IMG/VR virus record: IMGVR_UViG_2541047758_000014 | Origin: a virus | Taxonomy: Duplodnaviria > Heunggongvirae > Uroviricota > Caudoviricetes | Direction: 5' to 3' (one strand) | Length of the DNA: 36,632 nt | Shown here: positions 1-36,632 of the stretch, in pieces | How the letters are laid out: each line of letters starts with the position of its first letter | How positions within the stretch are numbered: position 1 is the stretch's first letter | Notes under the pieces: model-generated | Seen by the model: the letters and a program-made list of their open reading frames with translations, nothing else | Databases searched by the model: none | Told to the model about the DNA's origin: nothing | Made by a program: the position numbers and the translations under genes

Positions 1-60
1 GGTATCCGTTCTGCTGAAGTGTCATGGCGTTGATTTTACGGTGACTCTTCGACAGTGAAA

Positions 61-83
61 AGAAAAAAGGCCGCAGAGCGGCC
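61..83 (-). terminator. Rho-independent terminator candidate downstream of the 209..649 gene
   Basis: Hairpin ggccgc-aga-gcggcc at 69..83; on the minus strand it is followed by TTTTTTCT (complement of 61..68). Confidence 0.5.
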
Positions 84-208
84 ATAAACACAAGTAAAAA
101 TCAATAAGTTAGATAATTATCAAAGACTTACAGACACACAAAAACACAGCCAACCACAACAAATAACAGGGATGTGGTCACTTTGTGGATCATATCGCCG
201 CCATAAAT

Positions 209-649
209 TTACTTAATAACAGTAACCACAGCCACAAGCACGGCCATCGCAGACAGGACAATACCTGTGAGTAGCCAGGTCTGATTTGCAAATGATTTCT
301 GAAGTTCAGTACGATGCTCAGCCATCTCAACTTTCAGAGACTGGCGTAAATCAGCCATCTCAGACTTCAGGGATTGGCGAGATTCTGCCATCTCAAGCCT
401 CAACCCTTCGCGAATCTCCAGTACATCAGATTTGGTAGCAAAGGATTCGCTTCTTGTGGTGAGAGTAATCAGGTTGTTTTTGATTTCAGTCACATCACTT
501 TCCAGGCAACTGACCCGCCGTTCAAGGTCGTCATTCATGCCATCACCTCCATCATTACCACTTCCTGTTACTTGGTTGTTGGATACATTATAGGCATTCT
601 CTTTCTTTTTTCTGAACCGCGAAATATGTGCAACATTCTCTGCCATCAC
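209..649 (-). CDS. Hypothetical membrane-anchored protein with 11-residue coiled-coil-like repeats and a C-terminal transmembrane helix
   Basis: 146 aa ORF; repeats LRLEMAESRQS / LKSEMADLRQS / LKVEMAEHRTE; hydrophobic C-terminus TWLLTGIVLSAMAVLVAVVTVIK; terminator just downstream. Confidence 0.55.
   Translation of the reverse strand: MMAENVAHISRFRKKKENAYNVSNNQVTGSGNDGGDGMNDDLERRVSCLESDVTEIKNNLITLTTRSESFATKSDVLEIREGLRLEMAESRQSLKSEMADLRQSLKVEMAEHRTELQKSFANQTWLLTGIVLSAMAVLVAVVTVIK
318..416. repeat. Three tandem 33-bp repeats inside the 209..649 gene, encoding the 11-aa protein repeats
   Basis: Units at 318..350, 351..383 and 384..416, e.g. tcagccatctcaactttcagagactggcgtaaa / tcagccatctcagacttcagggattggcgagat. 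Confidence 0.7.
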
Positions 650-1008
650 TTCTCATCACCCTGCTTGCCTACCCAGTTCATAAAGGCCCGGGCCGAGTAA
701 CGATGAACAAACCCACATCTGTTACAGGTAAGTCGGAATTCATAGTTATGGATATTTTCCCGATCATGTCCCTCATATCCCGGATACCCAGTAAATGGAC
801 CGATATAATCAAGCATAACAAGAGTGCCTAAATCACACTCCTCAGCAGTTTTCGGCTCAGGCCCCACCTCAACAATATTCGTCAAATACATGTACATATC
901 CGTATCGCCACACGACAAACATTTTTCATTCGTAGACGACTCATTGAGAAAACGCGCAAAATTATCGAGCGTTGCCATTCTTTTAAGTTCATCTAAATGA
1001 AACTTCAC
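646..1008 (-). CDS. Hypothetical protein with two CxxC pairs (possible zinc ribbon)
   Basis: 120 aa ORF; CLSC and CNRC motifs; stop overlaps the start of the downstream gene, suggesting co-transcription; no family recognised. Confidence 0.5.
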   Translation of the reverse strand: MKFHLDELKRMATLDNFARFLNESSTNEKCLSCGDTDMYMYLTNIVEVGPEPKTAEECDLGTLVMLDYIGPFTGYPGYEGHDRENIHNYEFRLTCNRCGFVHRYSARAFMNWVGKQGDEK

Positions 1009-1010
1009 TC

Positions 1011-1988
1011 TTAAGCACCTCCTAGTGGATTAAACCTCACCGCATCCTGCAGGTAATCCGGCGCAAGATGGGCATAAATCATCGTTGTCTGAATCTTTGC
1101 GTGCCCCAGAATTTTCTGGAGCGTCAGAATATTGCCGCCGTTCATCATGAAATGACTGGCGAAGGTGTGGCGCAGCGCATGAACAGCCTGGCCGTCAGGA
1201 ACATCAGGTGCGACCGTTTTGATGACATCGCGAACCAATGGATAATCCAGCGTCGGAAACACCAGTTTCCCGCCCCGTTTTTTGATCTTTTCAAACAGGC
1301 TTTCAGAAATAGGAACGGTACGGTTTTTGCTGTTCTTCGTTTTTGAAAAAGTGATTCGACAATGAAGAACACGGCGCTGCTCCAGTGCCGCTACCTCGCC
1401 CCATCGCGCCCCGGTCGACAGAAGGATTTCGACGGCCAGCCGTTCATCGGGATTTTCAGCCAGTGCATCCAGCAACTGAACACATTCAGACTTACTCAGA
1501 TATCCCATTTCACGCTCGTTAACCTTCATTCCTTTAAGGCCTTGAACGGGGTTATCGTTAAGAAAATGGCCGGATGAGATGAGTGCGGTAAACATCGCGC
1601 TTAACGCCCCAATCTCTCGATTTATGGTGCTGGGCTGTATCCCCTGCTCTATCCTGGACACACGTAGCTCGGTGAGCATCGTTGTATTAAGTTTATGCAC
1701 GCACGGGTCATCCATTGCCTCACTCAAGCGCAGCAATTTAAGGCGCGTGTTATGCCCTGACTTCATTAGCTGGCCGTGGTATTTCCACCACAAGTCAATA
1801 AGCACTGACAGCGGACGGCGATCAATGGAGTTTCCTTTCCACTCATTGTTATGCTGTTGCGCCAGCACCCACCGCTCATATAAAACTGCATCCGATTTCG
1901 TTTTAAATTTTTTGCGAATGCGTTTGCCTTTACGCCCCTCAGGACGCATGTCAAGAAGATACCCTCCCGGAATTGATTTTATGCTCAT
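1011..1988 (-). CDS. int: Phage tyrosine integrase (P2-type site-specific recombinase)
   Basis: Track ORF 1011..2138; start placed at the internal ATG at 1988 (MSIKSIPGGYLLDMRPEG...). C-terminal HALRHTFASHF...ILGHAKIQTTMIYAHL matches the tyrosine recombinase catalytic region (R, H-x-x-R, Y). Confidence 0.9.
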   Translation of the reverse strand: MSIKSIPGGYLLDMRPEGRKGKRIRKKFKTKSDAVLYERWVLAQQHNNEWKGNSIDRRPLSVLIDLWWKYHGQLMKSGHNTRLKLLRLSEAMDDPCVHKLNTTMLTELRVSRIEQGIQPSTINREIGALSAMFTALISSGHFLNDNPVQGLKGMKVNEREMGYLSKSECVQLLDALAENPDERLAVEILLSTGARWGEVAALEQRRVLHCRITFSKTKNSKNRTVPISESLFEKIKKRGGKLVFPTLDYPLVRDVIKTVAPDVPDGQAVHALRHTFASHFMMNGGNILTLQKILGHAKIQTTMIYAHLAPDYLQDAVRFNPLGGA

Positions 1989-2037
1989 TCGTGAAACCCC
2001 AGCGTTACAAGACCACCATGCCCCCAGCGCTCCATGA

Positions 2038-2346
2038 TTAGCCGGGCTGTGTGCCAGTCTTGCGGGGTTTTTGAGAAGGCGATGTGCTTTTTGGCCCATC
2101 AGGGGAGAGAGACGGACTGATCTGCCCAGCAGCCTCATTTGTTTTTCCCGTCATAAGCCAATTCATGTACTTAAAAAAGCGAGGGTGATTAACAATCTTG
2201 ATAAGCACTTCGCCCCCTATGTTTTCAATCCGCCCCGTTTCATAACGACGCAAAGTGCCGATAGGCACATCAATCAGGCCGCAAAATTCTTCGCGCGTTA
2301 AATCCTCTGATTCACGAATCACTCTAATTTTTTCACCGATAAGCAT
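2038..2346 (-). CDS. Immunity repressor, P2 C / 186 CI-like HTH protein
   Basis: Start placed at the internal ATG at 2346 (MLIGEKIRVIRESEDLTREEFCGLIDVPIGTLRRYETG... HTH); lies directly upstream of int and divergent from the early operon, as in P2. Confidence 0.8.
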   Translation of the reverse strand: MLIGEKIRVIRESEDLTREEFCGLIDVPIGTLRRYETGRIENIGGEVLIKIVNHPRFFKYMNWLMTGKTNEAAGQISPSLSPDGPKSTSPSQKPRKTGTQPG

Positions 2347-2442
2347 TGACAGTGTTCCTATAAGTACACTAAGCTTGCGCACGAGGTGTACTTATAAGTA
2401 CACCAAGTCACAAACAACCACAGATAGCGCAGGTTATCACAC
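2347..2442. promoter_or_regulatory. Divergent promoter/operator region between repressor and early operon
   Basis: Direct repeats tataagtacac at 2359..2369 and 2393..2403 (34 bp apart) and TTGACA at 2346..2351; resembles the direct-repeat operator layout of P2-type switches. Exact promoter hexamers not resolved. Confidence 0.5.
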
Positions 2443-2721
2443 ATGGCAAAAGTCCTGAACACACACGAACAGGCAGACTTTGAGCGGTTAGCAGCGTTCT
2501 ATCCCTACCGCGATGAGCATGGGTTACCAGTACTTGAAGAAAGCCTGAAAGATTACGCAAAACGTACCAACCAAGCTGTTAACACAGTGAAAAGACAGGC
2601 TGACAGAGGTTCAATTCCCATCAACCAGGATGAAAAGAACTCAAGACGCACAGTAAATCTCTTCGCTCTTTTCCTGAAAACAATCAGGAGCGCAGAAAAA
2701 TACGTGCAGATGACAAAATAA
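2443..2721 (+). CDS. First early-operon gene, Cox/Apl-like excisionase-regulator by position
   Basis: 92 aa ORF, first gene transcribed away from the repressor; assignment by synteny only, sequence not recognised. Confidence 0.5.
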   Translation: MAKVLNTHEQADFERLAAFYPYRDEHGLPVLEESLKDYAKRTNQAVNTVKRQADRGSIPINQDEKNSRRTVNLFALFLKTIRSAEKYVQMTK

Positions 2722-2735
2722 CGAGGTGTCATTTT

Positions 2736-3074
2736 ATGCTGAAGCAACGCCGTAATTTTCGTACCGGAACAGAACGCCACGCTAACCGTTTCACTACCAG
2801 TGCATCACGCAGCAACATCCGCTACAGCCTGAGTGATACACACGCAACGCCGGATGGCTACCCAGTAAAACAAATCGGCGAGCACGCCTGGCTGATTGAG
2901 AAAGCTGGAATCGTGATCCACAAATGCCCACGCAATCCGTTTACCGGAAACCGCATTTTTGCATTGAGCTGCGGCGACAATCAGTTCGGACAGGATTTCA
3001 CATTATACGAAGCACTACGCACGGTTGATCGTCTGCTTCGCGGGCAAAGTTTTATTAAACAGGCTGATTTATAA
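2736..3074 (+). CDS. Hypothetical early protein
   Basis: 112 aa ORF in the early operon, tightly spaced after the preceding gene. Confidence 0.45.
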   Translation: MLKQRRNFRTGTERHANRFTTSASRSNIRYSLSDTHATPDGYPVKQIGEHAWLIEKAGIVIHKCPRNPFTGNRIFALSCGDNQFGQDFTLYEALRTVDRLLRGQSFIKQADL

Positions 3075-3084
3075 CAGGTGCTTT

Positions 3085-3363
3085 ATGACCAAAGAGCATG
3101 CACAAGGTGTATTTATCCGTTTTATTGATTTTCGCGGTGAACTGTTATTACGCGCATCAGCCATTGACGGAGTTGTTCCATCCGAAAAAAACGCAGCTAC
3201 TTACGTTTATCTGAACGGCACGCGATTGTTTGTGGAACTTCCGTACCAGACCGTGCGCGAAATTATTAGCGAAGCTGAAAAAGCACGTCAGGTTAATGGC
3301 GATGAACCCTATATCGAAATTATCTGCATGGATTCAGAAGCTGAAATTCAGAAAGCAGATTAA
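3085..3363 (+). CDS. Hypothetical early protein
   Basis: Track ORF 3025..3363; start moved to the ATG at 3085 (MTKEHAQGVF...) to avoid overlap with the upstream gene. Confidence 0.5.
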   Translation: MTKEHAQGVFIRFIDFRGELLLRASAIDGVVPSEKNAATYVYLNGTRLFVELPYQTVREIISEAEKARQVNGDEPYIEIICMDSEAEIQKAD

Positions 3364-3374
3364 AGGGCGTTGCG

Positions 3375-3617
3375 ATGGGCAAAGAATATAAAACTCTCAT
3401 TAACAAAGCACTTGAACGATTTTATTTTCGCTTAAGTGCATCAGGCGCTCATGCTGAACGTGCAGCCCGTGACTCATTGACCAGGGCAATCCGGAGTCTG
3501 TATGACGTGGCTTTTTACGCTGATGATCTGGATGCACTTAACGAACTTTCCGAGCTGATCTGTGCCGCAGAATGCGGGGAACATATTGAACCGTATAAGC
3601 TGGGGAATATTGCATGA
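3375..3617 (+). CDS. Hypothetical early protein
   Basis: 80 aa ORF, 11 bp after the preceding stop. Confidence 0.5.
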   Translation: MGKEYKTLINKALERFYFRLSASGAHAERAARDSLTRAIRSLYDVAFYADDLDALNELSELICAAECGEHIEPYKLGNIA

Positions 3618-3727
3618 GTATATTTATCTCATGGCTTGTTCTGATTATTTCGGTGGCCTGCGCCATTGGGATTATGCGAATTATTCATTCAGTAAAAAAG
3701 ATTGAACGCTTTTTCACTGGCGAATAA
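3614..3727 (+). CDS. Small hydrophobic peptide (37 aa), possible membrane protein
   Basis: ATG at 3614 overlaps the upstream stop (ATGA); translation MSIFISWLVLIISVACAIGIMRIIHSVKKIERFFTGE; below the ORF-track size cutoff. Confidence 0.3.
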   Translation: MSIFISWLVLIISVACAIGIMRIIHSVKKIERFFTGE

Positions 3728-3813
3728 CAGAGCAAATAAAACCACAGGTTAAATAAGAAAATGTAAAAACAATCCGCATTCGCGGAGGTATTCGCACACG
3801 CCAAGGAGGCGTA

Positions 3814-4017
3814 ATGGCAATTAAGCGATTTACCGTCGTTCGTTTTACCTCCAGAGGACGTGAATACGAAGTCGACGAACGCCTGATTACCACAATCGAC
3901 AAACACCGTTCAGAAAAGGATGCACACCACATCTACCTCACTGACGGCACTTACTTCTGCGCCACCAACGTGGTGCGGGTGAACCTTATCCGACAGGTAC
4001 AGGAGTCATGCAGATGA
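3814..4017 (+). CDS. Hypothetical protein
   Basis: 67 aa ORF preceded by a strong RBS (aaggaggcg) 5-13 nt upstream of the ATG. Confidence 0.5.
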   Translation: MAIKRFTVVRFTSRGREYEVDERLITTIDKHRSEKDAHHIYLTDGTYFCATNVVRVNLIRQVQESCR

Positions 4018-4259
4018 CCATTCTGGACTATATCGCCGCCAATCCGGGGTGTAGCGGTGGAGAAATCGCCGCAGCACTGAATACCCCAACCACAGCTATT
4101 AATGCGGAGTTACGCCGACTCTGGCGTAGCGGTTCAGTCATAAGAAAAGAGCGCAAAACAGGTGGTCGCTTCTCTTACCAGGTAAACCCGATGCCGTTCG
4201 GGTGCGGCAATCCACTTACCAATATGTTTAACCAGTTACTGAAGGAAGCCAGAGCATGA
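4014..4259 (+). CDS. Small putative winged-helix DNA-binding protein
   Basis: Track ORF 4008..4259; ATG at 4014 has better RBS spacing (caggag); sequence resembles small HTH regulators. Confidence 0.45.
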   Translation: MTILDYIAANPGCSGGEIAAALNTPTTAINAELRRLWRSGSVIRKERKTGGRFSYQVNPMPFGCGNPLTNMFNQLLKEARA

Positions 4260-4552
4260 GCATCATCAACCACCAGGAATTACGCGAACTGGCGACTGCC
4301 GTGCAAAGAATACCCCTCCATGAATCACTACCATCTCGCGTGAGCTTACAACCGTCAGTGGTGTTGGCACTGCTGGATGAGTTGGAGCACGCCAGAACCA
4401 CGGCCCCTGCCATTCGCCTGACACTCCATCATGAAATCGCTGATTTCTGCGCAACGCTGGGTTCACCTGGCGAACCGGAAACACCGGAAGCAATACAGCG
4501 CGAGTTATTACAACGCATCAATAACGTTTTTGATTTTTTCCTTAACCAGTAA
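4256..4552 (+). CDS. Hypothetical protein
   Basis: 98 aa ORF; ATGA start/stop overlap with the upstream gene. Confidence 0.5.
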   Translation: MSIINHQELRELATAVQRIPLHESLPSRVSLQPSVVLALLDELEHARTTAPAIRLTLHHEIADFCATLGSPGEPETPEAIQRELLQRINNVFDFFLNQ

Positions 4553-4563
4553 GGGATCGCAGC

Positions 4564-4767
4564 ATGAACAAAAAGACCTGGTTTCGCGCATACATGTGGG
4601 TGCTGGTATGCGTCCTCGTCTCTCTCATTCTGTATGCAGGACTACTCCCCCGAATGATTTCATCAGACAGCTCCTTCCTGGTATTGCTGGGCATTTTCAT
4701 TGCCATGCTGTACCCGGCAGGCGTTGTTCGCCTTTTCAGTAAGTACATCAAGGAAATCAAACAATGA
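4564..4767 (+). CDS. Small two-helix membrane protein, possible partner of the downstream SPFH protein
   Basis: 67 aa; two hydrophobic segments (WVLVCVLVSLILYAGLL and FLVLLGIFIAMLYPAGVV); RBS aaggga; stop overlaps the next start. Confidence 0.55.
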   Translation: MNKKTWFRAYMWVLVCVLVSLILYAGLLPRMISSDSSFLVLLGIFIAMLYPAGVVRLFSKYIKEIKQ

Positions 4768-5594
4768 AGAAATTCAAACTCTTTCAGATTCTCCCGCTTT
4801 TTGCCGCCATCCTGCTGGTTGGCTGCGATCGCGTTGAGCCAGGTAATGTGGGCATCAAAGTCAACAAGCTGGGCGACGACAAAGGCGTTGGCGAAGTGGT
4901 TGGCGTTGGCCGCTACTGGACTGGCTGGAATACCGAGGTTTACATCTTCCCGACCTTCAAACAAATGAAGACCTACGATGAGCCGTTCAGCTTTCAGATG
5001 AGTGACGGCACAACCATCGGCTATCACATCGGCGTGGCTTACAAGGTTGATCCATCCAAAGTTACCACAGTGTTTCAGACCTACCGCAAAGGCGTGGATG
5101 ACATTACCGACACTGACCTGCGCCAGAAGATTGCCGATGCACTCAACCGACTGGCCAGCAAAATGACCACCGATAAGTTTATCGACGGTGGTAAGTCTGA
5201 ACTGCTGGATTCAGCACTTAAAGATATTCAGGAAGAGATGACCCCCATCGGCATTCAGGTCATGAGCCTCTCTTATGTCGGTAAACCGGAATATCCGCCA
5301 ACCGTTATCGACAGCATTAACGCCAAAGTCACGGCAAACCAGAAAACCCTGCAACGCGAACAGGAAGTCAAGCAACGCGAAGCAGAAGCCAACATGTTGC
5401 GCGCAGAAGCTGCCGGACAGGCTGATGCCATTCGCACAAAAGCCCAGGCTGAAGCCGACGCCATTCGTTTACGCGGTGAAGCTCTGCGCCAGAATCCCGG
5501 CGTTATGGAGCTGGAAGCAATCAACAAATGGAACGGCACGCTGCCGCAATACATGACCAGCAACACCGCTGTTCCGTTTGTTCCGGTGAAGTAA
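4764..5594 (+). CDS. SPFH/band-7 (prohibitin/stomatin-like) domain lipoprotein
   Basis: 276 aa; lipobox LLVGC at the N-terminus; central region and Ala/Glu/Gln-rich coiled coil typical of SPFH proteins. Confidence 0.7.
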   Translation: MKKFKLFQILPLFAAILLVGCDRVEPGNVGIKVNKLGDDKGVGEVVGVGRYWTGWNTEVYIFPTFKQMKTYDEPFSFQMSDGTTIGYHIGVAYKVDPSKVTTVFQTYRKGVDDITDTDLRQKIADALNRLASKMTTDKFIDGGKSELLDSALKDIQEEMTPIGIQVMSLSYVGKPEYPPTVIDSINAKVTANQKTLQREQEVKQREAEANMLRAEAAGQADAIRTKAQAEADAIRLRGEALRQNPGVMELEAINKWNGTLPQYMTSNTAVPFVPVK

Positions 5595-5963
5595 TTAAAC
5601 CCGGCCAGTGAAAATCGCTGGCCGGAGCAGTATCAGGATTTTTTTTAGTATGCCGTTCTCACAAAAAAACCGCTTGCCATGCCGCAATCAGTCAGGTTAC
5701 ATTTCCGCTGCACCTCATAAAACGGGTGCCGGGATTTCCACCCCGCTGACAACCAAAGCGCACAACCGCGCCAGCGGTTTTTTTGTGCGTACCGTATCGC
5801 CACGTCTTTTTCGCACACGAATTATGGTGGGGCGTATGGGGCCGACTTCGGTCGGGCCGGGTTCTTTGGTTGCCGGTTGTGGAAACCCTGTACGTCTCAC
5901 CACCCCGAGTTTTCCACCTCTGGATGGTGAGTTTTCAAAACTTACAACCAAAGAGGCCACACC

Positions 5964-6194
5964 ATGGCAAACCGCAAACAGCACCGCGCTATCGCGGAGC
6001 GTCGTCACATCCAGACTGAAATCAACCGCAGACTTTTCCGCGCATTCCGCGTCGCGCAAATCATGCACATCAATATGCTGCATGAACGCAGTCACGCACT
6101 ATCGAACAGCTATTCCGCCTCTGTTTTCAGCTATCTGGCGGATGATCTGCGCGAGCTTCAGCAGCTCATCCAGCAGCAAAACAAACTCCATTAA
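5964..6194 (+). CDS. Hypothetical small basic protein
   Basis: 76 aa ORF with RBS aaagagg 7 nt upstream; sits where P2-type phages carry small genes before A. Confidence 0.4.
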   Translation: MANRKQHRAIAERRHIQTEINRRLFRAFRVAQIMHINMLHERSHALSNSYSASVFSYLADDLRELQQLIQQQNKLH

Positions 6195-6266
6195 TTCCTG
6201 TTCCGGGCCTTTCCTGCACCTTGCGGCGGGAGGCCTTCGCACATCTGTAACAAGAGGATTGCCGCA

Positions 6267-6632
6267 ATGATTCTCGCCAACGACTTTCTTGAATACCTGC
6301 TCAACACAGAACGTGATCTTGCCGCTCGCGTGCGTGATCGTTATGACATGTACCTGAAATCCCTGCCTGTACCGCAGCTCGCTGACGGAAAGATTGTTAT
6401 TGATGGTCGCTACATGATTGACAGCCACGAGGGAAATTACAGGCTTTACCGCATTGAAGGTGGTACTCCGTCCGTTATTGGCATTTACCAGCGCCCATCC
6501 TCTGCAATCGTCGATGTGATTGCCGACAGCATCCGCATCACACATCGCCATGCCGACACAGAAGACACCGTGCTGGAAATTCAGCGGCTGGCTACAGTCT
6601 GCCGCGACACCCTGAATGGCATGACGAAGTAA
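6267..6632 (+). CDS. Hypothetical protein upstream of the replication gene
   Basis: 121 aa ORF with RBS aagagga; 6 bp before the gpA start. Confidence 0.5.
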   Translation: MILANDFLEYLLNTERDLAARVRDRYDMYLKSLPVPQLADGKIVIDGRYMIDSHEGNYRLYRIEGGTPSVIGIYQRPSSAIVDVIADSIRITHRHADTEDTVLEIQRLATVCRDTLNGMTK

Positions 6633-6638
6633 ATCACT

Positions 6639-9461
6639 ATGACGGCAGAGTACATCAGGGACTGGCAACAACCGCGCCACGCAGTGGGGCGTGAAGGAAC
6701 GGGGATCCCCGCTCCTGAATCCGCGCTTTCCTCCTGGCTGGATGCCTACCGGGTAGAGAACGAGCGCCGCCAGGAAATGGCTGATGCGGCGTTCTCCGCC
6801 ACGCCGCTGGGCAACCTGATTAATAAAAGCCTGGACGCACAGGAAAAACAGGACAAAACCATCACACTGGCAGGAGACGCCAGAAAACAGGCACGCGGCG
6901 CGGTGGATGAAGCCATGGCCTCGCTGCGCCTGCTGCCGTCCTATCTGCGCGATCCGCTTATTCGCCACCTCTCCTTCCTTCGCAAAAAACAGGAAGCCGA
7001 TCGCCGGAAAGGCAAAAAGAGCTGGCAGGCGGAACGCTATGCACGCGGAACCCTGCGCAAAATATTCGAACGTCTGGATCGCACTGACGGACGCTGGCTG
7101 ACACCGGGTTATCGCTCCCTTGCCGGACGCGAACGCCTGGACGATTTGCTTTACCTGCCGCAGCTCAACAAACACCAGATACAGACGCTGGCCACCATGA
7201 CGGCGGCGATGTTCAGCAGCACCTTCGAAAAACTCTGCGATGGCTTTGGCGCGACTGATGGCGAACTGACCATGGATGTAACGCTGAAGGCGTATCAGAT
7301 GCTGGCCCGCATGGCGTTACACCTGCACGCCATGCCTCCACATTATGACGCACTGACAACAGACAAAGACCGGAGGAACGAACCGGACACGGAGCTGCTG
7401 CCGGGCGCAATCCTTCGCCTGACCTGTGCGGAATGGTGGAAACGCAAACTGTGGCTGTTACGTTGCGAGTGGAGAGAAGAACAACTCCGCGCCGCCTGTC
7501 TGGTTTCCAGAAAAACATCACCCTATCTGAGCCAGGACGCGTTAAGCGAGTTTCGCGCACAGCGCGAGAAAACACGCGATTTCCTGAAAAGTTTCATGCT
7601 GGAAAATGAAGACGGGTTCACGATTGATCTCGAGACAGTGTATTACGCGGGAGTAAGTAACCCGGTTCACCGTAAGGCAGAAATGATGGCCACCATGAAG
7701 GGACTGGAACTTCTGGCCGAAGCCCGTGGCGACAGAGCGGTGTTTCTGACTGTCACCTGCCCGTCAAAATACCACGCAACAACGGAGAACGGTCATCCGA
7801 ACCCCAAATGGAACGGGGCCACCATGCGCGACTCCAGCGATTACCTGGTTAACACGTTTTTTGCGGCGGTCCGCAAGAAACTGAACCGCGACGGCCTGCG
7901 CTGGTATGGCATCCGCACGGTGGAGCCTCACCATGACGGCACCGTGCACTGGCATATGATGGTCTTTGCTCATCCGGAAGAAATCGACACCATTGTGTCC
8001 CACACCCGCGATATTGCCATTCAGGAAGATCGCCACGAGCTGGGCGATGATATTACTCCGCGCTTTAAGGCGGAGTACGTCGACGGCTCAAAAGGTACGC
8101 CAACCAGCTACATCGCCACCTACATCGGAAAGAACCTGGACAGCCGCGCCGTGGATGGTATCGACCCGAAAACGGGCAAGCCACGCGTTGACCACGAAAC
8201 CGGAAAATCAATGGCCGAGAGCGTGGAGCGCGCCATCGGCTGGGCGCGCCTTCACCGGGTCCGCCAGTTCCAGTTCTTTGGCATCCCCTCCCGTCAGGTG
8301 TGGCGTGAACTACGCCGCCTTGCCAGCCAGATGGCACGCAACCCGGAAGGCCCGCAACGGCTGAAGGATGACGCAATGGATGCGGTACTCGCTGCCGCTG
8401 ATGCCGGGTGTTTTGCCACCTACATTGAAAAACAGGGTGGCGTGCTTGTTCCACGCAAAGACTACCTGATTCGCACCGCCTACGACCTCGCAGAAGAGCT
8501 GAACGATTACGGCGAACAGAGCGTACAGATTTATGGGATCTGGTCACCACTCATCGGGGAATCCTCCCGTGTGTGCACGCATCCGGATAACTGGAAGCTG
8601 GTAAGACGCAAACCGGAAGCGGAAGACAGCACCCGCGAAAATGGTTTTGACCTTCAGGGCGGCCCTGCCGCCCCTTGGACTCGTGGCAATAACTGTCCCC
8701 GTGTACAGGAAACGAACAACAACGGGACAGAACAGCCGGAAGAACGGCCAGCACCGTGGCCGCAGCTCCCTGACGGCGTTGAAGTGAACGAATGGATGCG
8801 CTCACTGAAACGGCACGAACGCCGGGCGCTGATGCGTTCGCTTCGTGACAAACAGGCAAAAAACAGCAGCGATGAAATGCAGAGCTGGACACAGAGCCGC
8901 AAACAGCAGCGGCCTTTGCCTGATAACCACGAATTACTCGCTAAAGAATGGCGGGAGTCTGCTGAATCTCTCGGCCTGCATATCGGTGAACAACAGATGC
9001 AGCACCTGTTACGGGGCGGCAGTCTGTACGTTGACGGCAGCATCATTGCACCGCAGGGATTTGAAATTGTACGCAAACCGGATACCCGCCCGGACAGCCG
9101 AATCACGCAGCTCTGGCAGCGCCTGAGCCGTAATCACGGCGTAAGCAGCACGGAGATCCGCCATAACCCGGTCTCCAGCTATCTGGCACAGCTCGGGGCA
9201 TCAGACCCCGAAGCCGCCGCACGCCTGGCATCCACACTTCAGCAGGTCCAGAACACCATGAAAACACCCGTTACCGTGCTTTCTGACATGCTGCGCGCCA
9301 TTCGTGACGCAGAGCACGCACAGAGAATCAGAGAAACCACTGAACGCGCCCGCCGCAAAGCAAACCTGCTGAGGACTGGCCTGACCAGTGGAAACAAAAA
9401 ACAGACAGAAACGGGATTCACAAATCCCGTAAATGAGCAAAAAACGCGCCGCGATATATGA
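6639..9461 (+). CDS. A: Replication initiation endonuclease (P2 gpA / 186 A-like rolling-circle initiator)
   Basis: 940 aa; contains the HUH-type region HHDGTVHWHMMVFAHPEEI and Tyr-containing segment characteristic of P2 A; position after the early operon. Confidence 0.85.
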   Translation: MTAEYIRDWQQPRHAVGREGTGIPAPESALSSWLDAYRVENERRQEMADAAFSATPLGNLINKSLDAQEKQDKTITLAGDARKQARGAVDEAMASLRLLPSYLRDPLIRHLSFLRKKQEADRRKGKKSWQAERYARGTLRKIFERLDRTDGRWLTPGYRSLAGRERLDDLLYLPQLNKHQIQTLATMTAAMFSSTFEKLCDGFGATDGELTMDVTLKAYQMLARMALHLHAMPPHYDALTTDKDRRNEPDTELLPGAILRLTCAEWWKRKLWLLRCEWREEQLRAACLVSRKTSPYLSQDALSEFRAQREKTRDFLKSFMLENEDGFTIDLETVYYAGVSNPVHRKAEMMATMKGLELLAEARGDRAVFLTVTCPSKYHATTENGHPNPKWNGATMRDSSDYLVNTFFAAVRKKLNRDGLRWYGIRTVEPHHDGTVHWHMMVFAHPEEIDTIVSHTRDIAIQEDRHELGDDITPRFKAEYVDGSKGTPTSYIATYIGKNLDSRAVDGIDPKTGKPRVDHETGKSMAESVERAIGWARLHRVRQFQFFGIPSRQVWRELRRLASQMARNPEGPQRLKDDAMDAVLAAADAGCFATYIEKQGGVLVPRKDYLIRTAYDLAEELNDYGEQSVQIYGIWSPLIGESSRVCTHPDNWKLVRRKPEAEDSTRENGFDLQGGPAAPWTRGNNCPRVQETNNNGTEQPEERPAPWPQLPDGVEVNEWMRSLKRHERRALMRSLRDKQAKNSSDEMQSWTQSRKQQRPLPDNHELLAKEWRESAESLGLHIGEQQMQHLLRGGSLYVDGSIIAPQGFEIVRKPDTRPDSRITQLWQRLSRNHGVSSTEIRHNPVSSYLAQLGASDPEAAARLASTLQQVQNTMKTPVTVLSDMLRAIRDAEHAQRIRETTERARRKANLLRTGLTSGNKKQTETGFTNPVNEQKTRRDI

Positions 9462-9506
9462 AGTGCGCACAAAACAGGCGAAAGCGGGATTTAAAAATCC
9501 CGTAAA
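9412..9506. repeat. Two 22-bp palindromic repeats flanking the A stop, candidate parC-like centromere or iterons
   Basis: cgggattcacaaatcccgtaaa at 9412..9433 and cgggatttaaaaatcccgtaaa at 9485..9506; each is an inverted repeat cgggatt-N4-aatcccg; immediately upstream of parM. Confidence 0.5.
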
Positions 9507-9537
9507 CGGTTAATTAACCAACATAAGGAAAATCGAC

Positions 9538-10497
9538 ATGAAAATTTGTATCGACGACGGCTCCACCAACATCAAGCTGGCATGGACTGAGAATGGCGAA
9601 CGCCGCAACGCCATCAGCCCGAACAGCTTCAAGTCGGAATGGTCTGCGCCGTTCGGTGGCATGCAGCCCGCGAACTACATGCTTGATGGCGTGCGCTATG
9701 GTTTTGATCCGGTCAGCGATCGCTTTGTCCAGACGACCGACACGCAATACCAGTACAGCGATGTGAATGTAATCGCCATTCATCACGCGCTGGTCAAATC
9801 AGGCATCACGCCACAAGAGGTGGATGTGGTTGTCACCCTGCCACTGAGCGAGTATTTCGAGACAAACGCACAGCCGGACATGGCCAACATCAACCGCAAA
9901 AAAGCGAACGTTATGCGCTCGGTGGAGTACCAGAACGGCGAAGCATTCACTATCCGTAACGTGCGGGTTATGCCTGAATCCATTCCGGCTGGCTTTAAAG
10001 CACTGGCTGACATGAGTCCGTTTGAATCCCTGCTGATTGTGGATTTAGGCGGAACCACGCTGGATGTGGCAAAGGTTCAAGGGCAACTGGCAGGTATCAG
10101 CCAGGTGTTTTGCGATCCACACGTAGGCGTTTCCCTGATGGCCGATGCCGTACTGTCGGTGATGGCCACTAACGGTATGCGCACCAGTCACCACATCGCC
10201 AATACCATTATCGAACATCGCCATGATGAAGCCTGGCTGCGCCAGCACATCCACAATGACGCGCATTACGCCAGCCTGATGGCGGTTATTCGTGAAAAGG
10301 AAGAAACACTGAAACAACGCGTGATCCGCGCGCTGGCGGTTTTTTCGGGTTACGGGCGGGTGATGGTTGTCGGTGGAGGGGCGGAGATTGTGGCACCCGC
10401 TATCCGCGAAGTCTGCGGAGTTAATGCGACTTTCATCGCGGACGGGGTGCCACAGTTTGCTCTGGTTAATGGGCTGTACGCAATGGACAAGGAGTAA
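9538..10497 (+). CDS. parM: ParM/StbA-like actin-type partition ATPase
   Basis: 319 aa; N-terminus MKICIDDGSTNIKLAW and ISPNSFK...YSDVNVIAIHHAL closely resemble plasmid R1 ParM (MLVFIDDGSTNIKLQW...). Confidence 0.85.
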   Translation: MKICIDDGSTNIKLAWTENGERRNAISPNSFKSEWSAPFGGMQPANYMLDGVRYGFDPVSDRFVQTTDTQYQYSDVNVIAIHHALVKSGITPQEVDVVVTLPLSEYFETNAQPDMANINRKKANVMRSVEYQNGEAFTIRNVRVMPESIPAGFKALADMSPFESLLIVDLGGTTLDVAKVQGQLAGISQVFCDPHVGVSLMADAVLSVMATNGMRTSHHIANTIIEHRHDEAWLRQHIHNDAHYASLMAVIREKEETLKQRVIRALAVFSGYGRVMVVGGGAEIVAPAIREVCGVNATFIADGVPQFALVNGLYAMDKE

Positions 10498-10501
10498 ACC
10501 A

Positions 10502-10813
10502 ATGACGACACCAACCAGACGGATAAGTTTCTATCTGAAGCCTGCGGCCGTCAAGAACGAAAGCGAAGCATGCGCCTGGCTGGACAGCCTTACACCAGAA
10601 GCCCGCAAAAGCGGCCAACGCGTGGCTTTTCTGGCTGGGCTGGCACTTCTGAAAATGAATCCAGCAGAGGCTTACCGACTGGCTGCATGGGCTGACGATG
10701 AGGCGTTATCCGTGACACAAACCAGGACTGAACGCCCCGTGTCACAGCCAGTACCAACCGCACAGATAACCAATCAGATGGCCGGAAATATCAGGGCGTT
10801 ATTCCCCGAATAA
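10502..10813 (+). CDS. parR: ParR-like centromere-binding adaptor
   Basis: 103 aa; start at ATG 10502 inside track ORF 10367..10813; RRISFYLKPAAV...AFLAGLALLKMNP resembles R1 ParR; sits directly downstream of parM as in the R1 par operon. Confidence 0.7.
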   Translation: MTTPTRRISFYLKPAAVKNESEACAWLDSLTPEARKSGQRVAFLAGLALLKMNPAEAYRLAAWADDEALSVTQTRTERPVSQPVPTAQITNQMAGNIRALFPE

Positions 10814-11044
10814 GGCAATACGGTGAAGCATCCCCAGGGGAAGTGAAGCTAAACTTAAGAGGGGCGGATATAGACGCCCCGATTCACAGAAAAATTTATT
10901 GAATTTGAACGTTTTCAACGTTATGTTTTACGCAGATTTCAAGGTTTTGGGGATTTAGAGGCGGCCCCCCAAAAGTTGATACCGCCTAGTTGGTAACTTC
11001 GTCGTCAGACTGGGACTCCAACCACGCCAGCTGAGAGGTTGGCG

Positions 11045-11851
11045 CTATTTTTTACGCAAAGGGGGTAATTTATATCGCAAATTAACCTCTTTCGTTTCAA
11101 TATCTCTTGGCCCCTTCTTTTTATCAAAAAACAACCAGATATTGAATTTTCGCTCTGTCGGCCAGGTATCGTGCCGTAATGATTCCCACCCAAGATAAGA
11201 AGCGATTTTCTCTGCCATAGCCAGTTTCGCTGGAGAAGTGGCTTTCCTTTGATATGCACACATGACAGCCCCTAATAAAAAATCGACAAGCTGAATATGT
11301 TCCGATGTTTTTGAGTCTTTTGTTTCAACTAGTTTAATTATGTCCTTGCGCCCATATTTTCGGGCCAGAGAATGGTTGGCAATTATGTGAAACTCTTCAT
11401 CGGCTTTTTTGTAACGAGATGGCAGGGGATCAACTTCTATAAGGAACTCACATTCCGCATGAGGCCACCTTTGGATCACGTTACCTATTTTTGTTTCAAT
11501 AAGCTTGCAAAAATGCTTACGCATTGCAAGATCATAATCCCCACCATGATATGATTTTTCTACTTTAGACTTCTCAACAATAATACAGTGAAAAGCCATC
11601 CAGTTGTGCCTAAAAAACACATCAATGACGTCGCTATAAAAAGCTGCATTACGCTTTGAATGTGCTTTCTGCCATTTGAGCTCATCACTGCATCCATGCT
11701 TTTTTCTCAAATCCTGTACCATGCGAGTGAGTTCAGCGCGCCTCTGATAGCTCATCCAGAGACTCCCAAACCCGTAGAATGGCTGCCCATCAACGCCAGA
11801 TTCATCACAGGCAACATGCCATATCATTTTTTTCTGATTGTTATCTTTCAT
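11045..11851 (-). CDS. DUF3800-like protein, candidate anti-phage or accessory cargo at the A-Q hotspot
   Basis: 268 aa; N-terminal WHVACDESG and C-terminal IQLVDFLLGAV motifs as I recall for DUF3800; gene is clearly more AT-rich than the phage backbone; opposite strand to its neighbours. Confidence 0.6.
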   Translation of the reverse strand: MKDNNQKKMIWHVACDESGVDGQPFYGFGSLWMSYQRRAELTRMVQDLRKKHGCSDELKWQKAHSKRNAAFYSDVIDVFFRHNWMAFHCIIVEKSKVEKSYHGGDYDLAMRKHFCKLIETKIGNVIQRWPHAECEFLIEVDPLPSRYKKADEEFHIIANHSLARKYGRKDIIKLVETKDSKTSEHIQLVDFLLGAVMCAYQRKATSPAKLAMAEKIASYLGWESLRHDTWPTERKFNIWLFFDKKKGPRDIETKEVNLRYKLPPLRKK

Positions 11852-12010
11852 TGGTCTTGGGTTCTGGGGACTAAACGTGCTGCATCTAATTTAATCACAC
11901 ACATAACCTACTGATAAAGATCATTTTTATTCCTGTCTCTCACCAAATGGGTATTGAGAATGACCACCTGAACACACTGAAATAAAGGCGAAAATCATGT
12001 ATCGCCCTGC

Positions 12011-12040
12011 TGCACAATAGTGCACAAATTTGCACAATTT
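12011..12040. repeat. Three tandem 10-bp repeats (TGCACAA-N3), helically phased
   Basis: tgcacaatag / tgcacaaatt / tgcacaattt at 12011..12040; a fourth TGCACAAA at 12103..12110 and GGATCCGT twice at 12081..12088 and 12092..12099. Confidence 0.7.
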
Positions 12041-12420
12041 TTTTGAACGACTTTTTGCCCTTCCGGCCCCCGTGGCGGCTGGATCCGTCAAGGATCCGTG
12101 CGTGCACAAAAAAACGCGTTTTTTCTGCGCGCAGGTGACGGGGGAACAGCCCGCGTTTCAGGGGGTAAATAGCATTCCCTGAGCGATGTCGCAGCGACAC
12201 AACAGAATGGCTGTATTTCTCACGCTGAGCGTGAAAAAGACGTAAGGGTTTTTGATTTGATGGGTTGAAAGGTAAGGCCGTCAAAATCGCACTGAGGCGG
12301 CGAGAACATACAGTCAACGCGGTGGGATTGCGTAAGAGTCTGACCGTCGATGGTGGCGATAAACTGGAAGGCGTCGTGAAATTATCTGATTGATACAGGA
12401 GCTGGAGAGTCGGGGCATAA

Positions 12421-12445
12421 ATTTTTTATGCCCCGGCGAAGCAGC
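12421..12445. terminator. Perfect 11-bp-arm hairpin just downstream of the portal gene
   Basis: cggggcataaa-ttt-tttatgccccg at 12421..12445; no clean T-run, so terminator role is uncertain. Confidence 0.35.
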
Positions 12446-12461
12446 AGACAAGCGAAGCGCG

Positions 12462-13508
12462 TCAGGCTGTGGGCTGGGTGTCTAACAGTGCGTAAGGGTT
12501 AAAGCGGATCACCTCTTCGCCCAGCCAGTCATTGATGTGCTTCATGGCCTCCATGACGGGCATCAGCTCGTTAATTGCGTAAACCCGCGCGGCCTTCTCC
12601 ACATCACCAAACGCACTTTTTTCACCCGGCATCGCCCCCATCAGTTGCGGCGGAACGCGGTGCGCAGCCAGCACATCATCACGGGATGCCGCCTTAACAT
12701 TCATGAACTCATCCTTTGCGGTGATCTGCTGGAACGGCAAAATTTGCACCCCCTCTTTGCCCCCGTTGGGCGCATGAATGAGCACGTTTTTAAACGCACC
12801 ACCACCACGTGCCCCCTGTAGCGTTTCTTTCAGGGAGTCCATGCTTTCGCGGTTTACCTGCGCTGCACCGATGTAGATGATGCACCCGGCGTGGGATCCG
12901 TTGTCGTAATACAGTTTTCTGAACATGTCCGCCGAATGAGACAGGCTGGCCGAGAGTAATGCGCCGAGATATTCCGGCATGCCGTAGATTTCCTGGTTAA
13001 TGTCAGGATTCATCAGGTGGCACACTTTGCCAGGGCGAAACTGAAACGCATCCTTGCCATCCTGCACATACCACCATGATTCAAGATCGCTTCCGCGTCG
13101 CATGTATTTCGCCAGTGCGTGCCGTAATTTAAGCGGTTCGCCGAGCATATTGCTTCGAAGCTCAAGGAATGCGTTACCGAACACAAACCAGTCCAGCGCC
13201 AGCGCCGAGAAATCCTGCCGGGAAAGCAGCGGGTGCGGGATGTAGCAGCCGAGTAATACATTGCGCTTAAAGTAAAGCGCAGACTGATGCCAGGACGTTT
13301 GCCGGGCAGCTCTTGCCAGACCGTACCAGTCTACCGGGGTTTCATACCACCGCCCGTTATCAGCACAGTACATATTGTCCAGCAGATCATGCCCGGTCAG
13401 GCGATAAGGACCATCAAATGTGAATGCACTGAGCGATGATTCTTTCCTGAGCGCATCAGCGAGATCAATGCGTGAACTCATGCGCACTTTTTTATTTTTT
13501 CTGCTCAT
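12462..13508 (-). CDS. Q: Portal protein (P2 gpQ-like)
   Basis: 348 aa; size, position next to the terminase and sequence consistent with P2 Q; start overlaps the P stop. Confidence 0.9.
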   Translation of the reverse strand: MSRKNKKVRMSSRIDLADALRKESSLSAFTFDGPYRLTGHDLLDNMYCADNGRWYETPVDWYGLARAARQTSWHQSALYFKRNVLLGCYIPHPLLSRQDFSALALDWFVFGNAFLELRSNMLGEPLKLRHALAKYMRRGSDLESWWYVQDGKDAFQFRPGKVCHLMNPDINQEIYGMPEYLGALLSASLSHSADMFRKLYYDNGSHAGCIIYIGAAQVNRESMDSLKETLQGARGGGAFKNVLIHAPNGGKEGVQILPFQQITAKDEFMNVKAASRDDVLAAHRVPPQLMGAMPGEKSAFGDVEKAARVYAINELMPVMEAMKHINDWLGEEVIRFNPYALLDTQPTA

Positions 13509-15259
13509 CAGAACTCCATAACCGTGAAACGCTCGTTTTCTCCTTCGCCGCCAATCGGTTCGTTAATGACAGCAAGCATGGTTGCCCACGCAAGGTCGCC
13601 GTGGCTGATCCCCCTCGCGCGGTCCGTTTCGTAAGTGATAAAGCCGCCCGGTGTTTTCACCTTACGCACGGCGTTAAAGGCCGCGACCAGCTCGCGTTCG
13701 GCGCGATCGTATTCCCACCGCCCGGCACGCATTATTTGCAGCATTTTCAGTACCAGCGACCGTTTTGATGACAGCGTGAAGGTGTACGGAATAGCAGCAG
13801 GGAAAAACCGTTTCACTATCTGATAAACAGCCTCCCCGTTCCCGCCCGTCACATCAATGCCGATGTGTTCCACGTTGTAGCGATACGTGAACTCTTCAAT
13901 GACTCTGGCCTGTTCTTCAAACTCCAGCCCCTGAACGCGTCGCGTCTCCACCGTTCGAAAACGGCCACCAGGAACAGCCGGAGGAACCACCACGGACACA
14001 GCGCCGCTGTCGCCGTTACCACTGCTGCCGTTTGCGTCATACCCAATCCATACCGGACGATTCCCCATCGGGCGGGGAGCAAAAGGTTTCCAGTCTTTCC
14101 AGTCGTCGTATCCGTCAACACCGCAGCCAATCAGGATATTCAGGTTAAATGCCGATTCCCCTTCGCGGACAAACTCACACATATAGAGATTGAGGAACTC
14201 GTCTTCGGTATTTTCATCACGAATTTCGTCGATATCGGTGTGTTTCCAGCCGTGATTAACCACATCTTCCAGCGTGACAATTTGCCGCCACGTCCGGTCA
14301 GGGCAGATAAGCCCGTTATGCAGCGTTTTCCAGTCCACAGAAAAACGCTGGCGTTTATGCGAGGCCTTTTTCTCGTTCCAGCGGTCGCCGTTCCAGTAGG
14401 CGTATGCCTCGTGCGTTTCGGTGGATGGCGTGGAGAAGTAGGTGCGCCGCAGTCCGCTGAGGGTTGCCATAGCGCCAGCCACCTTGCGCAGTTCAGCAAA
14501 GCGACTGACCCAGAAAAATTCATCAAAATAAAAATTGCCCGTATAGGACTGTGCCGACGCAGCAGAAGTGCCGAGAAAATGCAGCTCTGCGCCGTTGGAG
14601 AGGATGATTTTATCGCCCCCTTTCAGCTCCACATCAACTTCAGCCGCGGCCTTCTGAATAATGCTTTTAAACTGGAACGCCTGACGACGCGACGCAGACA
14701 AAAAAATCTGGTTACGCTGGTAAGGTTGCGCCACATCGTCACGCAGCGCCATCAGCAGTGCTTCCTGTGCAAAATACCAGGTCGCCCCAATCTGTCGGGA
14801 TTTCAGGATCATCCTGTTACGTATCCCGGCTTCCCTGCAAAGGGTCAGGGAGTCAAACCAGCCCCGCTGATGCCACTCCAGCCTGCTGATGATTTTTTCC
14901 CGCAGTGCGGCAATCTGTTCCGGCGTGAAATGATTTTTGAGTTTTTTCGCCCGGCCTTTCTTTCCTGCGGCCATCACATCCGGCTGGCCATCATGTAGCT
15001 TTTTAAGCTGCCGGGTCAGCAGGTCTATTTCCTTAAAGTCACCGCCTGTTTTATTCTGTTTTTCAGTAAGCTGGATGAGGCGCGCATCGATGGACTGCGT
15101 GACACGCTGCACGGGTGGCGTTTCATCCCACTGGTCACGTTTTTTCCACGCATAAATCGTGTTCGGGTTTATTCCCATCAGACGTGATATTTCTGCGGGC
15201 GGATAACCCTGCCAGTAAAGTTGCCGCGCACGCTGGCGCACAAAAGCGTCCTGAATCAT
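13508..15259 (-). CDS. P: Terminase large (ATPase) subunit (P2 gpP-like)
   Basis: 583 aa; divergent from the O-N-M-L operon exactly as in P2. Confidence 0.9.
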   Translation of the reverse strand: MIQDAFVRQRARQLYWQGYPPAEISRLMGINPNTIYAWKKRDQWDETPPVQRVTQSIDARLIQLTEKQNKTGGDFKEIDLLTRQLKKLHDGQPDVMAAGKKGRAKKLKNHFTPEQIAALREKIISRLEWHQRGWFDSLTLCREAGIRNRMILKSRQIGATWYFAQEALLMALRDDVAQPYQRNQIFLSASRRQAFQFKSIIQKAAAEVDVELKGGDKIILSNGAELHFLGTSAASAQSYTGNFYFDEFFWVSRFAELRKVAGAMATLSGLRRTYFSTPSTETHEAYAYWNGDRWNEKKASHKRQRFSVDWKTLHNGLICPDRTWRQIVTLEDVVNHGWKHTDIDEIRDENTEDEFLNLYMCEFVREGESAFNLNILIGCGVDGYDDWKDWKPFAPRPMGNRPVWIGYDANGSSGNGDSGAVSVVVPPAVPGGRFRTVETRRVQGLEFEEQARVIEEFTYRYNVEHIGIDVTGGNGEAVYQIVKRFFPAAIPYTFTLSSKRSLVLKMLQIMRAGRWEYDRAERELVAAFNAVRKVKTPGGFITYETDRARGISHGDLAWATMLAVINEPIGGEGENERFTVMEF

Positions 15260-15412
15260 TGCTCCCCCTGAGTAATTACAGGAAGATTACCCGCGCGCGA
15301 AACCGTTCTCCTTAACCCCCTGTTCTGACCGTTTTCTTACAACAAAAGCCCTTTGTATCAGCCTGTTACGCTTTGCCATCATGACTGAAGAACCAGTCAG
15401 AGGGGCAAAACT

Positions 15413-16249
15413 ATGGCTAATGAAAAAAAGACATCCCGCAAAAAGTTTCGCGTGGCTGTCTCCGGATCAACTGTTGATGGCCGTGAAATCAGTCCGGTGC
15501 ATCTGCGTGAAGCCGCCGAGAACTTCAACCCGGATGTTTACGCTGCCCGCGTGAACGTTGAGCACTATCTCTCGCCATGCCCGTCAAGCGAATTTTCCGC
15601 AATGGGCGATGTCACCGCACTGAGTACGGAAGACATTACGGAAGGTCCGCTGGCCGGACGTACTGCGCTGTATGCAGAAATCGAACCGACCGAGCGCATG
15701 AAGCAGCTTGTCGCGGACGGCAAGAAAATCTATTCCAGTATCGAACTGCACCCGCAGTTCTCCGTTAACGGGCGCGCCTATCTGGTCGGGCTGGCGATGA
15801 CCGACACCCCGGCAAGCCTGGGCACTGAGCGCCTGAAATTCACGGCACAGCAACGTCAGGCGGTGATGACGTTCAACAGTATCCAGGGTGAAGCGCCGCT
15901 TATCTCCGAAGCCATCGAGTCTGAAATCATCGAAATGGCAGAACAACGCCAGGAAGAAGGCACCCAGTGGTTTAACCGCGTAATGGGGATTATTGGCCGT
16001 GGCCGCAAAGCGGATGACGCCAGTTTTTCCCGTATTCAGGAAGCGGTGGAAGGCGTCGCAACGTCACAGGCCGACATTATCGACCGTTTTAATGTGCTGG
16101 AAACCCGCCATCAGCAGGACCGCCAGAAAATTACGTCACTGACCACAGAGCTGGCAGCACTGAAGGAAAAACTGCGCACGCAGGACGGCGATCCGCAGAA
16201 CCGGTTCACCGCAACAGGTGCAGCCTCCGACCAGCTGGCTGACTTCTGA
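15413..16249 (+). CDS. O: Capsid scaffolding protein (P2 gpO-like)
   Basis: 278 aa; Ala/Glu-rich C-terminal half; first gene of the head operon. Confidence 0.85.
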   Translation: MANEKKTSRKKFRVAVSGSTVDGREISPVHLREAAENFNPDVYAARVNVEHYLSPCPSSEFSAMGDVTALSTEDITEGPLAGRTALYAEIEPTERMKQLVADGKKIYSSIELHPQFSVNGRAYLVGLAMTDTPASLGTERLKFTAQQRQAVMTFNSIQGEAPLISEAIESEIIEMAEQRQEEGTQWFNRVMGIIGRGRKADDASFSRIQEAVEGVATSQADIIDRFNVLETRHQQDRQKITSLTTELAALKEKLRTQDGDPQNRFTATGAASDQLADF

Positions 16250-16272
16250 TAAGACAAAGGAGCAAATTTTTT

Positions 16273-17325
16273 ATGAATCTGGTGATGTCAGATATTACCC
16301 GCAACAAGCTGGGTTGCTATATGGCGCAGCAGGCGTCGCTTAATAATATTCCGGTTTCCGCACTGGTATCGCGATTTACCGTGGAACCCTCGGTGCAGCA
16401 GCGTTTTGAAAACGCCTCAAAGGAAAGCACCGAATTTACAAAAAGAATTAACGTGATCGGCGTGACCGACCAGAAAGGCGAAAAAATCCTCCTGGACACC
16501 ACCGGGCCAATTGCACGCACGAATACCAGTTATGACGGCACAAAACGCCGTAACCCGAATAACGTGGTTGATCTGAAAAAACGCAAATACCAGTGCGAAC
16601 AGGTGAACTACGACACGTTTATTTCATATCCGCAGCTTGATGCCTGGGCGGCACATCCTGATTTTCAGTCCCGCATCAGCGCACAGATTGCCCGACAGGT
16701 GGCGCTTGACCGCATCATGATCGGTTTCAACGGCACGTCTCACGCGGATGAGTCCAACTTCAGCACCAACAAGCTGCTTCAGGACGTTAACGTGGGATGG
16801 CTGGAGCACATCAGAACCGACGCCAGCGAACGCGTTATGAATGACGTGACGCTGACCTCCCGCAACATGGACAACACCGTGGCGCACGCGGGTAAGTATG
16901 CGAACGCTGATGCACTGGTACAGGACGCGCGTTCATCCCTGCTGGATGAATGGCACAAGGAAGCTGACGACCTTGTGGTGATTATGGGGCGCAACCTGTT
17001 TAACTCGCTGCGTCTGCCCGTGCTGAACAGCATCAGCGGCCAGAATCCCAATGCGGAATTACTTGCCGGGCAGCTCATCCTGTCATCGCGCACCATTGGC
17101 GGGCTGGGCGTGTTCCTTGCGCCGTTCTTCCCGGATGCAACGATGCTGATCACCTCATTCAACAACCTGTCGATTTACTGGCAGAAAGGTTCAATGCGTC
17201 GCCTGATGAAAGACGAACCGGAATACAACCGCATCGCCACCTACCAGTCCATCAATGACGCTTATGTCGTTGAAGACTATGGCAAGTGCGCGATGGTCAC
17301 TGGCCTGAAGTTCGCCGACAGCTAA
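16273..17325 (+). CDS. N: Major capsid protein (P2 gpN-like)
   Basis: 350 aa, immediately after the scaffold gene. Confidence 0.9.
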   Translation: MNLVMSDITRNKLGCYMAQQASLNNIPVSALVSRFTVEPSVQQRFENASKESTEFTKRINVIGVTDQKGEKILLDTTGPIARTNTSYDGTKRRNPNNVVDLKKRKYQCEQVNYDTFISYPQLDAWAAHPDFQSRISAQIARQVALDRIMIGFNGTSHADESNFSTNKLLQDVNVGWLEHIRTDASERVMNDVTLTSRNMDNTVAHAGKYANADALVQDARSSLLDEWHKEADDLVVIMGRNLFNSLRLPVLNSISGQNPNAELLAGQLILSSRTIGGLGVFLAPFFPDATMLITSFNNLSIYWQKGSMRRLMKDEPEYNRIATYQSINDAYVVEDYGKCAMVTGLKFADS

Positions 17326-17370
17326 TCAACTCACGGCGGGCATCATGCCCGCCTGTAACGGAGAGAAAAA

Positions 17371-18171
17371 ATGATTACTCCTGCACAGCAACACTGGCAG
17401 AACGTGATGGCACAGCGCGCAGGCCGGGCGAATGAAGGCGTGGACCACGCCGCGCGTACCGCGCATGAAGAGGTGCTGTATCGTCTGCGTCTGGCACAGG
17501 CCCGGCTTAAGGGCGTACAGGCCAGAAGCGCGAAAGCCGCCATCAAAAAAGAGTTGTTGCCGGACTTTTCCGGCTGGATTGAGGGAACGCTGGAGGCTGA
17601 CGGCGGGCAGCAGGATGAAGTGATTGCCACGCTGATGGTGTGGGCGATTGACTGCGGCGATCTTCCGCTGGCGCTGCGTATTGGTGCATATGTGGTCCGT
17701 CACAACCTCATCATGCCGGATAACTTTGGACGTACTGCCGCCACGGTACTGACCGAAGAAATCTGTAATCCGGTGCTGACGCAGGCCGGGACGGATGCCG
17801 ACGCGGATTTATCCGCCTTTATCGAACCACTGGACACACTTTGGGAAATTGTCGCCAACCAGGACATGCCGGACGAAGTGCGCGCCAAATTATGCAAGGC
17901 GTGTGCCTTTGCCCGTCGTGGCCTGACCGATGCGGACAGCATGGCCTCATCACTGAAGCTGCTGCGCGAAGCGATGCACCTGAACCCGAACGCAGGTGTG
18001 AAACGCGAGATTGCAACCCTTTCCCGCGCCCTGAAAAAAGCCGATTCCGCAGACGCATCAGAAGACGCCAGCGCACAGCAGGCGCAGGACGAAAGCAGCA
18101 AAAGTAAAAAGACAACGCGGAAACCTGCAACACGAAAAACCACCGCGACGCAGAAGGCGAAGCGCGGTTAA
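17371..18171 (+). CDS. M: Terminase small/endonuclease subunit (P2 gpM-like)
   Basis: 266 aa; position after N; basic Lys/Arg-rich C-terminal tail. Confidence 0.8.
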   Translation: MITPAQQHWQNVMAQRAGRANEGVDHAARTAHEEVLYRLRLAQARLKGVQARSAKAAIKKELLPDFSGWIEGTLEADGGQQDEVIATLMVWAIDCGDLPLALRIGAYVVRHNLIMPDNFGRTAATVLTEEICNPVLTQAGTDADADLSAFIEPLDTLWEIVANQDMPDEVRAKLCKACAFARRGLTDADSMASSLKLLREAMHLNPNAGVKREIATLSRALKKADSADASEDASAQQAQDESSKSKKTTRKPATRKTTATQKAKRG

Positions 18172-18264
18172 CGACTGACCCCGTCAGCGGGCGGCGTGCG
18201 CGGTGTTCCGGTTTGACTCCGTGACCGTTTACACCGCGCACCCACCGCCCGATTTTTTTCAGGA

Positions 18265-18768
18265 GTGAACCCCATGAGTATGGTTGCCAGAACTGAACCA
18301 GGACCCGCAGAGGACGACATCACCGATACCGATGATGGCGACACTCGCATTTCAGCAGGTGCATTCTGGCCGGATATTGTGCTGCGCGAGCTGCGTCTGG
18401 CGGTACGACTGCCGGGCCGCGTGACCACCTCCCGCCTGCTGCATACTGCCACCGGGGCTGTGGCACACGTTACCCGCGAGCTGGAAGCATGGCAGCAGGA
18501 ACAGCAGGCGGCTGGCCATCAGACGCTGGCCGATGTTCCGGCACCCGTAATTAACGGAGAAAGCGTCAATCTCTGGCACTGGCGCAATGCTGTTTATACC
18601 GCCACACGCGCCCTGATACTGGAGCGTTACCGCGATGCGGACACAACGGACAAGGGCGACCGCCGGGCGGACGCACTGGATATACAGACATCGGATTTGT
18701 GGCGCGATGTGAGCTGGGCCATCTCTGACATTCTGTGCCGCCCGCGAATCTTTGCGGAGTTGTGCTGA
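18265..18768 (+). CDS. L: Head completion/stabilisation protein (P2 gpL-like)
   Basis: 167 aa, position after M. Confidence 0.8.
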   Translation: MNPMSMVARTEPGPAEDDITDTDDGDTRISAGAFWPDIVLRELRLAVRLPGRVTTSRLLHTATGAVAHVTRELEAWQQEQQAAGHQTLADVPAPVINGESVNLWHWRNAVYTATRALILERYRDADTTDKGDRRADALDIQTSDLWRDVSWAISDILCRPRIFAELC

Positions 18769-18968
18769 TGAAAGTGAAGGCACTGGAAGGCGACACCGTG
18801 GATTCGCTCTGTTTCCGGTACTACGGCACGACGCAGGGCGTCACCGAAAAGGTGCTGGATGCCAACCCCGGACTCTGTCAGCAGGTATTTCTGGACGCCG
18901 GGCAGGAAGTGGAGATGCCGGAGCCGGAGAAGAAGAAACGAGAAATGATTCAGTTGTGGGGGGAGTAG
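18768..18968 (+). CDS. X: Tail protein X (P2 gpX-like)
   Basis: 66 aa from ATG 18768 (MKVKALEGDTVDSLCFRYYG...) inside track ORF 18735..18968. Confidence 0.7.
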   Translation: MKVKALEGDTVDSLCFRYYGTTQGVTEKVLDANPGLCQQVFLDAGQEVEMPEPEKKKREMIQLWGE

Positions 18969-18970
18969 CA

Positions 18971-19294
18971 GTGAGCACCATTCAAACAGGGATCACAGAG
19001 CAGGTTATTGCATGGCTCTTTGACCACCTGCCAACGGTGTATGCAGTAGGCGCGGCGGTCAGCATTTCCGCGCTGATGAGTCTTTATGACGGACGAACAC
19101 TGGTTCAGACCGTAACGGGATCGCTGGCGTGCGGCGTTCTTGCCATGGCCGTGGCCGGGTCGTTGCGCTTCTTCGGTTTTCCTGAAGATGCCGTGACGTT
19201 TATCGGCGCATCAATCGGTTTTATGGGGGCAGAGAAAGCACGCGACAAGGTTATTGCGGCCTTTAATCGCAGGGTGAAGGAGAAGGACGAATGA
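18971..19294 (+). CDS. Putative holin (three hydrophobic segments)
   Basis: GTG start at 18971 right after the X stop; 107 aa with three predicted TM segments; sits where P2 has holin Y. Confidence 0.5.
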   Translation: MSTIQTGITEQVIAWLFDHLPTVYAVGAAVSISALMSLYDGRTLVQTVTGSLACGVLAMAVAGSLRFFGFPEDAVTFIGASIGFMGAEKARDKVIAAFNRRVKEKDE

Positions 19295-19683
19295 GCAATA
19301 CATTTAAATTCAGCAGCCGGAGCGAAAAGAATTTGCAGGGCGTAAATCCTGATCTGGTGAAAGTGACCCGACGGGCACTGGAAATCTCGGAAGTGGATTT
19401 TGGTATCACCGAAGGGTTGCGCAGCCGTTACCGCCAGAAGCAACTTGTGGCCACGGGTAAGAGCCAGACCATGAACAGCCGCCACCTTACGGGGCATGCC
19501 GTGGATGTTGTGGCTTATATCGGCAGCCAGGTGTCATGGGAATGGCCGCTGTACGAAAAAATCGCAGCAGCATTCAGACAGGCCAGCCGGGAACTGAATA
19601 TTCCGGTGGAATGGGGCGGCGACTGGAAGACCCTGAAAGACGGACCGCATTTTCAGTTACCACACGGAGCCTATCCGGCATGA
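19291..19683 (+). CDS. Endolysin, peptidase M15 (L-alanyl-D-glutamate endopeptidase)-like
   Basis: 130 aa; SRHLTGHAVDV and following His/Asp fit the M15 zinc-binding pattern; lysis-cassette position. Confidence 0.7.
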   Translation: MSNTFKFSSRSEKNLQGVNPDLVKVTRRALEISEVDFGITEGLRSRYRQKQLVATGKSQTMNSRHLTGHAVDVVAYIGSQVSWEWPLYEKIAAAFRQASRELNIPVEWGGDWKTLKDGPHFQLPHGAYPA

Positions 19684-20087
19684 AGCTCTGGCCCACGCTG
19701 GGCGTCGCTTTCCTTCTGATTGCCGCATGGGGAACATCCATGCGTCTGTCGTGGTCGCTGGGCCGGGAGAACGCCAGAAACGAAGCGCAGGCCAGCGCCC
19801 TGAAACGTACCGTCGACACCCTGAATATCATCAGCGCCGGGGTACAGGATATGCAGCAGGTGCTGGCGCAACTCCGCGTGGAAAATCAACAGCGAAATCA
19901 GGACGGAGAGGCCAGACGTGAACAGCTACGCAACGATATTGCAAAAGATGAATGCGCCCACGCTTTGCCTGACGCTCGTTTTACTGACAGGTTGCGCAGG
20001 CACGCAGAACGCGCCACGGCCAGCGCCGTCAGTCCGGCTTATACCGCAGACGCTGACCATACCGGTAACGCCTCCCCCCTTCCCTGA
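19680..20087 (+). CDS. Rz/LysB-like inner-membrane spanin
   Basis: Start at ATG 19680 (MKLWPTLGVAFLLIAAWG...), N-terminal TM then coiled coil; inside track ORF 19536..20087. Confidence 0.6.
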   Translation: MKLWPTLGVAFLLIAAWGTSMRLSWSLGRENARNEAQASALKRTVDTLNIISAGVQDMQQVLAQLRVENQQRNQDGEARREQLRNDIAKDECAHALPDARFTDRLRRHAERATASAVSPAYTADADHTGNASPLP

Positions 20088-20238
20088 CACTCCCACATGG
20101 GGAAATCTCGGTATATGGGGCGACCGCCTTCTGGATGCACTGGAAACCTGTAACGCGGATAAACGGGCCATTGAATTACTGGAACAGCGCAGGCTGCAAC
20201 GACTGAACAACGAGGATAACAACCATGCTGAAAACTGA
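19948..20238 (+). CDS. Rz1/LysC-like outer-membrane lipoprotein spanin (overlapping frame)
   Basis: MNAPTLCLTLVLLTGCAG lipobox, Pro-rich; overlaps the 3' end of the Rz-like gene in another frame. Confidence 0.55.
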   Translation: MNAPTLCLTLVLLTGCAGTQNAPRPAPSVRLIPQTLTIPVTPPPFPDTPTWGNLGIWGDRLLDALETCNADKRAIELLEQRRLQRLNNEDNNHAEN

Positions 20239-20692
20239 TTCCCTGCGTGAAGCCATGACCCGTTCATGCCGATGGTGTCAGGCCAACCCGGAAAAATTCA
20301 CCATTTTCGTGGAGAGCGGCAACATTGAAACGACAGGAGAAACCCCATCGTTTGTTTACCGCTATCAGATGGTGATGTTTGTCATGGATTACGCCGGGGG
20401 GCTGGATGACCTCACGCTGCCGCTGCTGGCGTGGTTATCCGAAAATCAGCCACAGTTGTTGCTCAACCCTGAGCGTAATCAGGACATCAAATTCTCCGCC
20501 GTTATCAATGACGATGACAGCGCCGACCTCCTGTTTACGCTCCCCCTGCGGGAACGCATTCGCATCACGCGCAACAGTCAGGGCACACCGCAGGCAGAAC
20601 ACCTGCCGGAGCCAAAACCCCGTCTGCCCTCTTCCAAAGGCGACTGGTCGCATGTATTCCAGGATGTGACGTGGGGTGAAAGCGATGGATAA
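20225..20692 (+). CDS. R: Tail completion protein (P2 gpR-like)
   Basis: 155 aa, position after the lysis cassette. Confidence 0.8.
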   Translation: MLKTDSLREAMTRSCRWCQANPEKFTIFVESGNIETTGETPSFVYRYQMVMFVMDYAGGLDDLTLPLLAWLSENQPQLLLNPERNQDIKFSAVINDDDSADLLFTLPLRERIRITRNSQGTPQAEHLPEPKPRLPSSKGDWSHVFQDVTWGESDG

Positions 20693-21320
20693 GGCATTCA
20701 CCCGCGTGGATGAAACCTTTGAGGCCATCCGCGACAGCCTGAATCAGCAGGCCATCAATAACATCGCCAGAAAGCTGGCACAGGATTTACGCCGCGCCCA
20801 GCAGGCGCGTATCCGGTCACAGAAAGCGCCGGACGGGACCGCGTGGACACCACGCAGACGCCGCGTAACCCGGATACAGGAACGCATTCGCTTTATCTGG
20901 AATAACGAAGCACGCACGCTGAAAAACTGGCATCACGACACGGGGAAATACGGGCGAACCATTACCGGGTGGGATGAGGATAAAAACAATATCCGCACGT
21001 TTTACCGGGATGACATCGACCGTTTTCTGGAAATACGCACCCGGCGCATCAACCAGGACAGCACAAAGCGCGTCCCCATGTTCGTAAAACTGCGCACCGC
21101 CCGCTACCTGAAAGCCCGTGCAGATGCTTCCGGTGTGACGGTGGGTTACAGCGGCGTGGCCGCACGTATTGCCCGCGTTCATCAGTTCGGTGAGCGCGAT
21201 CAGGTTGCGCCGGGCATTTTCACCGATTACCCGGTACGTGAGCTGCTGGGTATCAGCCAGGCAGATGAGCGCCTGATTTATAACACGGTGCTGGGCCGGA
21301 TTGCGGAGGCTGTACGGTGA
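20676..21320 (+). CDS. S: Tail completion / virion morphogenesis protein (P2 gpS-like)
   Basis: 214 aa, overlaps the R stop; start could also be the ATG at 20685. Confidence 0.75.
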   Translation: MKAMDKAFTRVDETFEAIRDSLNQQAINNIARKLAQDLRRAQQARIRSQKAPDGTAWTPRRRRVTRIQERIRFIWNNEARTLKNWHHDTGKYGRTITGWDEDKNNIRTFYRDDIDRFLEIRTRRINQDSTKRVPMFVKLRTARYLKARADASGVTVGYSGVAARIARVHQFGERDQVAPGIFTDYPVRELLGISQADERLIYNTVLGRIAEAVR

Positions 21321-21898
21321 GCGCAGAACTCATGCGACTGCTGAGCAATATCATCCGCACCGGGATCATCTCTGAAGTTGATGAGAAGTCCTGGCGCGTG
21401 CGCGTTCGCAGCGGCGAACTGGAAACAGGATGGTTGCGCTGGAACACCACGCGCGCGGGAGCTTTCAATGTGTGGCTGCCGCCATCACCCGGCGAACAGG
21501 TGGTAATTGCCTGCATTGGCGGCAACCCGGAAACCGCCATGATAATTGGCAGCCTGTGGAGTGATGCCAATCCGGCACCCGGCAAAAGCCTGAAAGAAAT
21601 CGTGGTCAGCGCGCCGGATGGCGCGGTGTTCAGCTACGACGCGGACGCAGGCGCACTGAGCGCCAGCGGCATGAAAACGGCCACTTTACAGGCATCCGTC
21701 AGCGTGACACTGGACACGCCCGTCGTGGAATGCACAGACCTTCTGAGAACGGCGACGCTTGACGTCACAAAAGGGGGAAAGATGAGCGGCAATATCACGC
21801 ACAGCGGCGGCAATTTCACCTCAAACGGCATTACCGTGCATACGCATAAACACGGTGGCGTGAAAGGTGGCAGCGATTCGACAGGAGGCCCGCAGTGA
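21317..21898 (+). CDS. V: Baseplate spike protein (P2 gpV-like)
   Basis: 193 aa; GTG start at 21317 (or ATG at 21332); Gly-rich C-terminus. Confidence 0.8.
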   Translation: MSAELMRLLSNIIRTGIISEVDEKSWRVRVRSGELETGWLRWNTTRAGAFNVWLPPSPGEQVVIACIGGNPETAMIIGSLWSDANPAPGKSLKEIVVSAPDGAVFSYDADAGALSASGMKTATLQASVSVTLDTPVVECTDLLRTATLDVTKGGKMSGNITHSGGNFTSNGITVHTHKHGGVKGGSDSTGGPQ

Positions 21899-22245
21899 CA
21901 ACCCGCTACACAGGAATGAACCCGGACGGAACGGGAAACCTGAACGATATGGAGCACCTGAAACAGTCAGTCAGGGACATCCTGACCACCCCGCTGGCAA
22001 GCCGGGTTATGCGACGGGAATATGGCAGCCTTGTGCCTGATTTGATTGACGAACCCATGAATAACACCACGCGTCTGCAATGCATGAGTGCTGCCGTGAT
22101 TGCGCTGACACGATGGGAACCCCGCATTGCCCTGGATGCCATCGACGTTGTCTGGAAAGCGGGAGGCCGCGCCGGGGTGACGCTGTCGGGCACTGTCATG
22201 CAGACCATGCAGAATGTTGAATTAACCATCACGCTGAGGGAGTAA
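21895..22245 (+). CDS. W: Baseplate wedge protein (P2 gpW-like)
   Basis: 116 aa, translationally coupled to V. Confidence 0.8.
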   Translation: MTTRYTGMNPDGTGNLNDMEHLKQSVRDILTTPLASRVMRREYGSLVPDLIDEPMNNTTRLQCMSAAVIALTRWEPRIALDAIDVVWKAGGRAGVTLSGTVMQTMQNVELTITLRE

Positions 22246-22248
22246 ATC

Positions 22249-23145
22249 ATGCCCGCCGTTGACCTTTCACAGTTACCGGAACCCGCCATCATCGCGGAGC
22301 CTGACTTTGAGGCAATTCTGGCTGACACAAAGGCCATGATGATTGCGTCCTATCCTGCCGAACAGCGTGAAGCCGTCTCCGCCGCGCTGGAGCTGGAATC
22401 AGAACCCCTGAACGTTATCGCTCAAACCATGTCGTTTCGTGAAATGCTGTTACGCCAGCGGGTTAACGAGGGCGCACGCGCCTGCATGTTAAGCCACGGT
22501 TCAGGGACAAACCTGGACAACCTCGCGGGCAATATGAACACAAAGCGCCTGGTTATCACTCCGGCAACGGATACCACCGACGCGGTGATGGAGAGCGACA
22601 CCTCGCTGAGACTGCGGGCGCAGCGGGCGTACGACGGCCTGAGTGTTGCTGGCCCGTCAGGTGCATACGAGTATTTTGCCCGCAGCGCCAGCGGTCTGGT
22701 GCGTGATGCGCGGGCTATCAGTCCGTCTCCGGCAAATGTGACGGTTTCCATCCTGTCCACTGAAGGCGACGGCACGGCAACGGAGGCGTTGCTTAATACC
22801 GTTCGCGCCGTTCTGAATGCAGAGGATACCCGCCCGGTGGCCGACCGCCTGACCGTACAGAGCGCCAGCATCGTGACATGGCGGCTGAATGCAAAACTGT
22901 ACTTTTACCCCGGTCCGGAATCCGAACCTATTCTGGCCGCGGCGGAATCGTCATTCAGGAAGTGGCTGGCTGAACAGGGGCTTATCGGTCAGGACGTGGC
23001 GTTGTCCGCCATTGCTGCCGCACTGCATGTGCACGGTGTGCAACGCGTGGAGATAATCGAACCCACACAGAATATGTCCATCAGCGACATACAGGCGGCG
23101 CGCTGTGAGTCATTCACCATCAGCGAAGGTGGGCGTAATGAGTAA
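22249..23145 (+). CDS. J: Baseplate protein (P2 gpJ-like)
   Basis: 298 aa. Confidence 0.85.
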   Translation: MPAVDLSQLPEPAIIAEPDFEAILADTKAMMIASYPAEQREAVSAALELESEPLNVIAQTMSFREMLLRQRVNEGARACMLSHGSGTNLDNLAGNMNTKRLVITPATDTTDAVMESDTSLRLRAQRAYDGLSVAGPSGAYEYFARSASGLVRDARAISPSPANVTVSILSTEGDGTATEALLNTVRAVLNAEDTRPVADRLTVQSASIVTWRLNAKLYFYPGPESEPILAAAESSFRKWLAEQGLIGQDVALSAIAAALHVHGVQRVEIIEPTQNMSISDIQAARCESFTISEGGRNE

Positions 23146-23668
23146 TTCACTGTTACCGCCATCAGCCAGCAATTTCATGCGTTGTGCCGAAGCTGTCGGA
23201 ACGCGCATTACAGACATCCCGGTAGACCTCAACACGCTGTGGTCGCCGGACACCTGCCCGGTGCACCTGCTGCCTTATCTCGCCTGGGCATTTTCCGTTG
23301 ACCGCTGGGATCGCAACTGGCCGGAAGAGACAAAACGACAGGTGATTCGTGATGCATGGCTGATACACCGACACAAGGGAACCATCAGCGCACTGCGCCG
23401 GGCCATTGAGCCGCTGGGATACCTCATTCGTGTGTCTGAGTGGTGGGAGTTCGGCGGAGAACCGGGAACATTTACCGTTGAAGTGGGCACGCTGGACAGT
23501 GGCGTGACGGAGGAAATGTATCTGGAAATGGAGCGGTTGATTGCTGATGCCCGCCCGGTCAGCCGCCACATGACAGGGCTGAATATCATTCAGGAGATCC
23601 CTGGAGATATTTTCGCGGCGGCAGCAACTTACGACGGTGAAGTCATTACCATTTATCCGGACGATTAA
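23138..23668 (+). CDS. I: Baseplate protein (P2 gpI-like)
   Basis: 176 aa from ATG 23138 (MSNSLLPPSAS...) inside track ORF 23105..23668. Confidence 0.8.
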   Translation: MSNSLLPPSASNFMRCAEAVGTRITDIPVDLNTLWSPDTCPVHLLPYLAWAFSVDRWDRNWPEETKRQVIRDAWLIHRHKGTISALRRAIEPLGYLIRVSEWWEFGGEPGTFTVEVGTLDSGVTEEMYLEMERLIADARPVSRHMTGLNIIQEIPGDIFAAAATYDGEVITIYPDD

Positions 23669-23670
23669 GC

Positions 23671-25524
23671 ATGAGTACCACAACACGAAAATTTAAAACC
23701 GTTATCACCGATACGGGTGCAAAAAAATTAGCGCAGGCAGCCGCGCCAGATGGTAAGCCTGTCCGCCTGACTCATATGGCCGTGGGCGACGGTGGCGGTA
23801 CATTGCCCACACCTGACAGTAAGCAGACCCGTCTGGTGCATGAGGTGTGGCGACATACTGTTAATCGCGTCATCCTGGACGCAACACATCAGAACCGCAT
23901 TATTGCAGAGCTGGTTATTCCTCCTGAAACGGGCGGATTCTGGATCCGGGAAATTGGTGTATTTGATGAGCACGGCGATTTAATCGCGGTGGGCAATACT
24001 GCCGAAAGTTACAAGCCAGCCGTTGCCGAAGGGTCCGGTCGTGCACAAACATTTCGCACCATTCTGACCGTATCCAGCACAGCCACCGTGGCGCTTACCG
24101 TGGATAACACCATGGTGATGGCCACAGTGGATTACGTGGATGACAAACTGAAAGAGCATGAACAGTCACGACGTCACCCGGACGCCTCGCTGACCGCAAA
24201 AGGCTTTGTTCAACTCAGTAGCGCCACCAACAGCGCGTCTGAAACGCAGGCTGCAACGCCGAAAGCAGTAAAGGCCGCGTATGACCTTGCTAACGCAAAA
24301 TATACCGCTCAGGACGCCACGACGGCACAAAAAGGGATAGTCCAGCTCAGTAGTGCCACCAACAGCACGTCTGAAACACTGGCCGCGACATCGAAAGCGG
24401 TTAAGGCGGTAATGGATGAAACGAACAAGAAAGCGCCCTTAAACAGTCCTGCGCTGACCGGAACGCCAACAACGCCAACTGCGCGACAGGGAACGAATAA
24501 TACCCAAATCGCAAGCACGGCTTTCGTTATGGCTGCGATTGCCGCCCTTGTAGATTCGTCACCTGACGCACTGAATACGCTGAACGAGTTAGCGGCGGCG
24601 CTGGGAAACGACCCGAATTTTGCGACCACCATGACTAACGCGCTTGCGGGTAAGCAACCGAAAGATGCCACCCTGACGGCGCTGGCCGGGCTTGCTACTG
24701 CGGCAGACAGGTTTCCGTATTTTACGGGGAATGATGTCGCCAGCCTGGCACCCCTGACAAAAGTCGGGCGGGATATTCTTGCGAAATCGACCGTTGCTGC
24801 CGTTATCGAATACCTCGGTTTACGAGAACTCGGCACAAGCGGGGAGAAAATACCGTTACTCAGTACAGCGAATACCTGGACCAATCGACAAACATTCAGC
24901 GGTGGCCTTTCTGGGGAACTGTCCGGCAATGCCGCTACTGCAACAAAGCTGAAAACAGCACGAAAAATTGCTGGAGTTGGTTTTGATGGTTCTAGCGATA
25001 TTTCAATTAGTGCCAAAAATGTCAATGCATTTGCACTCCGACAAACAGGTAATACTGTTAATGGTGATACATCCGTTGGATGGAATTGGGATAGTGGTGC
25101 ATATAACGCCATGATTGGTGGTGCATCTGCATTAATTCTTCACTTTAATATAAATGCTGGTAGCTGTCCTGCCGTACAATTCCGTGTGAATTATAAAAAT
25201 GGTGGCATTTCCTACAGGTCGGCTCGTGATGGTTATGGGTTTGAATTAGGTTGGTCAGATTTCTATACCACGACACGAAAACCTTCAGCGGGAGATGTTG
25301 GTGCATATACGCGGGCAGAATGTAACTCAAGGTTTATTACAGGTATTCGCCTTGGCGGTCTGTCATCTGTTCAGACATGGAATGGTCCCGGCTGGTCTGA
25401 CAGGTCAGGTTATGTCGTTACGGGTTCAGTTAACGGAAACCGTGATGAATTAATTGATAAAACACAGGCAAGGCCAATTCAGTATTGCATTAATGGGACG
25501 TGGTATAACGCGGGGAGTATTTAA
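23671..25524 (+). CDS. H: Tail fibre protein (P2 gpH-like); variable C-terminal part lies on the invertible segment
   Basis: 617 aa; internal duplication QLSSATNS-SET-AAT-KAVKA; C-terminus RPIQYCINGTWYNAGSI parallels the alternative cassette on the other strand. Confidence 0.85.
   Translation: MSTTTRKFKTVITDTGAKKLAQAAAPDGKPVRLTHMAVGDGGGTLPTPDSKQTRLVHEVWRHTVNRVILDATHQNRIIAELVIPPETGGFWIREIGVFDEHGDLIAVGNTAESYKPAVAEGSGRAQTFRTILTVSSTATVALTVDNTMVMATVDYVDDKLKEHEQSRRHPDASLTAKGFVQLSSATNSASETQAATPKAVKAAYDLANAKYTAQDATTAQKGIVQLSSATNSTSETLAATSKAVKAVMDETNKKAPLNSPALTGTPTTPTARQGTNNTQIASTAFVMAAIAALVDSSPDALNTLNELAAALGNDPNFATTMTNALAGKQPKDATLTALAGLATAADRFPYFTGNDVASLAPLTKVGRDILAKSTVAAVIEYLGLRELGTSGEKIPLLSTANTWTNRQTFSGGLSGELSGNAATATKLKTARKIAGVGFDGSSDISISAKNVNAFALRQTGNTVNGDTSVGWNWDSGAYNAMIGGASALILHFNINAGSCPAVQFRVNYKNGGISYRSARDGYGFELGWSDFYTTTRKPSAGDVGAYTRAECNSRFITGIRLGGLSSVQTWNGPGWSDRSGYVVTGSVNGNRDELIDKTQARPIQYCINGTWYNAGSI
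24802..24827. other. gix/hix-like crossover site inside H (left end of invertible segment)
   Basis: ttatcgaatacctcggtttacgagaa matches the reverse complement of the 27481..27506 site at 21 of 26 positions with a perfect 11-bp core cctcggtttac. Confidence 0.7.
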
Positions 25525-25526
25525 CG

Positions 25527-26060
25527 ATGATGCACTTAAAAAACATTACTGCTGGCAACCCTAAAACAAAAGAGCAATACCAGCTAACAAAGCAATTTAA
25601 CATCAAATGGCTTTATTCAGATGATGGAAAAAACTGGTATGAGGAACAAAAGAATTTCCAGCCAGACACTTTGAAAATGGTCTATGACCATAACGGCGTT
25701 ATTATTTGTATTGAAAAGGATGTTTCAGCAATTAATCCGGAAGGCGCAAGCGTCGTTGAATTACCTGATATTACAGCAAATCGCCGGGCTGATATTTCGG
25801 GGAAATGGTTGTTCAAAGATGGCGTAGTGATAAAGCGAACTTATACCGAGGAAGAGCAGAGGCAACAAGCGGAAAATGAAAAGCAAAGCCTGTTGCAACT
25901 TGTCAGGGATAAAACCCAGCTATGGGACTCACAGCTACGGCTGGGCATCATTTCCGACGAGAATAAACAAAAATTAACCGAGTGGATGCTCTATGCGCAG
26001 AAAGTCGAATCTACAGACACCTCCAGCCTGCCAGTAACGTTTCCCGAACAACCAGAATGA
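25527..26060 (+). CDS. G: Tail fibre assembly protein (P2 gpG-like)
   Basis: 177 aa; N-terminus [22 protein letters not shown] conserved with the inverted copy. Confidence 0.8.
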   Translation: MMHLKNITAGNPKTKEQYQLTKQFNIKWLYSDDGKNWYEEQKNFQPDTLKMVYDHNGVIICIEKDVSAINPEGASVVELPDITANRRADISGKWLFKDGVVIKRTYTEEEQRQQAENEKQSLLQLVRDKTQLWDSQLRLGIISDENKQKLTEWMLYAQKVESTDTSSLPVTFPEQPE

Positions 26061-26062
26061 GA

Positions 26063-26090
26063 GAAGGCCCGATATTGGGCCTTAATTTTT
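26063..26090. terminator. Bidirectional hairpin between convergent G and G'
   Basis: aaggccc-gatatt-gggcctt at 26064..26083 followed by aattttt. Confidence 0.5.
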
Positions 26091-26616
26091 ACTCAGGCTT
26101 TTGTGGCCATTCGGGATTTGCTGTATCCACACGGCTGACCAGAACGCTGTAGCGTTCCCATGACTCCAGTCGTGTGCGTTCCTCATCCGTCGCCATATTC
26201 AGCCTGACAGCGCGTTCCAGTGGCTGAATAACGCTTTCAGCTTCAGAAAGCAACGCGACCTTTTGTGATTCGGCCTGTTGTTGCTGTTCGTCTGCTGTAT
26301 AAATCCGCTTAACCACAGTTCCGTTCTTAAACATCCACTTCCCTGAATCATCGGCACGACGATTGGCTGTTATATCTGGAATCTCAACGACACTAAAGCC
26401 TTCGGGATTAAGCGTTGAGGCATCTTTGGTTATGGCAACAATAATATTATTTTCGTCGTATACAATCTTTATGGTGTCGTCCTGAAAGTTATTTACTTCC
26501 TCATACCAGTTTTTACCGTCTTCGGACCATAACCAGATAACATCAAAATTCTTTGTTAGCTGATATTGTTCTTTTGTTTTTGGATTTCCGGACTTAATAT
26601 TTTTTAAATGCTGCAT
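26089..26616 (-). CDS. Alternative tail fibre assembly protein (G')
   Basis: 175 aa; [24 protein letters not shown]... paralogous to G, opposite strand. Confidence 0.8.
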
Positions 26617-26619
26617 AAT

Positions 26620-27498
26620 TTACACCTGTGCGACGTTATACCATGTGCCATTGATGTATTTTTGTATTGGTCTGAAGATGGCTTCATCATCGCCATCTAC
26701 TTCACCAATGATTCTTAATCCGGTAATTGCGTGTCCGGCTTTTTCATAACGACCACCACGCGCCATCAATTGAACAACACGCGTACCCAGGCGAACATCT
26801 TTTACATAGCGTGAATCAAAATTCCCCCAGTTGCTGGGCTGTATCTGACCGTTAACAGAAAATATTACCGAGTTATCTGTATTTCGCTGGCTATAGAAAT
26901 GCCATCCTGCCTCATCGCCTAACTCTGCAACTACTGGACGGGTTGAAGCACCCCATAAATTAAACGTTGCATTCTTTGTGGAGGTGTTGGAGCTGGATAG
27001 CGAGAACTTTTTACTATCACCTGCCTGAATGTTTTTAAAAGCAATAGCAACTCCATTCTGAAAGCGGAATACTCGCTGACTATTAGCGTAAACATCCAGA
27101 ATGCCATCACCATTCTGTTTGAATCCGGTGTCATTATCACCAAGAACAATAGAGCTACCACCTAACGCATTCGTCGTACCAACTCCAAGACTGCCATTAA
27201 TGACGGCATTTACCAGAATATTTAGTGCATCCCATTTCAGCGTCATCAGGTCTTTTGTTGTGGTGCTCTGGCGGCTTCTCCATTTGAAATATTCATTGCC
27301 GTTGTCGCCTGTTTCAAACCACATGTATGAATCAGTGTCACCATCAGCATCATTTTTAAATCCAATCTTCGCCCAGTCAGTATTTCGAATCCAGGCAAGG
27401 ATTGAGTCATTTTCAAAAGTAAGCCCACCGGACAAGGTATCGCCATTTTTTTGCACGGCGTTACCAGCCCTGTTTACCGTTTCCTGTAAACCGAGGTT
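26620..27498 (-). CDS. Alternative tail fibre C-terminal cassette (promoterless; fused to H constant part after inversion)
   Basis: Track ORF 26620..27456; frame stays open upstream through the gix site to 27498; C-terminus RPIQKYINGTWYNVAQV parallels H. Confidence 0.7.
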   Translation of the reverse strand, partial: NLGLQETVNRAGNAVQKNGDTLSGGLTFENDSILAWIRNTDWAKIGFKNDADGDTDSYMWFETGDNGNEYFKWRSRQSTTTKDLMTLKWDALNILVNAVINGSLGVGTTNALGGSSIVLGDNDTGFKQNGDGILDVYANSQRVFRFQNGVAIAFKNIQAGDSKKFSLSSSNTSTKNATFNLWGASTRPVVAELGDEAGWHFYSQRNTDNSVIFSVNGQIQPSNWGNFDSRYVKDVRLGTRVVQLMARGGRYEKAGHAITGLRIIGEVDGDDEAIFRPIQKYINGTWYNVAQV

Positions 27499-27506
27499 TT
27501 AAATAA
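27481..27506. other. gix-like crossover site (right end of invertible segment)
   Basis: ttcctgtaaaccgaggttttaaataa, nearly identical to the Mu gix sequence as I recall it (TTCCTGTAAACCGAGGTTTTGGATAA). Confidence 0.75.
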
Positions 27507-27542
27507 TGGCCGTTTCTGGCCTGCATGGCATGATTTGCGCTT

Positions 27543-28160
27543 TTGGACGGGAGATTCAGTGTGCTGATTGGCTATGTAAGGGTATCAACAAATGACCAGA
27601 ATACAGACCTGCAACGAAACGCTCTTGTTTGTGCAGGATGTGAACAAATATTTGAAGATAAATTAAGCGGGACAAAGACAGACCGACCGGGATTAAAACG
27701 CGCTTTAAAGCGCCTTCAAAAAGGTGACACGCTGGTTGTCTGGAAACTGGATCGCCTCGGGCGAAGCATGAAACATCTGATTTCTCTCGTCGGGGAACTA
27801 CGGGAGCGAGGGATTAATTTTCGCAGTCTGACCGACAGCATAGACACATCTTCTCCAATGGGGCGTTTTTTCTTCCACGTGATGGGTGCCCTGGCTGAAA
27901 TGGAACGTGAATTAATTGTTGAACGTACACTGGCCGGGCTGGCGGCAGCGCGCGCAAGGGGGCGCACAGGCGGACGTCGACCGAAGCTGACAAAAGAACA
28001 GCATGAGCAAATAGCAAGGCTAATCAAAAACGGGCACGACAGAAAACAACTGGCAATAATTTACGGCATTGGCACATCGACGATTTATCGTTATCACCCT
28101 GTAGGCGATATACAGACTGAAGAAACAACCGGGCAGACTCAGGAAAATGAAAACCGCTAA
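27543..28160 (+). CDS. Serine DNA invertase (Gin/Pin/Cin/Hin family)
   Basis: Contains LIGYVRVSTNDQNTDLQRNAL, the conserved N-terminus with the catalytic Ser, and a C-terminal HTH; track start is non-ATG (TTG at 27543), GTG at 27561 is a likely true start. Confidence 0.85.
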   Translation: MDGRFSVLIGYVRVSTNDQNTDLQRNALVCAGCEQIFEDKLSGTKTDRPGLKRALKRLQKGDTLVVWKLDRLGRSMKHLISLVGELRERGINFRSLTDSIDTSSPMGRFFFHVMGALAEMERELIVERTLAGLAAARARGRTGGRRPKLTKEQHEQIARLIKNGHDRKQLAIIYGIGTSTIYRYHPVGDIQTEETTGQTQENENR

Positions 28161-28184
28161 TCTGACCATTAGCGGTTTTTGTGT
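28150..28184. terminator. Bidirectional terminator between convergent invertase and U
   Basis: Perfect 11-bp arms aaaccgctaat / attagcggttt with 6-nt loop, followed by ttgtgtt; T-rich on the other side too. Confidence 0.6.
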
Positions 28185-28188
28185 TAAA

Positions 28189-28683
28189 TCAGAACAGCCC
28201 TTTAACTGAACTGGCCGCGCTGTTAAGAGATGATGTCACCTTATCTTTGAAGCCGGACAGCATATCACTGAACGATGAGGATTGCAGGCGCTCCCGCAAA
28301 TCCTCATCACAGCGTTCAAGGGTCAGTGAAAATTCTATCTTTTTCGCCTTACCGTAGCGATCAAACTCGGAACGGGTCGTATTCGTTTCAGTCAGCACAT
28401 ACATGCCGTAAATCTGCCCGACACCATCAATCAGAGGCCAGGGGCGTCCTGTATATGCCTGCGTGGTCAGCAACGAAAGCGACACTTCGCCACCTGTAAT
28501 TTCAGGATAAAGCACGCCGGAAAGCACAATGCGATCATCACCTGCACCTATATACTGCCAGCTTGCTGAACGGTTAACGCGTTCATTTTTCACATGCCGC
28601 CAGCTTTTGTTTTGCTGTAACTGCTGATGCGGCAGTGTGCGCAGCTCAAAAACAAACATGCCGTAGATCATCATCATGACCAT
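28189..28683 (-). CDS. U: Tail protein (P2 gpU-like)
   Basis: 164 aa; directly downstream of the tape measure gene on the same strand. Confidence 0.8.
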   Translation of the reverse strand: MVMMMIYGMFVFELRTLPHQQLQQNKSWRHVKNERVNRSASWQYIGAGDDRIVLSGVLYPEITGGEVSLSLLTTQAYTGRPWPLIDGVGQIYGMYVLTETNTTRSEFDRYGKAKKIEFSLTLERCDEDLRERLQSSSFSDMLSGFKDKVTSSLNSAASSVKGLF

Positions 28684-28689
28684 GACTCC

Positions 28690-31533
28690 TCAATCTTTAT
28701 CGTAAAAACTGCCACGTCCGGCACGGGCGCGCCGTTCCATCTCTGCCCTGACCATTTCACCGACCAGTTTCGCCAGTTCGCGGGGATTCTGCGTAACAAC
28801 GTTATGCAGATGAACATGAATTTCACCGCCAAATCTGGAGACAGCAGGCTCCCGATTACGGGAAGCTGCAGGAACTGATGCCACTGGCGATCGTATGGCC
28901 TCCGCCACCGGGCGGGAGCTGGCCGCAACAACAGGGACCAGCGCCGGAGGCAGCGGAGCCGGGACTACGGGTGTGATATTAATTGCGGGGGCAGGCTTAC
29001 TGACCTGCGCAATCTTCCGCTCCTGCCACTCCCCACGAACAGCAAGTGCGCGGGGCAGGTTCTTAAAGACAATATCGCCAGGGCCAATGCGTTTTTTCGT
29101 CTCATCAACCAGCTTACCTGTGTTATCAGCAATTTTGCTGAGTCTGCGTAGCGTCCCGGTATTGCTGTCTGTGAGCGGTTTGTTGTCTTTGGGTTTATCA
29201 CCTCCGGTGCCATTGCCATTTTCCACAGGCTTCGGCGGATTGATTTTCGCAAGGTCCCCCTGAAGCAAGGCAACCTTGTCCTGAAGAATGGCCGCACGCT
29301 GTGCGTCTTCGATTTTCTTGCGCGCCCTTTCCGCTTCATCCGGAAGCACACCGAGCTTTTCAAGTATCCACGCCAGCGTATCCAGCAACATTTTTGCAGG
29401 TATCAGAACAAGTTGTAACGCACCGCCAAGAACGTTACCGAATATCTCGCCAGCACTGGTACATTTATCCAGCGTTTCCTTGCTGGACTCCATCGGTGAC
29501 AGCAGCGATTTAAACCAGTTAAACACCTGGCTTATCCCGCTTCCGATTGCGTCAAAAACAGGACCAAACCGTTCAAAGGTTTCGCGCAACGGGGCCAGCC
29601 GCTCCATAATCCCACTGAACACCCCGGCAAAAAATGCCCTGATTGGGTCCCAGTATTTCCAGATAAGAATGGCAGCTCCGGCAAGCGCAGCCACGATAAG
29701 ACCAACCGGACTGAACAGCGCCCCGATAGCGCCCCCCAGTAACGAAACGGAACCCGTCACCATTCCCCATAGTGCTGGCAGAACCCTGACAGCATTCATT
29801 GATCCGGTCAGGAGGGAAAAACCAAGACGCAGTTTTGCCAGCGGGCCAGCAAGCACACCAATAGCCAGCGACAACGAGCCAACCGTTGCAGTCATTGCCA
29901 GCAGTGCACCGCCTGCAATCAGTAGCTGGCGCGTCAGTGCGGGATGGGCCTGCGCCAGCGCCGTCACCTTTGATACCACACGCGTGAGCCACTGCGTGAC
30001 AGAACGCAGCGGACCGTCAATCAGATCTGCAATGCGGATGCGCAACCCTTCCCATGCACTGCTGAGTGATTTCAGATCGCCGTCAAGGTTGTTGGCCATA
30101 ACCTTTGCCGTGCGTTCAGCCTCACCGCGCGCGCCTTCAAGTTCTTTTCTCAGTTTGGGTAAGGAGCCGTCACCTGCCGCATCAACGAGGGCCATAAATG
30201 ATGTGAAAGCCTCTTCTCCGGCAATGTCCTTAAAGAACGATACCCGGTCAACTTCCCCGTATTTGCGGGTAGCTTTATAAAGGTCAGCCAGCACATCCTC
30301 CATCGGGCGCATTTTGCCCCCGGCATCCGAGACAGACACGCCAAGCTCTTTCAGCGCCTCTGCTGCCGCCTTTGGCGGTGATGCCAGACGAGCCAGGCTG
30401 GCACGCATTGCCGTACCAGCATCACTCCCCCTGATACCCATATTCGCCAGCACGCCCGCCATCGCTGCGGCCTGCTCCAGCGATATTCCCAGCTTACCCG
30501 CCACCGGACCTGCATATTTCATGGTTTCACCCAGTGCGCGAAGGTCAGTGTTGGTACGGGTAAACGCTGCGGTGAGTGTGTCGCCGACCCGGTCCATCTG
30601 GTCAGCAGAAAGACCGAACTGCGTCAGAATATTTGAGCCAATATCCGCCGTCTCACCGAGGTCCATACCGCCAGCCGTTGCCATGCTCAGTACGCCAGGG
30701 AGCGCAGCCTGAATGGCCTGTGGTGTGAAGCCAGCCATTGCAAGAAATGCCTGCCCACTGGCGGCATCGCCTGCGGTGAACTGCGTTTCAGAGCCAAGTT
30801 TTAACGCCTGCTCACGCAGCGCCTTAAACTGCGGGCTGTTTTTGTCGATTCGCGTCAGTGCCTGAACGCGGGACATCTCTTTCCCGAACCCGATCGCAGG
30901 CTGCAAAAAACGCCCGGCAGCATAGCCGCCCGCCGCTGCCGCACCAATTGCCAGCGCACCACCTGTTTTCAGTTTTCCCGCTGTTTCCTGCGCGCGCGAA
31001 TACCGCTCACGCGCCTGCGTTACACGCGCAAGCGCCTGCCGTTCGCGTTCAAGCTGGTTGTTGTACTGTTCGGTGCGTCTGATGGCCTGCTGGATGGTGT
31101 TATCGCTGCCTGTCAGGGAAATGCCGTGGCGTTTCAGCTCTCCGCCAATCTCCCGCATTTTCTGAATTTCCCGTGTGCGCGATTCATTCAGGCGTTCAAG
31201 CCGGGTGCTTAACTGCTGCATCAGCTTTTGTTGTTTTTCGCTGAGCACTGTACCCGTGCGTTGTAACTGATTAAGGGCGTTAAGCTGGCGTCGTGCTTTC
31301 ACGATACCCGCATCCGCTTTACTGACAGCGTCGCGGGCGCGCTCAAATGAACGCGCCTGACGCTCGAGATTTTTGATCGCCCCCTGCGTTCGCTGGATGG
31401 AGTCACCAAACTGCCCCATCAGGCGGCGGGCGTTTTCGGCAGGCCGGGTCAGCCTGTCAACGGCGCTGAAAGCGACCCGGATGTCAAGAGTCTTCATTGT
31501 CTGCATTCCCGCTGCGAAGTGCCGCCCGCTCAC
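28690..31533 (-). CDS. T: Tail tape measure protein (P2 gpT-like)
   Basis: 947 aa; Ala/Gly-rich with coiled-coil N-terminus and hydrophobic central region. Confidence 0.85.
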   Translation of the reverse strand: MSGRHFAAGMQTMKTLDIRVAFSAVDRLTRPAENARRLMGQFGDSIQRTQGAIKNLERQARSFERARDAVSKADAGIVKARRQLNALNQLQRTGTVLSEKQQKLMQQLSTRLERLNESRTREIQKMREIGGELKRHGISLTGSDNTIQQAIRRTEQYNNQLERERQALARVTQARERYSRAQETAGKLKTGGALAIGAAAAGGYAAGRFLQPAIGFGKEMSRVQALTRIDKNSPQFKALREQALKLGSETQFTAGDAASGQAFLAMAGFTPQAIQAALPGVLSMATAGGMDLGETADIGSNILTQFGLSADQMDRVGDTLTAAFTRTNTDLRALGETMKYAGPVAGKLGISLEQAAAMAGVLANMGIRGSDAGTAMRASLARLASPPKAAAEALKELGVSVSDAGGKMRPMEDVLADLYKATRKYGEVDRVSFFKDIAGEEAFTSFMALVDAAGDGSLPKLRKELEGARGEAERTAKVMANNLDGDLKSLSSAWEGLRIRIADLIDGPLRSVTQWLTRVVSKVTALAQAHPALTRQLLIAGGALLAMTATVGSLSLAIGVLAGPLAKLRLGFSLLTGSMNAVRVLPALWGMVTGSVSLLGGAIGALFSPVGLIVAALAGAAILIWKYWDPIRAFFAGVFSGIMERLAPLRETFERFGPVFDAIGSGISQVFNWFKSLLSPMESSKETLDKCTSAGEIFGNVLGGALQLVLIPAKMLLDTLAWILEKLGVLPDEAERARKKIEDAQRAAILQDKVALLQGDLAKINPPKPVENGNGTGGDKPKDNKPLTDSNTGTLRRLSKIADNTGKLVDETKKRIGPGDIVFKNLPRALAVRGEWQERKIAQVSKPAPAINITPVVPAPLPPALVPVVAASSRPVAEAIRSPVASVPAASRNREPAVSRFGGEIHVHLHNVVTQNPRELAKLVGEMVRAEMERRARAGRGSFYDKD

Positions 31534-32013
31534 GCCAGCTAACCACTTCGCCGGGCGTCATCATGAAGATTTCGGCGGGCGACCAGTTAAAAATAACGGC
31601 AATATCTGCCACAAAGTCTTCTATGTGCTCAAAGCACACAACCGTGATCAGGCTTCCGTCGCCTGTTCGTTCTTCCCGCCAGAGTCCGCACCGCTCAAAA
31701 AATTTACGGCAACCACACATAACTGAATAAAGTCACGGGATGCCATTTTTTTGATCGTCACTTCATCCAGTCGCGGTGATGTCACGCGTGACAGCAGCGT
31801 AAACATGGATTCCGCTTTCAGATTCAGCACATCAGACAGCGACAAATCTCGCAGAGATCCAGCCTGCTCAATAGCCCCGGTGATCTCCACATACGTGATT
31901 TTTTCGCCGCCTCGCTCAATTGGTTGGGTAAGTTTTACGCCACGCTCACTGGTTTCTTTCACAGTGTCAGCAACTACCGTGTTTTCGGTATCGATGTTTT
32001 TCGTCTCTTTCAT
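31484..32013 (-). CDS. E+E' fusion by programmed -1 frameshift
   Basis: After a -1 slip at TTTTTTG the reading continues ...AVNF-FERCGLWREERTG... into the 31484..31720 frame; matches the conserved E/E' arrangement of P2-type tails. Confidence 0.6.
31648..32013 (-). CDS. E: Tail assembly chaperone (P2 gpE-like)
   Basis: 121 aa; contains slippery heptamer T-TTT-TTG (plus coordinates 31696..31702) in the E frame. Confidence 0.75.
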   Translation of the reverse strand: MKETKNIDTENTVVADTVKETSERGVKLTQPIERGGEKITYVEITGAIEQAGSLRDLSLSDVLNLKAESMFTLLSRVTSPRLDEVTIKKMASRDFIQLCVVAVNFLSGADSGGKNEQATEA

Positions 32014-32067
32014 CAGGAAACTCCTTTCAGTCAGAGGCGACGCACTGCGCCGCCTGCATATTACTTA

Positions 32068-32580
32068 TCAGCCAAGCCCAAGCGCGGAACGGATGCGATC
32101 GGGCACAATGTCCTTGCCGTCCTTCCGGTAAATGAAGTTCAGCAGGTCAATCTCCCACAGCGGGCGATCGTTAACGCTCAGCTTGTAGTAGGTGTTTTTA
32201 ATGGCGTAAGAGTGTGATGTGGCTTCGCCCTGTTTGGCTTCCCCCATATCAATTTCCGTCACACGTCCGCGCATTTCGACTTCATACAGGTCGCTTTCTG
32301 CATCGGTGTAGTATTCACCCGCAAAACGCAGCAGCGTGCCGTCAATCGTGCCGCCATACTTAAGGAACAGCTCACGAACTGCGCCCCCCATGACAAAGCT
32401 CGCATCAAGCGCGGAGTCGTCCAGACCGAGATCAATACTTACCGCACCCATCATGCCACCACCCCGGTAGCTGTCGGTTTTGCGCGTCAGCTTAGGCAGA
32501 GTGACGGACGTCACCTTACCCACTTCGTTTTCACCATCCACAAACAGCGTAAAAAAGCGAAGATGTTTTGGCACAGCCAT
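32068..32580 (-). CDS. FII: Tail tube protein (P2 gpFII-like)
   Basis: 170 aa, downstream of and coupled to the sheath gene. Confidence 0.85.
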   Translation of the reverse strand: MAVPKHLRFFTLFVDGENEVGKVTSVTLPKLTRKTDSYRGGGMMGAVSIDLGLDDSALDASFVMGGAVRELFLKYGGTIDGTLLRFAGEYYTDAESDLYEVEMRGRVTEIDMGEAKQGEATSHSYAIKNTYYKLSVNDRPLWEIDLLNFIYRKDGKDIVPDRIRSALGLG

Positions 32581-33764
32581 CAGGCACCTCCCAGCACCGC
32601 AAATGCGGGTTCAAAGTATTCATCAGTAAACGTCTGGTAAAGCTCCATATCTTCCAGCGGGGGAACAGGCGTATATTTGTAGCGAATACGCACACGCCCC
32701 TGACGTAAATCCGTGGTGCTGTTATCCACCACGTCATACCAGCACTCCGCGCCAATCAGTTTCCCGGCAGTAACCAGTGAATCCAGTTTTGCCCTGATGG
32801 CACTGATAACATCCTTCACGTTCGCAGGCGTCAGTGGACTGTCGATGGTTTCAAACTGCGCTTCCGCAATTGAATCAGCCAACACCTGTGCGGTTCGGGT
32901 ATACACCTCAAAGATGTAGGCGTTCGTTTCCGGTGTGCGGTTGCCCCAGAAGCGGAACCCGTTGCGACGAATAATGGTCGTGATTTCTTTGTTGTTGAGG
33001 CTGTTGGCATCACTGTCTTCGGCCTGCAACGACCAGAACACATGCCTGGACATCCCCAGCACATTTTTAACCGGAACGTTGGACAGCGATTTGTGCCAGC
33101 CCTGTTCATGGTCAATGTACGCACGGAGGCCGCACGCATAGGCAGGCGCGGGGAACGTTTCGTTTTTGCCACTTTTCGGGTTGTAGGCGATGAAGTCCGG
33201 CCATAAGAGCATCACCTCACGTTCGTTGAATTTCTGGCGGTAGGTAATCGCCTCAGCCATCGTGTTACAGCCGTGACATGAGGCATACACAAACGCGCGC
33301 AGTTTACCTGCAATCACGCACAGGGATTTTGTTACAGCCTCCGTGTCCAGCTCCGGCGCGGCCAGAATACGCGGACGGTATCCGATGCTTTCATCCTGCT
33401 CTGCAACAAGCAGCGCATACATCCCCGTATAGCTGCCGTCATCCTCAGAACCACCGATAACCAGTTGATCCTGCGTCTTTCCGTCTTCTTCTTTGTGTTC
33501 AGCCACGCGAACGACGATCACCTTTGTGCTCACCTGGTCTGCAATGGCCTTAAGCGCACGATAAAGCGTCCCCGTTGTCCCGCATTTTCCCAGCACGTCA
33601 TTGACGCGGGTCAGCAGTGTGGGCTTGTTCAGCGGGAACAGCTTCGCGTCCGCATCATCCGCCGTTGCCACGATACCGATAACGCTGGAATCAACATCGT
33701 TAATCGCTGTTACCAGGTCGGTATTTTCCGTAACACGGGCACCATGAAAACGAGTTTCACTCAT
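32580..33764 (-). CDS. FI: Contractile tail sheath protein (P2 gpFI-like)
   Basis: 394 aa; FPLNKP...GTLYRALKAIADQ resembles P2 FI. Confidence 0.9.
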   Translation of the reverse strand: MSETRFHGARVTENTDLVTAINDVDSSVIGIVATADDADAKLFPLNKPTLLTRVNDVLGKCGTTGTLYRALKAIADQVSTKVIVVRVAEHKEEDGKTQDQLVIGGSEDDGSYTGMYALLVAEQDESIGYRPRILAAPELDTEAVTKSLCVIAGKLRAFVYASCHGCNTMAEAITYRQKFNEREVMLLWPDFIAYNPKSGKNETFPAPAYACGLRAYIDHEQGWHKSLSNVPVKNVLGMSRHVFWSLQAEDSDANSLNNKEITTIIRRNGFRFWGNRTPETNAYIFEVYTRTAQVLADSIAEAQFETIDSPLTPANVKDVISAIRAKLDSLVTAGKLIGAECWYDVVDNSTTDLRQGRVRIRYKYTPVPPLEDMELYQTFTDEYFEPAFAVLGGA

Positions 33765-33921
33765 AGCTTCAGCCCCTTGTATCCGTTAAATGATTCGGCA
33801 ACAATCATCACCCACCACGCGCGTAATCTCACCCCTGCGCCGTTCTCCCGACCCGGCGACAACAAAAAGCAGTAACCCCCTCCGCACGCACATGCGACCA
33901 TGCCGCACAGGGAGGAAACAG

Positions 33922-35031
33922 ATGACCGACACCACCATGCAATTGCTCAGTCAGGGCACAGACCCCGTGAAAATGCCGGATTTTGATATTCTTGCGGAGG
34001 GTAAAACGCTGTCAGGCGTGGCAGAGCGCCTGATGAGCCTGTCACTGACCGACAACCGGGGATTTGAGGCGGACCAGCTCACCATCACGCTGGATGATGC
34101 GGATGGTCAGTTGCAGCTACCGCCACGGGGCGCGCGCCTGACGGTTCTCATTGGCTGGAAAGGAGAACCGCTGACAGAAAAAGGCACTTACATTGTTGAT
34201 GAAATCGCTCACGAAGGACCGCCGGACAGGCTGACTGTTTCAGCCAGAAGCGCAGATTTTCGGGATGAATTTAACGTTAAACGTGAGGTGTCCTGGCATG
34301 ATGTGACCCTTGAGCGTGTGGTATCCGCCATCGCTCATCGGTATGGTCTGAAACCACAAATCAGCGAAATGCTGATGGATATCGAAATCGACCACGCCGA
34401 CCAGACCGAAGAAAGCGACATGTCCTTCCTTACGCGCATGGCGGAAATGCTGGGCGCAATCACCACGGTAAAAAGCGGTAATCTGTTATTCATCATGCCA
34501 GGCGGTGGCGTGAACGCACAGGGCCAGCCGTTGCCCTCGTTCGCCATCACGCGCAGCAGTGGCGATCGCCATCAGTTCCGCATTGCTGACCGCGAAGCGT
34601 ATACGGGGGTACGCGCTTACTGGCTTGATCTTAATTACGGGAAAAAGAAAAAAGTCAGCGTGAAACGCCGCAAACCGCCAAAACCCAAAAAGGAGAAAAG
34701 CAGCAGCCGTGAAGGTGATTATATGGAAGGCGCAGAAGGCAATGTGTTTGTGTTACGCAAGACTTATCAGAACGAGCAGGCAGCAAGACGCGCAGCGGCG
34801 GCAAAGTGGCAGCAGCTACAACGCGGAGCCGCAGCGTTCTCCATCACACTGGCACGTGGACGCGCAGAACTCTACCCCGAAATGCATGGCACGGTAACAG
34901 GATTTAAAAGCGAAATTGATAATCAGGACTGGATTATTGCAAAAGCCGAGCACACCATTGATAACAGTGGCTTTACCACGCAGCTTGAGCTTGAAGCCAA
35001 AATCCCGGAATGGATAGCAGAAACAGAGTAA
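33922..35031 (+). CDS. D: Tail protein D (late control gene D family)
   Basis: Start at ATG 33922 with RBS gggagga inside track ORF 33790..35031; 369 aa. Confidence 0.85.
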   Translation: MTDTTMQLLSQGTDPVKMPDFDILAEGKTLSGVAERLMSLSLTDNRGFEADQLTITLDDADGQLQLPPRGARLTVLIGWKGEPLTEKGTYIVDEIAHEGPPDRLTVSARSADFRDEFNVKREVSWHDVTLERVVSAIAHRYGLKPQISEMLMDIEIDHADQTEESDMSFLTRMAEMLGAITTVKSGNLLFIMPGGGVNAQGQPLPSFAITRSSGDRHQFRIADREAYTGVRAYWLDLNYGKKKKVSVKRRKPPKPKKEKSSSREGDYMEGAEGNVFVLRKTYQNEQAARRAAAAKWQQLQRGAAAFSITLARGRAELYPEMHGTVTGFKSEIDNQDWIIAKAEHTIDNSGFTTQLELEAKIPEWIAETE

Positions 35032-35225
35032 ACAACTTAGATGCATTAGCCCTGACATTTGCTAACGCGCTTACAGCAAGAATCATAACCAATCTGACAG
35101 CCTACCCGGTGTCAAAATCAGAAGAGCCTTACATTAGAATATGTTAATTTGTAGCAAACAAATTTACACACAAATGATTACTGCTGAAATAGCCCCCATA
35201 AATACCATGTCAAAGGATCCATGTT

Positions 35226-35891
35226 ATGAATATGCAAATTTTTATCGCACCAGCAGCCACAGTTGCTGCAGTCTGCCTTGCTGCATATTTTGCTTTACGA
35301 AATGAACGTAAAAAGAAAGCACTTGAGATTAGAACAACTCAACTAGATCGAATATCAGAGCTAGTAAACCGAGCATCTACCAATTTGATGCAATATACAG
35401 GTACTCTTGCCTCTATACTGGAAGCGCACGCCAAAGATAATTATCTACCGAACAAAAAATTTGACATTAATGTAATTAGCAAATGGAAAGATTGCCTCGA
35501 TGAGAGTGAGGTCTGGGCGATTGATAGACAGCAACTAAGAACATGTCAGCACAGTCTGGAGTTTCATCGTGAAAAAGAATGGGCTGAATGGAAAAAAATA
35601 ATTCCACCATTACTTGATAAAATTGACCAATTTTTTCTCATATCTAAGCCAGGGCAACCTGTTACGTTTATAAATGGCCAAAACAAAACAGCTGATGAAC
35701 TACTTGTTTTCTCAAGATATTTGAGAAAACAAACAGCAGAAATTGAATCAGTACGTCAGCTGTTACTTTCTCAAATGAGAGAGGAATTCATCGAGTTAAC
35801 TAGCTTTGAACCTGTCACAATGTTTAGCTTATTTAAATCAATAAAGAAAAATGTCATGCAATTTTTCTGTATCAGTGCTCTTAAAAATTGA
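35226..35891 (+). CDS. AT-rich moron: N-terminally membrane-anchored protein of unknown function
   Basis: 221 aa; N-terminal TM IFIAPAATVAAVCLAAYFAL; markedly AT-rich; own RBS (aagga) and downstream terminator; inserted between D and ogr. Confidence 0.6.
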   Translation: MNMQIFIAPAATVAAVCLAAYFALRNERKKKALEIRTTQLDRISELVNRASTNLMQYTGTLASILEAHAKDNYLPNKKFDINVISKWKDCLDESEVWAIDRQQLRTCQHSLEFHREKEWAEWKKIIPPLLDKIDQFFLISKPGQPVTFINGQNKTADELLVFSRYLRKQTAEIESVRQLLLSQMREEFIELTSFEPVTMFSLFKSIKKNVMQFFCISALKN

Positions 35892-35906
35892 CGCTCTGTT
35901 GCAAGC

Positions 35907-35938
35907 AACCCCAGTGTTAAACTGGGGTTATTCTTGCT
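35907..35938 (+). terminator. Rho-independent terminator after the moron gene
   Basis: aaccccagt-gttaa-actggggtt followed by attcttgct. Confidence 0.6.
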
Positions 35939-36040
35939 AAGAGACCTTTCTACGGCATCAGTAAACAAAACGAACTATCAGTTGGAGTCTGAGCAAGTTC
36001 AGCCTAAACTAGCGACAGCACTACGTTAAGGGAGGTCGCT

Positions 36041-36301
36041 ATGTTCCGTTGTCCGCTTTGTGGCGCATCTGCCCGTATCCGCACCAGTCGTCCGGAAAAT
36101 GATTCAAACACCGTGCGGCAAAAGTATTACCAGTGTAACAACCTGGAATGCGGCGTATGCTTCTCAACACTGGAAGCTTTCCATAAATTCACATCGAAAC
36201 ACGCCTCCGGCATCCACTCTTCAGAAGATATCCCGTGGCATGAGCTGCCAGCTTCACACAGGGGAAACAATCAGATGAGCTTGCCTTTACCTCAGAATTA
36301 A
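36041..36301 (+). CDS. ogr: Ogr-family zinc-finger late transcription activator
   Basis: MFRCPLCGASARIRTSR...YYQCNNLECGVCF matches the P2 Ogr C-x2-C...C-x4-C pattern; RBS aagggagg. Confidence 0.85.
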   Translation: MFRCPLCGASARIRTSRPENDSNTVRQKYYQCNNLECGVCFSTLEAFHKFTSKHASGIHSSEDIPWHELPASHRGNNQMSLPLPQN

Positions 36302-36361
36302 CAGGCAGAATTGCCGGAGTAACAAAAAAGCGATAGATTACGCGCGGGTGCCTTTCGGCTG

Positions 36362-36574
36362 ATGGTCGGAGGGAATACCCGAAGGCCAGATGTGGAAAGG
36401 CCCCGGAAAACATCTCTGTTTAACCGAGGCCCTAACCGCATTACCTTGACAAGTGAAAGGTTAGCGCCTCTCCGGAAAAGGAGCAAGTGCTATGTCGCAA
36501 AAATCGCTTACGGCCATCACGTTCTGCGTGACGGCAATCCTCATCATCTGGATGTTGCACGGTTCGCTGTGTGA
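36362..36574 (+). CDS. mok-like overlapping reading frame of the hok locus
   Basis: 70 aa ORF overlapping the hok frame, as in hok/mok/sok loci; no sequence signature of its own. Confidence 0.35.
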   Translation: MVGGNTRRPDVERPRKTSLFNRGPNRITLTSERLAPLRKRSKCYVAKIAYGHHVLRDGNPHHLDVARFAV

Positions 36575-36632
36575 AATACGGATGAGCTTCTGGGGAGCGG
36601 AGTTTGCGGCGTTCTTACAGTGTAAGCAGTAA
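36492..36632 (+). CDS. hok: Hok/Gef-family type I toxin
   Basis: 46 aa MSQKSLTAITFCVTAILIIWMLHGSLCEIRMSFWGAEFAAFLQCKQ; SLCEIR and AAFL motifs match Hok/HokA; below ORF-track size cutoff; stop is the last codon of the window. Confidence 0.75.
   Translation: MSQKSLTAITFCVTAILIIWMLHGSLCEIRMSFWGAEFAAFLQCKQ

What the first reader, a model, noticed from the sequence alone, without database searches (positions are those of the whole stretch)
209..1008. Two leftward genes beyond the integrase, one built from 33-bp tandem repeats
Downstream of int (where attL is expected) lie a 120-aa CxxC-CxxC protein and a 146-aa protein with three 11-residue repeats encoded by 33-bp tandem DNA repeats (318..416) and a C-terminal TM anchor, followed by a terminator. 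They may be cargo between int and attL or flanking host genes; the repeat gene could vary in copy number by slippage.
Basis: partly seen in the sequence, partly recalled or inferred. Interest (0 to 1): 0.4.

Follow-up and report, generated by a model that had tools for sequence, protein, structure and literature searches.

The report
Prophage cargo: zinc-ribbon plus membrane-anchor pair
The two genes beyond the integrase are prophage cargo, not host genes: a conserved, mobile pair made of a small zinc-binding protein and a membrane-anchored coiled-coil protein, which several kinds of temperate phage carry where lysogen-expressed accessory genes usually sit; its function is untested and is most plausibly defence against other phages.

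Summary

**Location.** The window is a P2-like prophage inserted between btuC and ihfA of E. coli. The attL core is window 59-83, a 25-bp duplication that is the ihfA terminator hairpin. Both genes (646-1008 and 209-646, minus strand) therefore lie inside the prophage, in the int-att slot. Related prophages at the same site fill this slot with different genes.

**The two proteins.**
- The 120-aa protein belongs to a very small family: 35 representatives among 1.84 billion proteins. Four Cys are invariant. No known fold match was found.
- The 145-aa protein is a tail-anchored coiled-coil protein with a beta-layer motif (FATKSD). It shows borderline similarity to XhlA and DUF1640.
- Its 11-residue unit does vary in copy number. 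Shigella alleles differ by exactly ±33 bp, and homologues carry 0-5 units. The sampled complete E. coli genomes all appear to carry three.

**Conservation of the pair.** It recurs in P2-like, 186-like, lambdoid (directly after cI), P22-like and Mu-like prophages.

**New point.** In 11 divergent copies the anchor gene keeps an internal GGAGGT-N6-ATG, which suggests two in-frame products.

**Function.** Untested. The best guess is a lysogen-expressed membrane module for phage exclusion or abortive infection.

The parts
59..83 (.). attL core, 25 bp: AAAGAAAAAAGGCCGCAGAGCGGCC. It is identical in the empty attB and at attR.
   Evidence: The 25-nt duplication is published for PP_SE11-4.
59..83 (-). 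Intrinsic terminator: stem 83-69, T-run 68-59. It is the host ihfA terminator, duplicated by integration. At attL it ends the leftward C-int-cargo transcript before btuC.
   Evidence: 6 G-C pairs followed by TTTTTTCTTT. One search shows the same hairpin 17 nt after the ihfA stop in K-12.
84..208 (.). Phage-derived att arm. Positions 84 to about 198 are shared by 306 of 5426 E. coli genomes, whatever cargo follows.
209..646 (-). Tail-anchored coiled-coil protein, long form (145 aa). The ATG at 646 overlaps the upstream stop (TGATG). The protein has five parts in order: an N-terminal extension, a Gly-rich linker, a coiled coil, hendecad repeats and a TM anchor.
   Evidence: It matches phrog_9415 at 1e-42.
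545..550 (-). Internal Shine-Dalgarno-like GGAGGT, 6 nt upstream of the invariant internal ATG (536-538).
   Evidence: GGAGG, GGAGA or GGGGG sits at -12 or -9 in all 11 divergent copies. GGA makes up 11 of 27 Gly codons there, against 10 of 90 elsewhere.
209..538 (-). Proposed short form (109 aa), starting at Met37. Many annotations call this start. The XhlA Pfam profile begins at the equivalent Met in relatives.
425..442 (-). FATKSD, a beta-layer motif of alpha/beta coiled coils (x-A-T-K-polar-D/E). It is nearly invariant in the family.
   Evidence: The motif definition comes from PMC4786415.
305..403 (-). Three in-frame 33-bp units, each an 11-residue hendecad, of the stalk. This is the element that varies in copy number.
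215..271 (-). C-terminal transmembrane anchor (aa 126-144). Only one residue follows it.
646..1008 (-). 120-aa zinc-ribbon protein. It starts at GTG 1008, 2 nt after the int stop, with GGAGG at 1018-1022. The CxxC pairs are at 910-921 and 715-726.
   Evidence: (phrog_4293, 2e-30).
1011..1988 (-). P2-type tyrosine integrase, the upstream gene of the same leftward operon.
2038..2346 (-). C-type HTH repressor, the first gene of the leftward lysogenic operon.

Best explanation
The two genes are a mobile accessory cassette, a "moron", carried in the integrase-att slot of a P2-like prophage. They are read as the tail of the lysogenic C-int operon.

**Components.**
- The first gene makes a small cytoplasmic four-cysteine zinc-ribbon protein.
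- The second makes an inner-membrane protein anchored by its C-terminal helix.
- The cytoplasmic part of the second protein is an XhlA/DUF1640-type coiled coil, probably trimeric, with a beta-layer. Its stalk is built from hendecads.
- Gain or loss of one 11-residue unit changes stalk length by three helical turns without changing the helix register.
- The anchor gene probably yields two in-frame products. The long form is coupled to the zinc-protein gene. The short form starts at a conserved internal SD-ATG.

**Proposed function (inference).** In the lysogen the pair sits at the membrane as a sensor or regulator plus a holin-like effector. It excludes or aborts infection by other phages.

**Shown here:** the location, the architecture, conservation of the pair, repeat variation, and the internal SD-ATG.

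**Inferred only:** expression in the lysogen, the two isoforms, binding between the partners, trimer formation, and the anti-phage role.
For: **Inside the prophage.** attL lies at 59-83.

**Tight operon.** The int stop is followed by 2 nt and then the GTG start. The zinc gene stop overlaps the next ATG. No credible terminator occurs before the att core; the two other minus-strand matches lie inside the coding sequences and are weak, and the total is within the shuffle expectation.

**Variable slot.** Prophages that share the att arm carry one of three things there:
- a 131-aa gene;
- this pair;
- a divergent version of the pair.

The int-att region of P2-like prophages is described as a minor defence hotspot (PMC13586616).

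**The pair is conserved down to about 20-28% identity of the zinc protein.** It is nearly always abutting or overlapping, and it sits in these contexts:

| Context | Loci |
|---|---|
| After int in P2-like prophages | L009, L018, L020 |
| Between the S24-type cI and int in a 186-like element | L022 |
| Abutting the cI-like repressor of a lambdoid prophage, where lambda has rexAB | L013 |
| Between tailspike and gp16 of a P22-like prophage, where P22 has sieA/immI | L014 |
| Tail-module morons | L015, L019, L030 |

**Anchor protein.**
- The beta-layer motif is present.
- A family profile reaches XhlA- and CCDC90-annotated proteins at 1e-13 to 1e-34.
- Relatives give sub-threshold Pfam XhlA and CCDC90 hits and a holin PHROG hit.

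**Dual start.**
- The N-terminal frame is open in 11 of 11 copies, and the other frames are closed. The product of the shuffle probabilities is 1e-10.9.
- GGAGGT sits at a fixed position before an invariant Met.
- The XhlA homologue gp24.1 of phage SPP1 also has a dual start, and XhlA-type proteins act as co-holins (PMC6316719).
Against: **No functional data.**
- Neither protein matches any PADLOC model.
- Neither gives a significant Pfam or NCBIfam hit.
- The window protein itself does not reach XhlA, and it scores only 10.9 bits against CCDC90-like.

**Expression is inferred.** Lysogenic expression rests on gene order and on the known regulation of P2 Pc and lambda PRM. It was not measured.

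**The tail-module copies do not fit simply.** The Mu-like copy and the Klebsiella siphovirus copy are not in repressor operons.

**Profile hits may be inflated.** Matches between coiled-coil plus TM proteins can owe part of their score to composition.

**An alternative for the Gly-rich stretch.** It could be a structural linker whose codons happen to resemble a Shine-Dalgarno sequence.
Confidence: 0.4

Rival explanations
1. Toxin-antitoxin or addiction module. The membrane-anchored protein is a toxin that damages or depolarises the membrane. The upstream zinc-ribbon protein is its protein antitoxin, and the pair stabilises the prophage.
For: - The genes are small and overlapping, with the soluble partner first.
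- Relatives of the anchor protein resemble holin or co-holin families.
- The same prophage carries a Hok/Gef toxin at its other end, so addiction genes near att are plausible.
- In Edwardsiella the same anchor protein follows a different upstream partner.
Against: - Neither protein matches any TA family in Pfam, NCBIfam or PADLOC.
- The zinc protein has no DNA-binding domain of the kind usual in type II antitoxins.
- XhlA-type proteins are reported harmless on their own (PMC6316719).
- This reading does not exclude a defence role, since many TA systems act in abortive infection.
Confidence: 0.17
2. Lysis accessory for the phage's own lytic cycle. The anchor protein is an XhlA-like co-holin or holin regulator. 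Its long and short forms act like an antiholin-holin pair to set lysis timing.
For: - Relatives show borderline similarity to XhlA and to holin PHROGs.
- The dual-start architecture resembles SPP1 gp24.1 and lambda S.
- Some copies lie in late or tail regions.
Against: - In this window and in most contexts the pair follows the repressor or integrase.
- By the known switches of P2 (Pc/Pe) and lambda (PRM), these operons are silent during lytic growth.
- The nearly identical SE11 prophage has its own complete lysis cassette elsewhere (holin, M15 endolysin, LysB-like, LysC).
- No XhlB-type holin or endolysin lies next to the pair in any locus examined.
Confidence: 0.1
3. Another lysogenic-conversion function at the inner membrane, unrelated to phages. 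Examples are modulating a host transporter, a stress response, or ribosome or membrane physiology, as other tail-anchored proteins do.
For: - The protein has a tail-anchored topology with a cytoplasmic coiled coil.
- Eukaryotic DUF1640 relatives (MCUR1/CCDC90B) are membrane scaffolds rather than pore formers (abstracts).
- No defence-database hit was found.
Against: - The pair sits repeatedly in slots classically used by exclusion and abortive-infection genes: after cI, in the sieA/immI region, and in the P2 int-att hotspot.
- The family is essentially confined to temperate phages in every context seen.
Confidence: 0.15
4. The genes are host chromosomal genes that flank the prophage.
For: None was found. 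The only point in its favour was their position beyond int.
Against: - The empty site has only 100 bp between btuC and ihfA.
- Host homology stops at position 83 in the unoccupied genomes sampled (38 of the 40 rows shown; one more stops at 61).
- The 25-bp core recurs at attR.
Confidence: 0.01

Closest known systems
XhlA family (Pfam PF10779): PBSX XhlA and SPP1 gp24.1, the tail-anchored co-holins of Bacillus phages
   Same: - Small protein with an N-terminal cytoplasmic coiled coil and a single C-terminal TM helix.
- Relatives of the window protein give XhlA hits at E = 2e-6 to 4e-5, and the profile starts at the internal Met.
- The family profile retrieves proteins named 'hemolysin XhlA family'.
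- SPP1 gp24.1 also has an in-frame dual start.
   Different: - The window protein itself gives no XhlA hit, and its relatives stay below the Pfam cut-off (28 bits against 34.7).
- It is not in a lysis cassette and has no XhlB holin or endolysin neighbour.
- It is paired instead with a zinc-ribbon protein.
- Its N-terminal extension is 25-41 residues, not 9.
- It occurs in Gram-negative temperate phages.
DUF1640 / CCDC90-like (Pfam PF07798; MCUR1, CCDC90B and prokaryotic homologues)
   Same: - Membrane protein with a C-terminal anchor.
- The coiled-coil stalk opens with the x-A-T-K-polar-D/E beta-layer motif (PMC4786415).
- Close homologues are named DUF1640 or CCDC90 by UniRef and RefSeq.
- The divergent allele in L004 scores 26.5 bits against this family.
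   Different: - The window protein scores only 10.9 bits, against a cut-off of 33.5.
- It has no recognisable head domain, only a short extension and a Gly-rich linker.
- The function of the bacterial members of this family is unknown in any case.
Lysogen-expressed exclusion and abortive-infection genes of temperate phages (lambda RexAB, P22 SieA, P22 SieB/Esc)
   Same: - Same genomic slots: directly after cI in a lambdoid prophage (L013), and in the tailspike-gp16 region of a P22-like prophage (L014).
- One component is a membrane protein and the other is soluble.
- From my own knowledge: sieB also encodes an in-frame shorter product, Esc.
   Different: - No sequence similarity to any of these families was detected.
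- No phenotype is known for this pair.
- RexB and SieA are polytopic membrane proteins, not tail-anchored ones.
Defence hotspots of P2-like prophages (Rousset 2022, PMC9122126; NAR 2026, PMC13586616)
   Same: The int-att interval is reported as a minor defence hotspot of P2-like prophages, holding 3% of their systems. Here the same interval holds alternative cargos in prophages at the same att site.
   Different: This gene pair is not among the recognised or candidate systems. It gives no PADLOC hit and is not mentioned in that paper.

Membership tests
XhlA (PF10779) | Pfam HMM score at or above the gathering cut-off (34.7 bits) | tested here: not met
   The window protein gives no XhlA hit. 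The best relatives score 28.3 bits (L019) and 24.3 bits (L013).
XhlA (PF10779) | Short protein with an N-terminal coiled coil and a single C-terminal TM helix | tested here: met
   The TM helix is aa 126-144, preceded by a coiled-coil heptad and hendecad pattern.
XhlA (PF10779) | Encoded in a lysis cassette next to an XhlB-type holin and an endolysin | tested here: not met
   The neighbours are int and attL here. They are a repressor, int or tail genes elsewhere. The lysis cassette of the nearly identical SE11 prophage is separate.
XhlA (PF10779) | Cooperates with a holin to permeabilise the membrane | not testable with these tools
   Needs expression experiments.
DUF1640 / CCDC90-like (PF07798) | Pfam HMM score at or above the gathering cut-off (33.5 bits) | tested here: not met
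   10.9 bits, E = 0.43, for the window protein. 26.5 bits for the L004 allele.
DUF1640 / CCDC90-like (PF07798) | Beta-layer motif [aliphatic]-A-T-K-[polar]-[DE] at the start of the C-terminal stalk | tested here: met
   F-A-T-K-S-D at aa 69-74, nearly invariant in the family. The first residue is aromatic here and aliphatic in some relatives.
DUF1640 / CCDC90-like (PF07798) | C-terminal membrane anchor | tested here: met
DUF1640 / CCDC90-like (PF07798) | Homotrimeric stalk | not testable with these tools
   Only monomer prediction was available. Trimer formation is inferred from the beta-layer motif.
phrog_4293 / the four-Cys zinc-ribbon family (unnamed) | Profile match, plus invariant C30, C33, C95, C98, G99 and W112 | tested here: met
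   phrog_4293 at 1.7e-30. There are 35 representatives, and the invariant columns are shown in alignment A4.
Prophage defence or exclusion system (generic) | Encoded in a variable hotspot of a prophage and co-transcribed with lysogeny genes | tested here: inconclusive
   The hotspot and the operon layout are shown. Transcription was not measured.
Prophage defence or exclusion system (generic) | Similarity to a known or candidate defence protein | tested here: not met
   PADLOC gives only chance-level hits, E = 0.007 and E = 0.03.
Prophage defence or exclusion system (generic) | Reduces plating or burst of a challenging phage | not testable with these tools
   Needs an experiment.
Contingency (phase-variable) repeat locus | Near-identical tandem units that slip at high frequency, usually switching the reading frame or the promoter | tested here: not met
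   The unit is 33 bp and in frame. The units are 55-70% identical. The 17 sampled rows, of 86 complete E. coli genomes, span 917-927 bp, so no ±33-bp class was seen. Variants are seen only across lineages.
Type II toxin-antitoxin | Match of either partner to a known toxin or antitoxin family | tested here: not met

The most novel reading that the evidence does not exclude
The pair is a previously unrecognised anti-phage system that moves between unrelated temperate phages.
- Its effector would be an XhlA-like co-holin, harmless alone and kept in the lysogen's inner membrane.
- The effector would be made as two isoforms from a conserved internal start.
- It would be controlled by an interchangeable upstream sensor, here a new zinc-ribbon fold.
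- On superinfection it would permeabilise the membrane early, possibly by cooperating with the incoming phage's own holin.
Probability: 0.15. Interest if true: 0.7.

Novelty: new variant of a known kind. Interest (0 to 1): 0.5.

Why it matters
The two genes are annotated only as hypothetical proteins. They turn out to be one conserved two-gene cassette that at least five lineages of temperate enterobacterial phage carry where lysogen-expressed accessory genes usually sit.

If the cassette is an exclusion or abortive-infection system, three things would follow:
- a new effector type, a tail-anchored XhlA/DUF1640-like coiled coil, would join the defence repertoire;
- bacterial DUF1640 proteins would gain a first functional handle;
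- there would be a compact model for how in-frame isoforms and a stalk of adjustable length tune a membrane effector.

If it is not, the result still settles the prophage boundary. It also shows how an att core that is itself a terminator insulates host genes on both sides of the insertion.

Tried and rejected
- **Host-gene reading:** rejected by att mapping.
- **Family searches on the two window proteins:** Pfam, NCBIfam and PADLOC gave nothing significant.
- **PDB sequence search** with the anchor-family profile: only chance coiled-coil hits, E of 0.04 or worse.
- **Structure of the zinc protein:**
  - BFVD gave no match at E of 0.001 or better; the best hits (E about 0.01) were uncharacterised proteins, followed by weak TFIIS-type zinc ribbons.
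  - The afdb50 library was not available.
- **The search for related loci** with family alignments failed for lack of a conserved stretch. Contexts were collected one at a time with the look-up of encoding contigs instead.
- **tblastn of the anchor protein against phage genomes** found nothing, probably because of the low-complexity filter.
- **Megablast of the region against phage genomes** found only a piece of a Klebsiella integrase.
- **Fast slippage or phase variation:** rejected.
- **Promoter-like site at 616-587 (-) upstream of the internal start:** the scan found no more sites than in shuffled sequence, so I give it no weight.
- **Literature searches** for DUF1640 or XhlA together with phage defence found no description of this pair.
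Full report
**1. What is in the sequence**

On the minus strand the window reads, from right to left:
- an HTH repressor (2038-2346);
- a P2-type tyrosine integrase (1011-1988);
- a 120-aa ORF (646-1008);
- a second ORF (209-646/649).

The genes are tightly packed.
- The 120-aa ORF starts at a GTG 2 nt after the int stop. A GGAGG lies inside the end of int.
- Its stop overlaps the ATG of the next gene as TGATG.
- I therefore take the second protein as 145 aa rather than 146, as RefSeq does in strain SE11.

The tandem repeat is real.
- In codon register it consists of three 33-bp units at 371-403, 338-370 and 305-337.
- They encode LRLEMAESRQS, LKSEMADLRQS and LKVEMAEHRTE.
- The units share 18-23 of 33 nt.

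The last 20 residues form a strongly hydrophobic helix, aa 126-144. A terminator-like hairpin with a T-run lies at 83-59 on the minus strand.

**2. Where the prophage ends**

All 5426 complete E. coli genomes match the left end of the window, but the unoccupied genomes sampled match only positions 1-83.
- In a K-12 strain this stretch lies in the 100-bp spacer between btuC and ihfA.
- Comparing attB, attL (window) and attR (SE11) gives a 25-bp common core, AAAGAAAAAAGGCCGCAGAGCGGCC, at window 59-83.
- The SE11 genome paper lists a P2-like prophage between btuC and ihfA with a 25-nt duplication (PMC2608844).

Both genes are therefore inside the prophage.

The core is the ihfA terminator hairpin plus its T-run. 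After integration ihfA keeps its terminator at attR. A second copy at attL ends the phage's leftward operon just before btuC.

**3. The slot is variable**

The phage arm next to the core (84 to about 198) occurs in 306 of 5426 genomes. Only 86 of these also have most of the cargo stretch.

Other prophages at the same site carry one of two alternatives:
- a single unrelated 131-aa gene (L005, L006, L007, L008);
- a divergent version of the same pair (L004).

In L004 the zinc protein is frameshifted and the partner is annotated as DUF1640.

A 2026 survey reports the integrase-att interval of P2-like prophages as a minor defence hotspot, holding 3% of their systems (PMC13586616). That paper does not mention this pair.

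**4. The 120-aa protein**

- It matches phrog_4293, a family of unknown function, at 1.7e-30. No Pfam, NCBIfam or PADLOC match is significant.
- A full HMMER scan of 1.84 billion representative proteins found only 35 relatives, 79-166 aa apart from one marginal 734-aa hit.
- Aligned, they share invariant C30, C33, C95, C98, G99 and W112. The CxxC...CxxC site is thus the defining feature.
- The better AlphaFold model (pLDDT 78.7) has three regions. Two N-terminal helices come first. A beta-sheet then brings the two Cys knuckles together around a poorly predicted variable insert. A long C-terminal helix ends the chain.
- It has no significant match among predicted viral structures either. BFVD gave nothing better than E about 0.01; the best hits were uncharacterised proteins, followed by weak TFIIS-type zinc ribbons.

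**5. The 145-aa protein**

It matches phrog_9415, also of unknown function, at 1.3e-42. Alignments of close and distant homologues show a fixed plan:

| Order | Element | Notes |
|---|---|---|
| 1 | N-terminal extension | 25-41 residues, variable |
| 2 | Gly-rich stretch ending in an invariant Met | GSGNDGGDGM in the window |
| 3 | Coiled coil | LExRVxxLExDVxxIK |
| 4 | Nearly invariant S-F-A-T-K-S-D | see below |
| 5 | Stalk of variable length | see section 6 |
| 6 | QT(K)W followed by the TM helix | |

- A-T-K-polar-D/E is the beta-layer motif of trimeric alpha/beta coiled coils. It is described as prominent at the start of the stalk of DUF1640 membrane proteins (PMC4786415).
- The window protein does not reach the Pfam cut-offs: 10.9 bits for CCDC90-like and no XhlA hit.
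- Relatives come close: 26.5 bits to CCDC90-like, and 28.3 and 24.3 bits to XhlA. One relative matches a holin PHROG at 2e-8.
- A profile of 16 family members retrieves proteins that databases name CCDC90 or DUF1640 (about 1e-29 to 1e-34) and hemolysin XhlA family (about 1e-13 to 1e-16).

I file it as a borderline relative of both families, with the same architecture, and not as a certified member of either.

**6. Repeat-number variation**

The 11-residue units have hydrophobic residues at positions 1, 5 and 8. This is the 11/3 (hendecad) pattern, so adding or removing one unit keeps the helical register. That last step is inference from coiled-coil geometry.

Among alleles that are otherwise nearly identical, the copy number is:

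| Units | Where |
|---|---|
| 3 | the window |
| 2 | Shigella flexneri (P0009; also P0032) |
| 4 | Shigella dysenteriae (P0014) |
| 1 | P0038 |

- At the DNA level the Shigella alleles differ from the window by an exact 33-bp deletion and an exact 33-bp duplication.
- Both lie in the same int-zinc-anchor-btuC arrangement, and the rest of the gene is about 99% identical.
- More distant homologues have none to five hendecads (L014 with none, L004 with five). Others instead have three copies of the beta-layer unit (L020).
- The 17 sampled rows, of 86 complete E. coli genomes, span 917-927 bp with no ±33-bp class.

This is occasional unit gain and loss over evolutionary time, not a rapid switch.

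**7. The pair is a conserved cassette that moves between phage types**

I examined twelve genomic contexts reached through distinct zinc-family representatives or phage-database hits, plus the window and L004. In all but one the next gene, abutting or overlapping in most cases, is a homologue of the anchor protein:
- after int at the edge of P2-like prophages (L009, L018, L020, probably L025);
- between an S24-type cI and int in a 186-like element (L022);
- abutting the cI-like repressor of a lambdoid prophage, with Cro divergent (L013);
- between the tailspike and gp16 of a P22-like prophage (L014);
- inside tail modules of a Mu-like phage and of Klebsiella siphoviruses (L015, L019, L030).

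The exception, L017, is one of the weakest family hits. In Edwardsiella the same kind of anchor protein follows a different 149-aa partner without Cys motifs. The upstream partner may therefore be exchangeable.

From established knowledge of phage regulation, P2 Pc drives C-int, and lambda PRM drives cI-rexAB. The P22 region between gene 16 and gene 9 holds sieA and immI. Most of these positions are therefore expressed in the lysogen and silent in lytic growth. That is an inference. No expression data were available.

**8. A conserved internal start**

In all 11 divergent copies three features hold:
- The reading frame is open from a start at or overlapping the upstream stop, through 25-41 codons. 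The other two frames are closed in every case.
- The product of the shuffle probabilities of such openness is 1e-10.9. The copies are homologous, so this overstates independence, but the extensions are barely alignable.
- The Gly-rich stretch spells GGAGGT (GGGGGT in two copies) exactly 12 nt before the invariant ATG in ten of eleven (eight GGAGGT, two GGGGGT); in one of these ten (L018) the stronger GGAGA lies at -9, as does the GGAGG of the eleventh, L004.

The rare GGA codon makes up 11 of 27 Gly codons at codon positions -5 to -3, against 10 of 90 elsewhere in these genes.

The simplest reading is two in-frame products:
- a long form, 145 aa here, coupled to the zinc-protein gene;
- a short form, 109 aa, from Met37.

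Many annotations already call the short form, and it equals the whole XhlA profile in relatives.

There is precedent. The SPP1 XhlA homologue gp24.1 has a dual start. XhlA-type and XhlB-type proteins are each harmless alone but lethal together (PMC6316719).

**9. Most likely mechanism, and its rivals**

*Shown here:* a prophage-borne, tightly coupled two-gene cassette; a four-Cys soluble protein; a tail-anchored alpha/beta coiled-coil protein with an adjustable hendecad stalk and an internal SD-ATG; and recurrent placement next to lysogeny genes.

*Inferred:*
- Both proteins are made in the lysogen.
- The anchor protein is trimeric, with its coiled coil in the cytoplasm.
- The zinc protein binds it, perhaps through the N-terminal extension present only in the long form.
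- The module acts on the membrane to exclude or abort superinfecting phages.

I give this full statement about 0.4. Rivals:
- toxin-antitoxin or addiction module, 0.17; compatible with a defence role;
- another membrane-directed lysogenic-conversion function, 0.15;
- accessory of the phage's own lysis, 0.10; disfavoured by the operon position and by the separate lysis cassette in the nearly identical SE11 prophage;
- host genes, refuted.

**10. Novelty and verdict**

- The prophage, its att site and the hotspot concept are known.
- XhlA and DUF1640 are known families of largely unknown mechanism.
- The held literature did not yield four things: the pairing with this zinc-ribbon family, its recurrence across phage types in lysogeny slots, the conserved internal start, and the hendecad copy-number series.

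I rate it a new variant of a known kind, of moderate interest (0.5). It is well defined and easy to test, but it has no functional evidence yet.

Noticed in passing
window 36492-36632 (+): A Hok/Gef-family toxin ORF (46 aa) lies just after ogr, at the right end of the window. In SE11 it sits between ogr and attR, so both prophage ends carry small membrane-protein cargo next to att. The window ends before attR.
   Followed up: partly
window 5710-5784 and 5820-5907 (+): Rfam matches above the gathering score to isrK Hfq-binding RNA (64 bits) and to C4 antisense RNA (80.5 bits). Both lie in the early region, overlapping or next to an Ash-family ORF (5608-6270).
   Followed up: no
window 9538-10497 (+) and 11045-11851 (-): The classical P2 hotspot between the replication gene (6639-9461) and the portal (12462-13508) holds two genes. 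One is a ParM/StbA-type actin-like protein (Pfam 1e-81). The other is a DUF3800 protein that matches the PADLOC candidate PDC-M04A (3e-35). SE11 has different genes at this position.
   Followed up: partly
window 4764-5594 (+): An SPFH/Band 7 domain protein (Pfam 6e-31) is encoded among the early genes of the prophage.
   Followed up: no
window 35226-35891 (+): A 221-aa ORF between gene D and ogr has no Pfam or PADLOC match. SE11 carries a different, oppositely oriented gene there, so this is another variable slot.
   Followed up: no
window 59-83; L002 1559-1583; L003 about 28506-28530: The att core is the whole ihfA terminator (hairpin plus T-run). Integration therefore leaves ihfA termination intact and supplies an identical terminator for the phage's leftward operon.
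   Followed up: yes
L004 3731-4230 (E. coli O145 RM12367-C1): In the divergent version of the pair the zinc-protein gene is split by a frameshift into a 137-aa piece and a 39-aa piece. The second CxxC falls in the second piece. The anchor gene remains intact.
   Followed up: partly
L031 3065-3812 (Edwardsiella tarda): A typical anchor protein, with the GGENGGGGDDM stretch and the ATKED motif, overlaps a different upstream gene of 149 aa. That gene has no Cys motif and no PHROG match, which hints that the upstream partner can be swapped.
   Followed up: partly
L030 3152-3511 (Klebsiella): The zinc-protein ORF upstream of a gene annotated 'hemolysin XhlA family protein' is absent from the genes listed for this locus, although it is intact. 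The pair may therefore be under-counted in annotations.
   Followed up: partly
window 616-587 (-): A promoter-like site (TTCAGA-18-TATAAT, 10 of 12 matches) lies inside the N-terminal extension, upstream of the internal start. It could give a transcript for the short form only, but the scan found no more sites than in shuffled sequence.
   Followed up: no

Follow-up and report, generated by a model that had tools for sequence, protein, structure and literature searches.

An optional early-operon cassette of a P88-like phage encodes a predicted SPFH lipoprotein and a two-helix membrane protein that probably act together

SPFH proteins, among them HflK/C, the prohibitins, the stomatins and the flotillins, build cages that fence off patches of membrane; QmcA and YqiK of E. 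coli face the cytoplasm. Some of the membrane proteins with which phages exclude superinfecting phages are expressed early in lytic infection. In Bacillus subtilis, the SPFH protein YdjI (SamI), which has no transmembrane segment of its own, is recruited by the small dedicated membrane proteins YdjG/YdjH encoded in the same operon, in a system that also includes PspA, and has been linked to protection from membrane stress (PMC8581546; bioRxiv 10.64898/2026.02.06.704340). PM0222 of Pasteurella multocida, a prophage-encoded HflK/C-like protein of 25-35 kDa, is found in outer-membrane vesicles and signals through TLR1/2, and its deletion attenuates virulence in mice (PMC9872710). For the phage family described here, no functional study was found in the literature searched, and two genome papers call its role unclear (PMC13239085, PMC8540360).

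The locus analysed here lies about 2.1 kb into the repressible early (Pe) operon of a P88-like phage of the P2 family and comprises two open reading frames on the + strand of the window (the whole stretch of 36,632 nucleotides that was analysed), at 4564-4767 (67 aa) and 4764-5594 (276 aa). We read it, with a probability of roughly 0.55 for the explanation as a whole, as a self-contained two-gene membrane module carried as an optional 1.09-kb cassette in the middle of that operon. The features on which the argument draws are the following.

4551..4556, + strand: Shine-Dalgarno-like AAGGGA of the partner gene, read from the sequence.
4564..4767, + strand: open reading frame of the partner, 67 aa, a predicted inner-membrane protein of PHROG 1130 (phrog_1130); N-terminal tail 1-8, first transmembrane helix (TM1) 9-28, turn PRMISSDSS 29-37, second transmembrane helix (TM2) 38-58, C-terminal tail 59-67.
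4571..5659, + strand: accessory cassette, present in the window and in phage P88, base-for-base absent from vB_EcoM-569R5.
4750..4767, + strand: translational-coupling junction in the sequence, with AAGGA at 4750-4754, 10-14 nt upstream of the SPFH start, and the ATGA overlap.
4764..5594, + strand: SPFH lipoprotein precursor, 276 aa, with signal peptide 1-20, lipobox LVGC, SPFH domain, long helix and a conserved C-terminal KWNGxLP...PF tail.
4824..4829, + strand: codons of Cys21, the predicted lipidated residue, and Asp22 (+2), as they stand in the sequence.
4830..5390, + strand: SPFH/Band_7 domain, residues 23-209 (Pfam envelope; model elements E21-E95, H97-159 and E164-176).
5298..5492, + strand: single helix of 65 residues, 179-243, rich in A, E, Q and R (DSSP on the model).
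5601..5646, + strand: G+C-rich hairpin of 11 bp (5601-5611 / 5615-5625) with a T8 run (5639-5646); inverted repeat I10, folded.

The product of the large gene is almost certainly an SPFH protein of the prohibitin/HflK/C type that bears a lipobox. The profile search bears out the SPFH/Band_7 identity put forward in the first-pass annotation, in that the protein matches Pfam Band_7 (PF01145) at E 5.7e-31 and 108.4 bits against a gathering cut-off of 23.6, with residues 23-209 spanning profile positions 2-176 of 176, and matches PHROG 200 ('lipoprotein') at E 1.8e-112. The AlphaFold2 model (mean pLDDT 86.3) has HflC/HflK (7vhq), erlin (9vvg), prohibitin (8rrh) and stomatin as its top Foldseek matches and aligns over its full length with the cage subunits of these four, at a probability of 1.00. 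The predicted architecture runs from an SPFH alpha/beta domain through a long coiled-coil helix to a C-terminal segment, and helix 179-243, which aligns to HflK 180-306 and to the coiled coil of prohibitin-2, corresponds in the model to the coiled-coil wall of SPFH cages. Distant members are named 'prohibitin family protein' by NCBI, and PHROG files the two families under 'other' and 'moron/auxiliary'. The 'serine protease' and 'transposase' labels that some homologues bear in GenBank were not backed by a match to any protease or transposase family and are probably inherited misannotations, derived from the COG title 'membrane protease subunits, stomatin/prohibitin homologs'.

This resemblance raises the main alternative for the role of the pair, modulation of FtsH or another inner-membrane protease, in which a periplasm-facing SPFH ring mimicking HflK/C would capture or displace FtsH of the host, or a different protease or quality-control factor of the inner membrane, and so shift protein stability, of phage or host, at an early stage of infection, as lambda CIII does by inhibiting FtsH. 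Among solved structures, none matches better in sequence and fold than HflK and HflC, the predicted orientation, with SPFH in the periplasm, is the same, and the lambdoid versions of the pair lie in the same class of leftward early region as cIII. The NCBIfam equivalogs are matched weakly, at 25.7 bits for HflC (TIGR01932; cut-off 134.4) and 23.5 bits for HflK (TIGR01933; cut-off 159.4), hits that speak for the mimic; the scores lie so far under the cut-offs, however, that membership of either equivalog was rejected, which speaks against it. Moreover, the family is common in strictly lytic phages, which have no lysis-lysogeny decision, no FtsH-controlled regulator is known in P2-like phages with a C/Cox switch, and the module has a transmembrane partner of its own, which suggests a self-sufficient complex. 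Several genome papers have suggested the FtsH-HflK/C link (PMC4936722, PMC8540360); on this balance we regard it as rather unlikely.

Returning to the two-gene module as we read it, the large protein carries a predicted export signal. Its N-terminus, MKKFKLFQILPLFAAILLVG immediately followed by C, is a canonical lipobox (L-V-G-C), and the signal peptide MKKFK-LFQILPLFAAIL-LVGC, read from the sequence, shows a basic n-region and a hydrophobic h-region ahead of the lipobox. Cys21 is invariant in alignment A2 and kept in at least 90% of 73 homologues (alignment A5), which upholds the lipoprotein signal noted at the outset; the lipobox pattern, defined as [LVI][ASTVI][GAS]C, occurs in 107 of 140 representatives (full-length, from clusters at 50% identity). 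In a bacterial lipoprotein the lipobox cysteine is the lipidated residue that stands first after cleavage by signal peptidase II, lipidation and cleavage being the work of Lgt and LspA, and Asp at +2 is a signal for retention in the inner membrane of E. coli (Lol avoidance). The mature N-terminus CDRVEPG is common to the enterobacterial versions compared, with DRV at +2 to +4 in six enterobacterial phage versions; the Arg at +3 may influence retention by Asp at +2. In the natural fusions of the two proteins the order is TM1-turn-TM2, basic linker, lipobox helix and SPFH, which places the SPFH domain outside the cytoplasm; the AlphaFold2 model of one fusion (P0387) has three helices, its membrane part, at pLDDT 53-75, being unreliable for the contact between hairpin and SPFH domain. 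It is probable, taking these predictions together, that the lipoprotein stays on the inner membrane, since Asp occupies +2 and the partner, itself an inner-membrane protein, exposes no more than a 9-residue turn to the periplasm, and that its SPFH domain lies on the periplasmic side, the same side as in HflK/C. By analogy with its relatives, it would probably oligomerise, enclosing a patch of inner membrane in a ring or cage, and the turn of the partner would be the likely contact with it.

The inner-membrane placement bears on a different proposal, that of a surface-exposed or vesicle-borne lipoprotein acting on an animal host as a virulence or immune-stimulating factor, as has been described for PM0222. 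TLR1/2 is the receptor pair for triacylated lipoproteins, and the vesicle location, TLR1/2 signalling and virulence role of PM0222, together with the frequent occurrence of the window's family in Stx2-converting phages, speak for such a function. PM0222 is, however, only possibly related to the family, stimulation of TLR2 is generic to any bacterial lipoprotein, and Asp at +2 predicts retention in the inner membrane of E. coli. Soil, plant and aquatic bacteria have phages with the family too, and free-living bacteria carry it themselves; to these the proposal cannot apply. We consider it very improbable.

The small protein of our two-gene reading matches PHROG 1130 ('membrane protein') at E 1.1e-21. 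Its tails carry three K/R each and its short loop is net-uncharged (one R, one D), from which an N-in/C-in topology is predicted, with periplasmic exposure limited to the turn. P29, S33 and G43 are invariant among 16 diverse homologues, and the turn PRMISSDSS is conserved in the form P-x-[LM]-[IV]-S-x-x-[ST]. No Pfam family was found for the window partner and no PDB relative for the partner profile. The NfeD-like partner for which the first-pass annotation proposed a profile search did not materialise, as neither the window partner nor 15 diverse homologues matched Pfam NfeD (PF01957) even at E up to 1; an NfeD/OB-fold domain was also rejected on length, the two helices occupying all 67 aa. 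The partner is thus a separate, uncharacterised family.

Its layout invites comparison with phage lysis proteins, and the partner might be a class II holin, a pinholin or an antiholin-like lysis-timing protein regulated by the SPFH protein. Two transmembrane helices, N-in/C-in, and a charged C-tail are gross features of class II holins, and the 67-aa partner has them in prediction; one homologue also matches Pfam Holin_SPP1 faintly (E 0.17). Against this, the gene sits in the early operon and outside the late lysis cassette, there is no significant match of the partner to a holin family, and in bacterial chromosomes it is conserved beside, or fused with, SPFH among housekeeping genes. A holin function is accordingly extremely unlikely.

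The two-gene module is also borne out by the recurrence of the partnership. Genes of PHROG 200 and PHROG 1130 are adjacent and co-directional in P88, Stx2a phages, phiP27, phage-plasmids, Pastis, Cyrano and Fraca, and the partner lies within 150-500 nt of the SPFH gene in PVP-SE1 and Ab22; the carriers thus include the lytic phages Pastis, PVP-SE1 and Ab22, and likewise Cyrano and Fraca. A word-indexed search with the small protein found close relatives only; distant partners were found with a custom partner-profile HMM on loci, the related loci having been collected with a 10-sequence alignment. In 45 of 80 genome loci the HMM placed a two-TM open reading frame immediately ahead of the SPFH gene, and in 4 more it found a fused form, the positive loci belonging to Enterobacterales, Xanthomonadales, Sutterella, Leptospira, Bacteroidota, Dependentiae and a Eubacteriaceae MAG, and many of the remaining loci have more divergent two-TM reading frames upstream. 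Natural fusions of partner and SPFH protein make up 18 of the 140 representatives (17 N-terminal, 1 C-terminal); the seeds of the HMM included the C-terminal fusion and 13 of the N-terminal ones, leaving 4 N-terminal fusions outside the seed set. Adjacency across phyla and the natural fusions indicate that the two proteins very probably form one working unit, so that the pairing first noticed in this genome is a real partnership. We regard it as highly likely that the 67-aa protein is a dedicated partner and that the pair is a 'split' SPFH protein, in which the hairpin would supply the transmembrane part and the lipoprotein the scaffold.

Between unrelated E. coli phages the SPFH subunit is 96-98% identical and the two-helix subunit 22-45%. 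No conserved third component emerged from the phage loci compared, since the neighbours vary from phage to phage. Some bacteria carry the pair amid housekeeping genes, so that its underlying activity is not peculiar to phages. Two Shigella/E. coli loci appear to lack the partner: at L086 the apparent absence is an IS1-like insertion between the two genes, and at L087, where the partner is apparently absent, the N-terminus of the SPFH protein is the same as at L086.

The module is also discrete at the level of DNA. By blastn, the window differs from its close relative vB_EcoM-569R5 by an exact indel of 1,089 bp; in the alignment with that relative (L002), 3803-4570 of the window corresponds to 2415-3206 and 5660-7000 to 3207-4547. 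The slot is variable among Xuanwuviruses, being empty in P884B11 and holding another gene in Shae_phiSM. Presence or absence between collinear close relatives, one mark of a moron, is what is seen here; the pair is accessory rather than core, as had been supposed, and is not universal in P2-like early regions.

Within the operon, the reading frames from 2443 to 9461 are all co-directional, with short or overlapping junctions. The upstream Ead/Ea22-like gene (ORF 4256-4552) ends with TAA at 4550-4552, and the AAGGGA of the partner gene begins within this stop codon, which leaves no space for a promoter between the two. At the junction of the pair, AAACAATGAAG, the genes overlap by the 4 nt ATGA, the start ATG of the SPFH gene occupying 4764-4766 and the stop TGA of the partner 4765-4767; this overlap, with AAGGA ahead of the SPFH start, agrees with the translational coupling claimed before. 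The 4-nt overlap recurs in 60 of the 60 partner reading frames detected in 83 phage/viral loci scanned; outside the 60, the overlap is 20 nt in phage-plasmid loci (L063-type), and it is 16 nt in Pastis. Downstream of the pair, on the same strand, follow the hairpin, isrK-like and C4-like RNAs, two reading frames and gene A (6639-9461), so that the pair does not close the early operon, as the first-pass annotation had it, and instead stands in its middle, ahead of an isrK/C4 antisense-RNA module, two reading frames and the replication gene. The fold of 5585-5665 has -26.4 kcal/mol (z = -3.84). As a canonical intrinsic terminator the 5601-5625 hairpin was rejected, the terminator scan having made no call because the T-run is 13 nt away; the element (5601-5646) is the 3' end of the cassette, where it may serve either as a terminator of weak or atypical kind or as a hairpin that stabilises the mRNA.

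A crude sigma-70 consensus scan found no promoter-like site between 3428 and 5674 and, likewise, no promoter of its own upstream of the pair in an Stx2a phage or a phage-plasmid; lysogens may still use a weak promoter inside the operon. Lambdoid phages have the pair between cI and xis-int, within their leftward early region. By tblastn, the family occurs in 385 of 50,697 phage records. Jumbo and phiCbK-like phages are among them, as are Schitoviridae, Vequintavirinae, Ounavirinae and Bruynoghevirus; these last four groups and phiCbK are strictly lytic. Considering this setting, read-through from Pe is likely to supply the pair early in lytic growth, whether this follows infection or induction, and the pair is probably not made in the quiescent lysogen. 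The suggestion that it protects lysogens is weakened by its position in a repressible operon, by the result of the promoter scan and by the strictly lytic carriers, and a lysogen-specific role is doubtful.

That suggestion can be stated more fully as a lysogenic-conversion moron, expressed from the prophage and protecting the lysogen through superinfection exclusion or tolerance of membrane stress. Lipoproteins and small inner-membrane proteins are typical exclusion factors; the locus is an accessory indel, and about 10% of complete E. coli genomes have the family, on P2-like prophages, lambdoid prophages and phage-plasmids. PM0222, possibly related, is detectable in cultured prophage-carrying cells, namely in whole-cell lysates of the wild-type strain, as well as in outer-membrane vesicles (PMC9872710), which would fit lysogen expression and sorting to the outer membrane for a protein that is only possibly a relative. 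Set against these points, in P2-like and lambdoid phages alike the pair belongs to an early operon under repressor control, the crude scan found no promoter-like site for it, obligately lytic phages carry the same module, and PADLOC gave no match. We judge expression as a conversion moron improbable.

For a module made early in lytic growth, the least certain step is its purpose. Tentatively, and with the odds somewhat against any single proposal of this kind, we suggest that the pair acts as a shield or stabiliser of the inner membrane once the cell is infected. It might keep the DNA of superinfecting phages from entering, or it might blunt either premature lysis or abortive-infection effectors directed at the membrane; superinfection exclusion is possible as an early lytic function. 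PADLOC returned no match for the SPFH protein and a noise-level one for the partner (E 0.0088, 14 bits), so that nothing ties the pair to a known defence system and that assignment was rejected. A bolder and distinctly speculative extension, which we hold less probable than not by a good way, is a widespread unrecognised early function of phages: a periplasm-facing SPFH cage would combine a constant scaffold with a fast-evolving two-helix 'specificity' subunit that targets one inner-membrane component, and would block DNA entry of rival phages or neutralise membrane-disrupting abortive-infection effectors. If true, this would be a membrane-level exclusion or anti-defence device common to lytic and temperate phages.

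The fold itself is ordinary, and the compact, mobile two-gene phage module is widespread; what is new is the exact 1.09-kb insertion, the adjacency of the partner across phyla and the natural fusions. A vague annotation ('lipoprotein', 'serine protease', 'transposase'), with a partner that is often unannotated, is thereby turned into a concrete, testable two-protein object. If phage entry, membrane-directed immunity or protease activity turns out to be under the control of the module, SPFH function would gain a small, tractable model, and the result would also bear on Stx-converting phages and on therapeutic phages with the module.

Compared with known systems, the phage protein is closest in plan to E. 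coli HflK/HflC (with FtsH), sharing the SPFH domain, the long coiled-coil helix, the C-terminal cap segment and, by prediction, the periplasmic side. It differs in that the phage has one SPFH gene and no K/C pair, in an identity of about 15-18%, in being lipid-anchored through a lipobox in place of an N-terminal transmembrane helix, and in having its own two-TM partner. As in the SPFH-NfeD operons (E. coli QmcA-YbbJ and YqiK-YqiJ; archaeal PH1511-PH1510), a small membrane-protein gene lies immediately upstream of the SPFH gene and is co-translated with it, and the QmcA-YbbJ complex (8z5g) is among the Foldseek matches, at rank 32; the phage partner, however, has no NfeD/OB-fold domain, and the phage SPFH protein, unlike QmcA and YqiK, is predicted from its N-terminus to be exported. 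With the eukaryotic prohibitin and erlin cages it shares the subunit architecture (Foldseek E 1e-13, probability 1.00) and, by prediction, a scaffold on the non-cytosolic side, and is set apart by its bacterial/phage origin, lipoprotein anchor, presumed homo-oligomeric state and separate two-TM subunit.

Like T4 Imm/Sp, HK97 gp15, P22 SieA, T5 Llp and TP-J34 Ltp, the two products are phage-encoded small inner-membrane proteins or lipoproteins, but those exclusion proteins are not SPFH proteins and no sequence or family relationship to them was detected. PM0222, compared by description, is likewise a prophage-encoded HflK/C-like SPFH protein of similar size with lipoprotein-like TLR1/2 signalling, and differs from the window protein in being reported in outer-membrane vesicles and as a virulence factor (PMC9872710). 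YdjI is cytosolic, its partners are unrelated in sequence, and the window pair has no PspA-like gene beside it; YdjI nevertheless provides a precedent for an SPFH protein paired with a small, dedicated membrane partner from the same operon.

The 276-aa protein belongs to the SPFH superfamily: it matches Pfam Band_7 over the entire domain (E 5.7e-31) and PHROG 200 ('lipoprotein', E 1.8e-112), and its N-terminus reads as a classic lipoprotein signal with LVGC at its end, the cysteine of this lipobox being kept throughout the family. This bears out the SPFH lipoprotein proposed in the first-pass annotation, and the proposed coupling to the 67-aa ORF is borne out by an ATGA overlap between the two genes and their Shine-Dalgarno-like motifs.

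The two genes of the cassette
4564-4767, plus strand: two-helix partner ORF, 67 aa, Shine-Dalgarno-like motif upstream
4764-5594, plus strand: SPFH lipoprotein ORF, 276 aa, Shine-Dalgarno-like motif upstream

In the AlphaFold2 model of the larger protein (mean pLDDT 86), the SPFH domain is joined by one helix of 65 residues and a C-terminal tail, and Foldseek aligned the model over its whole length with cage subunits of HflC/HflK, erlin, prohibitin and stomatin at probability 1.00. The closest solved structures by sequence are HflK and prohibitin-2, and distant relatives are named 'prohibitin family protein' by NCBI. Identity as HflK or HflC was rejected, the scores lying far under both equivalog thresholds. 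Family members carry GenBank/RefSeq labels that include 'serine protease', 'putative transposase (fusion protein)', 'protein QmcA', 'HflK-like protein' and 'high frequency of lysogenization C protein'; the window protein itself gave no match to a protease or transposase family. The 67-aa protein is assigned to PHROG 1130 ('membrane protein', E 1e-21); it has no match in Pfam, NfeD included, or among solved structures, so that an NfeD-like partner, for which the first-pass annotation proposed a profile search, was not supported and assignment to an SPFH-NfeD operon was discarded.

The SPFH gene of lambdoid phages, phage-plasmids, Pastis, Cyrano and Fraca is directly preceded by a two-helix ORF of 62-78 aa, which either shares 4, 16 or 20 nt with the SPFH start or stops a few nt short of it. 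Often this ORF is without annotation in public records, as in Stx2a phages, phiP27, RefSeq plasmid pF8704-2_2 and Erwinia phage Pastis, in all of which the ORF is conserved.

Unannotated partner ORFs, all overlapping the SPFH start
L003 (lambdoid phage), 2762-2950
L004 (lambdoid phage), 2759-2947
L168 (pF8704-2_2), about 6784-7020
L169 (Pastis), 2259-2462

A partner profile was built from the upstream two-helix ORFs of these phages and phage-plasmids and the N-terminal extensions of longer homologues, and was used to scan 80 loci drawn from bacterial and archaeal collections with one genome per species. The partner was found directly upstream in 45 loci and fused in 4, in several phyla, and in many of the others a two-helix ORF of greater divergence, or an in-frame extension, occupies the equivalent position. 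Among 140 full-length representatives of 50%-identity clusters, the partner is fused at the N-terminus in 17 and at the C-terminus in one (homologue P0147). Fusions in both orders, combined with conserved adjacency, are classic comparative evidence for the two proteins functioning as one unit. In PVP-SE1 and Bruynoghevirus Ab22 the partner precedes the SPFH gene at a distance of one or two small genes. At a Shigella flexneri locus (L086, 5030-6831), the two genes stand about 770 bp apart with oppositely oriented IS1-like frames between them, and the pair looks to have been split by an IS1-like insertion sequence; an E. coli locus (L087) with the same SPFH N-terminus is probably split similarly.

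The partner has its invariant core in the turn that joins the two helices, with the motif [LV]-P-x-[LM]-[IV]-S-x-x-[ST]; P29, S33 and G43 are invariant across 16 diverse partner sequences. Because basic residues are gathered in both tails and the turn is without net charge, the positive-inside rule predicts an N-in/C-in hairpin of which the turn alone is periplasmic. The fused proteins run in the order TM1, turn, TM2, basic linker, lipobox-containing helix and SPFH, and the SPFH domain is therefore expected outside the cytoplasm. The mature lipoprotein begins with CDRVEPG in all enterobacterial versions compared, and in E. coli an Asp at +2 is the signal that retains lipoproteins in the inner membrane. 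Hairpin topology, fusion order and Asp +2 together argue for the pair as a predicted inner-membrane, periplasm-facing SPFH scaffold. The SPFH protein would assemble as a ring or cage on the periplasmic face of the inner membrane, and our tentative reading, to which we give a probability of roughly 0.35, is that the pair would shield the inner membrane of the infected cell against superinfecting phages, membrane-directed abortive-infection effectors or premature lysis. The predicted orientation is the same as that of HflK/C and opposite to that of QmcA and YqiK; the main rival, in which the pair would act on FtsH or a different protease in the manner of HflK/C, we consider somewhat less probable than shielding.

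Alignment with vB_EcoM-569R5, a close relative, shows an excess of exactly 1,089 bases in the window.

4571-5659, plus strand: insert with both genes, plus a strong hairpin (5601-5625)

The same slot is empty in P884B11 and occupied by an unrelated DNA-binding gene in Shae_phiSM, and phage 520873 is without its entire neighbourhood; this exact indel and the variable slot agree with the earlier view of the cassette as accessory, not core. P88 is the only carrier among sequenced P2-like phage isolates. The whole cassette occurs in 145 of 5,426 complete E. coli genomes, and some version of the SPFH gene in 576.

Sequence comparison further indicates that the same SPFH gene moves between unrelated phages. 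Near-identical copies were found in Stx2a-converting and phiP27 lambdoid phages, where the gene occupies the leftward early region between cI and xis-int, in HK97-like Fraca, in SSU5-like 110-kb phage-plasmids, in a 75-95-kb E. coli phage-plasmid (inside a tRNA array, beside a Tad2 anti-Thoeris gene) and in the lytic N4-like Erwinia phage Pastis; alongside the SSU5-like phage-plasmids, a 108-kb Yersinia pestis contig (L089) has a 77% identical copy. In E. coli plasmid pF8704-2_2 (74.5 kb; L168 5783-9088) and similar 75-95 kb plasmids, the pair lies within a five-tRNA-gene array; about 700 bp downstream in L168 is a gene labelled 'Thoeris anti-defense Tad2 family protein', and these surroundings may be an accessory or anti-defence neighbourhood. 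Since the mature SPFH protein is 96-98% identical among the window, phiP27/Stx2a phages and phage-plasmids (window 4815-5560 vs L003, L004 and phage-plasmid locus L063), while over the same comparison the partner is 22-45% and the signal peptide about 40% identical, and since DNA similarity starts abruptly at the lipobox codons, a mosaic boundary, the membrane-embedded part and the scaffold must be exchanged or evolve as separate blocks. The last approximately nine SPFH residues are of two types, SNTAVPFVPVK and SGANTPFIQ[IV]K. The divergence of the partner reflects either weak constraint on the membrane parts or a fast-evolving specificity subunit.

By tblastn, the SPFH family is present in 385 of 50,697 phage records, with obligately lytic carriers among Schitoviridae, Vequintavirinae (PVP-SE1), Ounavirinae (phiEa104), Bruynoghevirus, phiCbK-like and jumbo phages; why it is there is called unclear in two genome papers (PMC13239085, PMC8540360). 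In the lytic, rV5-like Salmonella phage PVP-SE1 (L172 1133-2838), the partner gp115 and SPFH lipoprotein gp117 lie in a series of genes for small membrane proteins (gp116, gp118, gp119), and gp115-gp119 may form a larger membrane-acting early cluster. Six divergent loci (Sutterella, Bacteroidales, Muribaculaceae, Salinivirgaceae, Eubacteriaceae and a Leptospirales MAG) are prophages, judging by flanking genes that include anti-repressors, terminases and Gam-like/Rha-like proteins, and five others (Luteibacter, Dyella, Saprospirales, Leptospira and an unclassified MAG) lie among housekeeping genes; some lineages thus have the module as a membrane device of the cell, and phages carry it repeatedly.

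The window phage belongs to the Peduoviridae, genus Xuanwuvirus, and from position 2772 onward is about 95-97% identical to Escherichia phage P88. The integrase and repressor region in the first 2.7 kb gives no megablast match to P88 (window 1-2771), and the left end is thus a different immunity and integration module. The repressor gene faces a long, co-directional, tightly packed ORF run that is a P2-type early operon, in the order Cox-like ORF, DUF4754, winged-helix protein and Ead/Ea22-like protein. The pair had been placed at the end of this operon; it is instead mid-operon, followed by two small RNA genes, two ORFs and replication gene A.

Early region around the pair
1011-2138, minus strand: integrase
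2038-2382, minus strand: HTH repressor gene
2443-2721, plus strand: first early ORF
4256-4552, plus strand: Ead/Ea22-like protein, directly before the pair
6639-9461, plus strand: replication gene A

Two minus-strand ORFs outside the integrase at the element edge, 209-649 (coiled-coil protein with a C-terminal hydrophobic helix) and 646-1008 (Cys-rich product), could be cargo. A second tiny membrane ORF of the operon (3614-3727, plus strand; 37 aa, one hydrophobic helix) has as its P88 counterpart gp07, labelled 'membrane protein'. Directly after gene A, 9538-10497 (plus strand) corresponds to P88 gp17, 'plasmid segregation protein ParM', an unusual gene in an integrating phage of P2 type.

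Directly 3' of the cassette lies a P1 immI / P4-type antisense-RNA module (5674-5960, plus strand).

Antisense-RNA module and following ORF
5674-5703, plus strand: promoter-like site
5710-5784, plus strand: isrK-like RNA, 64 bits
5820-5907, plus strand: C4 antisense RNA, 80.5 bits
5864-5872 and 5879-5886: C4 loop elements, CUUUGGUUG and GUGGAAAC
5964-6194, plus strand: 76-aa ORF, 'derepression protein' in the P88 annotation

The loop elements are complementary to sites within the isrK-like RNA (5732-5741, 5750-5758) and to downstream sites at about 5909-5918 and 5944-5953, the latter overlapping the ribosome-binding site of the 76-aa ORF. The module looks like the P1 a1b1 - c4 - a2b2 layout, here just upstream of gene A in a P2-like phage. 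A 220-aa, GTG-start ORF (5608-6270, plus strand) spans both RNA genes; its counterparts are called as CDS in 569R5 and P884B11 ('hypothetical protein', 'transcriptional regulator'), and the ORF is probably a miscall across genes for non-coding RNAs.

Because upstream scans found no promoter-like site for the pair, its genes are located within repressible early operons and the family occurs in lytic phages, the pair would be expressed early in the lytic cycle. The lysogen-protecting conversion function proposed in the first-pass annotation finds some encouragement in a possibly related Pasteurella prophage protein detectable in cultured prophage-carrying cells and vesicles (PMC9872710); we consider it unlikely and rank it below both the shielding and the protease readings. 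PADLOC gave no match for the pair, and no functional study of this phage family was found in the literature searched.

As the P88 gene is already annotated as an SPFH lipoprotein, the fold itself is not new; the literature searched makes no mention of the obligatory partner with two helices, of natural fusions or of the distribution in lytic phages. The nearest functional analogy is B. subtilis YdjI, an SPFH protein recruited by the small dedicated membrane partners YdjG/H (PMC8581546), although that system is unrelated in sequence to the window pair and faces the cytoplasm.

Follow-up and report, generated by a model that had tools for sequence, protein, structure and literature searches.

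Why would an integrating prophage keep an actin-like DNA segregation module directly behind its replication gene? The question is raised by a stretch of 36,632 nucleotides, hereafter the window, which is a P88-like (Xuanwuvirus) prophage of E. coli. It is P2-like and carries its own tyrosine integrase. Portal, terminase, capsid and tail genes are found in it together with parM and parR, so that phage and partition gene content are combined, and a Hok/Gef gene is also present. The integrase, repressor and cox-position genes are intact. The original prediction, made from the letters alone, had placed a partition module preceded by palindromes after gpA, and its coordinates for gpA, parM, parR and the palindrome starts check out. 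The features of the locus are as follows.

6639..9461, + strand: gpA, rolling-circle replication initiator of 940 aa (Pfam Phage_GPA, 4.7e-131)
9395..9433, no strand assigned: distal 39-nt repeat unit with palindrome CGGGATTCACAAATCCCG at 9412..9429; candidate ParR site 1 (parC)
9468..9506, no strand assigned: proximal 39-nt repeat unit with palindrome CGGGATTTAAAAATCCCG at 9485..9502; candidate ParR site 2 (parC/operator)
9508..9522, + strand: AT-rich block GGTTAATTAACCAAC, between the proximal palindrome and the Shine-Dalgarno sequence AAGGA
9538..10497, + strand: parM, actin-like segregation ATPase of 319 aa
10502..10813, + strand: parR, candidate adaptor/centromere-binding protein of 103 aa, starting 4 nt past the parM stop
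11025..11044, + strand: terminator-like hairpin and T-run (terminator scan), abutting a convergent DUF3800 gene

To answer this question, we evaluated whether the two genes encode genuine partition proteins. ParM matched the Pfam families StbA_N (1.4e-81) and ParM C-terminal domain (1e-68), and it aligned over its full length with R1 ParM (PDB 1mwk, 3.1e-92, residues 2-316). In this alignment the nucleotide-binding motifs DDGSTNIK, PESIPAG, DLGGTTLD and GGGAE are kept, and the phosphate-1, phosphate-2, adenosine and catalytic Glu motifs of type II ParM are all present in the phage protein. ParR matched Plasmid_stab_B (1.8e-24, residues 6-76) and PHROG 2515, annotated as “partition protein” (6e-58), while a sequence search of the PDB with ParR gave no match. 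The alignment with R1 ParR covers its N-terminal beta-strand, RRISFYLKP, as well as the C-terminal tail N-x3-LFP, which may serve to dock ParR onto ParM. The C-terminal motif N-x3-[LF]F-P is kept in phage ParRs, with the N invariant in 10/10 aligned sequences; R1 ParR ends in KKNAMKLIN. Judged by these alignments, the cassette encodes R1-type type II (ParMRC) proteins that are full-length homologues of R1 ParM and ParR, and the genes proposed as parM and parR are confirmed as such by the Pfam matches and the 1mwk alignment. Both genes are well maintained. parM is intact in all 86 sampled P88-like loci and shows dN/dS values of 0.01-0.2, indicating purifying selection, and parR encodes 103-104 aa in 81 of 84 loci.

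The parMR module was detected in 1,333 of 5,426 complete E. coli genomes. P88-type gpA, counting any match, was detected in 1,442 (58 of these being weak matches of 60-80%). Nearly every P88-type gpA is thus accompanied by the module, which is near-core in the P88 lineage. Conserved core genes with a known role other than partition would have spoken against the original prediction; the genes are indeed close to core, but no other role is known, and no functional study of P88 or Xuanwuvirus parMR was found in the searchable literature. The module genes are already annotated, and both their presence and the idea of an episomal state have been published: Pfeifer et al. scored P88 as combining phage genes with plasmid partition/replication genes. 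The value of the present analysis therefore lies in testable specifics and not in discovery.

This scoring is one of several observations that would suit a true phage-plasmid, in which P88-like phages are regularly low-copy plasmids, use ParMRC (together with hok) for maintenance and integrate only optionally. The Hok/Gef gene of the window points the same way, as do a Plesiomonas relative on a 32-kb contig starting at its integrase and KS14, a P2-like phage of Burkholderia that has been proven to be a plasmid prophage (PMC3091744). However, 1,495 of the 1,497 module copies in complete E. coli genomes are chromosomal, the integration and repression genes are intact, gpA is a rolling-circle initiator with no theta-type plasmid replicon seen beside it, and KS14 relies on a different solution (ParA, RepB and a serine recombinase). 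A single circular “plasmid” record of phage size turned up (L001, P88-like, 34,461 bp). The 2-kb variable segment between its parR and portal genes has a 99.9% identical match in the chromosome of another strain, which also speaks against a plasmid lifestyle, and the record may simply be induced phage DNA. Among the matches listed from the E. coli collection there was no assembly of the strain carrying pZ1323PEC0009-2; the match in its sister strain was chromosomal. The phage-plasmid lifestyle put forward originally thus finds no support in that form, given the tyrosine integrase and the chromosomal location of the copies. We regard it as very unlikely, and the module is not evidence of a mainly plasmid lifestyle.

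Analysis of relatives could give clues regarding the origin of the module. A survey of related P2-like prophages, proposed with the original prediction, found parM-parR between gpA and the portal gene in Hafnia, Plesiomonas, Serratia and Enterobacter, a conserved synteny. These intermediates beyond the P88-like phages came from a protein search and contig look-ups; a scan of genome contigs yielded only three P88-like loci, one of them on a probably mislabelled “Vagococcus” contig. In the Hafnia and Plesiomonas prophages, terminases are 39-41% identical and ParM 62%. Across lineages, ParM identity (53-62%) exceeds that of TerL (39-46%), portal (29-48%) and gpA (32-57%). Among P88-like phages ParM is at least 94% identical, whereas the best plasmid ParM found reaches at most 53%; this gap rules out a recent pickup from a plasmid. 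In neighbor-joining analysis, the ParMs of P88, Hafnia and Plesiomonas formed a clade with 100/100 bootstrap support. Phage ParMs clustered apart from the sampled plasmid ParMs, and for all five sampled ParMs outside the phage clade the surroundings are those of a plasmid or an ICE. A single clade uniting the phage ParMs received a bootstrap of only 48/100, and a single origin of all phage ParMs is accordingly not claimed. As far as these comparisons reach, the module appears to represent a ParM branch that is associated with phages and carried by P2-like prophages of Enterobacterales. The idea of an acquired plasmid module would then hold for the deep past only, and not for recent times, given the distance to plasmid ParMs and the near-core status in the P88 lineage.

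We then considered the region upstream of parM. The motif CGGGATTNNNNAATCCCG, with up to two mismatches, has exactly two sites in the 36.6-kb window, at 9412..9429 and 9485..9502; the count expected from shuffles was 0.07, and 0/100 shuffles reached two matches. These had been described as 22-bp palindromes. The two sites are unique, but the palindrome proper (CGGGATT-N4-AATCCCG) measures 18 bp and reaches the 22 bp of the described unit only with a TAAA that both copies share; as a direct repeat, the similarity extends to 39 nt, with units 82% identical and 73 bp apart. The distal palindrome lies inside the gpA reading frame, at the 3’ end of the gene, and part of its conservation could therefore be protein-coding constraint. 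Only the proximal one is intergenic, its unit standing 52 nt before the parM ATG. Pairs of GGG-N10-CCC cores recur in three lineages, 52-59 nt upstream of parM in spacers that are otherwise unrelated. The core at 9413 in the window has equivalents at 7873 in Hafnia (L006) and 6338 in Plesiomonas (L009), with pair spacings of 73, 73 and 72 bp, respectively. In the Hafnia and Enterobacter relatives, where extra ORFs part gpA from parM, the repeats remain beside parM. Since they travel with parM and not with gpA, the palindromes are a good candidate centromere or operator, while the replication iterons proposed as the other option are unlikely for the same reason.

Within the P88 population, conservation of the palindrome arms was not clearly above that of flanking DNA; this per-position comparison of 82 upstream regions is not informative, as the sequences diverge too little and a single deletion variant upsets the alignment. 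In one natural variant (L039), a repeat unit is missing. No co-variation of ParR allele with palindrome variant was observed: alleles A and B are found with one set of site variants, in keeping with an N-terminal strand that does not differ between them.

The order of cis sites, parM and parR is that of R1/NR1 ParMRC (parA locus), which also shares a full-length ParM with ATPase motifs and a ParR of the same Pfam family, N-terminal strand and C-terminal tail. The host replicon differs, being here an integrating P2-like phage, and so does the cis region. R1 parC consists of two arrays of five 11-bp direct iterons on either side of an autoregulated promoter. Such an R1-style parC is absent from the window, where only the two 18-bp palindromes 73 bp apart were found, with no consensus sigma-70 match. 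Two sites (four half-sites) are also far fewer than the plasmid and ICE relatives (L014 and L013) have ahead of parM, where ~11-bp iterons form arrays. R1-style iteron arrays are a subtype feature and no general requirement of type II systems. With so few sites, the main role of the candidate centromere may be that of an operator.

The small number of sites also suits other readings of the palindromes, namely an autoregulatory ParR operator, RNA hairpins or minus-strand terminators, or gpA origin elements, and a minus-strand scan flagged 9430..9411 as terminator-like. However, no minus-strand gene requires termination there. RNA stem pairing of the arms is lost in the P88 and Hafnia variants, whereas both the GGG/CCC cores and their spacing of 72-73 bp persist, and the repeats follow parM instead of gpA. 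A purely regulatory role would leave the strong purifying selection on a full ParM ATPase unexplained. Alternatively, the cassette itself could be selfish, incompatibility or defense cargo of a hotspot, as it borders a variable slot that in the window holds the DUF3800 gene, a PADLOC candidate defense match (PDC-M04A). Cargo in this slot differs among P88, 569R5, L001 and the window, while parMR is constant. Neither ParM nor ParR matched PADLOC models, and a defense-system identity of parMR was dropped on this ground. We hold this set of alternatives, for palindromes and cassette alike, to be improbable.

Transcription of the module was evaluated with crude consensus scans. No terminator-like site was detected on the + strand between gpA and parM, nor any sigma-70 consensus match in 9200..11100; promoter scans of the plasmid/ICE relatives were likewise weak. 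Because the cassette lies directly behind gpA on the same strand with neither a terminator nor a recognisable promoter between them, parMR is probably co-transcribed with gpA as part of the replication operon, and the hairpin at 11025..11044 is the likely end of a gpA-parM-parR transcription unit. As the scans are crude, an internal ParR-regulated promoter overlapping the proximal palindrome is possible. The AT-rich block reads ATTAATCAA in most relatives and is kept ahead of parM in P88-like phages, Hafnia and Plesiomonas; it might serve as a weak -10 element or belong to the translation-initiation region.

Location in the replication module, co-oriented with gpA, also favors a role in the lytic cycle, in which ParMR would position or disperse replicating circles for replication or packaging and not for inheritance. 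P2-type phages package monomeric circles, and separating circles could for this reason matter in the lytic cycle; P2 and 186, the well-studied P2-like phages, replicate efficiently without ParMR, which counts against it. The very strong cross-lineage conservation would fit use in every infection cycle, and in the C. glutamicum prophage CGP3 the actin-like AlpC and its adaptor AlpA are reported to be needed for viral DNA to replicate efficiently (PMC4446434, PMC5539076). On the other hand, within the phages collection ParM was found only in P88-like phages and D6, and the proteins are closely homologous to those of a system dedicated to partition. A lytic-cycle function is thus rather unlikely in our estimation.

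We favor, with some confidence, a functional ParMRC cassette that acts on extrachromosomal replicating phage circles, with the two palindromes as parC; by analogy with known systems, a role of ParMR on extrachromosomal phage DNA is the most plausible function. ParR dimers would bind the half-sites of the two 18-bp palindromes upstream of parM. Half-site centers are ~11 bp apart, and the 73 bp between palindromes correspond to ~7 helical turns, which would place both on the same face. The resulting small centromere complex would cap ATP-ParM filaments, and filament growth between two such complexes would push the sister circles of the phage into opposite halves of the cell. As part of the early/replication operon, the system would operate only while the phage genome is extrachromosomal and replicating, either after infection and before integration or after excision. 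The likely benefit is that replicating circles would not be lost from one daughter cell, raising lysogenisation and retention, and a facultative, transient episomal state would be possible. The deposition of the circular L001 genome as a plasmid gives a hint of such a state. Homology, intactness, purifying selection, synteny and the two-site architecture are observed directly, whereas binding of ParR to the palindromes, transcription together with gpA and the biological role are inferred.

A broader proposition is that a large P2-like branch has retained a ParMRC lineage of its own, with a minimal centromere of two palindromes and expression slaved to the replication operon, giving a regulated episomal phase with active partitioning, either as a facultative phage-plasmid or carrier state or else as actin-driven positioning of phage DNA in a Gram-negative host. 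We advance it tentatively and consider it somewhat doubtful. If true, the dichotomy between integrated and plasmid prophages would fail for a prophage type that is among the commonest in E. coli, the P88 group occurring in roughly one in four complete E. coli genomes, and no natural type II centromere would be smaller than the two-site parC. If the ParMRC is active, excised or newly infecting genomes would be actively segregated replicons and not passive circles, with a bearing on lysogenisation efficiency, prophage stability, pseudolysogeny or carrier states and “plasmid” labels in assemblies. In that case the system would offer a tractable E. coli model with a close relative of the best-understood bacterial actin, suited to asking what minimum of ParR sites a functional centromere needs and what leads integrative elements such as ICEs and phages to retain partition machines.

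Among known systems, the best functional analogy for the phage ParMRC is srpMRC of SXT/R391 ICEs, which reduces loss of the transient, plasmid-like excised R391 (Carraro et al. 2015, PMC4489591). It is likewise of ParMRC type, sits on a normally integrated element and adjoins a rolling-circle replication function. The element is conjugative and not a phage, however, and its srpMR has only a distant relationship to R1 ParMR, to which the phage proteins are closely homologous. The role proposed here follows the same logic as that shown experimentally for srpMRC; function is demonstrated there and would apply to the phage by analogy. The CGP3 AlpC/AlpA/alpS system, with a reported role in efficient phage DNA replication and transport (PMC4446434, PMC5539076), similarly joins an actin-like filament encoded by a prophage to an adaptor that binds DNA and to binding sites lying upstream, and it acts on excised phage DNA; AlpC is a distant actin-like protein from a Gram-positive host, and the likeness is drawn by description. 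The P1-like phage D6 encodes a StbA/ParM homologue 47% identical to that of the window, and KS14 joins a P2-like virion module with plasmid maintenance (PMC3091744). Both are obligate plasmid prophages with dedicated plasmid replicons, KS14 using ParA, whereas P88-like phages encode an integrase and nearly always reside in the chromosome.

The window segment matched phage P88, Chuche, PhiR44_2, Xuanwuvirus P884B11 and Citrobacter phiSM at 94-97% identity, which identifies the window as a P88-like prophage (Xuanwuvirus, Peduoviridae). The following genes were identified outside the partition module:

1011..2138, minus strand, tyrosine integrase
2038..2382, minus strand, HTH repressor
36041..36301, Ogr
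36492..36632, plus strand, Hok/Gef family toxin ORF at the right end of the window, by ogr (Pfam, 4e-7)

The segment comprising parM, parR and the candidate ParR-binding centromere upstream of them (parC) was found in 1333 of 5426 complete E. coli genomes, and 1495 of its 1497 copies were chromosomal. P88-type gpA was matched in 1442 of the complete E. coli genomes, 58 of which gave only weak matches (60-80%). These counts indicate that parMR is a near-core pair of the P88 lineage, not occasional cargo.

The original prediction of parM, parR and two palindromes downstream of the replication gene was correct according to the sequence reading, ORFs and Pfam, and profile searches of both proteins gave strong matches to the ParM/StbA and ParR families:

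6639..9461, plus strand, gpA, 940 aa (Pfam Phage_GPA, 4.7e-131)
9538..10497, plus strand, parM, 319 aa (Pfam StbA_N, 1.4e-81; ParM C-terminal domain, 1e-68)
10502..10813, plus strand, parR, 103 aa (Pfam Plasmid_stab_B, 1.8e-24)

The ORF listing places the parR start 4 nt after the parM stop. ParM of plasmid R1 (PDB 1mwk) aligned with the window protein over residues 2-316 (3.1e-92), and the DDGSTNIK, PESIPAG, DLGGTTLD and GGGAE motifs were all present in this alignment. By protein sequence criteria, the module belongs to the R1-type ParMRC family, from which it departs in its host replicon, a phage, and in its centromere layout; phage ParM also clusters apart from the sampled plasmid ParMs. 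Plasmid R1 pairs parMRC with hok/sok; the phage, with its Hok/Gef ORF and ParMR, has a homologue of each of these two stability loci.

An intact 319-aa parM ORF was present in 86 of 86 P88-like loci (80 from IMG/VR), with parM dN/dS values of 0.01-0.2, and parR encoded 103 or 104 aa in 81 of 84 loci. At least two parR alleles (103-aa and 104-aa forms; window 10502..10813, locus L015 4203..4517, and locus L003), ~56% identical, occur behind parM genes that are 98-99% identical. Both keep the N-terminal PTRRISFYLKP and a C-terminal N-I-x3-FP tail, and no association was found between parR allele and palindrome variant. This suggests that the middle of ParR has recombined or is under diversifying pressure.

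Upstream of parM, the motif CGGGATT-N4-AATCCCG (up to 2 mismatches) had exactly two matches in the 36.6-kb window (9412..9429 and 9485..9502), against 0.07 expected from shuffles. The two palindromes are thus present at the predicted site, but they measure 18 bp instead of 22 bp, they are the only two sites, and the distal copy is coding, as it lies within the gpA reading frame. Each copy lies within one of two 39-nt direct repeats spaced 73 bp apart. The gpA protein has 940 aa in the window versus 785-835 aa in the Hafnia, Plesiomonas and Enterobacter relatives, with the distal palindrome overlapping its additional C-terminal portion. Paired GGG-N10-CCC cores were compared in three lineages:

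Window: 9413 and 9486, spacing 73 bp, 52 nt to the parM ATG
Hafnia prophage (L006): 7873 and 7946, spacing 73 bp, 55 nt to the parM ATG
Plesiomonas prophage (L009): 6338 and 6410, spacing 72 bp, 59 nt to the parM ATG

The sequence between the palindromes is unrelated among these three, and each whole locus or window contains only 4-7 occurrences of GGG-N10-CCC. The repeats still adjoin parM where gpA is separated from it, by a 167-aa ORF in Hafnia (L006 7453..7956) and by two genes in Enterobacter. Because the repeats stay by parM and not by gpA, this argues against gpA origin iterons and makes the proposal that the palindromes are replication iterons unlikely. The P88 arms read CGGGACT and AATCCCG, and the Hafnia arms share the GGG/CCC cores only; RNA stems are not kept, which argues for a DNA-protein site whose half-site centres lie ~11 bp apart. 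Such a spacing would be expected for paired ribbon-helix-helix dimers, judging from the ParR/Arc/CopG class. The Serratia/Enterobacter group has instead a 14-20-nt inverted repeat with a 26-28-nt spacer, and a plasmid relative (L014) and an ICE relative (L013) carry classical ~11-bp iteron arrays. Compared with these arrays, the two palindromes make the phage cis region a reduced and different layout. In one IMG/VR P88-like locus (L039, ~4916..5000), exactly one 73-bp repeat unit has been lost, which leaves a single palindrome and an intact parM and also changes the gpA 3' end.

The closest plasmid ParMs shared at most 52.6% identity with the window ParM, and the only phage hit outside the P88 group was the P1-like phage-plasmid D6 (47% ParM identity). 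A protein-database search revealed intermediate ParMs in Hafnia (62%), Plesiomonas (62%), Serratia (58%) and Enterobacter ludwigii (53%). All four lie within P2-like prophages, between gpA and the portal gene, with a Plasmid_stab_B ParR downstream of each, and the five non-group ParMs sampled were in plasmid, integrated plasmid or ICE contexts. The parMR-bearing phage lineages are old relatives, across which conservation is higher for ParM (53-62% identity) than for the core phage proteins TerL (39-46%), portal (29-48%) and gpA (32-57%). The Serratia (L010) and Enterobacter (L011) prophages are 74% identical in parMR, 80% in TerL and 86% in portal, with unrelated gpA (37%). The replication initiator was swapped here while parMR stayed, so the cassette is not bound to a single type of initiator. 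In a neighbour-joining tree, the P88, Hafnia and Plesiomonas ParMs formed a clade with 100/100 bootstrap support; its grouping with the Serratia/Enterobacter phage ParMs had only 48/100, and a single acquisition of ParM by phages is therefore not claimed.

We think it rather probable that the module works as a ParMRC machine, in which ParR would bind the two palindromes and growing ParM filaments would drive sister phage circles apart. The favoured role would be secure inheritance of the replicating, non-integrated phage form, which exists before an infecting genome integrates or once a prophage has excised without lysing the cell. This inheritance role has been shown for srpMRC of SXT/R391 ICEs, where a ParMRC-like system is likewise coupled to a rolling-circle initiator (PMC4489591). 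It seems unlikely that the module serves lytic replication in the manner of AlpAC (PMC4446434). A regular plasmid-prophage lifestyle is less probable still. In its favour, pZ1323PEC0009-2 (NZ_CP148288.1), a circular P88-like genome of 34,461 bp, is on record as a plasmid, the Plesiomonas relative is on a 32-kb contig (WEKF01000002.1, 32,167 bp) starting at the integrase, and the window carries hok. Against these points, copies are overwhelmingly chromosomal, and a sister isolate has a chromosomal match, 99.9% identical, to this "plasmid" phage's 2-kb parR-portal segment. On these last two grounds, the phage-plasmid lifestyle originally suggested was not upheld. Both stand-alone records are phage-sized with ends next to the integrase, and could be episomes or induced DNA.

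The slot between parR and the portal gene is variable, its contents differing in P88, vB_EcoM-569R5 and pZ1323PEC0009-2. In the window it is filled by:

11045..11851, minus strand, DUF3800 protein (PADLOC candidate defence model PDC-M04A, 2.5e-35)

A defence reading of parMR itself was rejected, as the pair had no PADLOC match and is constant, in contrast to this neighbouring slot. We regard it as improbable that the palindromes are something other than a centromere or that the module is hotspot cargo.

Possible expression signals were as follows:

5674-5703, plus strand, promoter-like site
5710-5784, plus strand, isrK (Rfam, 64 bits)
5764-5779, plus strand, terminator-like site
5820-5907, plus strand, C4 antisense RNA (Rfam, 80 bits)
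11025..11044, terminator-like hairpin and T-run downstream of parR

The isrK and C4 RNAs lie directly upstream of an ORF (6267..6632) and gpA, and P1/P7-style RNA control may act on the replication/partition operon. A crude scan detected no plus-strand terminator-like site from the C4 RNA region (~5900) to parM and no sigma-70 consensus match in 9200..11100. From the sequence we infer that parMR would be co-transcribed with gpA, and thus expressed while the genome replicates outside the chromosome; lysogens would thereby also be spared ParM spindles on chromosomal parC. The proximal palindrome and the conserved ATTAATCAA block may overlap a weak promoter.

The names ParM and partition protein already appear in RefSeq and GenBank records and in PHROGs, Pfeifer et al. 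have already published the idea of an episomal state, and no functional study of the module was found in the literature searched. As far as can be told, what this analysis adds are the candidate parC with its two palindromes, the conservation of that layout in several genera and the near-core position of the module in a prophage of about a quarter of complete E. coli genomes; these points refine the known picture and open no new one.

Between parR and the terminator, a 210-nt non-coding stretch (10814..11024) without any Rfam match holds a GC-rich hairpin (10861..10880) and the short direct repeats TTTCAACGTTATG and TTTCAAGGTTTTG. A 226-kb contig labelled "Vagococcus sp." (NZ_JBQPOM010000071.1) encodes a ParM of the E. 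coli P88 type, 97% identical to that of the window, and is probably a contamination or a mislabelled assembly. The early region also carries a cargo unexpected in a P2-like early operon, preceded by a small membrane ORF:

4564..5594, plus strand, SPFH/Band-7 lipoprotein (Pfam, 5.7e-31)

Follow-up and report, generated by a model that had tools for sequence, protein, structure and literature searches.

Background

What does a lone AT-rich gene do in the cargo slot of a P2-type prophage, and is it really alone there? The question arises from a window of 36,632 nucleotides (IMG/VR record IMGVR_UViG_2541047758_000014), the whole stretch of DNA analysed here, for which a sequence-only reading had proposed that a DUF3800-like gene in the A-to-Q interval is an uncharacterised single-gene defence or exclusion factor. 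DUF3800 proteins are encoded in retrons, beside the genes of Cas12a and Cas13, in defence islands and by phages, and the family is, as that reading had stated, still without an established function. A second puzzle is the 6S RNA of phage lambda, which has been known since 1971. The locus described here joins both puzzles in E. coli, the most tractable host.

Results and discussion

The cargo and its place in the phage genome

The window contains a P2-type E. coli prophage that is P88-like (Peduoviridae). The phage is not a canonical P2, and partition genes lie between A and the cargo. The assignment of AT-rich foreign cargo to a known hotspot was nevertheless correct. The cargo lies between gpA and gpQ, differs among related phages and agrees with the definition of the cos-proximal gpA-gpQ hotspot by Rousset et al. 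2022, whose Table S5 contains the same arrangement ('StbA + DUF3800 + Plasmid_stab_B'). A terminase gene is also found among the neighbours of the cargo in the window.

Sequence identity to P88, Shae_phiSM and PhiR44_2, all of which carry different genes in this slot, stops at 10813 and resumes at 12007-12011. This comparison sets the cargo boundaries at 10814 and ~12006-12010, so that only positions 10814-12010 of the interval initially described (10814-12461) are cargo, and 12011-12461 belong to the conserved backbone (Table 1). The GC content follows the same limits, with 0.408 in the ORF and 0.423 in the cargo versus 0.565 and 0.536 in the flanking backbone. The DUF3800 gene is the only ORF in the cargo. 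Among 5,426 complete E. coli genomes, 38 contain the whole cassette with at least 99% identity, and the isolated phage Chuche carries it with 98% identity.

Table 1. Features of the gpA-to-portal region (positions in the window)
Feature	Position	Strand	Evidence or remark
gpA	6639-9461		left neighbour gene
ParM/StbA and StbB partition genes	9538-10813	+	ParM 9538-10497, StbB ends at 10813; Pfam StbA_N/ParM and Plasmid_stab_B; PHROG partition proteins
Cargo cassette (variable insert), ~1.2 kb	10814 to ~12010		in the gpA/ParM/StbB-to-portal interval
G+C-rich hairpin just past the stbB stop codon	10861-10880		flagged on the - strand by a terminator-like scan
Putative sigma-70-type promoter of the small RNA	10899-10927	+	TTGAAT, 17 nt, TATGTT
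Lambda-6S-like structured RNA, ~118 nt	~10934-11053	+	convergent with the DUF3800 gene; forms its 3' flank
P0 pseudoknot of the RNA	10945-10952 x 10967-10974	+	
H1 of the RNA	10960-10964 x 10982-10986	+	
H2 of the RNA, with inner stem	10989-10993 x 11018-11022	+	
H3 terminator hairpin of the RNA	11025-11044	+	terminator scan
U-run of the RNA	11048-11053	+	
DUF3800-family gene, 268 aa	11045-11851	-	RNase HII-like fold; stop codon (11045-11047) between H3 hairpin and U-run of the RNA
DUF3800 gene promoter (predicted)	11889-11917	-	-35 TTATCA (11912-11917), 17 nt, TG-extended -10 TTAAAT (11889-11894; TG 11896-11897)
Conserved phage backbone, cos-proximal region	12011-12461		outside the cargo; 92-98% identical in P88-like phages with other cargo
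Portal gene (gpQ)	12462-13508	-	Pfam Phage_portal; portal annotation in relatives; right border of the interval

The DUF3800 gene and its protein

The AT-rich minus-strand ORF was confirmed as a gene, and its tentative family assignment could be turned into a firm one, as the Pfam profile DUF3800 (PF12686) matches residues 15-196 with E 3.5e-10 and a score of 41.2 bits, well above its cut-off of 21. Both motifs that had been noticed in the translation are real. DESG comprises residues 16-19 and QLVD residues 187-190, and 36 diverse homologues show no variation at D16, E17, S18, G19, Q187 and D190. The acidic site, consisting of D16, E17, D141 and D190, is intact, and D141 is invariant as well. 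The gene is under purifying selection, since protein identity is still 62-76% where synonymous third positions have reached saturation at 42-57%. The protein belongs to phrog_3732, a PHROG separate from that of P1 RlfA. In the upstream DNA, which is otherwise unalignable among five lineages, the predicted promoter is the sole conserved block.

The structure model of the protein is confident, and its top fold matches are RNase HII/H2/H3 and PIWI. Membership in RNase HII is not indicated by the sequence searches: no Pfam RNase H family matched, and phmmer and profile searches of the PDB sequences gave nothing significant. Nor does the PDB contain a more closely related structure or sequence, as the weak matches to AriB and a BEN domain are not significant. 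Placement in a housekeeping family had been named beforehand as the outcome of a profile search that would speak against a defence factor; the search led to DUF3800 instead, and the likeness to RNase H lies in the fold only. Housekeeping RNase HII and RNase H2 share about 10% identity with the protein, which differs from them by an extra C-terminal helical region and by its mobile and sporadic distribution.

A conserved RNA convergent with the gene

The cargo had been described as a single gene in hairpin-rich non-coding flanks. The hairpins are indeed present, but the 3' flank is a second conserved component of the cargo, a convergent RNA. Comparative sequence analysis identifies this element of approximately 118 nt as a conserved RNA with a pseudoknot and two hairpins. 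Its last hairpin and the U-run constitute a predicted terminator that overlaps the stop codon of the DUF3800 gene. Hexamers equivalent to those of its putative promoter occur with the same 17-nt spacing in other non-lambdoid copies (TTGAAG/TATGCT, TTGAGT/TATTAT and TTGAAT/TATTTT), and the spacers have diverged.

In the alignments, 95.9% and 96.7% of the RNA pairs are paired, versus 87.6% and 84.1% in shuffles (0/500) and 26-58% in slid controls. Compensatory changes were detected at 12 pairs, in the pseudoknot at six of nine, and P0 alone is realised by at least nine different complementary sequence pairs. The identity of the element (72-90%) exceeds that of the saturated synonymous sites (42-57%) and of the upstream DNA (37-44%). 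Since thermodynamic stability alone does not distinguish the element from shuffles (z = -1.4 to -0.7), the evidence for the structure is comparative and not thermodynamic.

Rfam contains no match to the RNA in the window region or in related loci, neither at the gathering score nor at E<=10. ARAGORN finds no tRNA or tmRNA in the element, and a peptide-coding role was rejected, as there is no plus-strand ORF of at least 20 amino acids. The pseudoknot sequence UUUUGGGR was considered as a general mark of DUF3800-linked RNAs, but different pairs are present in Sodalis, the L223 group and PHL101, so that the sequence is typical of a single clade.

Homology to the lambda 6S RNA

The RNA in the window aligns with positions 44646-44709 of lambda (81% identity over 62 nt, BLAST). 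The covariance model R1, which matches the window at 10936-11050 with 117.8 bits, scores 97.8 bits on lambda. The closest known RNAs are the lambda 6S RNA (the PR' leader) and StxS of Stx phages, and the window RNA has H1-H3 and the covarying pseudoknot in common with the 6S body. Judged by sequence and covariation together, the window RNA is a homologue of the body of the PR' 6S leader RNA of lambda. The promoter scan also recovers TTGACT-17-TAAATT upstream of the lambda copy, at the expected place of PR'. According to Sy et al. 2020, lysogens contain large amounts of short PR' transcripts, and no function has been assigned to 6S.

In lambdoid relatives the RNA occupies the same place as 6S, approximately 115 nt downstream of Q, and in the relatives L009, L018, L196 and L223 it lies downstream of Q and upstream of the late (lysis) genes. 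In contrast, the window has neither a Q gene nor late genes downstream of the RNA, and the element is situated between stbB and the convergent gene. It also has a predicted promoter of its own. Its end is at H3, and the lambda copy runs about 50 nt further to its own terminator hairpin and T-run (tR'). The DUF3800-linked copies constitute a P0 class distinct from the lambda-type copies.

Linkage of the RNA and the gene

In viral contigs, the RNA is convergent with and abuts the stop codon of 73 of the 74 evaluable phage-borne DUF3800-family genes, in a redundant sample with 50 distinct RNA sequences among the 73. The linkage is found in lambdoid Q-lysis sites as well as in non-lambdoid contexts, namely loci of the window type, the int side in Salmonella, an Enterobacter island and the Mannheimia P2-like phage PHL101. 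In PHL101 the RNA is still linked at 43% protein identity and shows compensatory changes in every helix. In a scan with DNA patterns, the 33 DUF3800-linked copies that it detected all belong to one P0 class, and the scan found DUF3800 next to none of 108 lambda-type copies; these copies, at least 108 in number, lie downstream of Q genes. Chimeras of a lambda-type 5' half with DUF3800 were not found, despite a near-identical core of ~60 nt that should permit recombination.

Both components also occur alone. Three P2-like prophages have kept the RNA and lack the gene. Vice versa, family members are present in bacterial defence islands without the RNA, and with search filters off no RNA was detected beside the family members in Vibrio, Aeromonas, Shewanella, Pseudoalteromonas, Pyrinomonadaceae and P1. 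The existence of RNA-less family members implies that the protein does not need the RNA. Moreover, since the gene and the RNA physically overlap, linkage alone could keep the pair together. In one lambdoid group a terminator lies ahead of the structured domain.

Comparison with known systems

The closest known relatives of the protein are RlfA of P1 and RapA of P7, which are full-length homologues (HHalign probability 98.9% and 26% identity for RlfA). RlfA and the window protein have in common the CDES and QLxD motifs, an Asp after strand 4 and a KFNI motif, and both genes are phage-borne and non-essential; rlfA and rlfB are dispensable for lytic growth of P1. The window protein matches the PADLOC candidate PDC-M04A (PDLC04353) with E 2.6e-35 and RlfA does so with E 1e-95; in P1 the next gene encodes RlfB, which corresponds to PDC-M04B (E 1e-51). 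An RlfB-like partner (PDC-M04B) was not found among the ORFs of the interval or the neighbours of the relatives examined, and the ORFs that follow RNA-less homologues match Drt1b-like, PDC-S52 and PDC-M65 models and not RlfB.

Weinberg et al. 2017 described 11 unrelated structured RNAs that accompany DUF3800 genes in either orientation, several of them ending in a terminator. The present element resembles these in being a conserved RNA of complex structure, and not a 5' UTR element, next to a DUF3800 gene on the opposite strand, with an intrinsic terminator at its end; linkage to 73 of 74 phage-borne genes, covariation and the terminator place it in this class. However, none of the covariance models for DUF3800-I to -XI, drum and skipping-rope RNAs (RF02969, RF02968 and others) matches here, even at E<=10. 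The element also differs by its composition of an H-type pseudoknot and two hairpins, by its occurrence in temperate phages of Enterobacterales and Pasteurellales and by its many homologues away from DUF3800, the lambda-type leaders.

DUF3800 serves as effector in type VII retrons, and some Cas12a and Cas13 loci include it as an accessory protein. Type VII retrons and the TPR-DUF3800 proteins of Cas12a2/a3 and type VI-F loci combine, as does the present locus, a DUF3800 protein of RNase H fold with a non-coding nucleic-acid component. In the retron-linked proteins the Q of QxxD is missing and the site is DEED, while the window family has QxxD and Asp. The cargo contains no reverse transcriptase, msr/msd, CRISPR array, cas gene or TPR domain. 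In type III toxin-antitoxin systems of the ToxIN type, the antitoxin is an RNA with tandem repeats, encoded on the same strand as the toxin gene and upstream of it. The layout in the window is different, since a single copy of the RNA lies downstream of the gene and convergent with it.

With P2 old/tin and the other validated hotspot cargos (Rousset et al. 2022) the cassette shares the gpA-gpQ slot, the AT-richness, an own promoter and the variability among phages. The protein is unrelated to OLD, an ATPase-Toprim protein, and the DUF3800 cargo is separated from gpA by the partition genes. The DUF3800 and P2-hotspot literature that we examined reports no anti-phage phenotype of DUF3800 cargo.

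Possible functions of the locus

With a probability of roughly 0.45, we read the interval as a mobile two-part module made up of an RNase H-fold effector for inter-phage conflict and a cis-linked regulatory RNA. The DUF3800 protein would act in conflicts between phages by exclusion or abortive infection, as a nuclease on RNA or RNA-DNA hybrids. Its gene would be read leftward from an extended -10 promoter of its own, which makes synthesis of the protein in the lysogen probable. Where the module is phage-borne, the convergent RNA might be a cis-linked regulator or antidote of DUF3800 that base-pairs with the 3' end of the DUF3800 mRNA, acts through convergent transcription, binds the protein or combines these modes of action. 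As the RNA doubles as the late-operon leader in lambdoid carriers, antiterminated late transcription would run antisense through the DUF3800 gene and could switch it off during the lytic growth of the carrier itself. The nuclease activity and its substrate, the anti-phage role and the regulatory role of the RNA are what we infer from the fold, the associations and the linkage described above. If the RNA controls the nuclease, phage-borne immunity would here follow a new logic by which the carrier is spared; otherwise, the element still represents a pseudoknotted RNA that is widespread in lambdoid late leaders and had not been catalogued before.

A defence role of the protein is plausible by association. 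Homologues are encoded in Q-to-lysis moron sites of E. coli, Serratia and Sodalis prophages, at prophage ends, and in defence islands next to ThsB, a Drt1b-like gene, PtuA/PtuB, PDC-M65 and PDC-S52, i.e. among Thoeris, Septu, DRT-like and PDC genes. Against this stands that defence has been shown experimentally for no DUF3800 protein and that PDC-M04 is only a candidate.

It is possible, although less probable, that the gene is a single-gene defence system as originally proposed and that the RNA is a hitch-hiking lambdoid late-operon leader with a tR'-type terminator, acquired from the original insertion site and retained as terminator or insulator of the gene or for its own 6S-type function. 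The RNA would then have moved into P2-type phages together with the gene because the two overlap. The 108 copies without DUF3800 downstream of Q genes, lambda included, fit such a history, and so do the RNA-less family members in defence islands and the RNA-only remnants. Furthermore, lambda-type copies and copies linked to DUF3800 agree in those unpaired stretches of the RNA that are conserved best, which suggests that they share a partner other than DUF3800. However, the promoter and all helices have been kept, the latter via compensatory changes, in four non-lambdoid contexts without a Q gene; a role as terminator needs H3 alone and not a pseudoknotted RNA of 118 nt under purifying selection; and chimeras between a lambda-type 5' half and DUF3800 are missing.

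We consider it unlikely that the protein serves the carrier phage itself, by processing or turning over the leader or late transcript or RNA-DNA hybrids (primers, R-loops) during its own replication or late expression. The full-length homology to RlfA ('replication-linked function') and RapA, which are encoded in a lytic replicon operon, the RNase H2-like fold of the model and the constant proximity of the gene to the late leader RNA in lambdoid phages would agree with such a function. Yet the gene is cargo that most P88-like, P2-like and lambdoid relatives lack, and it has a promoter of its own and is not encoded on the strand of the lytic operons. Moreover, relatives of it are present in non-phage defence islands, and P1 can do without rlfA and rlfB for lytic growth. 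Even less probable is an addiction module without an anti-phage role, in which a nuclease and an RNA in a type I/III-like relation would stabilise the prophage or a plasmid-like state. Systems of the txpA/RatA type are 3'-overlapping type I toxin-antitoxin pairs, and the convergent, overlapping layout of RNA and gene bears an analogy to them. The cargo also adjoins the ParM/StbB partition genes, and a DUF3800 gene scored essential alongside antitoxins in a Legionella Tn-seq study, so that the polarity of toxin and antidote could even be opposite to our proposal. In contrast, the module also occupies numerous sites that have no relation to partition genes. The protein does not belong to the small membrane toxins, the RNA contains no repeat array, and the persistence of RNA-less homologues in islands argues against an intrinsically lethal protein.

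The idea of a two-part module can be extended to the lambda-type copies, though the extension is improbable. Lambda-6S-type leaders would be dedicated partners of DUF3800 nucleases, acting as antidote or switch in carriers, where the RNA would hold the effector silent until it is needed and through the carrier's own lytic cycle, while the copies without DUF3800 would be decoys against the nucleases of resident prophages. If true, this would give a counter-defence function to the 50-year-old orphan 6S RNA and would explain the recruitment of structured RNAs by DUF3800 genes across bacteria. For work on these alternatives the locus offers a 1.2-kb cassette with native promoters, the phage Chuche, natural RNA-only and protein-only variants and a model of covarying helices.

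Other features of the interval

The G+C-rich hairpin behind stbB is possibly a terminator of the partition operon, of read-through from the DUF3800 gene, or of both, and it is not conserved in lambdoid relatives. In the backbone segment 12011-12461, small ORFs have no PADLOC match. The likeness of this segment to the cos sequences of P2 and 186 is only partial. The record of Xuanwuvirus P884B11 begins at window position ~12056, which is compatible with a genome end at this site.

The DUF3800 cargo and its boundaries

The window corresponds approximately to a whole P88-like prophage (Xuanwuvirus, Peduoviridae), and Escherichia phage Chuche is 98% identical to it over the region tested. The DUF3800 ORF has gpA, ParM/StbA and StbB as left neighbours and the portal and terminase genes as right neighbours. 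Judged by P88, Shae_phiSM and PhiR44_2, each of which carries other content in the same slot, the insert runs from 10814 to ~12006-12010. The cargo therefore amounts to 1.2 kb, and the remainder of the interval considered by the sequence-only reading (10814-12461), namely 12011-12461, is conserved backbone. That variable cargo is carried here is borne out by these relatives and by the work of Rousset et al. 2022, who placed the P2 hotspot in the cos-proximal gpA-gpQ interval. Their Table S5 includes the arrangement 'StbA + DUF3800 + Plasmid_stab_B', while their main text nowhere mentions DUF3800; the DUF3800 cargo was thus already in the literature as a catalogue entry.

The AT-rich, opposite-strand gene proposed earlier is present (GC 0.408 vs 0.565 in the left and 0.536 in the right backbone), and its assignment to DUF3800 from the DESG and QLVD motifs was correct. 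The protein scores 41.2 bits with the Pfam DUF3800 profile (threshold 21), both motifs (D16-E17-S18-G19 and Q187-L-V-D190) are invariant across 36 diverse aligned homologues, and sequence searches did not place it among the housekeeping RNases H. There are 184 homologues at E ≤ 1e-5; among the matches listed, they are nearly all standalone proteins of ~260-290 aa, chiefly from Gammaproteobacteria. When a profile was run against 1.84 billion cluster representatives, the matches numbered 78 clusters with E ≤ 1e-30 and 1,461 with E ≤ 1e-3.

Features of the phage genome and of the DUF3800 cargo
Feature	Position	Strand	Remarks
Integrase gene	1011-2138
SPFH/Band 7 family protein	4764-5594	+	early region, just upstream of C4/isrK RNAs
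isrK (64.3 bits) and C4 antisense RNA (80.5 bits), Rfam	5710-5907	+	overlapping ORF 5608-6270
ParM/StbA and StbB partition genes	9538-10813		between gpA and hotspot
RNA promoter, predicted	10899-10927	+
Pseudoknotted RNA	~10934-11053	+	~118 nt
Apical part of hairpin H3	11031-11039
DUF3800-family ORF	11045-11851	-	268 aa
DUF3800 gene promoter, predicted	11889-11917	-	conserved, TG-extended -10 type
GATC (Dam) site	11919-11922		one base upstream of -35 box of DUF3800 promoter
Invertible tail-fibre switch	23671-28160		second AT-rich stretch
Gin/Cin-type resolvase-invertase	27543-28160		end of tail-fibre switch
221-aa ORF	35226-35891	+	just past tail gene D; GC 0.36-0.39

The protein also matches the PADLOC candidate component PDC-M04A (E 2.6e-35). 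Since RlfA of phage P1 hits the A models of this system at 1e-95 and RlfB the B models at 1e-51, PDC-M04 is identified as the P1 RlfA/RlfB pair. The window protein aligns with RlfA over its full length and has the catalytic motifs in common with it; the gene is a Pfam DUF3800 member, sister to the RlfA (PDC-M04A) branch. However, PDC-M04 is defined by two genes, and no RlfB-like ORF was found among the ORFs of the cargo. In P1, rlfA and rlfB are dispensable for lytic growth. Of five lineages compared, three have the Dam site next to the DUF3800 promoter at this position.

A conserved structured RNA at the 3' end of the gene

The cargo had been described as a single gene with hairpin-rich flanks. 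Gene and hairpins are there, but the 3' flank is a second conserved component. About 113 nt of non-coding DNA just past the stop codon recur in E. coli beside a different DUF3800 gene, which lies between Q and the holin gene of lambdoid prophages and whose protein is only 63% identical, with the DNA element being 77% identical. The element was present at the 3' end of the gene in every enterobacterial homologue locus fetched: beside a P2/186-type integrase in Salmonella, in a degraded island in Enterobacter and in lambdoid prophages of Serratia. Between loci it is 72-90% identical, compared with 42-57% at synonymous third positions and 37-44% in the upstream DNA, both of which are saturated.

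The core of the element matches lambda 44646-44709, between the Q and S genes, which we take from the lambda map to lie within the PR'-initiated 6S leader. A promoter scan found TTGACT-17-TAAATT upstream of the lambda copy at the place expected for PR', and in the alignment the homologous part is followed by the terminator hairpin and T-run of lambda (its tR'). Sigma-70 hexamers with a 17-nt spacing are retained upstream of non-lambdoid copies even though the spacer sequences differ.

Four helices were tested in 37 non-redundant copies: the pseudoknot helix P0, in which a 5' segment pairs with the loop of H1, the hairpin H1 (GGCGG/CCGCC), the two-part hairpin H2 and the terminal hairpin H3. 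In these copies 95.9% of the cells are paired, vs 87.6% in shuffles (0/500) and 30-58% with slid partners, and compensatory changes occur in 12 pairs, six of them within the nine-pair P0 helix. Fifty distinct sequences gathered independently, starting from the protein, gave 96.7% vs 84.1% in shuffles and 12 compensatory pairs, in an alignment that was fitted to the model and thus favours the structure. The two strands of P0 occur in no fewer than nine different combinations of complementary sequence. As a single sequence the element is not unusually stable, and neither a tRNA, an ORF nor an Rfam family match was found in it. The covariance model was calibrated quickly, and its E-values are rough.

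In the window, H3 and the following U-run are a predicted terminator, and the DUF3800 stop codon lies between its stem and the U-run. The apical part of H3 is nearly invariant in all copies and resembles a Shine-Dalgarno sequence (GCUGAGAGGU; GCUGGGAGGU in the L223 group).

Linkage between the RNA and the DUF3800 gene

Scanning public collections with the core pattern gave 165 matches, among them a handful by chance and some from lambda DNA contaminating unrelated assemblies. A convergent DUF3800 gene was present in 33, absent in 109 and not evaluable in 23. All 33 linked copies belong to one P0 class, (U)UUUGGGR/YCCCAAA, of which L128 is the sole evaluable unlinked copy, resembling the RNA-only remnants L005 and L006; of the 108 lambda-type copies, 96 are found downstream of a Q gene. 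Starting from the protein, 73 of 80 family loci on viral contigs had the RNA, in each case convergent with the gene and directly next to it; of the other seven, six are cut off by the contig edge and one, a Vibrio-type gene (L233), has no RNA. The samples are phylogenetically redundant. Antiterminator genes of at least five kinds precede linked pairs, which are also found at Q-less sites (par-cos in the window, the int side in Salmonella, the Enterobacter island and the Mannheimia P2-like phage PHL101). In PHL101 the pair lies between the cI operon and tail gene D; its protein is 43% identical, and all RNA helices are preserved via compensatory changes.

No such RNA was detected, even with search filters off, beside members from Vibrio, Aeromonas, Shewanella, Pseudoalteromonas, Pyrinomonadaceae and P1. 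The RNA-less loci of Vibrio, Aeromonas and Pseudoalteromonas lie among defence genes: ThsB and a Drt1b-like gene; PDC-S52; and Septu PtuA/PtuB with PDC-M65, the last inside Tn7-like cargo.

Three P2-like prophages (L005 at 5000-5116, L006, L128) possess the DUF3800-type RNA and promoter (93% identical) and no gene. The identity reaches precisely to the former stop codon, with loss of the U-run. The gene that comes next is Ogr/Delta-like and lies on the opposite strand. In lambdoid loci with a Q of PF03589 (L224, L232, L256, L258 and related), an intrinsic terminator (CCCGC...GCGGG plus U-run) lies ~30 nt upstream of the model match, directly before the structured domain, so that transcription of the domain may require antitermination there. 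The lambda-type element, with the exact lambda sequence, is present on small low-coverage contigs (L028, L029, L031, L035, L036, L044 and others) whose assemblies belong to unrelated taxa, such as Pseudoxanthomonas, Oceanobacillus, Psychrobacter and Tardiphaga; these contigs look like lambda contamination.

Possible function and alternatives

Sequence comparison shows the cargo to be a mobile unit of four parts: the predicted RNA promoter, the ~118-nt RNA, the DUF3800 gene and its predicted promoter. We tentatively infer, with a probability of roughly 45%, that the protein would act as an effector nuclease in conflict between phages and that the cis-linked RNA would be its regulator in the phage-borne copies. 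The geometry is convergent, and the RNA is therefore antisense to any DUF3800 transcript passing the stop codon. Late transcription in lambdoid carriers, once antiterminated, has to traverse the gene in antisense, which would let the carrier turn the gene off while it grows lytically. The chief alternative, somewhat less probable, is that the protein works alone and the RNA is the late leader and terminator that travelled with it. The abundance of the RNA without DUF3800 and the occurrence of the protein without the RNA speak for it; yet the full structured RNA and its promoter are kept in Q-less contexts, and no chimeras exist despite a near-identical core of ~60 nt.

A function for the phage itself seems improbable, and a pure addiction module more improbable still. 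In Legionella Tn-seq a DUF3800 gene scored essential alongside antitoxins, which warns against presuming the polarity of any toxin/antidote relationship.

The published record gives DUF3800 an RNase H fold and no assigned function, and connects it with 11 different structured RNAs (Weinberg 2017), with type VII retrons, and with Cas12a2/a3 and type VI-F loci. Functionally the window RNA groups with those of Weinberg 2017, although no curated family matches it. It is homologous to the 6S RNA of lambda, which has no known function, but in the window it does not have the position that defines a late leader. No description of the RNA, its pseudoknot, the 6S homology or the DUF3800 coupling was found in Rfam 15 or in the DUF3800, StxS/6S and P2-hotspot literature examined.

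Other features of the prophage

Because partition genes and an integrase coexist in this phage, the question of a plasmid-like state arises for P88-like phages. The isrK and C4 matches, above the gathering score and within or beside an Ash-family ORF, represent a c4 antisense-RNA immunity element of the P1/P7 type, here carried by a phage of P2 type. The 221-aa ORF, without a Pfam or PADLOC match, is a candidate second cargo at the same genome end as the DUF3800-RNA module of PHL101. The tail-fibre switch comprises a tail-fibre gene, a tail-fibre assembly gene and, on the other strand, an inverted alternative fibre C-terminus with its assembly gene.

Follow-up and report, generated by a model that had tools for sequence, protein, structure and literature searches.

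A probable cos site with a three-plus-one array of TGCACAA boxes beside the portal gene of a P88-like phage

The segment between positions 12011 and 12167 of the 36,632-nucleotide stretch of viral DNA analysed here, henceforth referred to as the window, is probably the cos site of a P88-like phage. The four TGCACAA boxes within this segment would be terminase recognition sites, and the cohesive-end sequence (cosN) is predicted at 12132–12150. The window phage itself is P88-like (Xuanwuvirus, Peduoviridae) and a member of the P2 family. Its cos region is 93–98% similar to those of phages P88, Shae_phiSM, Chuche, P884B11 and others.

The gene order around 12011–12167 is the same as in P2 and 186, whose cos occupies the same gap. 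As is usual for cos in the P2 family, the segment lies after gene A and the cargo and before the 3' end of the portal gene Q, with the terminase gene P behind Q. The P2 annotation also places tQ at the same relative site as the hairpin found at 12411–12435 of the window. The features of the locus are given below.

6639–9461: replication gene of the GPA family (GPA-type)
9538–11851: variable cargo region
9538–10497: ParM (PF06406/PF21523)
10502–10813: ParR-like protein (PF10784)
11045–11851, minus strand: DUF3800 cargo gene
12411–12435: perfect 11-bp inverted repeat located by a repeat finder, a terminator-like hairpin just past the portal stop codon and the counterpart of P2 tQ
12462–13508, minus strand: portal protein, homologue of P2 gpQ (PF04860; 45–47% identity to the P2 and 186 portals)
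13508–15259, minus strand: large terminase subunit, gpP homologue, with helix-turn-helix (HTH), ATPase and nuclease parts (PF06056 at residues 6–63, PF03237, PF17289)
17371–18171, plus strand: small terminase subunit, gpM homologue (PF05944)

The gap adjacent to cos is a hotspot of defence-gene exchange (PMC9122126), and the cargo found in it varies across E. coli genomes (DUF3800, ead/Ea22-like and others). In the window, an R1-type partition cassette (ParM and the ParR-like protein, 9538–10813) was observed inside an integrative P2-like phage. No iteron-type centromere was found next to parMR in either the upstream (9461–9538) or the downstream (10813–11045) interval. The sequence GTGCGCACAAAAC at 9453–9465, just upstream of parM, resembles an interrupted TGCACAAAA box and is present as a single copy; this likeness is probably due to chance.

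Box layout and its conservation in the P2 family

The initial annotation described three TGCACAA tandem repeats at an exact spacing of 10 bp, a fourth TGCACAA further on and a pair of GGATCCGT copies, all of which are present in the intergenic region, with the fourth box 72 bp after the third and the two GGATCCGT copies 11 bp apart from start to start. The cos-like string that it reported near 12296–12320, gaggcggcgagaacatac, does occur, although its true position is 12294–12311. The elements of the region, all given on the plus strand, are as follows.

12011–12017, plus strand: box 1, TGCACAA; outer edge of the conserved cos block, kept in at least 80% of 67 non-redundant cos regions
12021–12027, plus strand: box 2, TGCACAA; 10 bp after box 1, with TGCAT at the equivalent position in P2, 186 and P4
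12031–12037, plus strand: box 3, TGCACAA; follows box 2 by 10 bp and precedes box 4 by 72 bp
12038–12046, plus strand: run of seven T and a GA directly behind box 3; conservation of at least 95% among the cos regions with this box type, not found in P2 or 186
12052–12070, plus strand: spacer element TTTTTGCCCTTCCGGCCCC; moderately conserved (60–95% per column)
12081–12099, plus strand: two GGATCCGT copies (12081–12088 and 12092–12099), also a 6-bp GGATCC hairpin; from direct reading, alignment and folding
12103–12114, plus strand: box 4, TGCACAA, with an A run behind it; corresponds to the TGCATTAAAA that sits at the right margin of the P2–P4 shared core
12099–12133, plus strand: dyad symmetry that takes in box 4 and reaches the predicted nick; imperfect inverted repeat of 15 nt (−16.2 kcal/mol, z −2.8)
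12132–12150, plus strand: predicted cosN, CAGGTGACGGGGGAACAGC; box 4 plus 29 bp
12151–12167, plus strand: left-arm flank CCGCGTTTCAGGGGGTA; conserved, end of the conserved block
12294–12311, plus strand: gaggcggcgagaacatac, the cos-like string of the initial annotation; outside the cos core

The P2–P4 shared core of 55 bp was reportedly described by Ziermann and Calendar in 1990. The T run with GA at 12038–12046 is probably an intrinsic bend. The dyad at 12099–12133 is specific to the P88 lineage and is not conserved in Novemvirus-type relatives. No Rfam match to an RNA element was obtained for the region.

The TGCACAA word is not over-represented across the window (7 copies found versus 9.5 expected), and four of the seven copies lie on the same strand within 99 bp. 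When windows were simulated with a Markov model, any 5-mer in a relaxed three-plus-one arrangement appeared in 12 of 400 (3%); an exact 7-mer in this arrangement is estimated to be several orders of magnitude rarer than the simulated 5-mer. The count of GGATCCGT is not significant by itself (3 copies versus 0.87 expected, a number reached in 8 of 100 shuffles), and the hairpin formed by it folds no better than shuffled sequence (z −0.49). Of the two GGATCCGT copies, the first is confined to the P88 lineage, and the second has only its GGATC at a conserved position. GATC (Dam) sites were observed inside both copies, at 12082–12085 and 12093–12096. The second of these sites falls at −39 to −36 from the nick, a position that at least 80% of the cos regions with this kind of box have kept.

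The right ends of the P2, 186 and P4 reference genomes were read directly for boxes and for the annotated cos nick. All three genomes carry three TGCAT boxes with spacings of 12–13 and then 10 bp, a distance of exactly 72 bp from box 3 to box 4, and a fourth box, TGCATTAAAACCG, that starts exactly 29 bp before the annotated nick. The feature of three distal boxes was derived from these genomes in this analysis, and the window displays it with boxes at 12011, 12021 and 12031 followed after 72 bp by the box at 12103 (spacings of 10, 10 and 72 bp). The proximal box of the window, TGCACAAAAAAA at 12103 (TGCATTAAAA in P2, 186 and P4), precedes 12132 by 29 bp, and the step of 29 bp from box 4 thereby reaches a G-rich sequence. 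Between P2 and its satellite P4, the 65-bp spacer is 19% identical, no better than random; the boxes nevertheless keep their register, and neither box 4 nor cosN differs between the two. The comparison with the P2 and 186 cos regions that had been proposed as a check on the initial annotation came out in favour of the boxes, which share the 72- and 29-bp layout, and against gaggcggcgagaacatac, which matches the P2 cos no better than a chance site.

A total of 80 P2-like prophage loci from many genera was retrieved with the portal protein as a probe, and 2.4 Mb of sequence from these loci was scanned blindly for any 5-mer repeated with spacings of 9–14, 9–12 and 68–76 bp. The three-plus-one arrangement appeared almost solely just beyond the portal stop codon, and the last spacing was nearly always 72 bp. 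A box 29 bp before a cosN-like sequence was present in 70 of the 83 P2-family elements examined, for which the upstream boxes were also tabulated. The 72-bp distance between boxes 3 and 4, which was checked separately, is the same in P2, 186, P4 and approximately 60 related elements. The box words form classes: xCACAA (the class of the window), TGCATGA (that of P2 and 186) and a mixed CGCA-type in Xenorhabdus and Photorhabdus. Because TGCACAA boxes are paired with two types of cosN, CAGGTGACGGGGG and the P2-like GGCGAGGCGGGGG, the box word and cosN appear to evolve separately. Boxes were present in all 120 viral contigs found with the cosN of the window.

Two other repeat arrays were observed in P2-like loci. 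In Xenorhabdus bakwenae (locus L043, forward strand, approximately 9130–9430), mirrored three-plus-one arrays of GTAACC boxes lie about 1.2 kb beyond the prophage's own cos, with spacings of 11, 11 and 73 bp in one and 13, 10 and 75 bp in the other and with a C or G run after each; they are possibly a packaging or replication site of another element. In Symbiopectobacterium (locus L079, reverse complement, 4879–4990), about 12 tandem 10-bp units of ACGGTGAATT are located in the cargo region upstream of cos.

The extent of the site was examined in 67 non-redundant cos regions of the window's box type. The conserved block in these regions covers 12011–12167; it begins abruptly at box 1 and extends roughly 35 bp beyond the predicted nick. 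Conservation in the block is highest in the boxes (box 4 together with the A run behind it), the T run that follows box 3, the GCGCG directly ahead of cosN, and cosN. The region was found in 1,190 of 5,426 complete E. coli genomes. In 16 phage records and in most of these 1,190 genomes, the match to the window opens with the first base of box 1 (12010/12011); ahead of it the cargo differs, and the swaps always spare box 1. A cos site with its edge at box 1 would also account for the point, 12010/12011, at which the exchange of cargo in the defence hotspot comes to an exact stop. Enterobacter phage phiT5282H, which is of a different genus and lacks ParM and ParR, keeps only 12011–12155 (75% identity) and retains all four boxes together with an invariant GCGCAGGTGACGGGGGAACAGCCC.

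A satellite-like element was identified next to hpt in E. coli mip270_22 (locus L013, 1–10700). It encodes an HTH regulator, an Icd-like protein, a toprim primase, an integrase, an Ogr/Delta-like protein, its own P2-family major capsid protein and MazEF, and no terminase or portal gene was found in it. The element matches the window over 12010–12176 only, with the four boxes and cosN identical. The 5,426 E. coli genomes were probed with 1.4 kb of this element, and most of the probe was present in 56 of them; approximately 420 other genomes, which carry helper prophages, match solely its 167-bp cos core. The relationship of the mip270_22 element to P88-like helpers mirrors that of P4 to P2. Judged from these alignments, the boxes and cosN would form a functional packaging unit, and their sharing with the satellite is the strongest indirect evidence for it. 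The proposal of the initial annotation that the phased repeats are packaging (terminase) sites is the best explanation of the TGCACAA boxes, because they stand at fixed distances from cosN throughout the family and are retained by satellites whose DNA otherwise has nothing in common with that of their helpers.

Candidate readers of the boxes and other proposed roles for the repeats

In the proposed mechanism, the four boxes would be bound by the phage's own terminase. The bound terminase would bend or loop the 72-bp spacer and set the nuclease of the large subunit on cosN, where a staggered cut would produce a 5' cohesive end of roughly 19 nt. We infer the binding of terminase to the boxes, the identity of the subunit that reads them and the exact nick positions. 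Since P2, with TGCAT boxes, and P88-like phages, with TGCACAA boxes, both occur in E. coli, the box reader should be phage-encoded and the motif not set by the host.

The best candidate for the box reader appears to be the segment of residues 1–18 of the small subunit, with the HTH of the large subunit as the alternative. Window-type lineages were set against Xenorhabdus and Morganella lineages that are distant from them but likewise carry xCACAA boxes, and identities were also obtained between different box types (A versus B). The results for the three terminase segments are listed here.

Small terminase residues 1–18: 75% in distant lineages of the same box type, 39% between different box types
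Rest of the small terminase: 39–43% in distant lineages of the same box type, 11–37% between different box types
Large-terminase HTH residues 21–48: 42% in distant lineages of the same box type, 36% between different box types

This contrast in identity indicates that residues 1–18 of the small subunit are selectively conserved with box type and that the HTH as a whole is not. The association between these residues and the box is suggestive, as it involves three or four clades and could be produced by shared ancestry.

Reading of the boxes by the N-terminal HTH of the large subunit (gpP) instead of the small subunit would leave the cos function unchanged and is a possibility to be taken seriously, although we consider it doubtful. 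A clear HTH is present at residues 6–63 of the large subunit (PF06056, HTH_23, E 1.8e-26), and the model of the small subunit contains none. Two positions in the recognition helix of the large-subunit HTH also track the box class, the helix reading N-T-x-Y with xCACAA boxes and A/P/T-T-V/I-H/Q with TGCAT-type boxes. However, residues 21–48 of the HTH taken as a whole hardly distinguish the same box (0.42) from different types (0.36), in contrast to residues 1–18 of the small subunit (0.75 versus 0.39). The small terminase was modelled with a mean pLDDT of 82.5 as an all-helical TPR-like repeat with an N-terminal helix at residues 4–16 and a basic disordered tail. No recognisable DNA-binding domain was seen in this model; a structure search with it returned only TPR-like matches with E values of at least 0.014 and no structural match at E ≤ 0.001, and no sequence match was found in the PDB. 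No relative of the large terminase subunit was found among solved structures either, and we know of no structure for P2-type terminases.

Roles outside packaging are improbable for the repeats. One such reading takes boxes 2 and 3 with the T run as a terminator, or the repeats as operators of the neighbouring cargo gene. A consensus scan did identify a terminator-like hairpin at 12020–12035 followed by the run of seven T, and in P2 the old promoter overlaps the TGCAT boxes, with the annotated transcript starting about 30 bp from box 1. The hairpin is nevertheless weak (5-bp stem, −6.7 kcal/mol, z −0.85) and does not qualify as an intrinsic terminator, while in 186 a separate terminator is annotated immediately ahead of the boxes and phiT5282H, as read from its sequence, has a terminator-like GC-rich hairpin with a T run at that place. 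The consensus scan returned no promoter-like site. Cargo genes also differ in identity and orientation while the boxes stay constant, and regulation of the cargo gene, which had been offered as a second possible role for the repeats, is unlikely given that the cargo changes in approximately 1,000 E. coli genomes and that similarity starts at box 1.

There is similarly little to recommend the binding of a host DNA-bending protein (IHF, Fis or similar) to the boxes in place of a phage protein. The A and T runs flanking boxes 3 and 4 and the use of IHF between the terminase-binding sites of lambda cos would be in keeping with such a protein. Against it, the box word differs between lineages that share E. 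coli as a host (TGCAT in P2 and 186, TGCACAA here) and tracks the terminase sequence, and no good match to the IHF consensus was seen by eye in the boxes.

Position of the predicted cosN

Within the cos site formed by the boxes, cosN is most likely located at 12132–12150, about 160 bases upstream of the site proposed in the initial annotation. On the top strand the nick is expected before 12132 (or 12134) and on the bottom strand after 12150, with an uncertainty of about 2 nt. An intermediate form was found in the E. coli 23CRST028 prophage, which carries TGCACAA boxes followed by GGCGAGGCGGGGGAGCAAG 29 bp after box 4; in a MAFFT alignment, this GGCGAGGCGGGGGAGCAAG aligns with 12132–12150 of the window. 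Prophages that combine TGCACAA boxes with the P2-like GGCGAGGCGGGGG at +29 likewise align column for column with the window at 12132. The sequence at 12132–12150 is invariant in phiT5282H and in the mip270_22 satellite.

The window was also compared with the P2-family cohesive-end type, a G-rich 19-nt sequence of the form GGCG(A/T)GGCGGGGAAAGCA(C/T). The best ungapped match to the P2 19-mer within 11851–12470 is 13/19 at 12134. In the register set by box 4, at 12132, the match is 10/19 with the CGGGG block in register; the sequence is similar but clearly diverged, and the intermediate prophages connect the two forms. Relative to the intermediate prophage, the window has 2 additional nucleotides before GCGCGCAGG and 2 fewer within GG(C/T)GA(GG)C, and it is these offsets that place the predicted top-strand nick at 12132–12134.

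Placement of the cohesive-end site at gaggcggcgagaacatac (12294–12311), with the repeats as accessory sites approximately 200–280 bp away, is very improbable. The string has GAGGCGG in common with the cohesive ends of P2 and 186, agrees with the P2 19-mer at 12/19 ungapped and is located between the repeats and the portal gene. Its description as a P2/186-like cohesive end is not supported, since an unrelated site at 12404 ties with it at 12/19 and 12134 scores higher (13/19). The string also lies outside the conserved 12011–12167 and 191 bp from box 4, as opposed to the family distance of 29 bp. It was found in just 2 of 39 related loci, both close relatives, and is missing from phiT5282H and the satellite, although the boxes and 12132–12150 are unchanged there.

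Two other positions were considered and rejected. The sequence CGTGGCGG at 12068–12082 resembles the 186 cos and is not conserved even in P88. The start of the P884B11 record, which corresponds to window position 12056, is not a physical end, as base 1 was set by its authors against reference genomes and the junction is seamless.

Phage Chuche, whose genome is virion-derived, is without 7 bp (GGGAACA) inside cosN (locus L003, approximately 4283–4300), corresponding to window 12141–12147. The gap may be a genuine alteration of cosN; alternatively, it arose in assembly across the physical ends, of which it would then be a hint at most. No phage record of the P88-like lineage split at cos was found in the collections searched. 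The 120 viral contigs mentioned above carry an intact cosN, 114 of them with a portal gene within 1.5 kb, and give no physical end. A literature search retrieved no published cos mapping for P88 or PhiSM and no description of cos for the P88 lineage.

Relation to known systems and meaning for the P2 family

The cos sites of P2, 186 and P4 are described in two sources as having 19-nt 5' cohesive ends and a 55-bp core common to P2 and P4 (PMC5694545, PMC9594776). The window resembles these sites in the location by the portal gene, the three-plus-one boxes, the 72- and 29-bp distances and the G-rich, if diverged, predicted cosN with CGGGG in register, as well as in the GC-rich flanks, the homologous terminase genes and the co-option by satellites. 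It differs from them in its box word (TGCACAA, as opposed to TGCAT(G/T)A), in the distance between boxes 1 and 2 (10 bp, as opposed to 12–13 bp) and in the runs of seven T and seven A after boxes 3 and 4, respectively. Its cosN, CAGGTGACGGGGGAACAGC, is identical to that of P2 at 10–13 of 19 positions, and its ends are predicted from sequence. The cohesive end of the Ralstonia P2-like phage phiRSA1 is GGTGAGGCGGGGTCCAAC (PMC5694545). Like window 12134–12144, it starts with GGTGA followed by a G run, although phiRSA1 belongs to a distant host and lineage.

Other systems offer analogies of mechanism or of appearance. In lambda cosB, the sites R3, R2 and R1 are bound by gpNu1 and are accompanied by the IHF site I1. 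Several short repeats that would position terminase beside cosN are found in both phages, but the likeness is one of mechanism, with no sequence relationship, and with respect to the terminase genes the repeats of the window are on the other arm of the genome. The small terminase of lambda has a winged helix, whereas that of the window is modelled as a TPR-like helical repeat; at the window's cos no IHF site is evident. The combination of a winged-helix small terminase and an IHF site between the repeats that characterizes a lambda-type cosB was accordingly not found in the window.

In plasmid R1, the iterons of parC are bound by ParR. The boxes of the window share with R1 parC the short direct repeats in helical phase and a nearby ParM/ParR cassette, and their 10-bp phasing resembles that of plasmid centromeres. 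That they are the parC centromere of the cassette 1.2 kb upstream, beside which no iteron-like centromere was found, is nonetheless excluded for practical purposes. The same boxes with the same spacing are present in many relatives that have neither ParM nor ParR, including phiT5282H, the 23CRST028 prophage and the mip270 satellite, and, as TGCAT boxes, in P2, 186 and P4. In inheritance the boxes go with the cos/portal side rather than the cargo side, and their distances to cosN are fixed.

The probable cos of the window is an ordinary P2-family cos with the family layout, its own box word and a diverged cosN. We propose tentatively, as an idea that may well not hold, that the three-plus-one layout is a general terminase recognition code of the P2 family, read by the N-terminal helix of an unusual, TPR-like small terminase, in which the box words would mark packaging compatibility groups and cosN would be independent. 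If this is true, the box word (TGCACAA, TGCATGA or CGCA-type) would decide which satellites exploit which helpers.

The analysis gives a likely position for the packaging site and the cohesive ends of a prophage type that is very common in E. coli. This may be of use for annotation, for setting genome starts and for constructing cosmids or transducing particles from P88-like helpers. The fixed distances, together with box words that differ by lineage and a small-terminase segment that matches them, may also provide a way into DNA recognition by P2-type terminases and into the compatibility of helpers and satellites.

Follow-up and report, generated by a model that had tools for sequence, protein, structure and literature searches.

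Our analysis indicates, at a probability of roughly 0.93, that this P88-like Escherichia coli prophage carries a functional inversion switch of the Gin/Cin/Pin type (Din family), which controls the receptor-binding end of its tail fibre. Within the window, i.e., the whole stretch of 36,632 nucleotides that was analysed, 2.68 kb of DNA between two inverted crossover sites hold the variable part of the fibre gene H and a tail-fibre assembly (tfa) gene on the plus strand, and an alternative fibre C-terminus with a second tfa gene on the minus strand (Table 1). The switch is of an ordinary, already known type, with the Mu G segment as a close relative. The initial annotation of this DNA had proposed an invertible host-range switch on a P2-like tail fibre, and its overall interpretation is supported by the comparisons described below.

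Crossover sites, fibre cassettes and invertase

Positions 1-23600 of the window matched phage P88 at 97.2% identity over 83%, and Pfam identified a P2-type gene set (Phage_GPA, GPD, P2 GpU, Tail_P2_I, Baseplate_J). The nearest phage records are classified as Xuanwuvirus. By nucleotide identity and gene content, the P2-like chassis that had been recognised initially can be assigned more exactly to a P88-like prophage of Xuanwuvirus (Peduoviridae, the P2 family).

Table 1. Coordinates of the switch and adjacent features in the window.
Feature	Position	Strand	Sequence, product or basis
Tail-fibre gene H, whole ORF	23671..25524	+	617-aa product
H constant N-terminal part, 382 codons	23671..24816	+	Pfam Phage_tail_fib 3.4e-54, two Phage_fiber_2 repeats
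Left crossover site, gixL-like	24803..24828		TTATCGAATACC TC GGTTTACGAGAA; inside H coding sequence, reading ..I E Y L G L R E..
H variable C-terminal part, currently expressed	24817..25524	+	blastp
tfa G, tail-fibre assembly chaperone, current orientation	25527..26060	+	177 aa; Caudo_TAP 1.1e-36
tfa G', silent alternative tail-fibre assembly chaperone	26089..26616	-	175 aa; Caudo_TAP 3.2e-36
H', silent promoterless alternative fibre C-terminus	26620..27492	-	290 codons; translation, blastp
Right crossover site, gixR-like	27481..27506		TTCCTGTAAACC GA GGTTTTAAATAA
Serine DNA invertase	27561..28160	+	199 aa; starts with GTG, like Mu gin; Resolvase 1.5e-50, HTH_7 4.4e-13
Presumed recombinational enhancer (sis equivalent)	27561..27670		In invertase gene 5' end; identity to Mu gin
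Hairpin (I17)	28150..28179		Perfect 12-bp stem, 6-nt loop, with flanking runs of A and T; invertase and gpU genes converge on it

The two crossover sites lie in an inverted repeat of 30 nt with 80% complementarity (I2; 24799-24828 and 27481-27510). Compared in inverted orientation, they match at 21 of 26 positions, with all five differences in the outer and inner flanks, and have the central dinucleotide in common (TC in the left site; GA on the plus strand, equal to TC on the minus strand, in the right site). The Mu gix sequences, read directly from NC_000929, agree with the right site at 24/26 positions (gixR) and with the left site at 22/26 (gixL), which bears out the earlier description of the right site as near-identical to Mu gix; the right-hand position given at that time was also accurate, and the left-hand one (24802..24827) was off by one base. 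Exactly two copies of the 13-nt core WACCTCGGTTTAC were found, one per strand, compared with 0.00 expected (100 shuffles), and five shuffles of 12 kb contained no inverted pair of 26-mers that reached 21/26 identity; chance can therefore be excluded. By sequence, these are gix-like crossover sites of the Din type, in inverted orientation and with matching asymmetric central dinucleotides. A third, 14-nt core, ATACCGAGGTTTAC, is present in an SPFH/Band-7 gene (4930-4943; AWACCNNGGTTTAC was matched three times versus 0.01 expected). It was rejected as a working third site, given that its outer half-site bases mismatch and that a synthetic control junction between this core and the left site was detected in none of 5,426 complete E. 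coli genomes. Shufflons, such as those of R64, p15B Min and the enteropathogenic (EPEC) P2-like locus, are recognised by at least three sites and more than two arrangements; only two full sites were found in the window.

The constant part of H runs to the crossover dinucleotide and is common to both fibre isoforms. According to blastp, the last 165 aa of the variable part share 88% identity with Mu S' of the G(-) type and G shares 97% with Mu U'; on the opposite strand the values are 97% for G' against Mu U and 46% for H' against the variable part of Mu S. The two fibre tips share only ~30% identity over their last ~110 aa and the two chaperones are 56% identical to each other; the segment includes one further inverted similarity (I1, 40 nt at 78%). 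Both Caudo_TAP genes are convergent, each placed 3' of its own fibre tip. Open reading frames and Pfam domains agree with the gene content initially described for these ~2.7 kb, and protein similarity makes the cassettes homologous to the Mu G segment.

On the minus strand, the H' frame reads from the cassette across the central dinucleotide and on for two further codons, until a TAA at 27500-27502, in the outer half of the right site, closes it. The initial statement that this frame stays open through the crossover site accordingly holds as far as those two codons, and not for the outer half-site. Because the outer half-site with its TAA is left behind on inversion, the fusion is in frame: inversion in silico at the central dinucleotide yielded the expected H fusion with the other tip, an in-frame fibre of 672 aa that is identical at 669/672 residues to the annotated fibres of E. 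coli NU14 and phage P88_4B11. Both orientations, with products of 617 and 672 aa, are in frame and are followed by their own chaperone, as is typical of Mu G-segment-type switches.

The adjacent gene encodes a protein with 85% overall identity to Mu Gin, aligning over residues 1-183 with the Gin structure PDB 4m6f (E=3e-100). Identity reaches ~99% in the catalytic domain (residues 1-120) and falls to ~50% in the DNA-binding domain, which is Hin-like (match to the Hin domain 1hcr, 4.5e-13), and the gene is mosaic relative to Mu gin beyond ~nt 372. The alignments place this serine invertase in the Gin/Hin class of the Din family. Loss of the catalytic serine had been named initially as evidence that would speak against a switch; Ser9 is present, within the motif GYVRVSTNDQ of the alignment to 4m6f. 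A TTG start at 27543 in the ORF list was rejected in favour of the GTG at 27561, the annotated start in Mu gin and in WP_000905061.1, the invertase of E. coli UTI89 and NU14, to which the protein is identical at 199/199 residues. Contact with Fis and the enhancer has been attributed to Hin Q151, R154 and L155 and to basic residues at positions 47, 48 and 51 (PMC3798978). The equivalents of Hin Q151-I-S-R154-L155 are kept as q-i-a-r-l in the alignment to 1hcr, and the helix-B region is identical to that of Gin, such that the Fis-contact residues are conserved by alignment.

The first 110 nt of the invertase gene match the start of the Mu gin coding sequence at every position (110/110). Kahmann and co-workers are reported to have mapped the Mu enhancer within gin (Kahmann et al. 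1985, Cell 41:771). A G-N13-C scan of this region yielded two candidate Fis cores (27582-27596 and 27631-27645, ~95 bp from the right-site centre) at a spacing of 49 bp, and Fis sites in the Hin and Gin enhancers are spaced by 48 bp; these candidates are only suggestive. The hairpin downstream of the invertase is probably a bidirectional terminator.

In the mechanism that we propose, invertase dimers would bind the two 26-bp sites and bring them into synapsis on supercoiled DNA; a Fis-bound enhancer at the beginning of the invertase gene would presumably be part of the complex. Ser9-mediated cleavage at the TC/GA dinucleotide in the centre of each site, a rotation by 180 degrees and religation would then invert the intervening 2.68 kb. 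H has its promoter and first 382 codons outside the segment, and each orientation would therefore join the same shaft to a different one of the two tips, with the corresponding chaperone next in line. The orientation in the window is the equivalent of Mu G(-), with S'/U'-like genes expressed, and the flip would result in expression of the 672-aa fibre with the other tip and the U-like chaperone. A lysogen population would thereby release phage with two adsorption specificities. Dependence on Fis, catalysis by this particular invertase and a difference in host range between the two forms are what we infer.

Natural orientations and alternative explanations

Both orientations occur naturally, with exchange inside the sites. 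Strains UTI89 and NU14 carry the same prophage, with an invertase and two sites identical to those of the window, and the only difference between their otherwise 100% identical 12,601-bp loci is a stretch of 2,662 bp that is exactly reverse-complemented and has both of its ends inside the sites; this site pair has flipped even though its left and right members differ at 5/26 positions. In phage P88_4B11, the same segment (99.4% identity) has the opposite orientation relative to its flanks. The initial annotation had called for PCR on a lysogen population to detect both orientations, and had regarded a single orientation as evidence against the switch. An in-silico PCR on 5,426 complete E. coli genomes recovered the as-is junction at full length in 159 of them; for the synthetic flipped junction the number was 356 (best identity 99.8%). 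The identical copies elsewhere suggest that the window's own copy would flip as well.

It has to be considered whether the locus might be a frozen relic, in which the orientations found in databases go back to old events or arose when inverted paralogues (tfa or fibre tip) underwent homologous recombination. The other inverted similarities in the segment (I1 and the tfa pair) would be compatible with this explanation. However, the UTI89/NU14 breakpoints fall inside the 26-bp sites and outside the tfa or tip homologies, leading us to reject recombination between these paralogues as the cause, and the complete identity of the remaining 12.6 kb implies a very recent flip between near-identical prophage copies. 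The hybrid sites of P88_4B11 were likewise exchanged exactly at the core, and flipping within single colonies has been reported at the orthologous EPEC locus (PMC4272514). A relic is, on these grounds, very improbable.

Slightly more plausible, and still improbable, is a real switch flipped mainly in trans by another Din invertase (Pin of e14, PinQ, or that of another prophage), with the adjacent gene being redundant or weak. Din invertases cross-complement, and related invertase/site loci number up to 6-7 per E. coli genome. PinQ of the Qin prophage, moreover, acts in trans by inverting the e14 P segment (PMC12529663). Such a role for the adjacent gene would nevertheless sit poorly with an intact invertase that has all catalytic and Fis-contact residues, with a Mu-identical presumed enhancer region in cis within its gene, and with the strict co-location of invertase and segment in all relatives examined. 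A further reading, prompted by the many E. coli in which several Din invertases that cross-react and several fibre cassettes occur together, is that flipping in lysogens serves for more than diversity in virion host range: the mosaic invertase would participate in a trans-acting network, and the fibre or chaperone product of one orientation would alter the host surface or block superinfecting phages, as reported for PinQ/StfE2 of e14. A weak third target might then conceivably be offered by the conserved 14-nt core in the SPFH/Band-7 gene. We consider this reading as a whole a long shot.

An inversion switch that selects between two fibre tips is the reading that we retain, and its importance lies mainly in correct annotation: the Mu G, P1 C and e14 P switches are textbook examples of the type, about one in ten complete E. 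coli genomes carries this module with an identical invertase protein, and an orthologous P2-like prophage locus has already been shown by experiment to flip. The silent cassette is often annotated as a 'hypothetical protein' or truncated pseudogene, as in the UTI89 and NU14 records, and assemblies of lysogens may be mixtures of orientations. Host-range studies of P88-like phages should consider two fibre isoforms; this includes the published study of P88 itself (PMC5285337), which contains no mention of the terms invert, inversion or invertase.

Relation to known inversion systems

Among related phages, P88, P88_4B11, 520873 and 503458 show 96-97% nucleotide identity to the window over most of the genome, and 520873 and 503458 have the same annotated order as the window (tail fiber, chaperone, assembly protein, tail fiber, DNA invertase). 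The cassettes of P88 are only ~92% identical to those of the window, and the window's H is without one 44-aa repeat unit.

The G segment of Mu with its invertase Gin (also in D108 and SfMu) has the same layout as the window: the constant fibre part lies outside, the crossover site is inside the fibre gene, two fibre-tip and chaperone cassettes converge, and the invertase, with the same GTG start, is directly outside the right site. The two systems differ in their chassis, which is a transposable Mu-like phage in one case and a P2-family (P88-like) prophage in the other, and in their constant part, a P2 H-type N-terminus of 382 aa in the window versus ~170 aa of Sc in Mu. In addition, the second tip of the window has diverged considerably from Mu S, and its invertase joins a Gin catalytic domain to a Hin-like DNA-binding domain.

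The C segments of P1 and P7 with Cin, Min of p15B, the B segment of Shigella boydii with PinB and the P segment of e14 with Pin are, like the switch proposed for the window, Din-family tail-fibre switches of the Fis/enhancer type. The cassette DNA of the window is 89-93% identical to the C-segment regions of P1, P7, D6 and RCS47; the P1 record itself annotates the S. boydii pinB locus as 93% identical. The host replicons are unlike that of the window, P1 being a plasmid prophage and e14 a defective lambdoid one, and the site core reads ..CCTTGG.. in e14 and EPEC-type systems versus ..CCTCGG.. in the window.

In the P2-like prophage of EPEC E2348/69, flipping was observed by whole-genome sequencing and PCR at NC_011601.1 1891695-1893703 (Goldberg et al. 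2014, Genome Med 6:112; PMC4272514 Table S1). This locus has the architecture of the window (V-W-J-I-H, cassettes and invertase, then convergent U-T-E-FII-FI), with an invertase at the same position that is 82% identical at the nucleotide level. However, it has three sites with pix-like cores and different cassettes, forming a small shufflon with four variants, whereas the window contains a simple two-site, two-state switch.

Crossover sites and fibre cassettes

The tail-fibre gene H reads into an inverted repeat of 30 nt that a repeat finder placed at 24799-24828 and 27481-27510 of the window (80% complementary, spacing 2,652 nt), and within the two arms lie the 26-bp recombination sites listed below. 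With one of them inverted, the two sites match at 21 of 26 positions and have an asymmetric central dinucleotide in common. The left site proposed in the initial annotation (24802..24827) holds as a site, but its coordinates do not, since it begins one base rightward. The likeness of the right site to the Mu gix sequence, noted initially, is borne out by reference sites taken from the G-segment boundaries of NC_000929 (gixL, TTATCCAAAACCTCGGTTTACAGGAA; gixR, TTCCTGTAAACCGAGGTTTTGGATAA): the right site matches gixR at 24/26 positions and the left site matches gixL at 22/26. Each strand of the window holds a single copy of the 13-nt core WACCTCGGTTTAC, two in all against 0.00 expected from 100 shuffles, and shuffled 12-kb sequences yielded no inverted 26-mer pairs agreeing at 21 or more positions. 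The site pair is real, and chance is ruled out.

Features of the invertible module in the window
Feature	Coordinates	Strand	Description
H	23671..25524	+	P2-type fibre, 617 aa; Phage_tail_fib N-terminus and fibre repeats
Left site	24803..24828		TTATCGAATACC-TC-GGTTTACGAGAA; read as 26-bp recombination site
G	25527..26060	+	Caudo_TAP chaperone
G'	26089..26616	-	second Caudo_TAP chaperone
H'	26620..27492	-	fibre C-terminal cassette without its own start
Right site	27481..27506		TTCCTGTAAACC-GA-GGTTTTAAATAA; read as 26-bp recombination site
Invertase	27561..28160	+	Resolvase and HTH_7, 199 aa

The frame of H', the silent alternative fibre C-terminus, translates as II*NLGLQETVNRAGNAVQKNGD..., its TAA (27500-27502) lying within the outer half of the right site, and H reads ..AAVIEYLGLRELGTSGEK.. 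across the left site; the central TC therefore falls in the same Leu codon of both frames. Exchange at this dinucleotide in silico gives an unbroken 672-aa fibre, in agreement with the in-frame H fusion that had been proposed. The tips (variable C-termini) of H and H' share only about 30% identity across their final ~110 residues, and the chaperones G and G' are 56% identical.

A third gix core, ATACC-GA-GGTTTAC, is present at 4923-4948 (core 4930-4943), within an ORF of the prophage early region (4764..5594, +) that encodes an SPFH/Band-7 family protein, and AWACCNNGGTTTAC has three matches in the window versus 0.01 expected. The outer half-site bases of this third core mismatch, and the junction predicted from its recombination with the left site was found in 0 of 5,426 E. 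coli genomes.

Both orientations in nature

In phage P88_4B11, window positions 24799-27510 are matched at 99.4% and reversed relative to the invertase and to the part of H preceding the crossover, with sites that are reciprocal hybrids as expected from exchange at the core. E. coli strains UTI89 and NU14 carry the prophage at the same chromosomal position; their loci (12,601 bp each) differ solely by a 2,662-bp exact reverse complement, both ends of which fall inside the 26-bp sites, and their invertases (199/199 residues) and crossover sites are identical to those of the window. Across 5,426 complete E. coli genomes, in-silico PCR recovered the as-is left junction (601-nt query) at full length in 159 and a flipped junction, assembled synthetically from window sequence, in 356 (identity up to 99.8%), with a control synthetic junction in none. 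The switch first proposed from the sequence is thus found in opposite orientations, both as the exact UTI89/NU14 flip and as the two junctions in this genome set. Barring their extra 44-aa repeat unit, the annotated NU14 and P88_4B11 fibres are identical to the predicted fusion at 669 of 672 residues.

That unit belongs to a 132-nt direct repeat of H (24180-24407; two copies, 77% identical) encoding a Phage_fiber_2 motif; the UTI89, NU14 and P88_4B11 fibres have one more unit than H of the window, and fibre shaft length therefore varies with copy number among otherwise near-identical prophages. RefSeq labels the silent fibre cassette a 'hypothetical protein' in UTI89 (locus L003, 8105-8941) and an N-terminally truncated pseudogene in NU14 (locus L004, 8270-8767), so the switch has been missed by automated annotation.

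A mosaic invertase and the probable mechanism of inversion

GTG 27561 was taken as the invertase start, being the annotated start in Mu gin and in the RefSeq orthologue. Residues 1-183 match Gin crystal-structure sequences (E=3e-100), and Ser9, the nucleophile in Gin (PMC3575834), is present, in line with the serine invertase initially noted next to the segment. Overall identity to Mu Gin is 85%, with a single difference in residues 1-120, whereas the DNA-binding domain is only ~50% identical to that of Gin and nearer to that of Hin (1hcr, E=4.5e-13). Residues reported to contact Fis or the enhancer in invertases alone, namely Hin Q151, R154 and L155 and a basic helix-B patch (PMC3798978), have conserved equivalents in the window enzyme. 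At the nucleotide level the gene shows no difference from Mu gin in its opening 110 nt and matches it at 349 positions (94%) up to nt 372; beyond a break near 27930, identity is ~50-58%. Judged from these comparisons, the invertase is clearly a mosaic of a Gin-like catalytic part and a Hin-like DNA-binding domain, a pattern that points to recombination of Din invertase genes where the two domains meet. Kahmann et al. in 1985 reportedly placed the Mu enhancer in the 5' part of gin. Given the 110 nt of identity at the start of the window gene, an enhancer is predicted there too and is probably present, some 95 bp away from the right site.

The best explanation, to which we give a probability of about 0.93, is standard Din-family inversion swapping the fibre tip together with its chaperone, which would yield phage of two adsorption specificities. 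A much less likely reading, in which other Pin-type invertases do most of the flipping in trans, would draw on documented cross-action between such enzymes (PMC12529663), but it is unnecessary given the intact cis-encoded enzyme. Related fibre/invertase loci number up to 6-7 per E. coli genome, and the invertase with the right site occurs in 620 of the 5,426 complete genomes; co-resident prophages thus have many opportunities for cross-talk among their Din invertases. That the two orientations are a frozen relic or a product of homologous recombination is contradicted by UTI89 and NU14, whose breakpoints are internal to the sites in otherwise identical loci.

Prophage setting and relation to known switches

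The window is a P2-family prophage that looks complete, with integrase, gpA, portal, terminase, capsid, lysis, baseplate V-W-J-I, H-G, sheath, tube, tape measure, U and D genes. Over 83% of its first 23.6 kb it shares 97.2% identity with phage P88, in keeping with the P2-like context assigned to the fibre, and the records closest to it are assigned to Xuanwuvirus, Peduoviridae. Unlike in canonical P2, U, tape measure, E, tube and sheath lie on the - strand (28189-33764) and V-W-J-I-H-G on the + strand (20676-26060), with gpD (33790..35031) back on +; the opposed tail-gene blocks converge precisely on the invertase and silent cassettes. Between the invertase and the convergent gpU/tape-measure/tube/sheath operon is a perfect 12-bp hairpin (28150-28179) resembling a bidirectional terminator. 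Two genes that a P2-family phage would not usually carry separate the replication module from the packaging module: a ParM/StbA actin-like segregation gene (9538-10497, +; 1.4e-81), also present in P88, and a DUF3800 gene (11045-11851, -).

A switch of this kind is textbook and already known, and close copies of the module in named phage records bear a 'DNA invertase' annotation. Flipping at an orthologous locus was previously demonstrated in EPEC E2348/69 (NC_011601.1, 1891695-1893703), where paired-end sequencing and PCR revealed single-colony cultures to be mixtures of orientations (Goldberg et al. 2014, PMC4272514); the prophage around that locus has the same architecture as the window, and the adjoining invertase is 82% identical in DNA. 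Only mildly new are the silence of the P88 host-range study (PMC5285337), which nowhere mentions the switch, the Gin/Hin-like mosaic invertase, and a silent tip well diverged from Mu S, to whose variable part it is 46% identical. G is 97% identical to Mu U' and G' 97% identical to Mu U, and the expressed tip matches Mu S' at 88% over its C-terminal 165 aa; the window orientation is therefore equivalent to Mu G(-). The invertible segments of D108, SfMu, P1, P7, D6 and RCS47 share 89-93% DNA identity with that of the window.

Follow-up and report, generated by a model that had tools for sequence, protein, structure and literature searches.

The stretch of DNA analysed here (the window, 36,632 nt) is a P88-like (Xuanwuvirus-type) prophage of the P2 family. 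It has a P2-like (Peduoviridae) tail module, with FI, FII, T, gpU, gpD and Ogr/Delta all scoring above the Pfam curated cut-offs. The following genes and features make up the tail region (Pfam families in parentheses).

23671..25524, plus strand: tail fibre gene H (Phage_tail_fib, Phage_fiber_2); its C-terminal part is the one read in the present orientation of the invertible segment
25527..26060, plus strand: tail fibre assembly gene G (Caudo_TAP, E = 1e-36)
27543..28160, plus strand: Gin/Cin-type serine DNA invertase gene (Resolvase and HTH_7)
28147..28182, both strands: two-way intrinsic terminator of the invertase gene and U (from fold energy and T-runs)
28189..28683, minus strand: tail gene U (Phage_P2_GpU, E = 5.5e-39)
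28690..31497, minus strand: tape measure gene T (PhageMin_Tail; ORF to 31533)
31484..32013, minus strand: chaperone genes E (31648-32013) and E+E' (to 31484), from a -1 frameshift heptamer and the annotation of relatives
32068..32580, minus strand: tail tube gene FII (Phage_tube, E = 6e-47)
32580..33764, minus strand: tail sheath gene FI (Phage_sheath_1, Gp18_domIII_N, Phage_sheath_1C)
33922..35031, plus strand: baseplate hub / late control gene D (Phage_GPD)
36041..36301, plus strand: ogr, Ogr/Delta zinc-finger late activator gene (Ogr_Delta, E = 5e-14)

The gene assignments made in the initial annotation agree with these Pfam matches, E having a sub-threshold match only (Phage_TAC_7). Pfam and the strands of the ORFs also bear out its observation of a minus-strand block of U, T, E/E', FII and FI enclosed by plus-strand genes, G and the invertase gene on one side and D and ogr on the other. 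A GpE family protein is annotated at the position of E in relatives. The slippery heptamer TTTTTTG at 31702-31696 (minus strand) is identical to that of P2 and stands in the same codon context, and after it the -1 frame (E') is open to 31484. Gene T likely starts at ATG 31497, giving a length of 2808 nt, which matches the P88 annotation.

For gene D the most likely start is 33922, judging from a GGGAGG Shine-Dalgarno sequence (33910-33915) located 7 nt upstream of this ATG and from the start codons of relatives, which align there. A longer in-frame ORF begins at 33790. This start is probably unused and was discarded, since the Shine-Dalgarno sequence and the ATG at 33922 both align with the relatives, in which the upstream part is non-coding. 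In typical members of the clade ogr begins approximately 43 nt past D. Compared with the P88 group, the window carries an extra insert of approximately 1 kb between the two genes, and the gap holds a terminator-like hairpin and an ORF (35226-35891) for which no family match was found in Pfam or PADLOC.

The canonical Peduovirus order (FI-FII-E-T-U-D-ogr on the strand of V-W-J-I-H-G, with D last in the F operon) is not matched by the window. The P2 record confirms this canonical order and the single operon extending from FI to D, as initially described. P2 has the same tail gene set, the same E/E' heptamer and an Ogr-type late activator, the proteins of the two being only 46-49% identical. P2, however, has all of them on a single strand, with D last in the F operon and overlapping the stop codon of U, whereas in the window the FI...U block is reversed and a separate upstream region precedes D.

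The invertase gene and the invertible segment

The probable start of the invertase gene is GTG 27561; the gene is annotated at 588-600 nt in P88 and RM8082. Between H and the invertase gene the following features were recognized.

24809..24828, minus strand: left gix-like crossover site, 3 mismatches to TTCCTGTAAACCGAGGTTTT; one arm of inverted repeat I2
26089..27456, minus strand: alternative cassette consisting of G' (26089-26616) and an alternative H C-terminus (26620-27456) (Caudo_TAP, Gp34_trimer)
27481..27500, plus strand: right gix-like crossover site, exact TTCCTGTAAACCGAGGTTTT; pairs with the left arm 24809-24828 in I2

The query pattern was copied from 27481-27500 itself, therefore the exact match at that site is by construction; we take its sequence to resemble the gix/cix core of Mu and P1. 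For the left site, the number of chance matches expected at 3 mismatches was 0. The two sites bound a genuine 2.7-kb tail-fibre invertible segment. Fels-2 (Felsduovirus) and Cartapus (Elveevirus) resemble the window in having an invertible H/G cassette with a Gin-type invertase gene just past the tail-fibre genes, but unlike it they have FI...U-D-ogr collinear with H/G, which is the P2 arrangement.

On its other side the invertase gene faces U, and the hairpin that was initially proposed to be common to the two genes proved to be strong and two-way. It occupies 28147-28182, has a stem of 12-15 bp with T-runs on both strands, and folds with -17.1 kcal/mol on the plus strand (z = -4.6) and -15.7 kcal/mol on the minus strand (z = -4.2).

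Distribution of the gene order

Identical order and strands were found in phages P88, P884B11, Citrobacter phage PhiSM, 520873, 503458 and 500465-2, all six being 95-97% identical in nucleotide sequence over the region from the invertase gene to ogr. Positions 25000-36632 of the window match P88 with 97.3% identity over 70%. The P88 group shares with the window the plus-strand invertase gene, the minus-strand U...FI block, the plus-strand D and an FI-D spacer of 157 nt, and differs from it in the tail-fibre cassettes. The order characteristic of the P88-like clade, with J-I-H... on the plus strand, U-T-E-FII-FI on the minus strand, D-ogr on the plus strand and a short FI-D spacer, is present in the window. 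P88 can be induced and lyses many strains, and PhiSM is able both to plaque and to establish lysogeny (PMC5285337; PMC6456863).

Of 5426 complete E. coli genomes, 1380 have some match to the 1-kb FI/D junction, and in 1355 of these, about a quarter of the total, it is intact. Identity reaches at least 95% in 1373 of the 1382 matching E. coli records. The invertase/U junction recurs in 621 complete E. coli genomes, and 1571 of the 5426 have an intact P2-type U-D junction. The initial suggestion of an assembly artefact, in which the contig would have been mis-joined or mis-oriented at 28160/28189 and 33764/33922, was founded on the departure from the P2 order only, and with the same order in six sequenced phages, the two junctions recurring in these independent complete genomes (FI/D in 1355, invertase/U in 621) and both also present in phage genomes sequenced from particles, its probability is negligible.

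Alignment to related prophages extended the comparison to 129 loci, with D 62-100% identical to that of the window: 43 genome loci containing both genes (from approximately 25 genera), 80 IMG/VR loci, two Klebsiella phages (genera Reginaelenavirus and Reipivirus) and the loci L001-L004. FI was on the minus and D on the plus strand in every one of them (43 of 43 and 80 of 80 in the two large sets), and none was collinear. The order is old, spanning many Enterobacterales genera and three Peduoviridae genera (Xuanwuvirus, Reginaelenavirus and Reipivirus). In the collinear phages P2, Fels-2, Cartapus and KP12, D is at most 53% identical to that of the window. This gap in D identity (at least 62% versus at most 53%) suggests a single origin of the inversion.

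The order is also independent of the invertase. On the invertase hypothesis, the neighbouring Gin/Cin-type enzyme would have inverted the 5.7-kb block at degenerate gix sites, either recently or with the block still able to switch. In its favour, an active-looking invertase gene adjoins one of the breakpoints, and serine invertases occasionally use pseudo-sites. Against this origin, gix-like sites with up to 3 mismatches to TTCCTGTAAACCGAGGTTTT are confined to 24809-24828 and 27481-27500 in the whole window, and no inverted repeat flanking the U...FI block (28160-28190 / 33764-33922) was among the longest 25 of 49 pairs; the initial annotation had likewise seen neither at the junctions. The same arrangement is found in relatives devoid of the invertase gene, which is absent from L003 and from most loci of this order, whereas Fels-2 and Cartapus, which possess it, keep the collinear order. 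The opposite orientation of the block was found in 0 of the 129 related loci, and the FI-D spacer consists of conserved regulatory blocks and bears no recombination scar. The chance that the invertase made the inversion is thus vanishingly small. Of the large inversion considered initially, the inverted position of the block relative to P2 stands; its recent or invertase-made character does not, since all 129 loci share the order, most of them without an invertase. Because so many relatives, P88 and PhiSM among them, have this arrangement as their normal order, both the recent or invertase-made inversion and the artefact are refuted.

An explicit description of the P88-type order was not found in a literature search, nor did a text search of the P88 paper find wording on rearrangement or gene order, so the order counts as known from deposited, annotated genomes. 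As such, it is ordinary and already known.

The FI-D spacer as a putative divergent late promoter region

With FI...U reversed, D needs a promoter of its own, as was pointed out initially. A candidate can be predicted in the 157-bp FI-D spacer, which contains one Ogr-type dyad. The features of the spacer, together with a second copy of the dyad, are as follows.

33805..33810, minus strand: predicted -10 hexamer of the FI late promoter, GATGAT (GATTAT/GAATAT at a fixed offset in relatives)
33844..33861, both strands: Ogr-type activator dyad TCT-N12-ACA, reading TGT-N12-AGA on the FI strand (centre 33852.5; from conservation and matrix)
33896..33901, plus strand: predicted -10 hexamer of the D late promoter, GACCAT (fixed-offset block CGCGCGC.TG.AA.cAT in relatives)
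15324..15341, both strands: second dyad copy GTTCT-N12-ACAACAAAAG in the P/O divergent spacer (matrix score 23.1)

Transcription from P2-type late promoters requires Ogr, which binds the dyad, and the alpha subunit of RNA polymerase. The consensus quoted for such promoters is an upstream partial dyad, TGT-N12-ACA (PMC3931495). The dyad reads TCT-N12-ACA in the window and TGT-N12-ACA in relatives, and the half-site proximal to the FI promoter is AGA here, not ACA. It is kept in 43 of 46 distinct sequences of a first set and in 78 of 81 loci of a second set; at least five of the six remaining ones have variants (CCT in L020, L027 and L046, TCT...AGA in L123 and L124, TTT in L070). With a matrix built solely from the FI/D dyads of distant relatives, the site scored 29.0, compared to a shuffle maximum of 15.7. 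Exactly two matches in the window exceeded this maximum, one in the FI/D and one in the P/O spacer, and the two spacers carry the same GTTCT-N12-ACAACAAAAG motif. The matrix scan detected no PV-type dyad above background near V. A weaker related site was noticed at 19745-19773, inside the lysB-like gene.

Gap-free alignments of the spacers, anchored on the dyad, showed T[C/G]T-N12-ACA in the relatives with -10-like blocks at fixed offsets on either side. In the window GATGAT is located 42.5-47.5 nt and GACCAT 43.5-48.5 nt from the centre of the dyad, which places the predicted starts at approximately 33798 for FI and 33908 for D, that is, around +55 in both directions. This is close to the mapped starts of the P2 promoters PO, PP and PF (+55.5 to +57.5 from the dyad centre). 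Both predicted hexamers are weak, and by consensus the late promoters of P2 are weak as well.

Two P2 promoter regions are comparable to the spacer. P2 PF has a TGT-N12-(A/C)CA site upstream of FI with the TGT half distal to FI, as in the window. The closer parallel is the PP/PO pair: the P2 record annotates one activator site for pO and pP, 55.5 nt from both mapped starts, and the FI-D spacer similarly has one dyad between divergent late units, approximately 55 nt from the predicted starts. In P2 this divergent design has been mapped experimentally for P and O only, whereas its FI/D counterpart in the window is a prediction.

The layout of the spacer suggests that D has a late promoter of its own and that this promoter and the FI promoter use one activator site in common. 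We infer promoter function for the conserved hexamers, binding of Ogr to the dyad, and service of both directions by a single site. Alternatively, the order could be native and the dyad serve FI only, D being expressed from an Ogr-independent promoter or by some other signal; the conserved block upstream of D could then be, for example, an mRNA leader or a translational element. GACCAT is poor as a -10 sequence, the predicted D leader is very short (only about 14 nt), and the CGCGCGC tract could have another role. On the other hand, the distance between the D-side block and the dyad is fixed and gap-free even in relatives with D only 62% identical, in contrast to the variable flanking spacer. 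It resembles the cores of P2 PF and PO (GCGCA..TGAAAnT) and has the same offset from the activator site, and P2 provides a precedent of one site serving two divergent late promoters. Moreover, a consensus scan of the region found no sigma-70 promoter on the plus strand of the FI-D spacer, and D is an essential structural gene, required alongside FI...U. We therefore consider a dyad reserved for FI improbable. The nearest sigma-70 match of the region is on the minus strand inside D (34015-33988).

Proposed origin of the inversion and its consequences

The explanation that we hold with good confidence is that the order is native to the clade, that the inversion is ancient, and that the FI and D units would both start in the FI-D spacer, with a shared activator site. 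The arrangement H-G-[invertible segment]-invertase(+), U-T-E'/E-FII-FI(-), D-ogr(+) is inherited in a deep Enterobacterales clade of P2-like phages. On this explanation, the ancestral F operon was split when the segment comprising the PF promoter and FI...U was turned round relative to P2. This inversion is old, was fixed long ago and is unconnected with the adjacent Gin-type invertase. FI...U is read leftwards, ending at the two-way terminator shared with the invertase gene, and D is read rightwards; both units would start in the 157-bp spacer with the single Ogr-type dyad approximately 55 bp upstream of each predicted start.

Some further proposals seem to us only slightly better than even. 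Inversion may have brought D next to the rear side of the PF activator site, and it may have been tolerated because the Ogr site is dyad-symmetric; a second core promoter could then have evolved on the D side, so that two divergent late tail units would depend on one Ogr site, in a replica of the PP/PO design. Since ogr begins approximately 43 nt past D in typical members of the clade, co-transcription of D and ogr is possible, which would provide positive feedback for the late activator. With the same reservation, the site at 19745-19773 in the lysB-like gene may mark the promoter of the R...G tail genes.

Not all P2-like prophages follow the model of P2. With 1355 of 5426 complete E. coli genomes against 1571, the P88-type order is nearly as frequent in this species as that of P2, therefore prophage scanners should treat it as neither a rearrangement nor a mis-assembly. 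The new element, a modest one, is the shared-site FI/D promoter that we infer. If this is true, the FI-D spacer would act as a bidirectional Ogr-dependent promoter, the second of its kind, in which one activator site serves both directions, and it would show that an essential operon can be split by inversion without loss of co-regulation.

Gene order of the prophage

The 36.6-kb window carries a complete-looking P2-family prophage, running from the integrase to ogr. All gene calls of the initial annotation in the flagged region (28161-33921) were borne out by Pfam, and these calls, together with the comparison with P2, confirm that FI to U are on the minus strand and that G, the invertase gene and D are on the plus strand. 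In P2, in contrast, FI-FII-E-T-U-D-ogr are on a single strand and are transcribed from PF. Judged from its gene content the locus is a P2-family tail module, but one that lacks the canonical P2 order; its sequence identity and its gene order place it in the P88-like clade.

Genes of the prophage considered here (Pfam, called by Pfam match)
1011-2138, minus: integrase
11045-11851, minus: 268-aa ORF, PADLOC candidate defence family PDC-M04A (E = 2.6e-35)
25527-26060, plus: G (Pfam)
26089-27456, minus: alternative G'/H' cassette (Pfam)
27543-28160, plus: Gin/Cin-type serine invertase (Pfam)
28189-28683, minus: U (Pfam)
28690-31533, minus: T, start probably 31497 (Pfam)
31648-32013, minus: E, sub-threshold chaperone match only
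32068-32580, minus: FII (Pfam)
32580-33764, minus: FI (Pfam)
ending at 35031, plus: D (Pfam)
35226-35891, plus: 221-aa ORF
36041-36301, plus: ogr, Ogr/Delta protein

E contains a slippery heptamer, TTTTTTG, identical to that of P2 and followed by an open -1 frame, E'. The 221-aa ORF, for which Pfam and PADLOC gave no match, lies in a stretch of low GC (~38%) inserted between D and ogr, with a terminator-like hairpin (35907-35929) on its 3' side. This region is a hot spot for insertions in relatives, where ogr begins anywhere between 43 nt and over 4 kb past D. Low GC also marks the position of the 268-aa ORF, which has the replication genes on one side and Q on the other.

Occurrence of the inverted order

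When the segment 25000-36632 was compared with phage records by megablast, it was matched at 95-97% identity in Escherichia phage P88 (the type species of Xuanwuvirus), P884B11, Citrobacter phage PhiSM, 520873, 503458, 500465-2 and others, whose annotations show invertase (plus), U to FI (minus) and D (plus), as in the window. In the deposited annotation of Citrobacter phage Shae_phiSM (OR565851) names are one gene out of step, the sheath gene being called 'late control gene D protein' and D 'ogr'. The PhiSM genome encodes a sheath, yet the 2019 paper describes a long non-contractile tail. Both P88 and PhiSM are functional temperate phages able to form plaques (PMC5285337; PMC6456863), so a phage with the inverted order can complete its life cycle.

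A 1-kb probe spanning the FI/D junction was searched in 5426 complete E. coli genomes. The junction was intact in 1355 of them, with 1373 of 1382 matching records at 95% identity or higher; the invertase/U junction was intact in 621 genomes and the canonical P2 U-D junction, taken as a reference, in 1571. The P88-type and P2-type orders are thus about equally common in E. coli. Recurrence of the order in phage records and in these complete genomes excludes the assembly artefact that had been proposed as one cause.

Relatives were gathered with the D protein, and neighbouring genes were placed by tblastn. In all 43 loci with both genes from one-genome-per-species contigs (genera including Salmonella, Edwardsiella, Serratia, Erwinia, Pantoea, Klebsiella, Kosakonia, Brenneria, Pectobacterium and Rouxiella), J, I and H, and likewise D-ogr, lie on the plus strand, with U-T-E-FII-FI between them on the minus strand. 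The same order was found in 80 of 80 IMG/VR viral contigs and in two Klebsiella phages, classified as Reginaelenavirus and Reipivirus. Four further D-carrying loci (L001-L004) bring the total to 129, with D 62-100% identical and none of them collinear; the arrangement, first read as an anomaly, is the normal one in its relatives. In every one of the collinear phages P2, Fels-2, Cartapus and KP12 D is at most 53% identical, and in the gene table of Burkholderia phage KS5 D adjoins U on the same strand. The order is almost certainly native and lineage-wide, and the clean split in D identity fits one old inversion inherited by the whole clade.

The Trabulsiella odontotermitis locus L049 (NZ_JNGH01000101) is truly a rearranged prophage, with H and I inverted and J displaced to about 10 kb away, beside an invertase. 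Two loci labelled Firmicutes, from Vagococcus sp. WN89Y (L006) and a Planococcaceae MAG (L047), have D genes 98-99% identical to the E. coli version and are likely to be enterobacterial DNA present by contamination or mis-binning.

The invertase and the block junctions

The other proposed cause, inversion by the invertase, is refuted. Most inverted-order loci have no invertase (in E. coli 2013C-4830 a serine acetyltransferase gene takes its place), whereas Fels-2 and Cartapus, which have an invertible tail-fibre segment and an invertase, keep the P2 order. With up to 3 mismatches allowed, gix-like sequences occur in the window at 24809-24828 and 27481-27500 only, where they bound a Gin-type invertible H/G tail-fibre switch of about 2.7 kb (24809-27500) with alternative H C-termini and G/G' chaperones. 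The window search found no comparable site at either junction of the 5.7-kb block, and no inverted repeat there among the 25 longest of 49 pairs, as the initial annotation had stated; the block has none of the features looked for in a Gin-type invertible segment. The hairpin noted between the invertase gene and U (28147-28182) is real and strong, with folding energies of -17.1 (plus strand) and -15.7 kcal/mol (minus strand), a z of about -4.4 and T-runs on each strand; it can therefore act as a two-way terminator for the converging invertase and U transcripts.

The FI-D spacer and expression of D

The earlier suggestion that D needs its own promoter was right. The FI-D spacer, 157 nt long (127-198 nt in nearly all relatives), gave no sigma-70 consensus promoter on its plus strand. 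In the rearranged L049 it is 259 nt, the D start lying about 80 nt further from the predicted D-side promoter block.

Alignment of 46 distinct spacers revealed three conserved islands amid variable sequence: a dyad, T[G/C]T-N12-ACA, followed by ACAAAAA (window TCT 33844-33846, ACA 33859-33861); on the FI side, GGGATTATCAC, as read on the FI strand (window hexamer GATGAT, 33810-33805); and, on the D side, CGCGCGC.TG.AA.cAT (window hexamer GACCAT, 33896-33901). In a gap-free alignment anchored on the dyad both flanking blocks were in register, so their distances to the dyad are fixed, the hexamers lying 42.5-48.5 nt from its centre on each side. TGT-N12-ACA is the consensus of Ogr-dependent P2 late promoters (as quoted in PMC3931495), and the window dyad has this P2-type motif. 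With a matrix built solely from the dyads of distant relatives, which served as an independent test, just two sites in the whole window exceeded the best score in shuffled sequence (15.7): the FI/D dyad (29.0) and one in the P/O spacer (23.1, 15321-15349), both reading GTTCT-N12-ACAACAAAAG.

The P2 reference record has a single 'activator binding site; pO, pP promoters' centred 55.5 nt from both mapped divergent starts. From the hexamer offsets, transcription of FI would start near 33798 and that of D near 33908, each at about +55; this would be the PP/PO geometry. The D-side core resembles those of P2 PF and PO (GCGCA..TGAAAnT) at equal offset. The FI/D control region is predicted to act like PP/PO. 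Taking conservation and the P2 analogy together, FI to U and D probably form two divergent late units served by one shared Ogr site. A plausible history is an inversion that broke the genome upstream of the PF activator site and again between U and D. It would have brought the far side of the symmetric activator site beside D, leaving just a core promoter to arise at a suitable distance. In keeping with a break between U and D, D could not be aligned with P2 D over its first ~18 residues.

On the minus strand, 19745-19773 (CGTTCTCCCGGCCCAGCGACCAC) is identical to the FI/D dyad region at 20 of 23 positions (next best in the window, 16 of 23), and its plus strand continues at late-promoter spacing (with 19796-19812) into GCGCCCTGAAACGTACC, which is similar to the core of P2 PF. 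The R-S-V-W-J-I-H-G tail genes may thus have a late promoter within the lysB-like (DUF2570) gene; the candidate is weak because its matrix score was only 9.2.

Since the P88-like order was already on record in annotated public phage genomes and is carried by about a quarter of complete E. coli genomes, the finding, taken as an anomaly, is an ordinary one. Its sole new element is the predicted second bidirectional late promoter with a shared site, which is testable.
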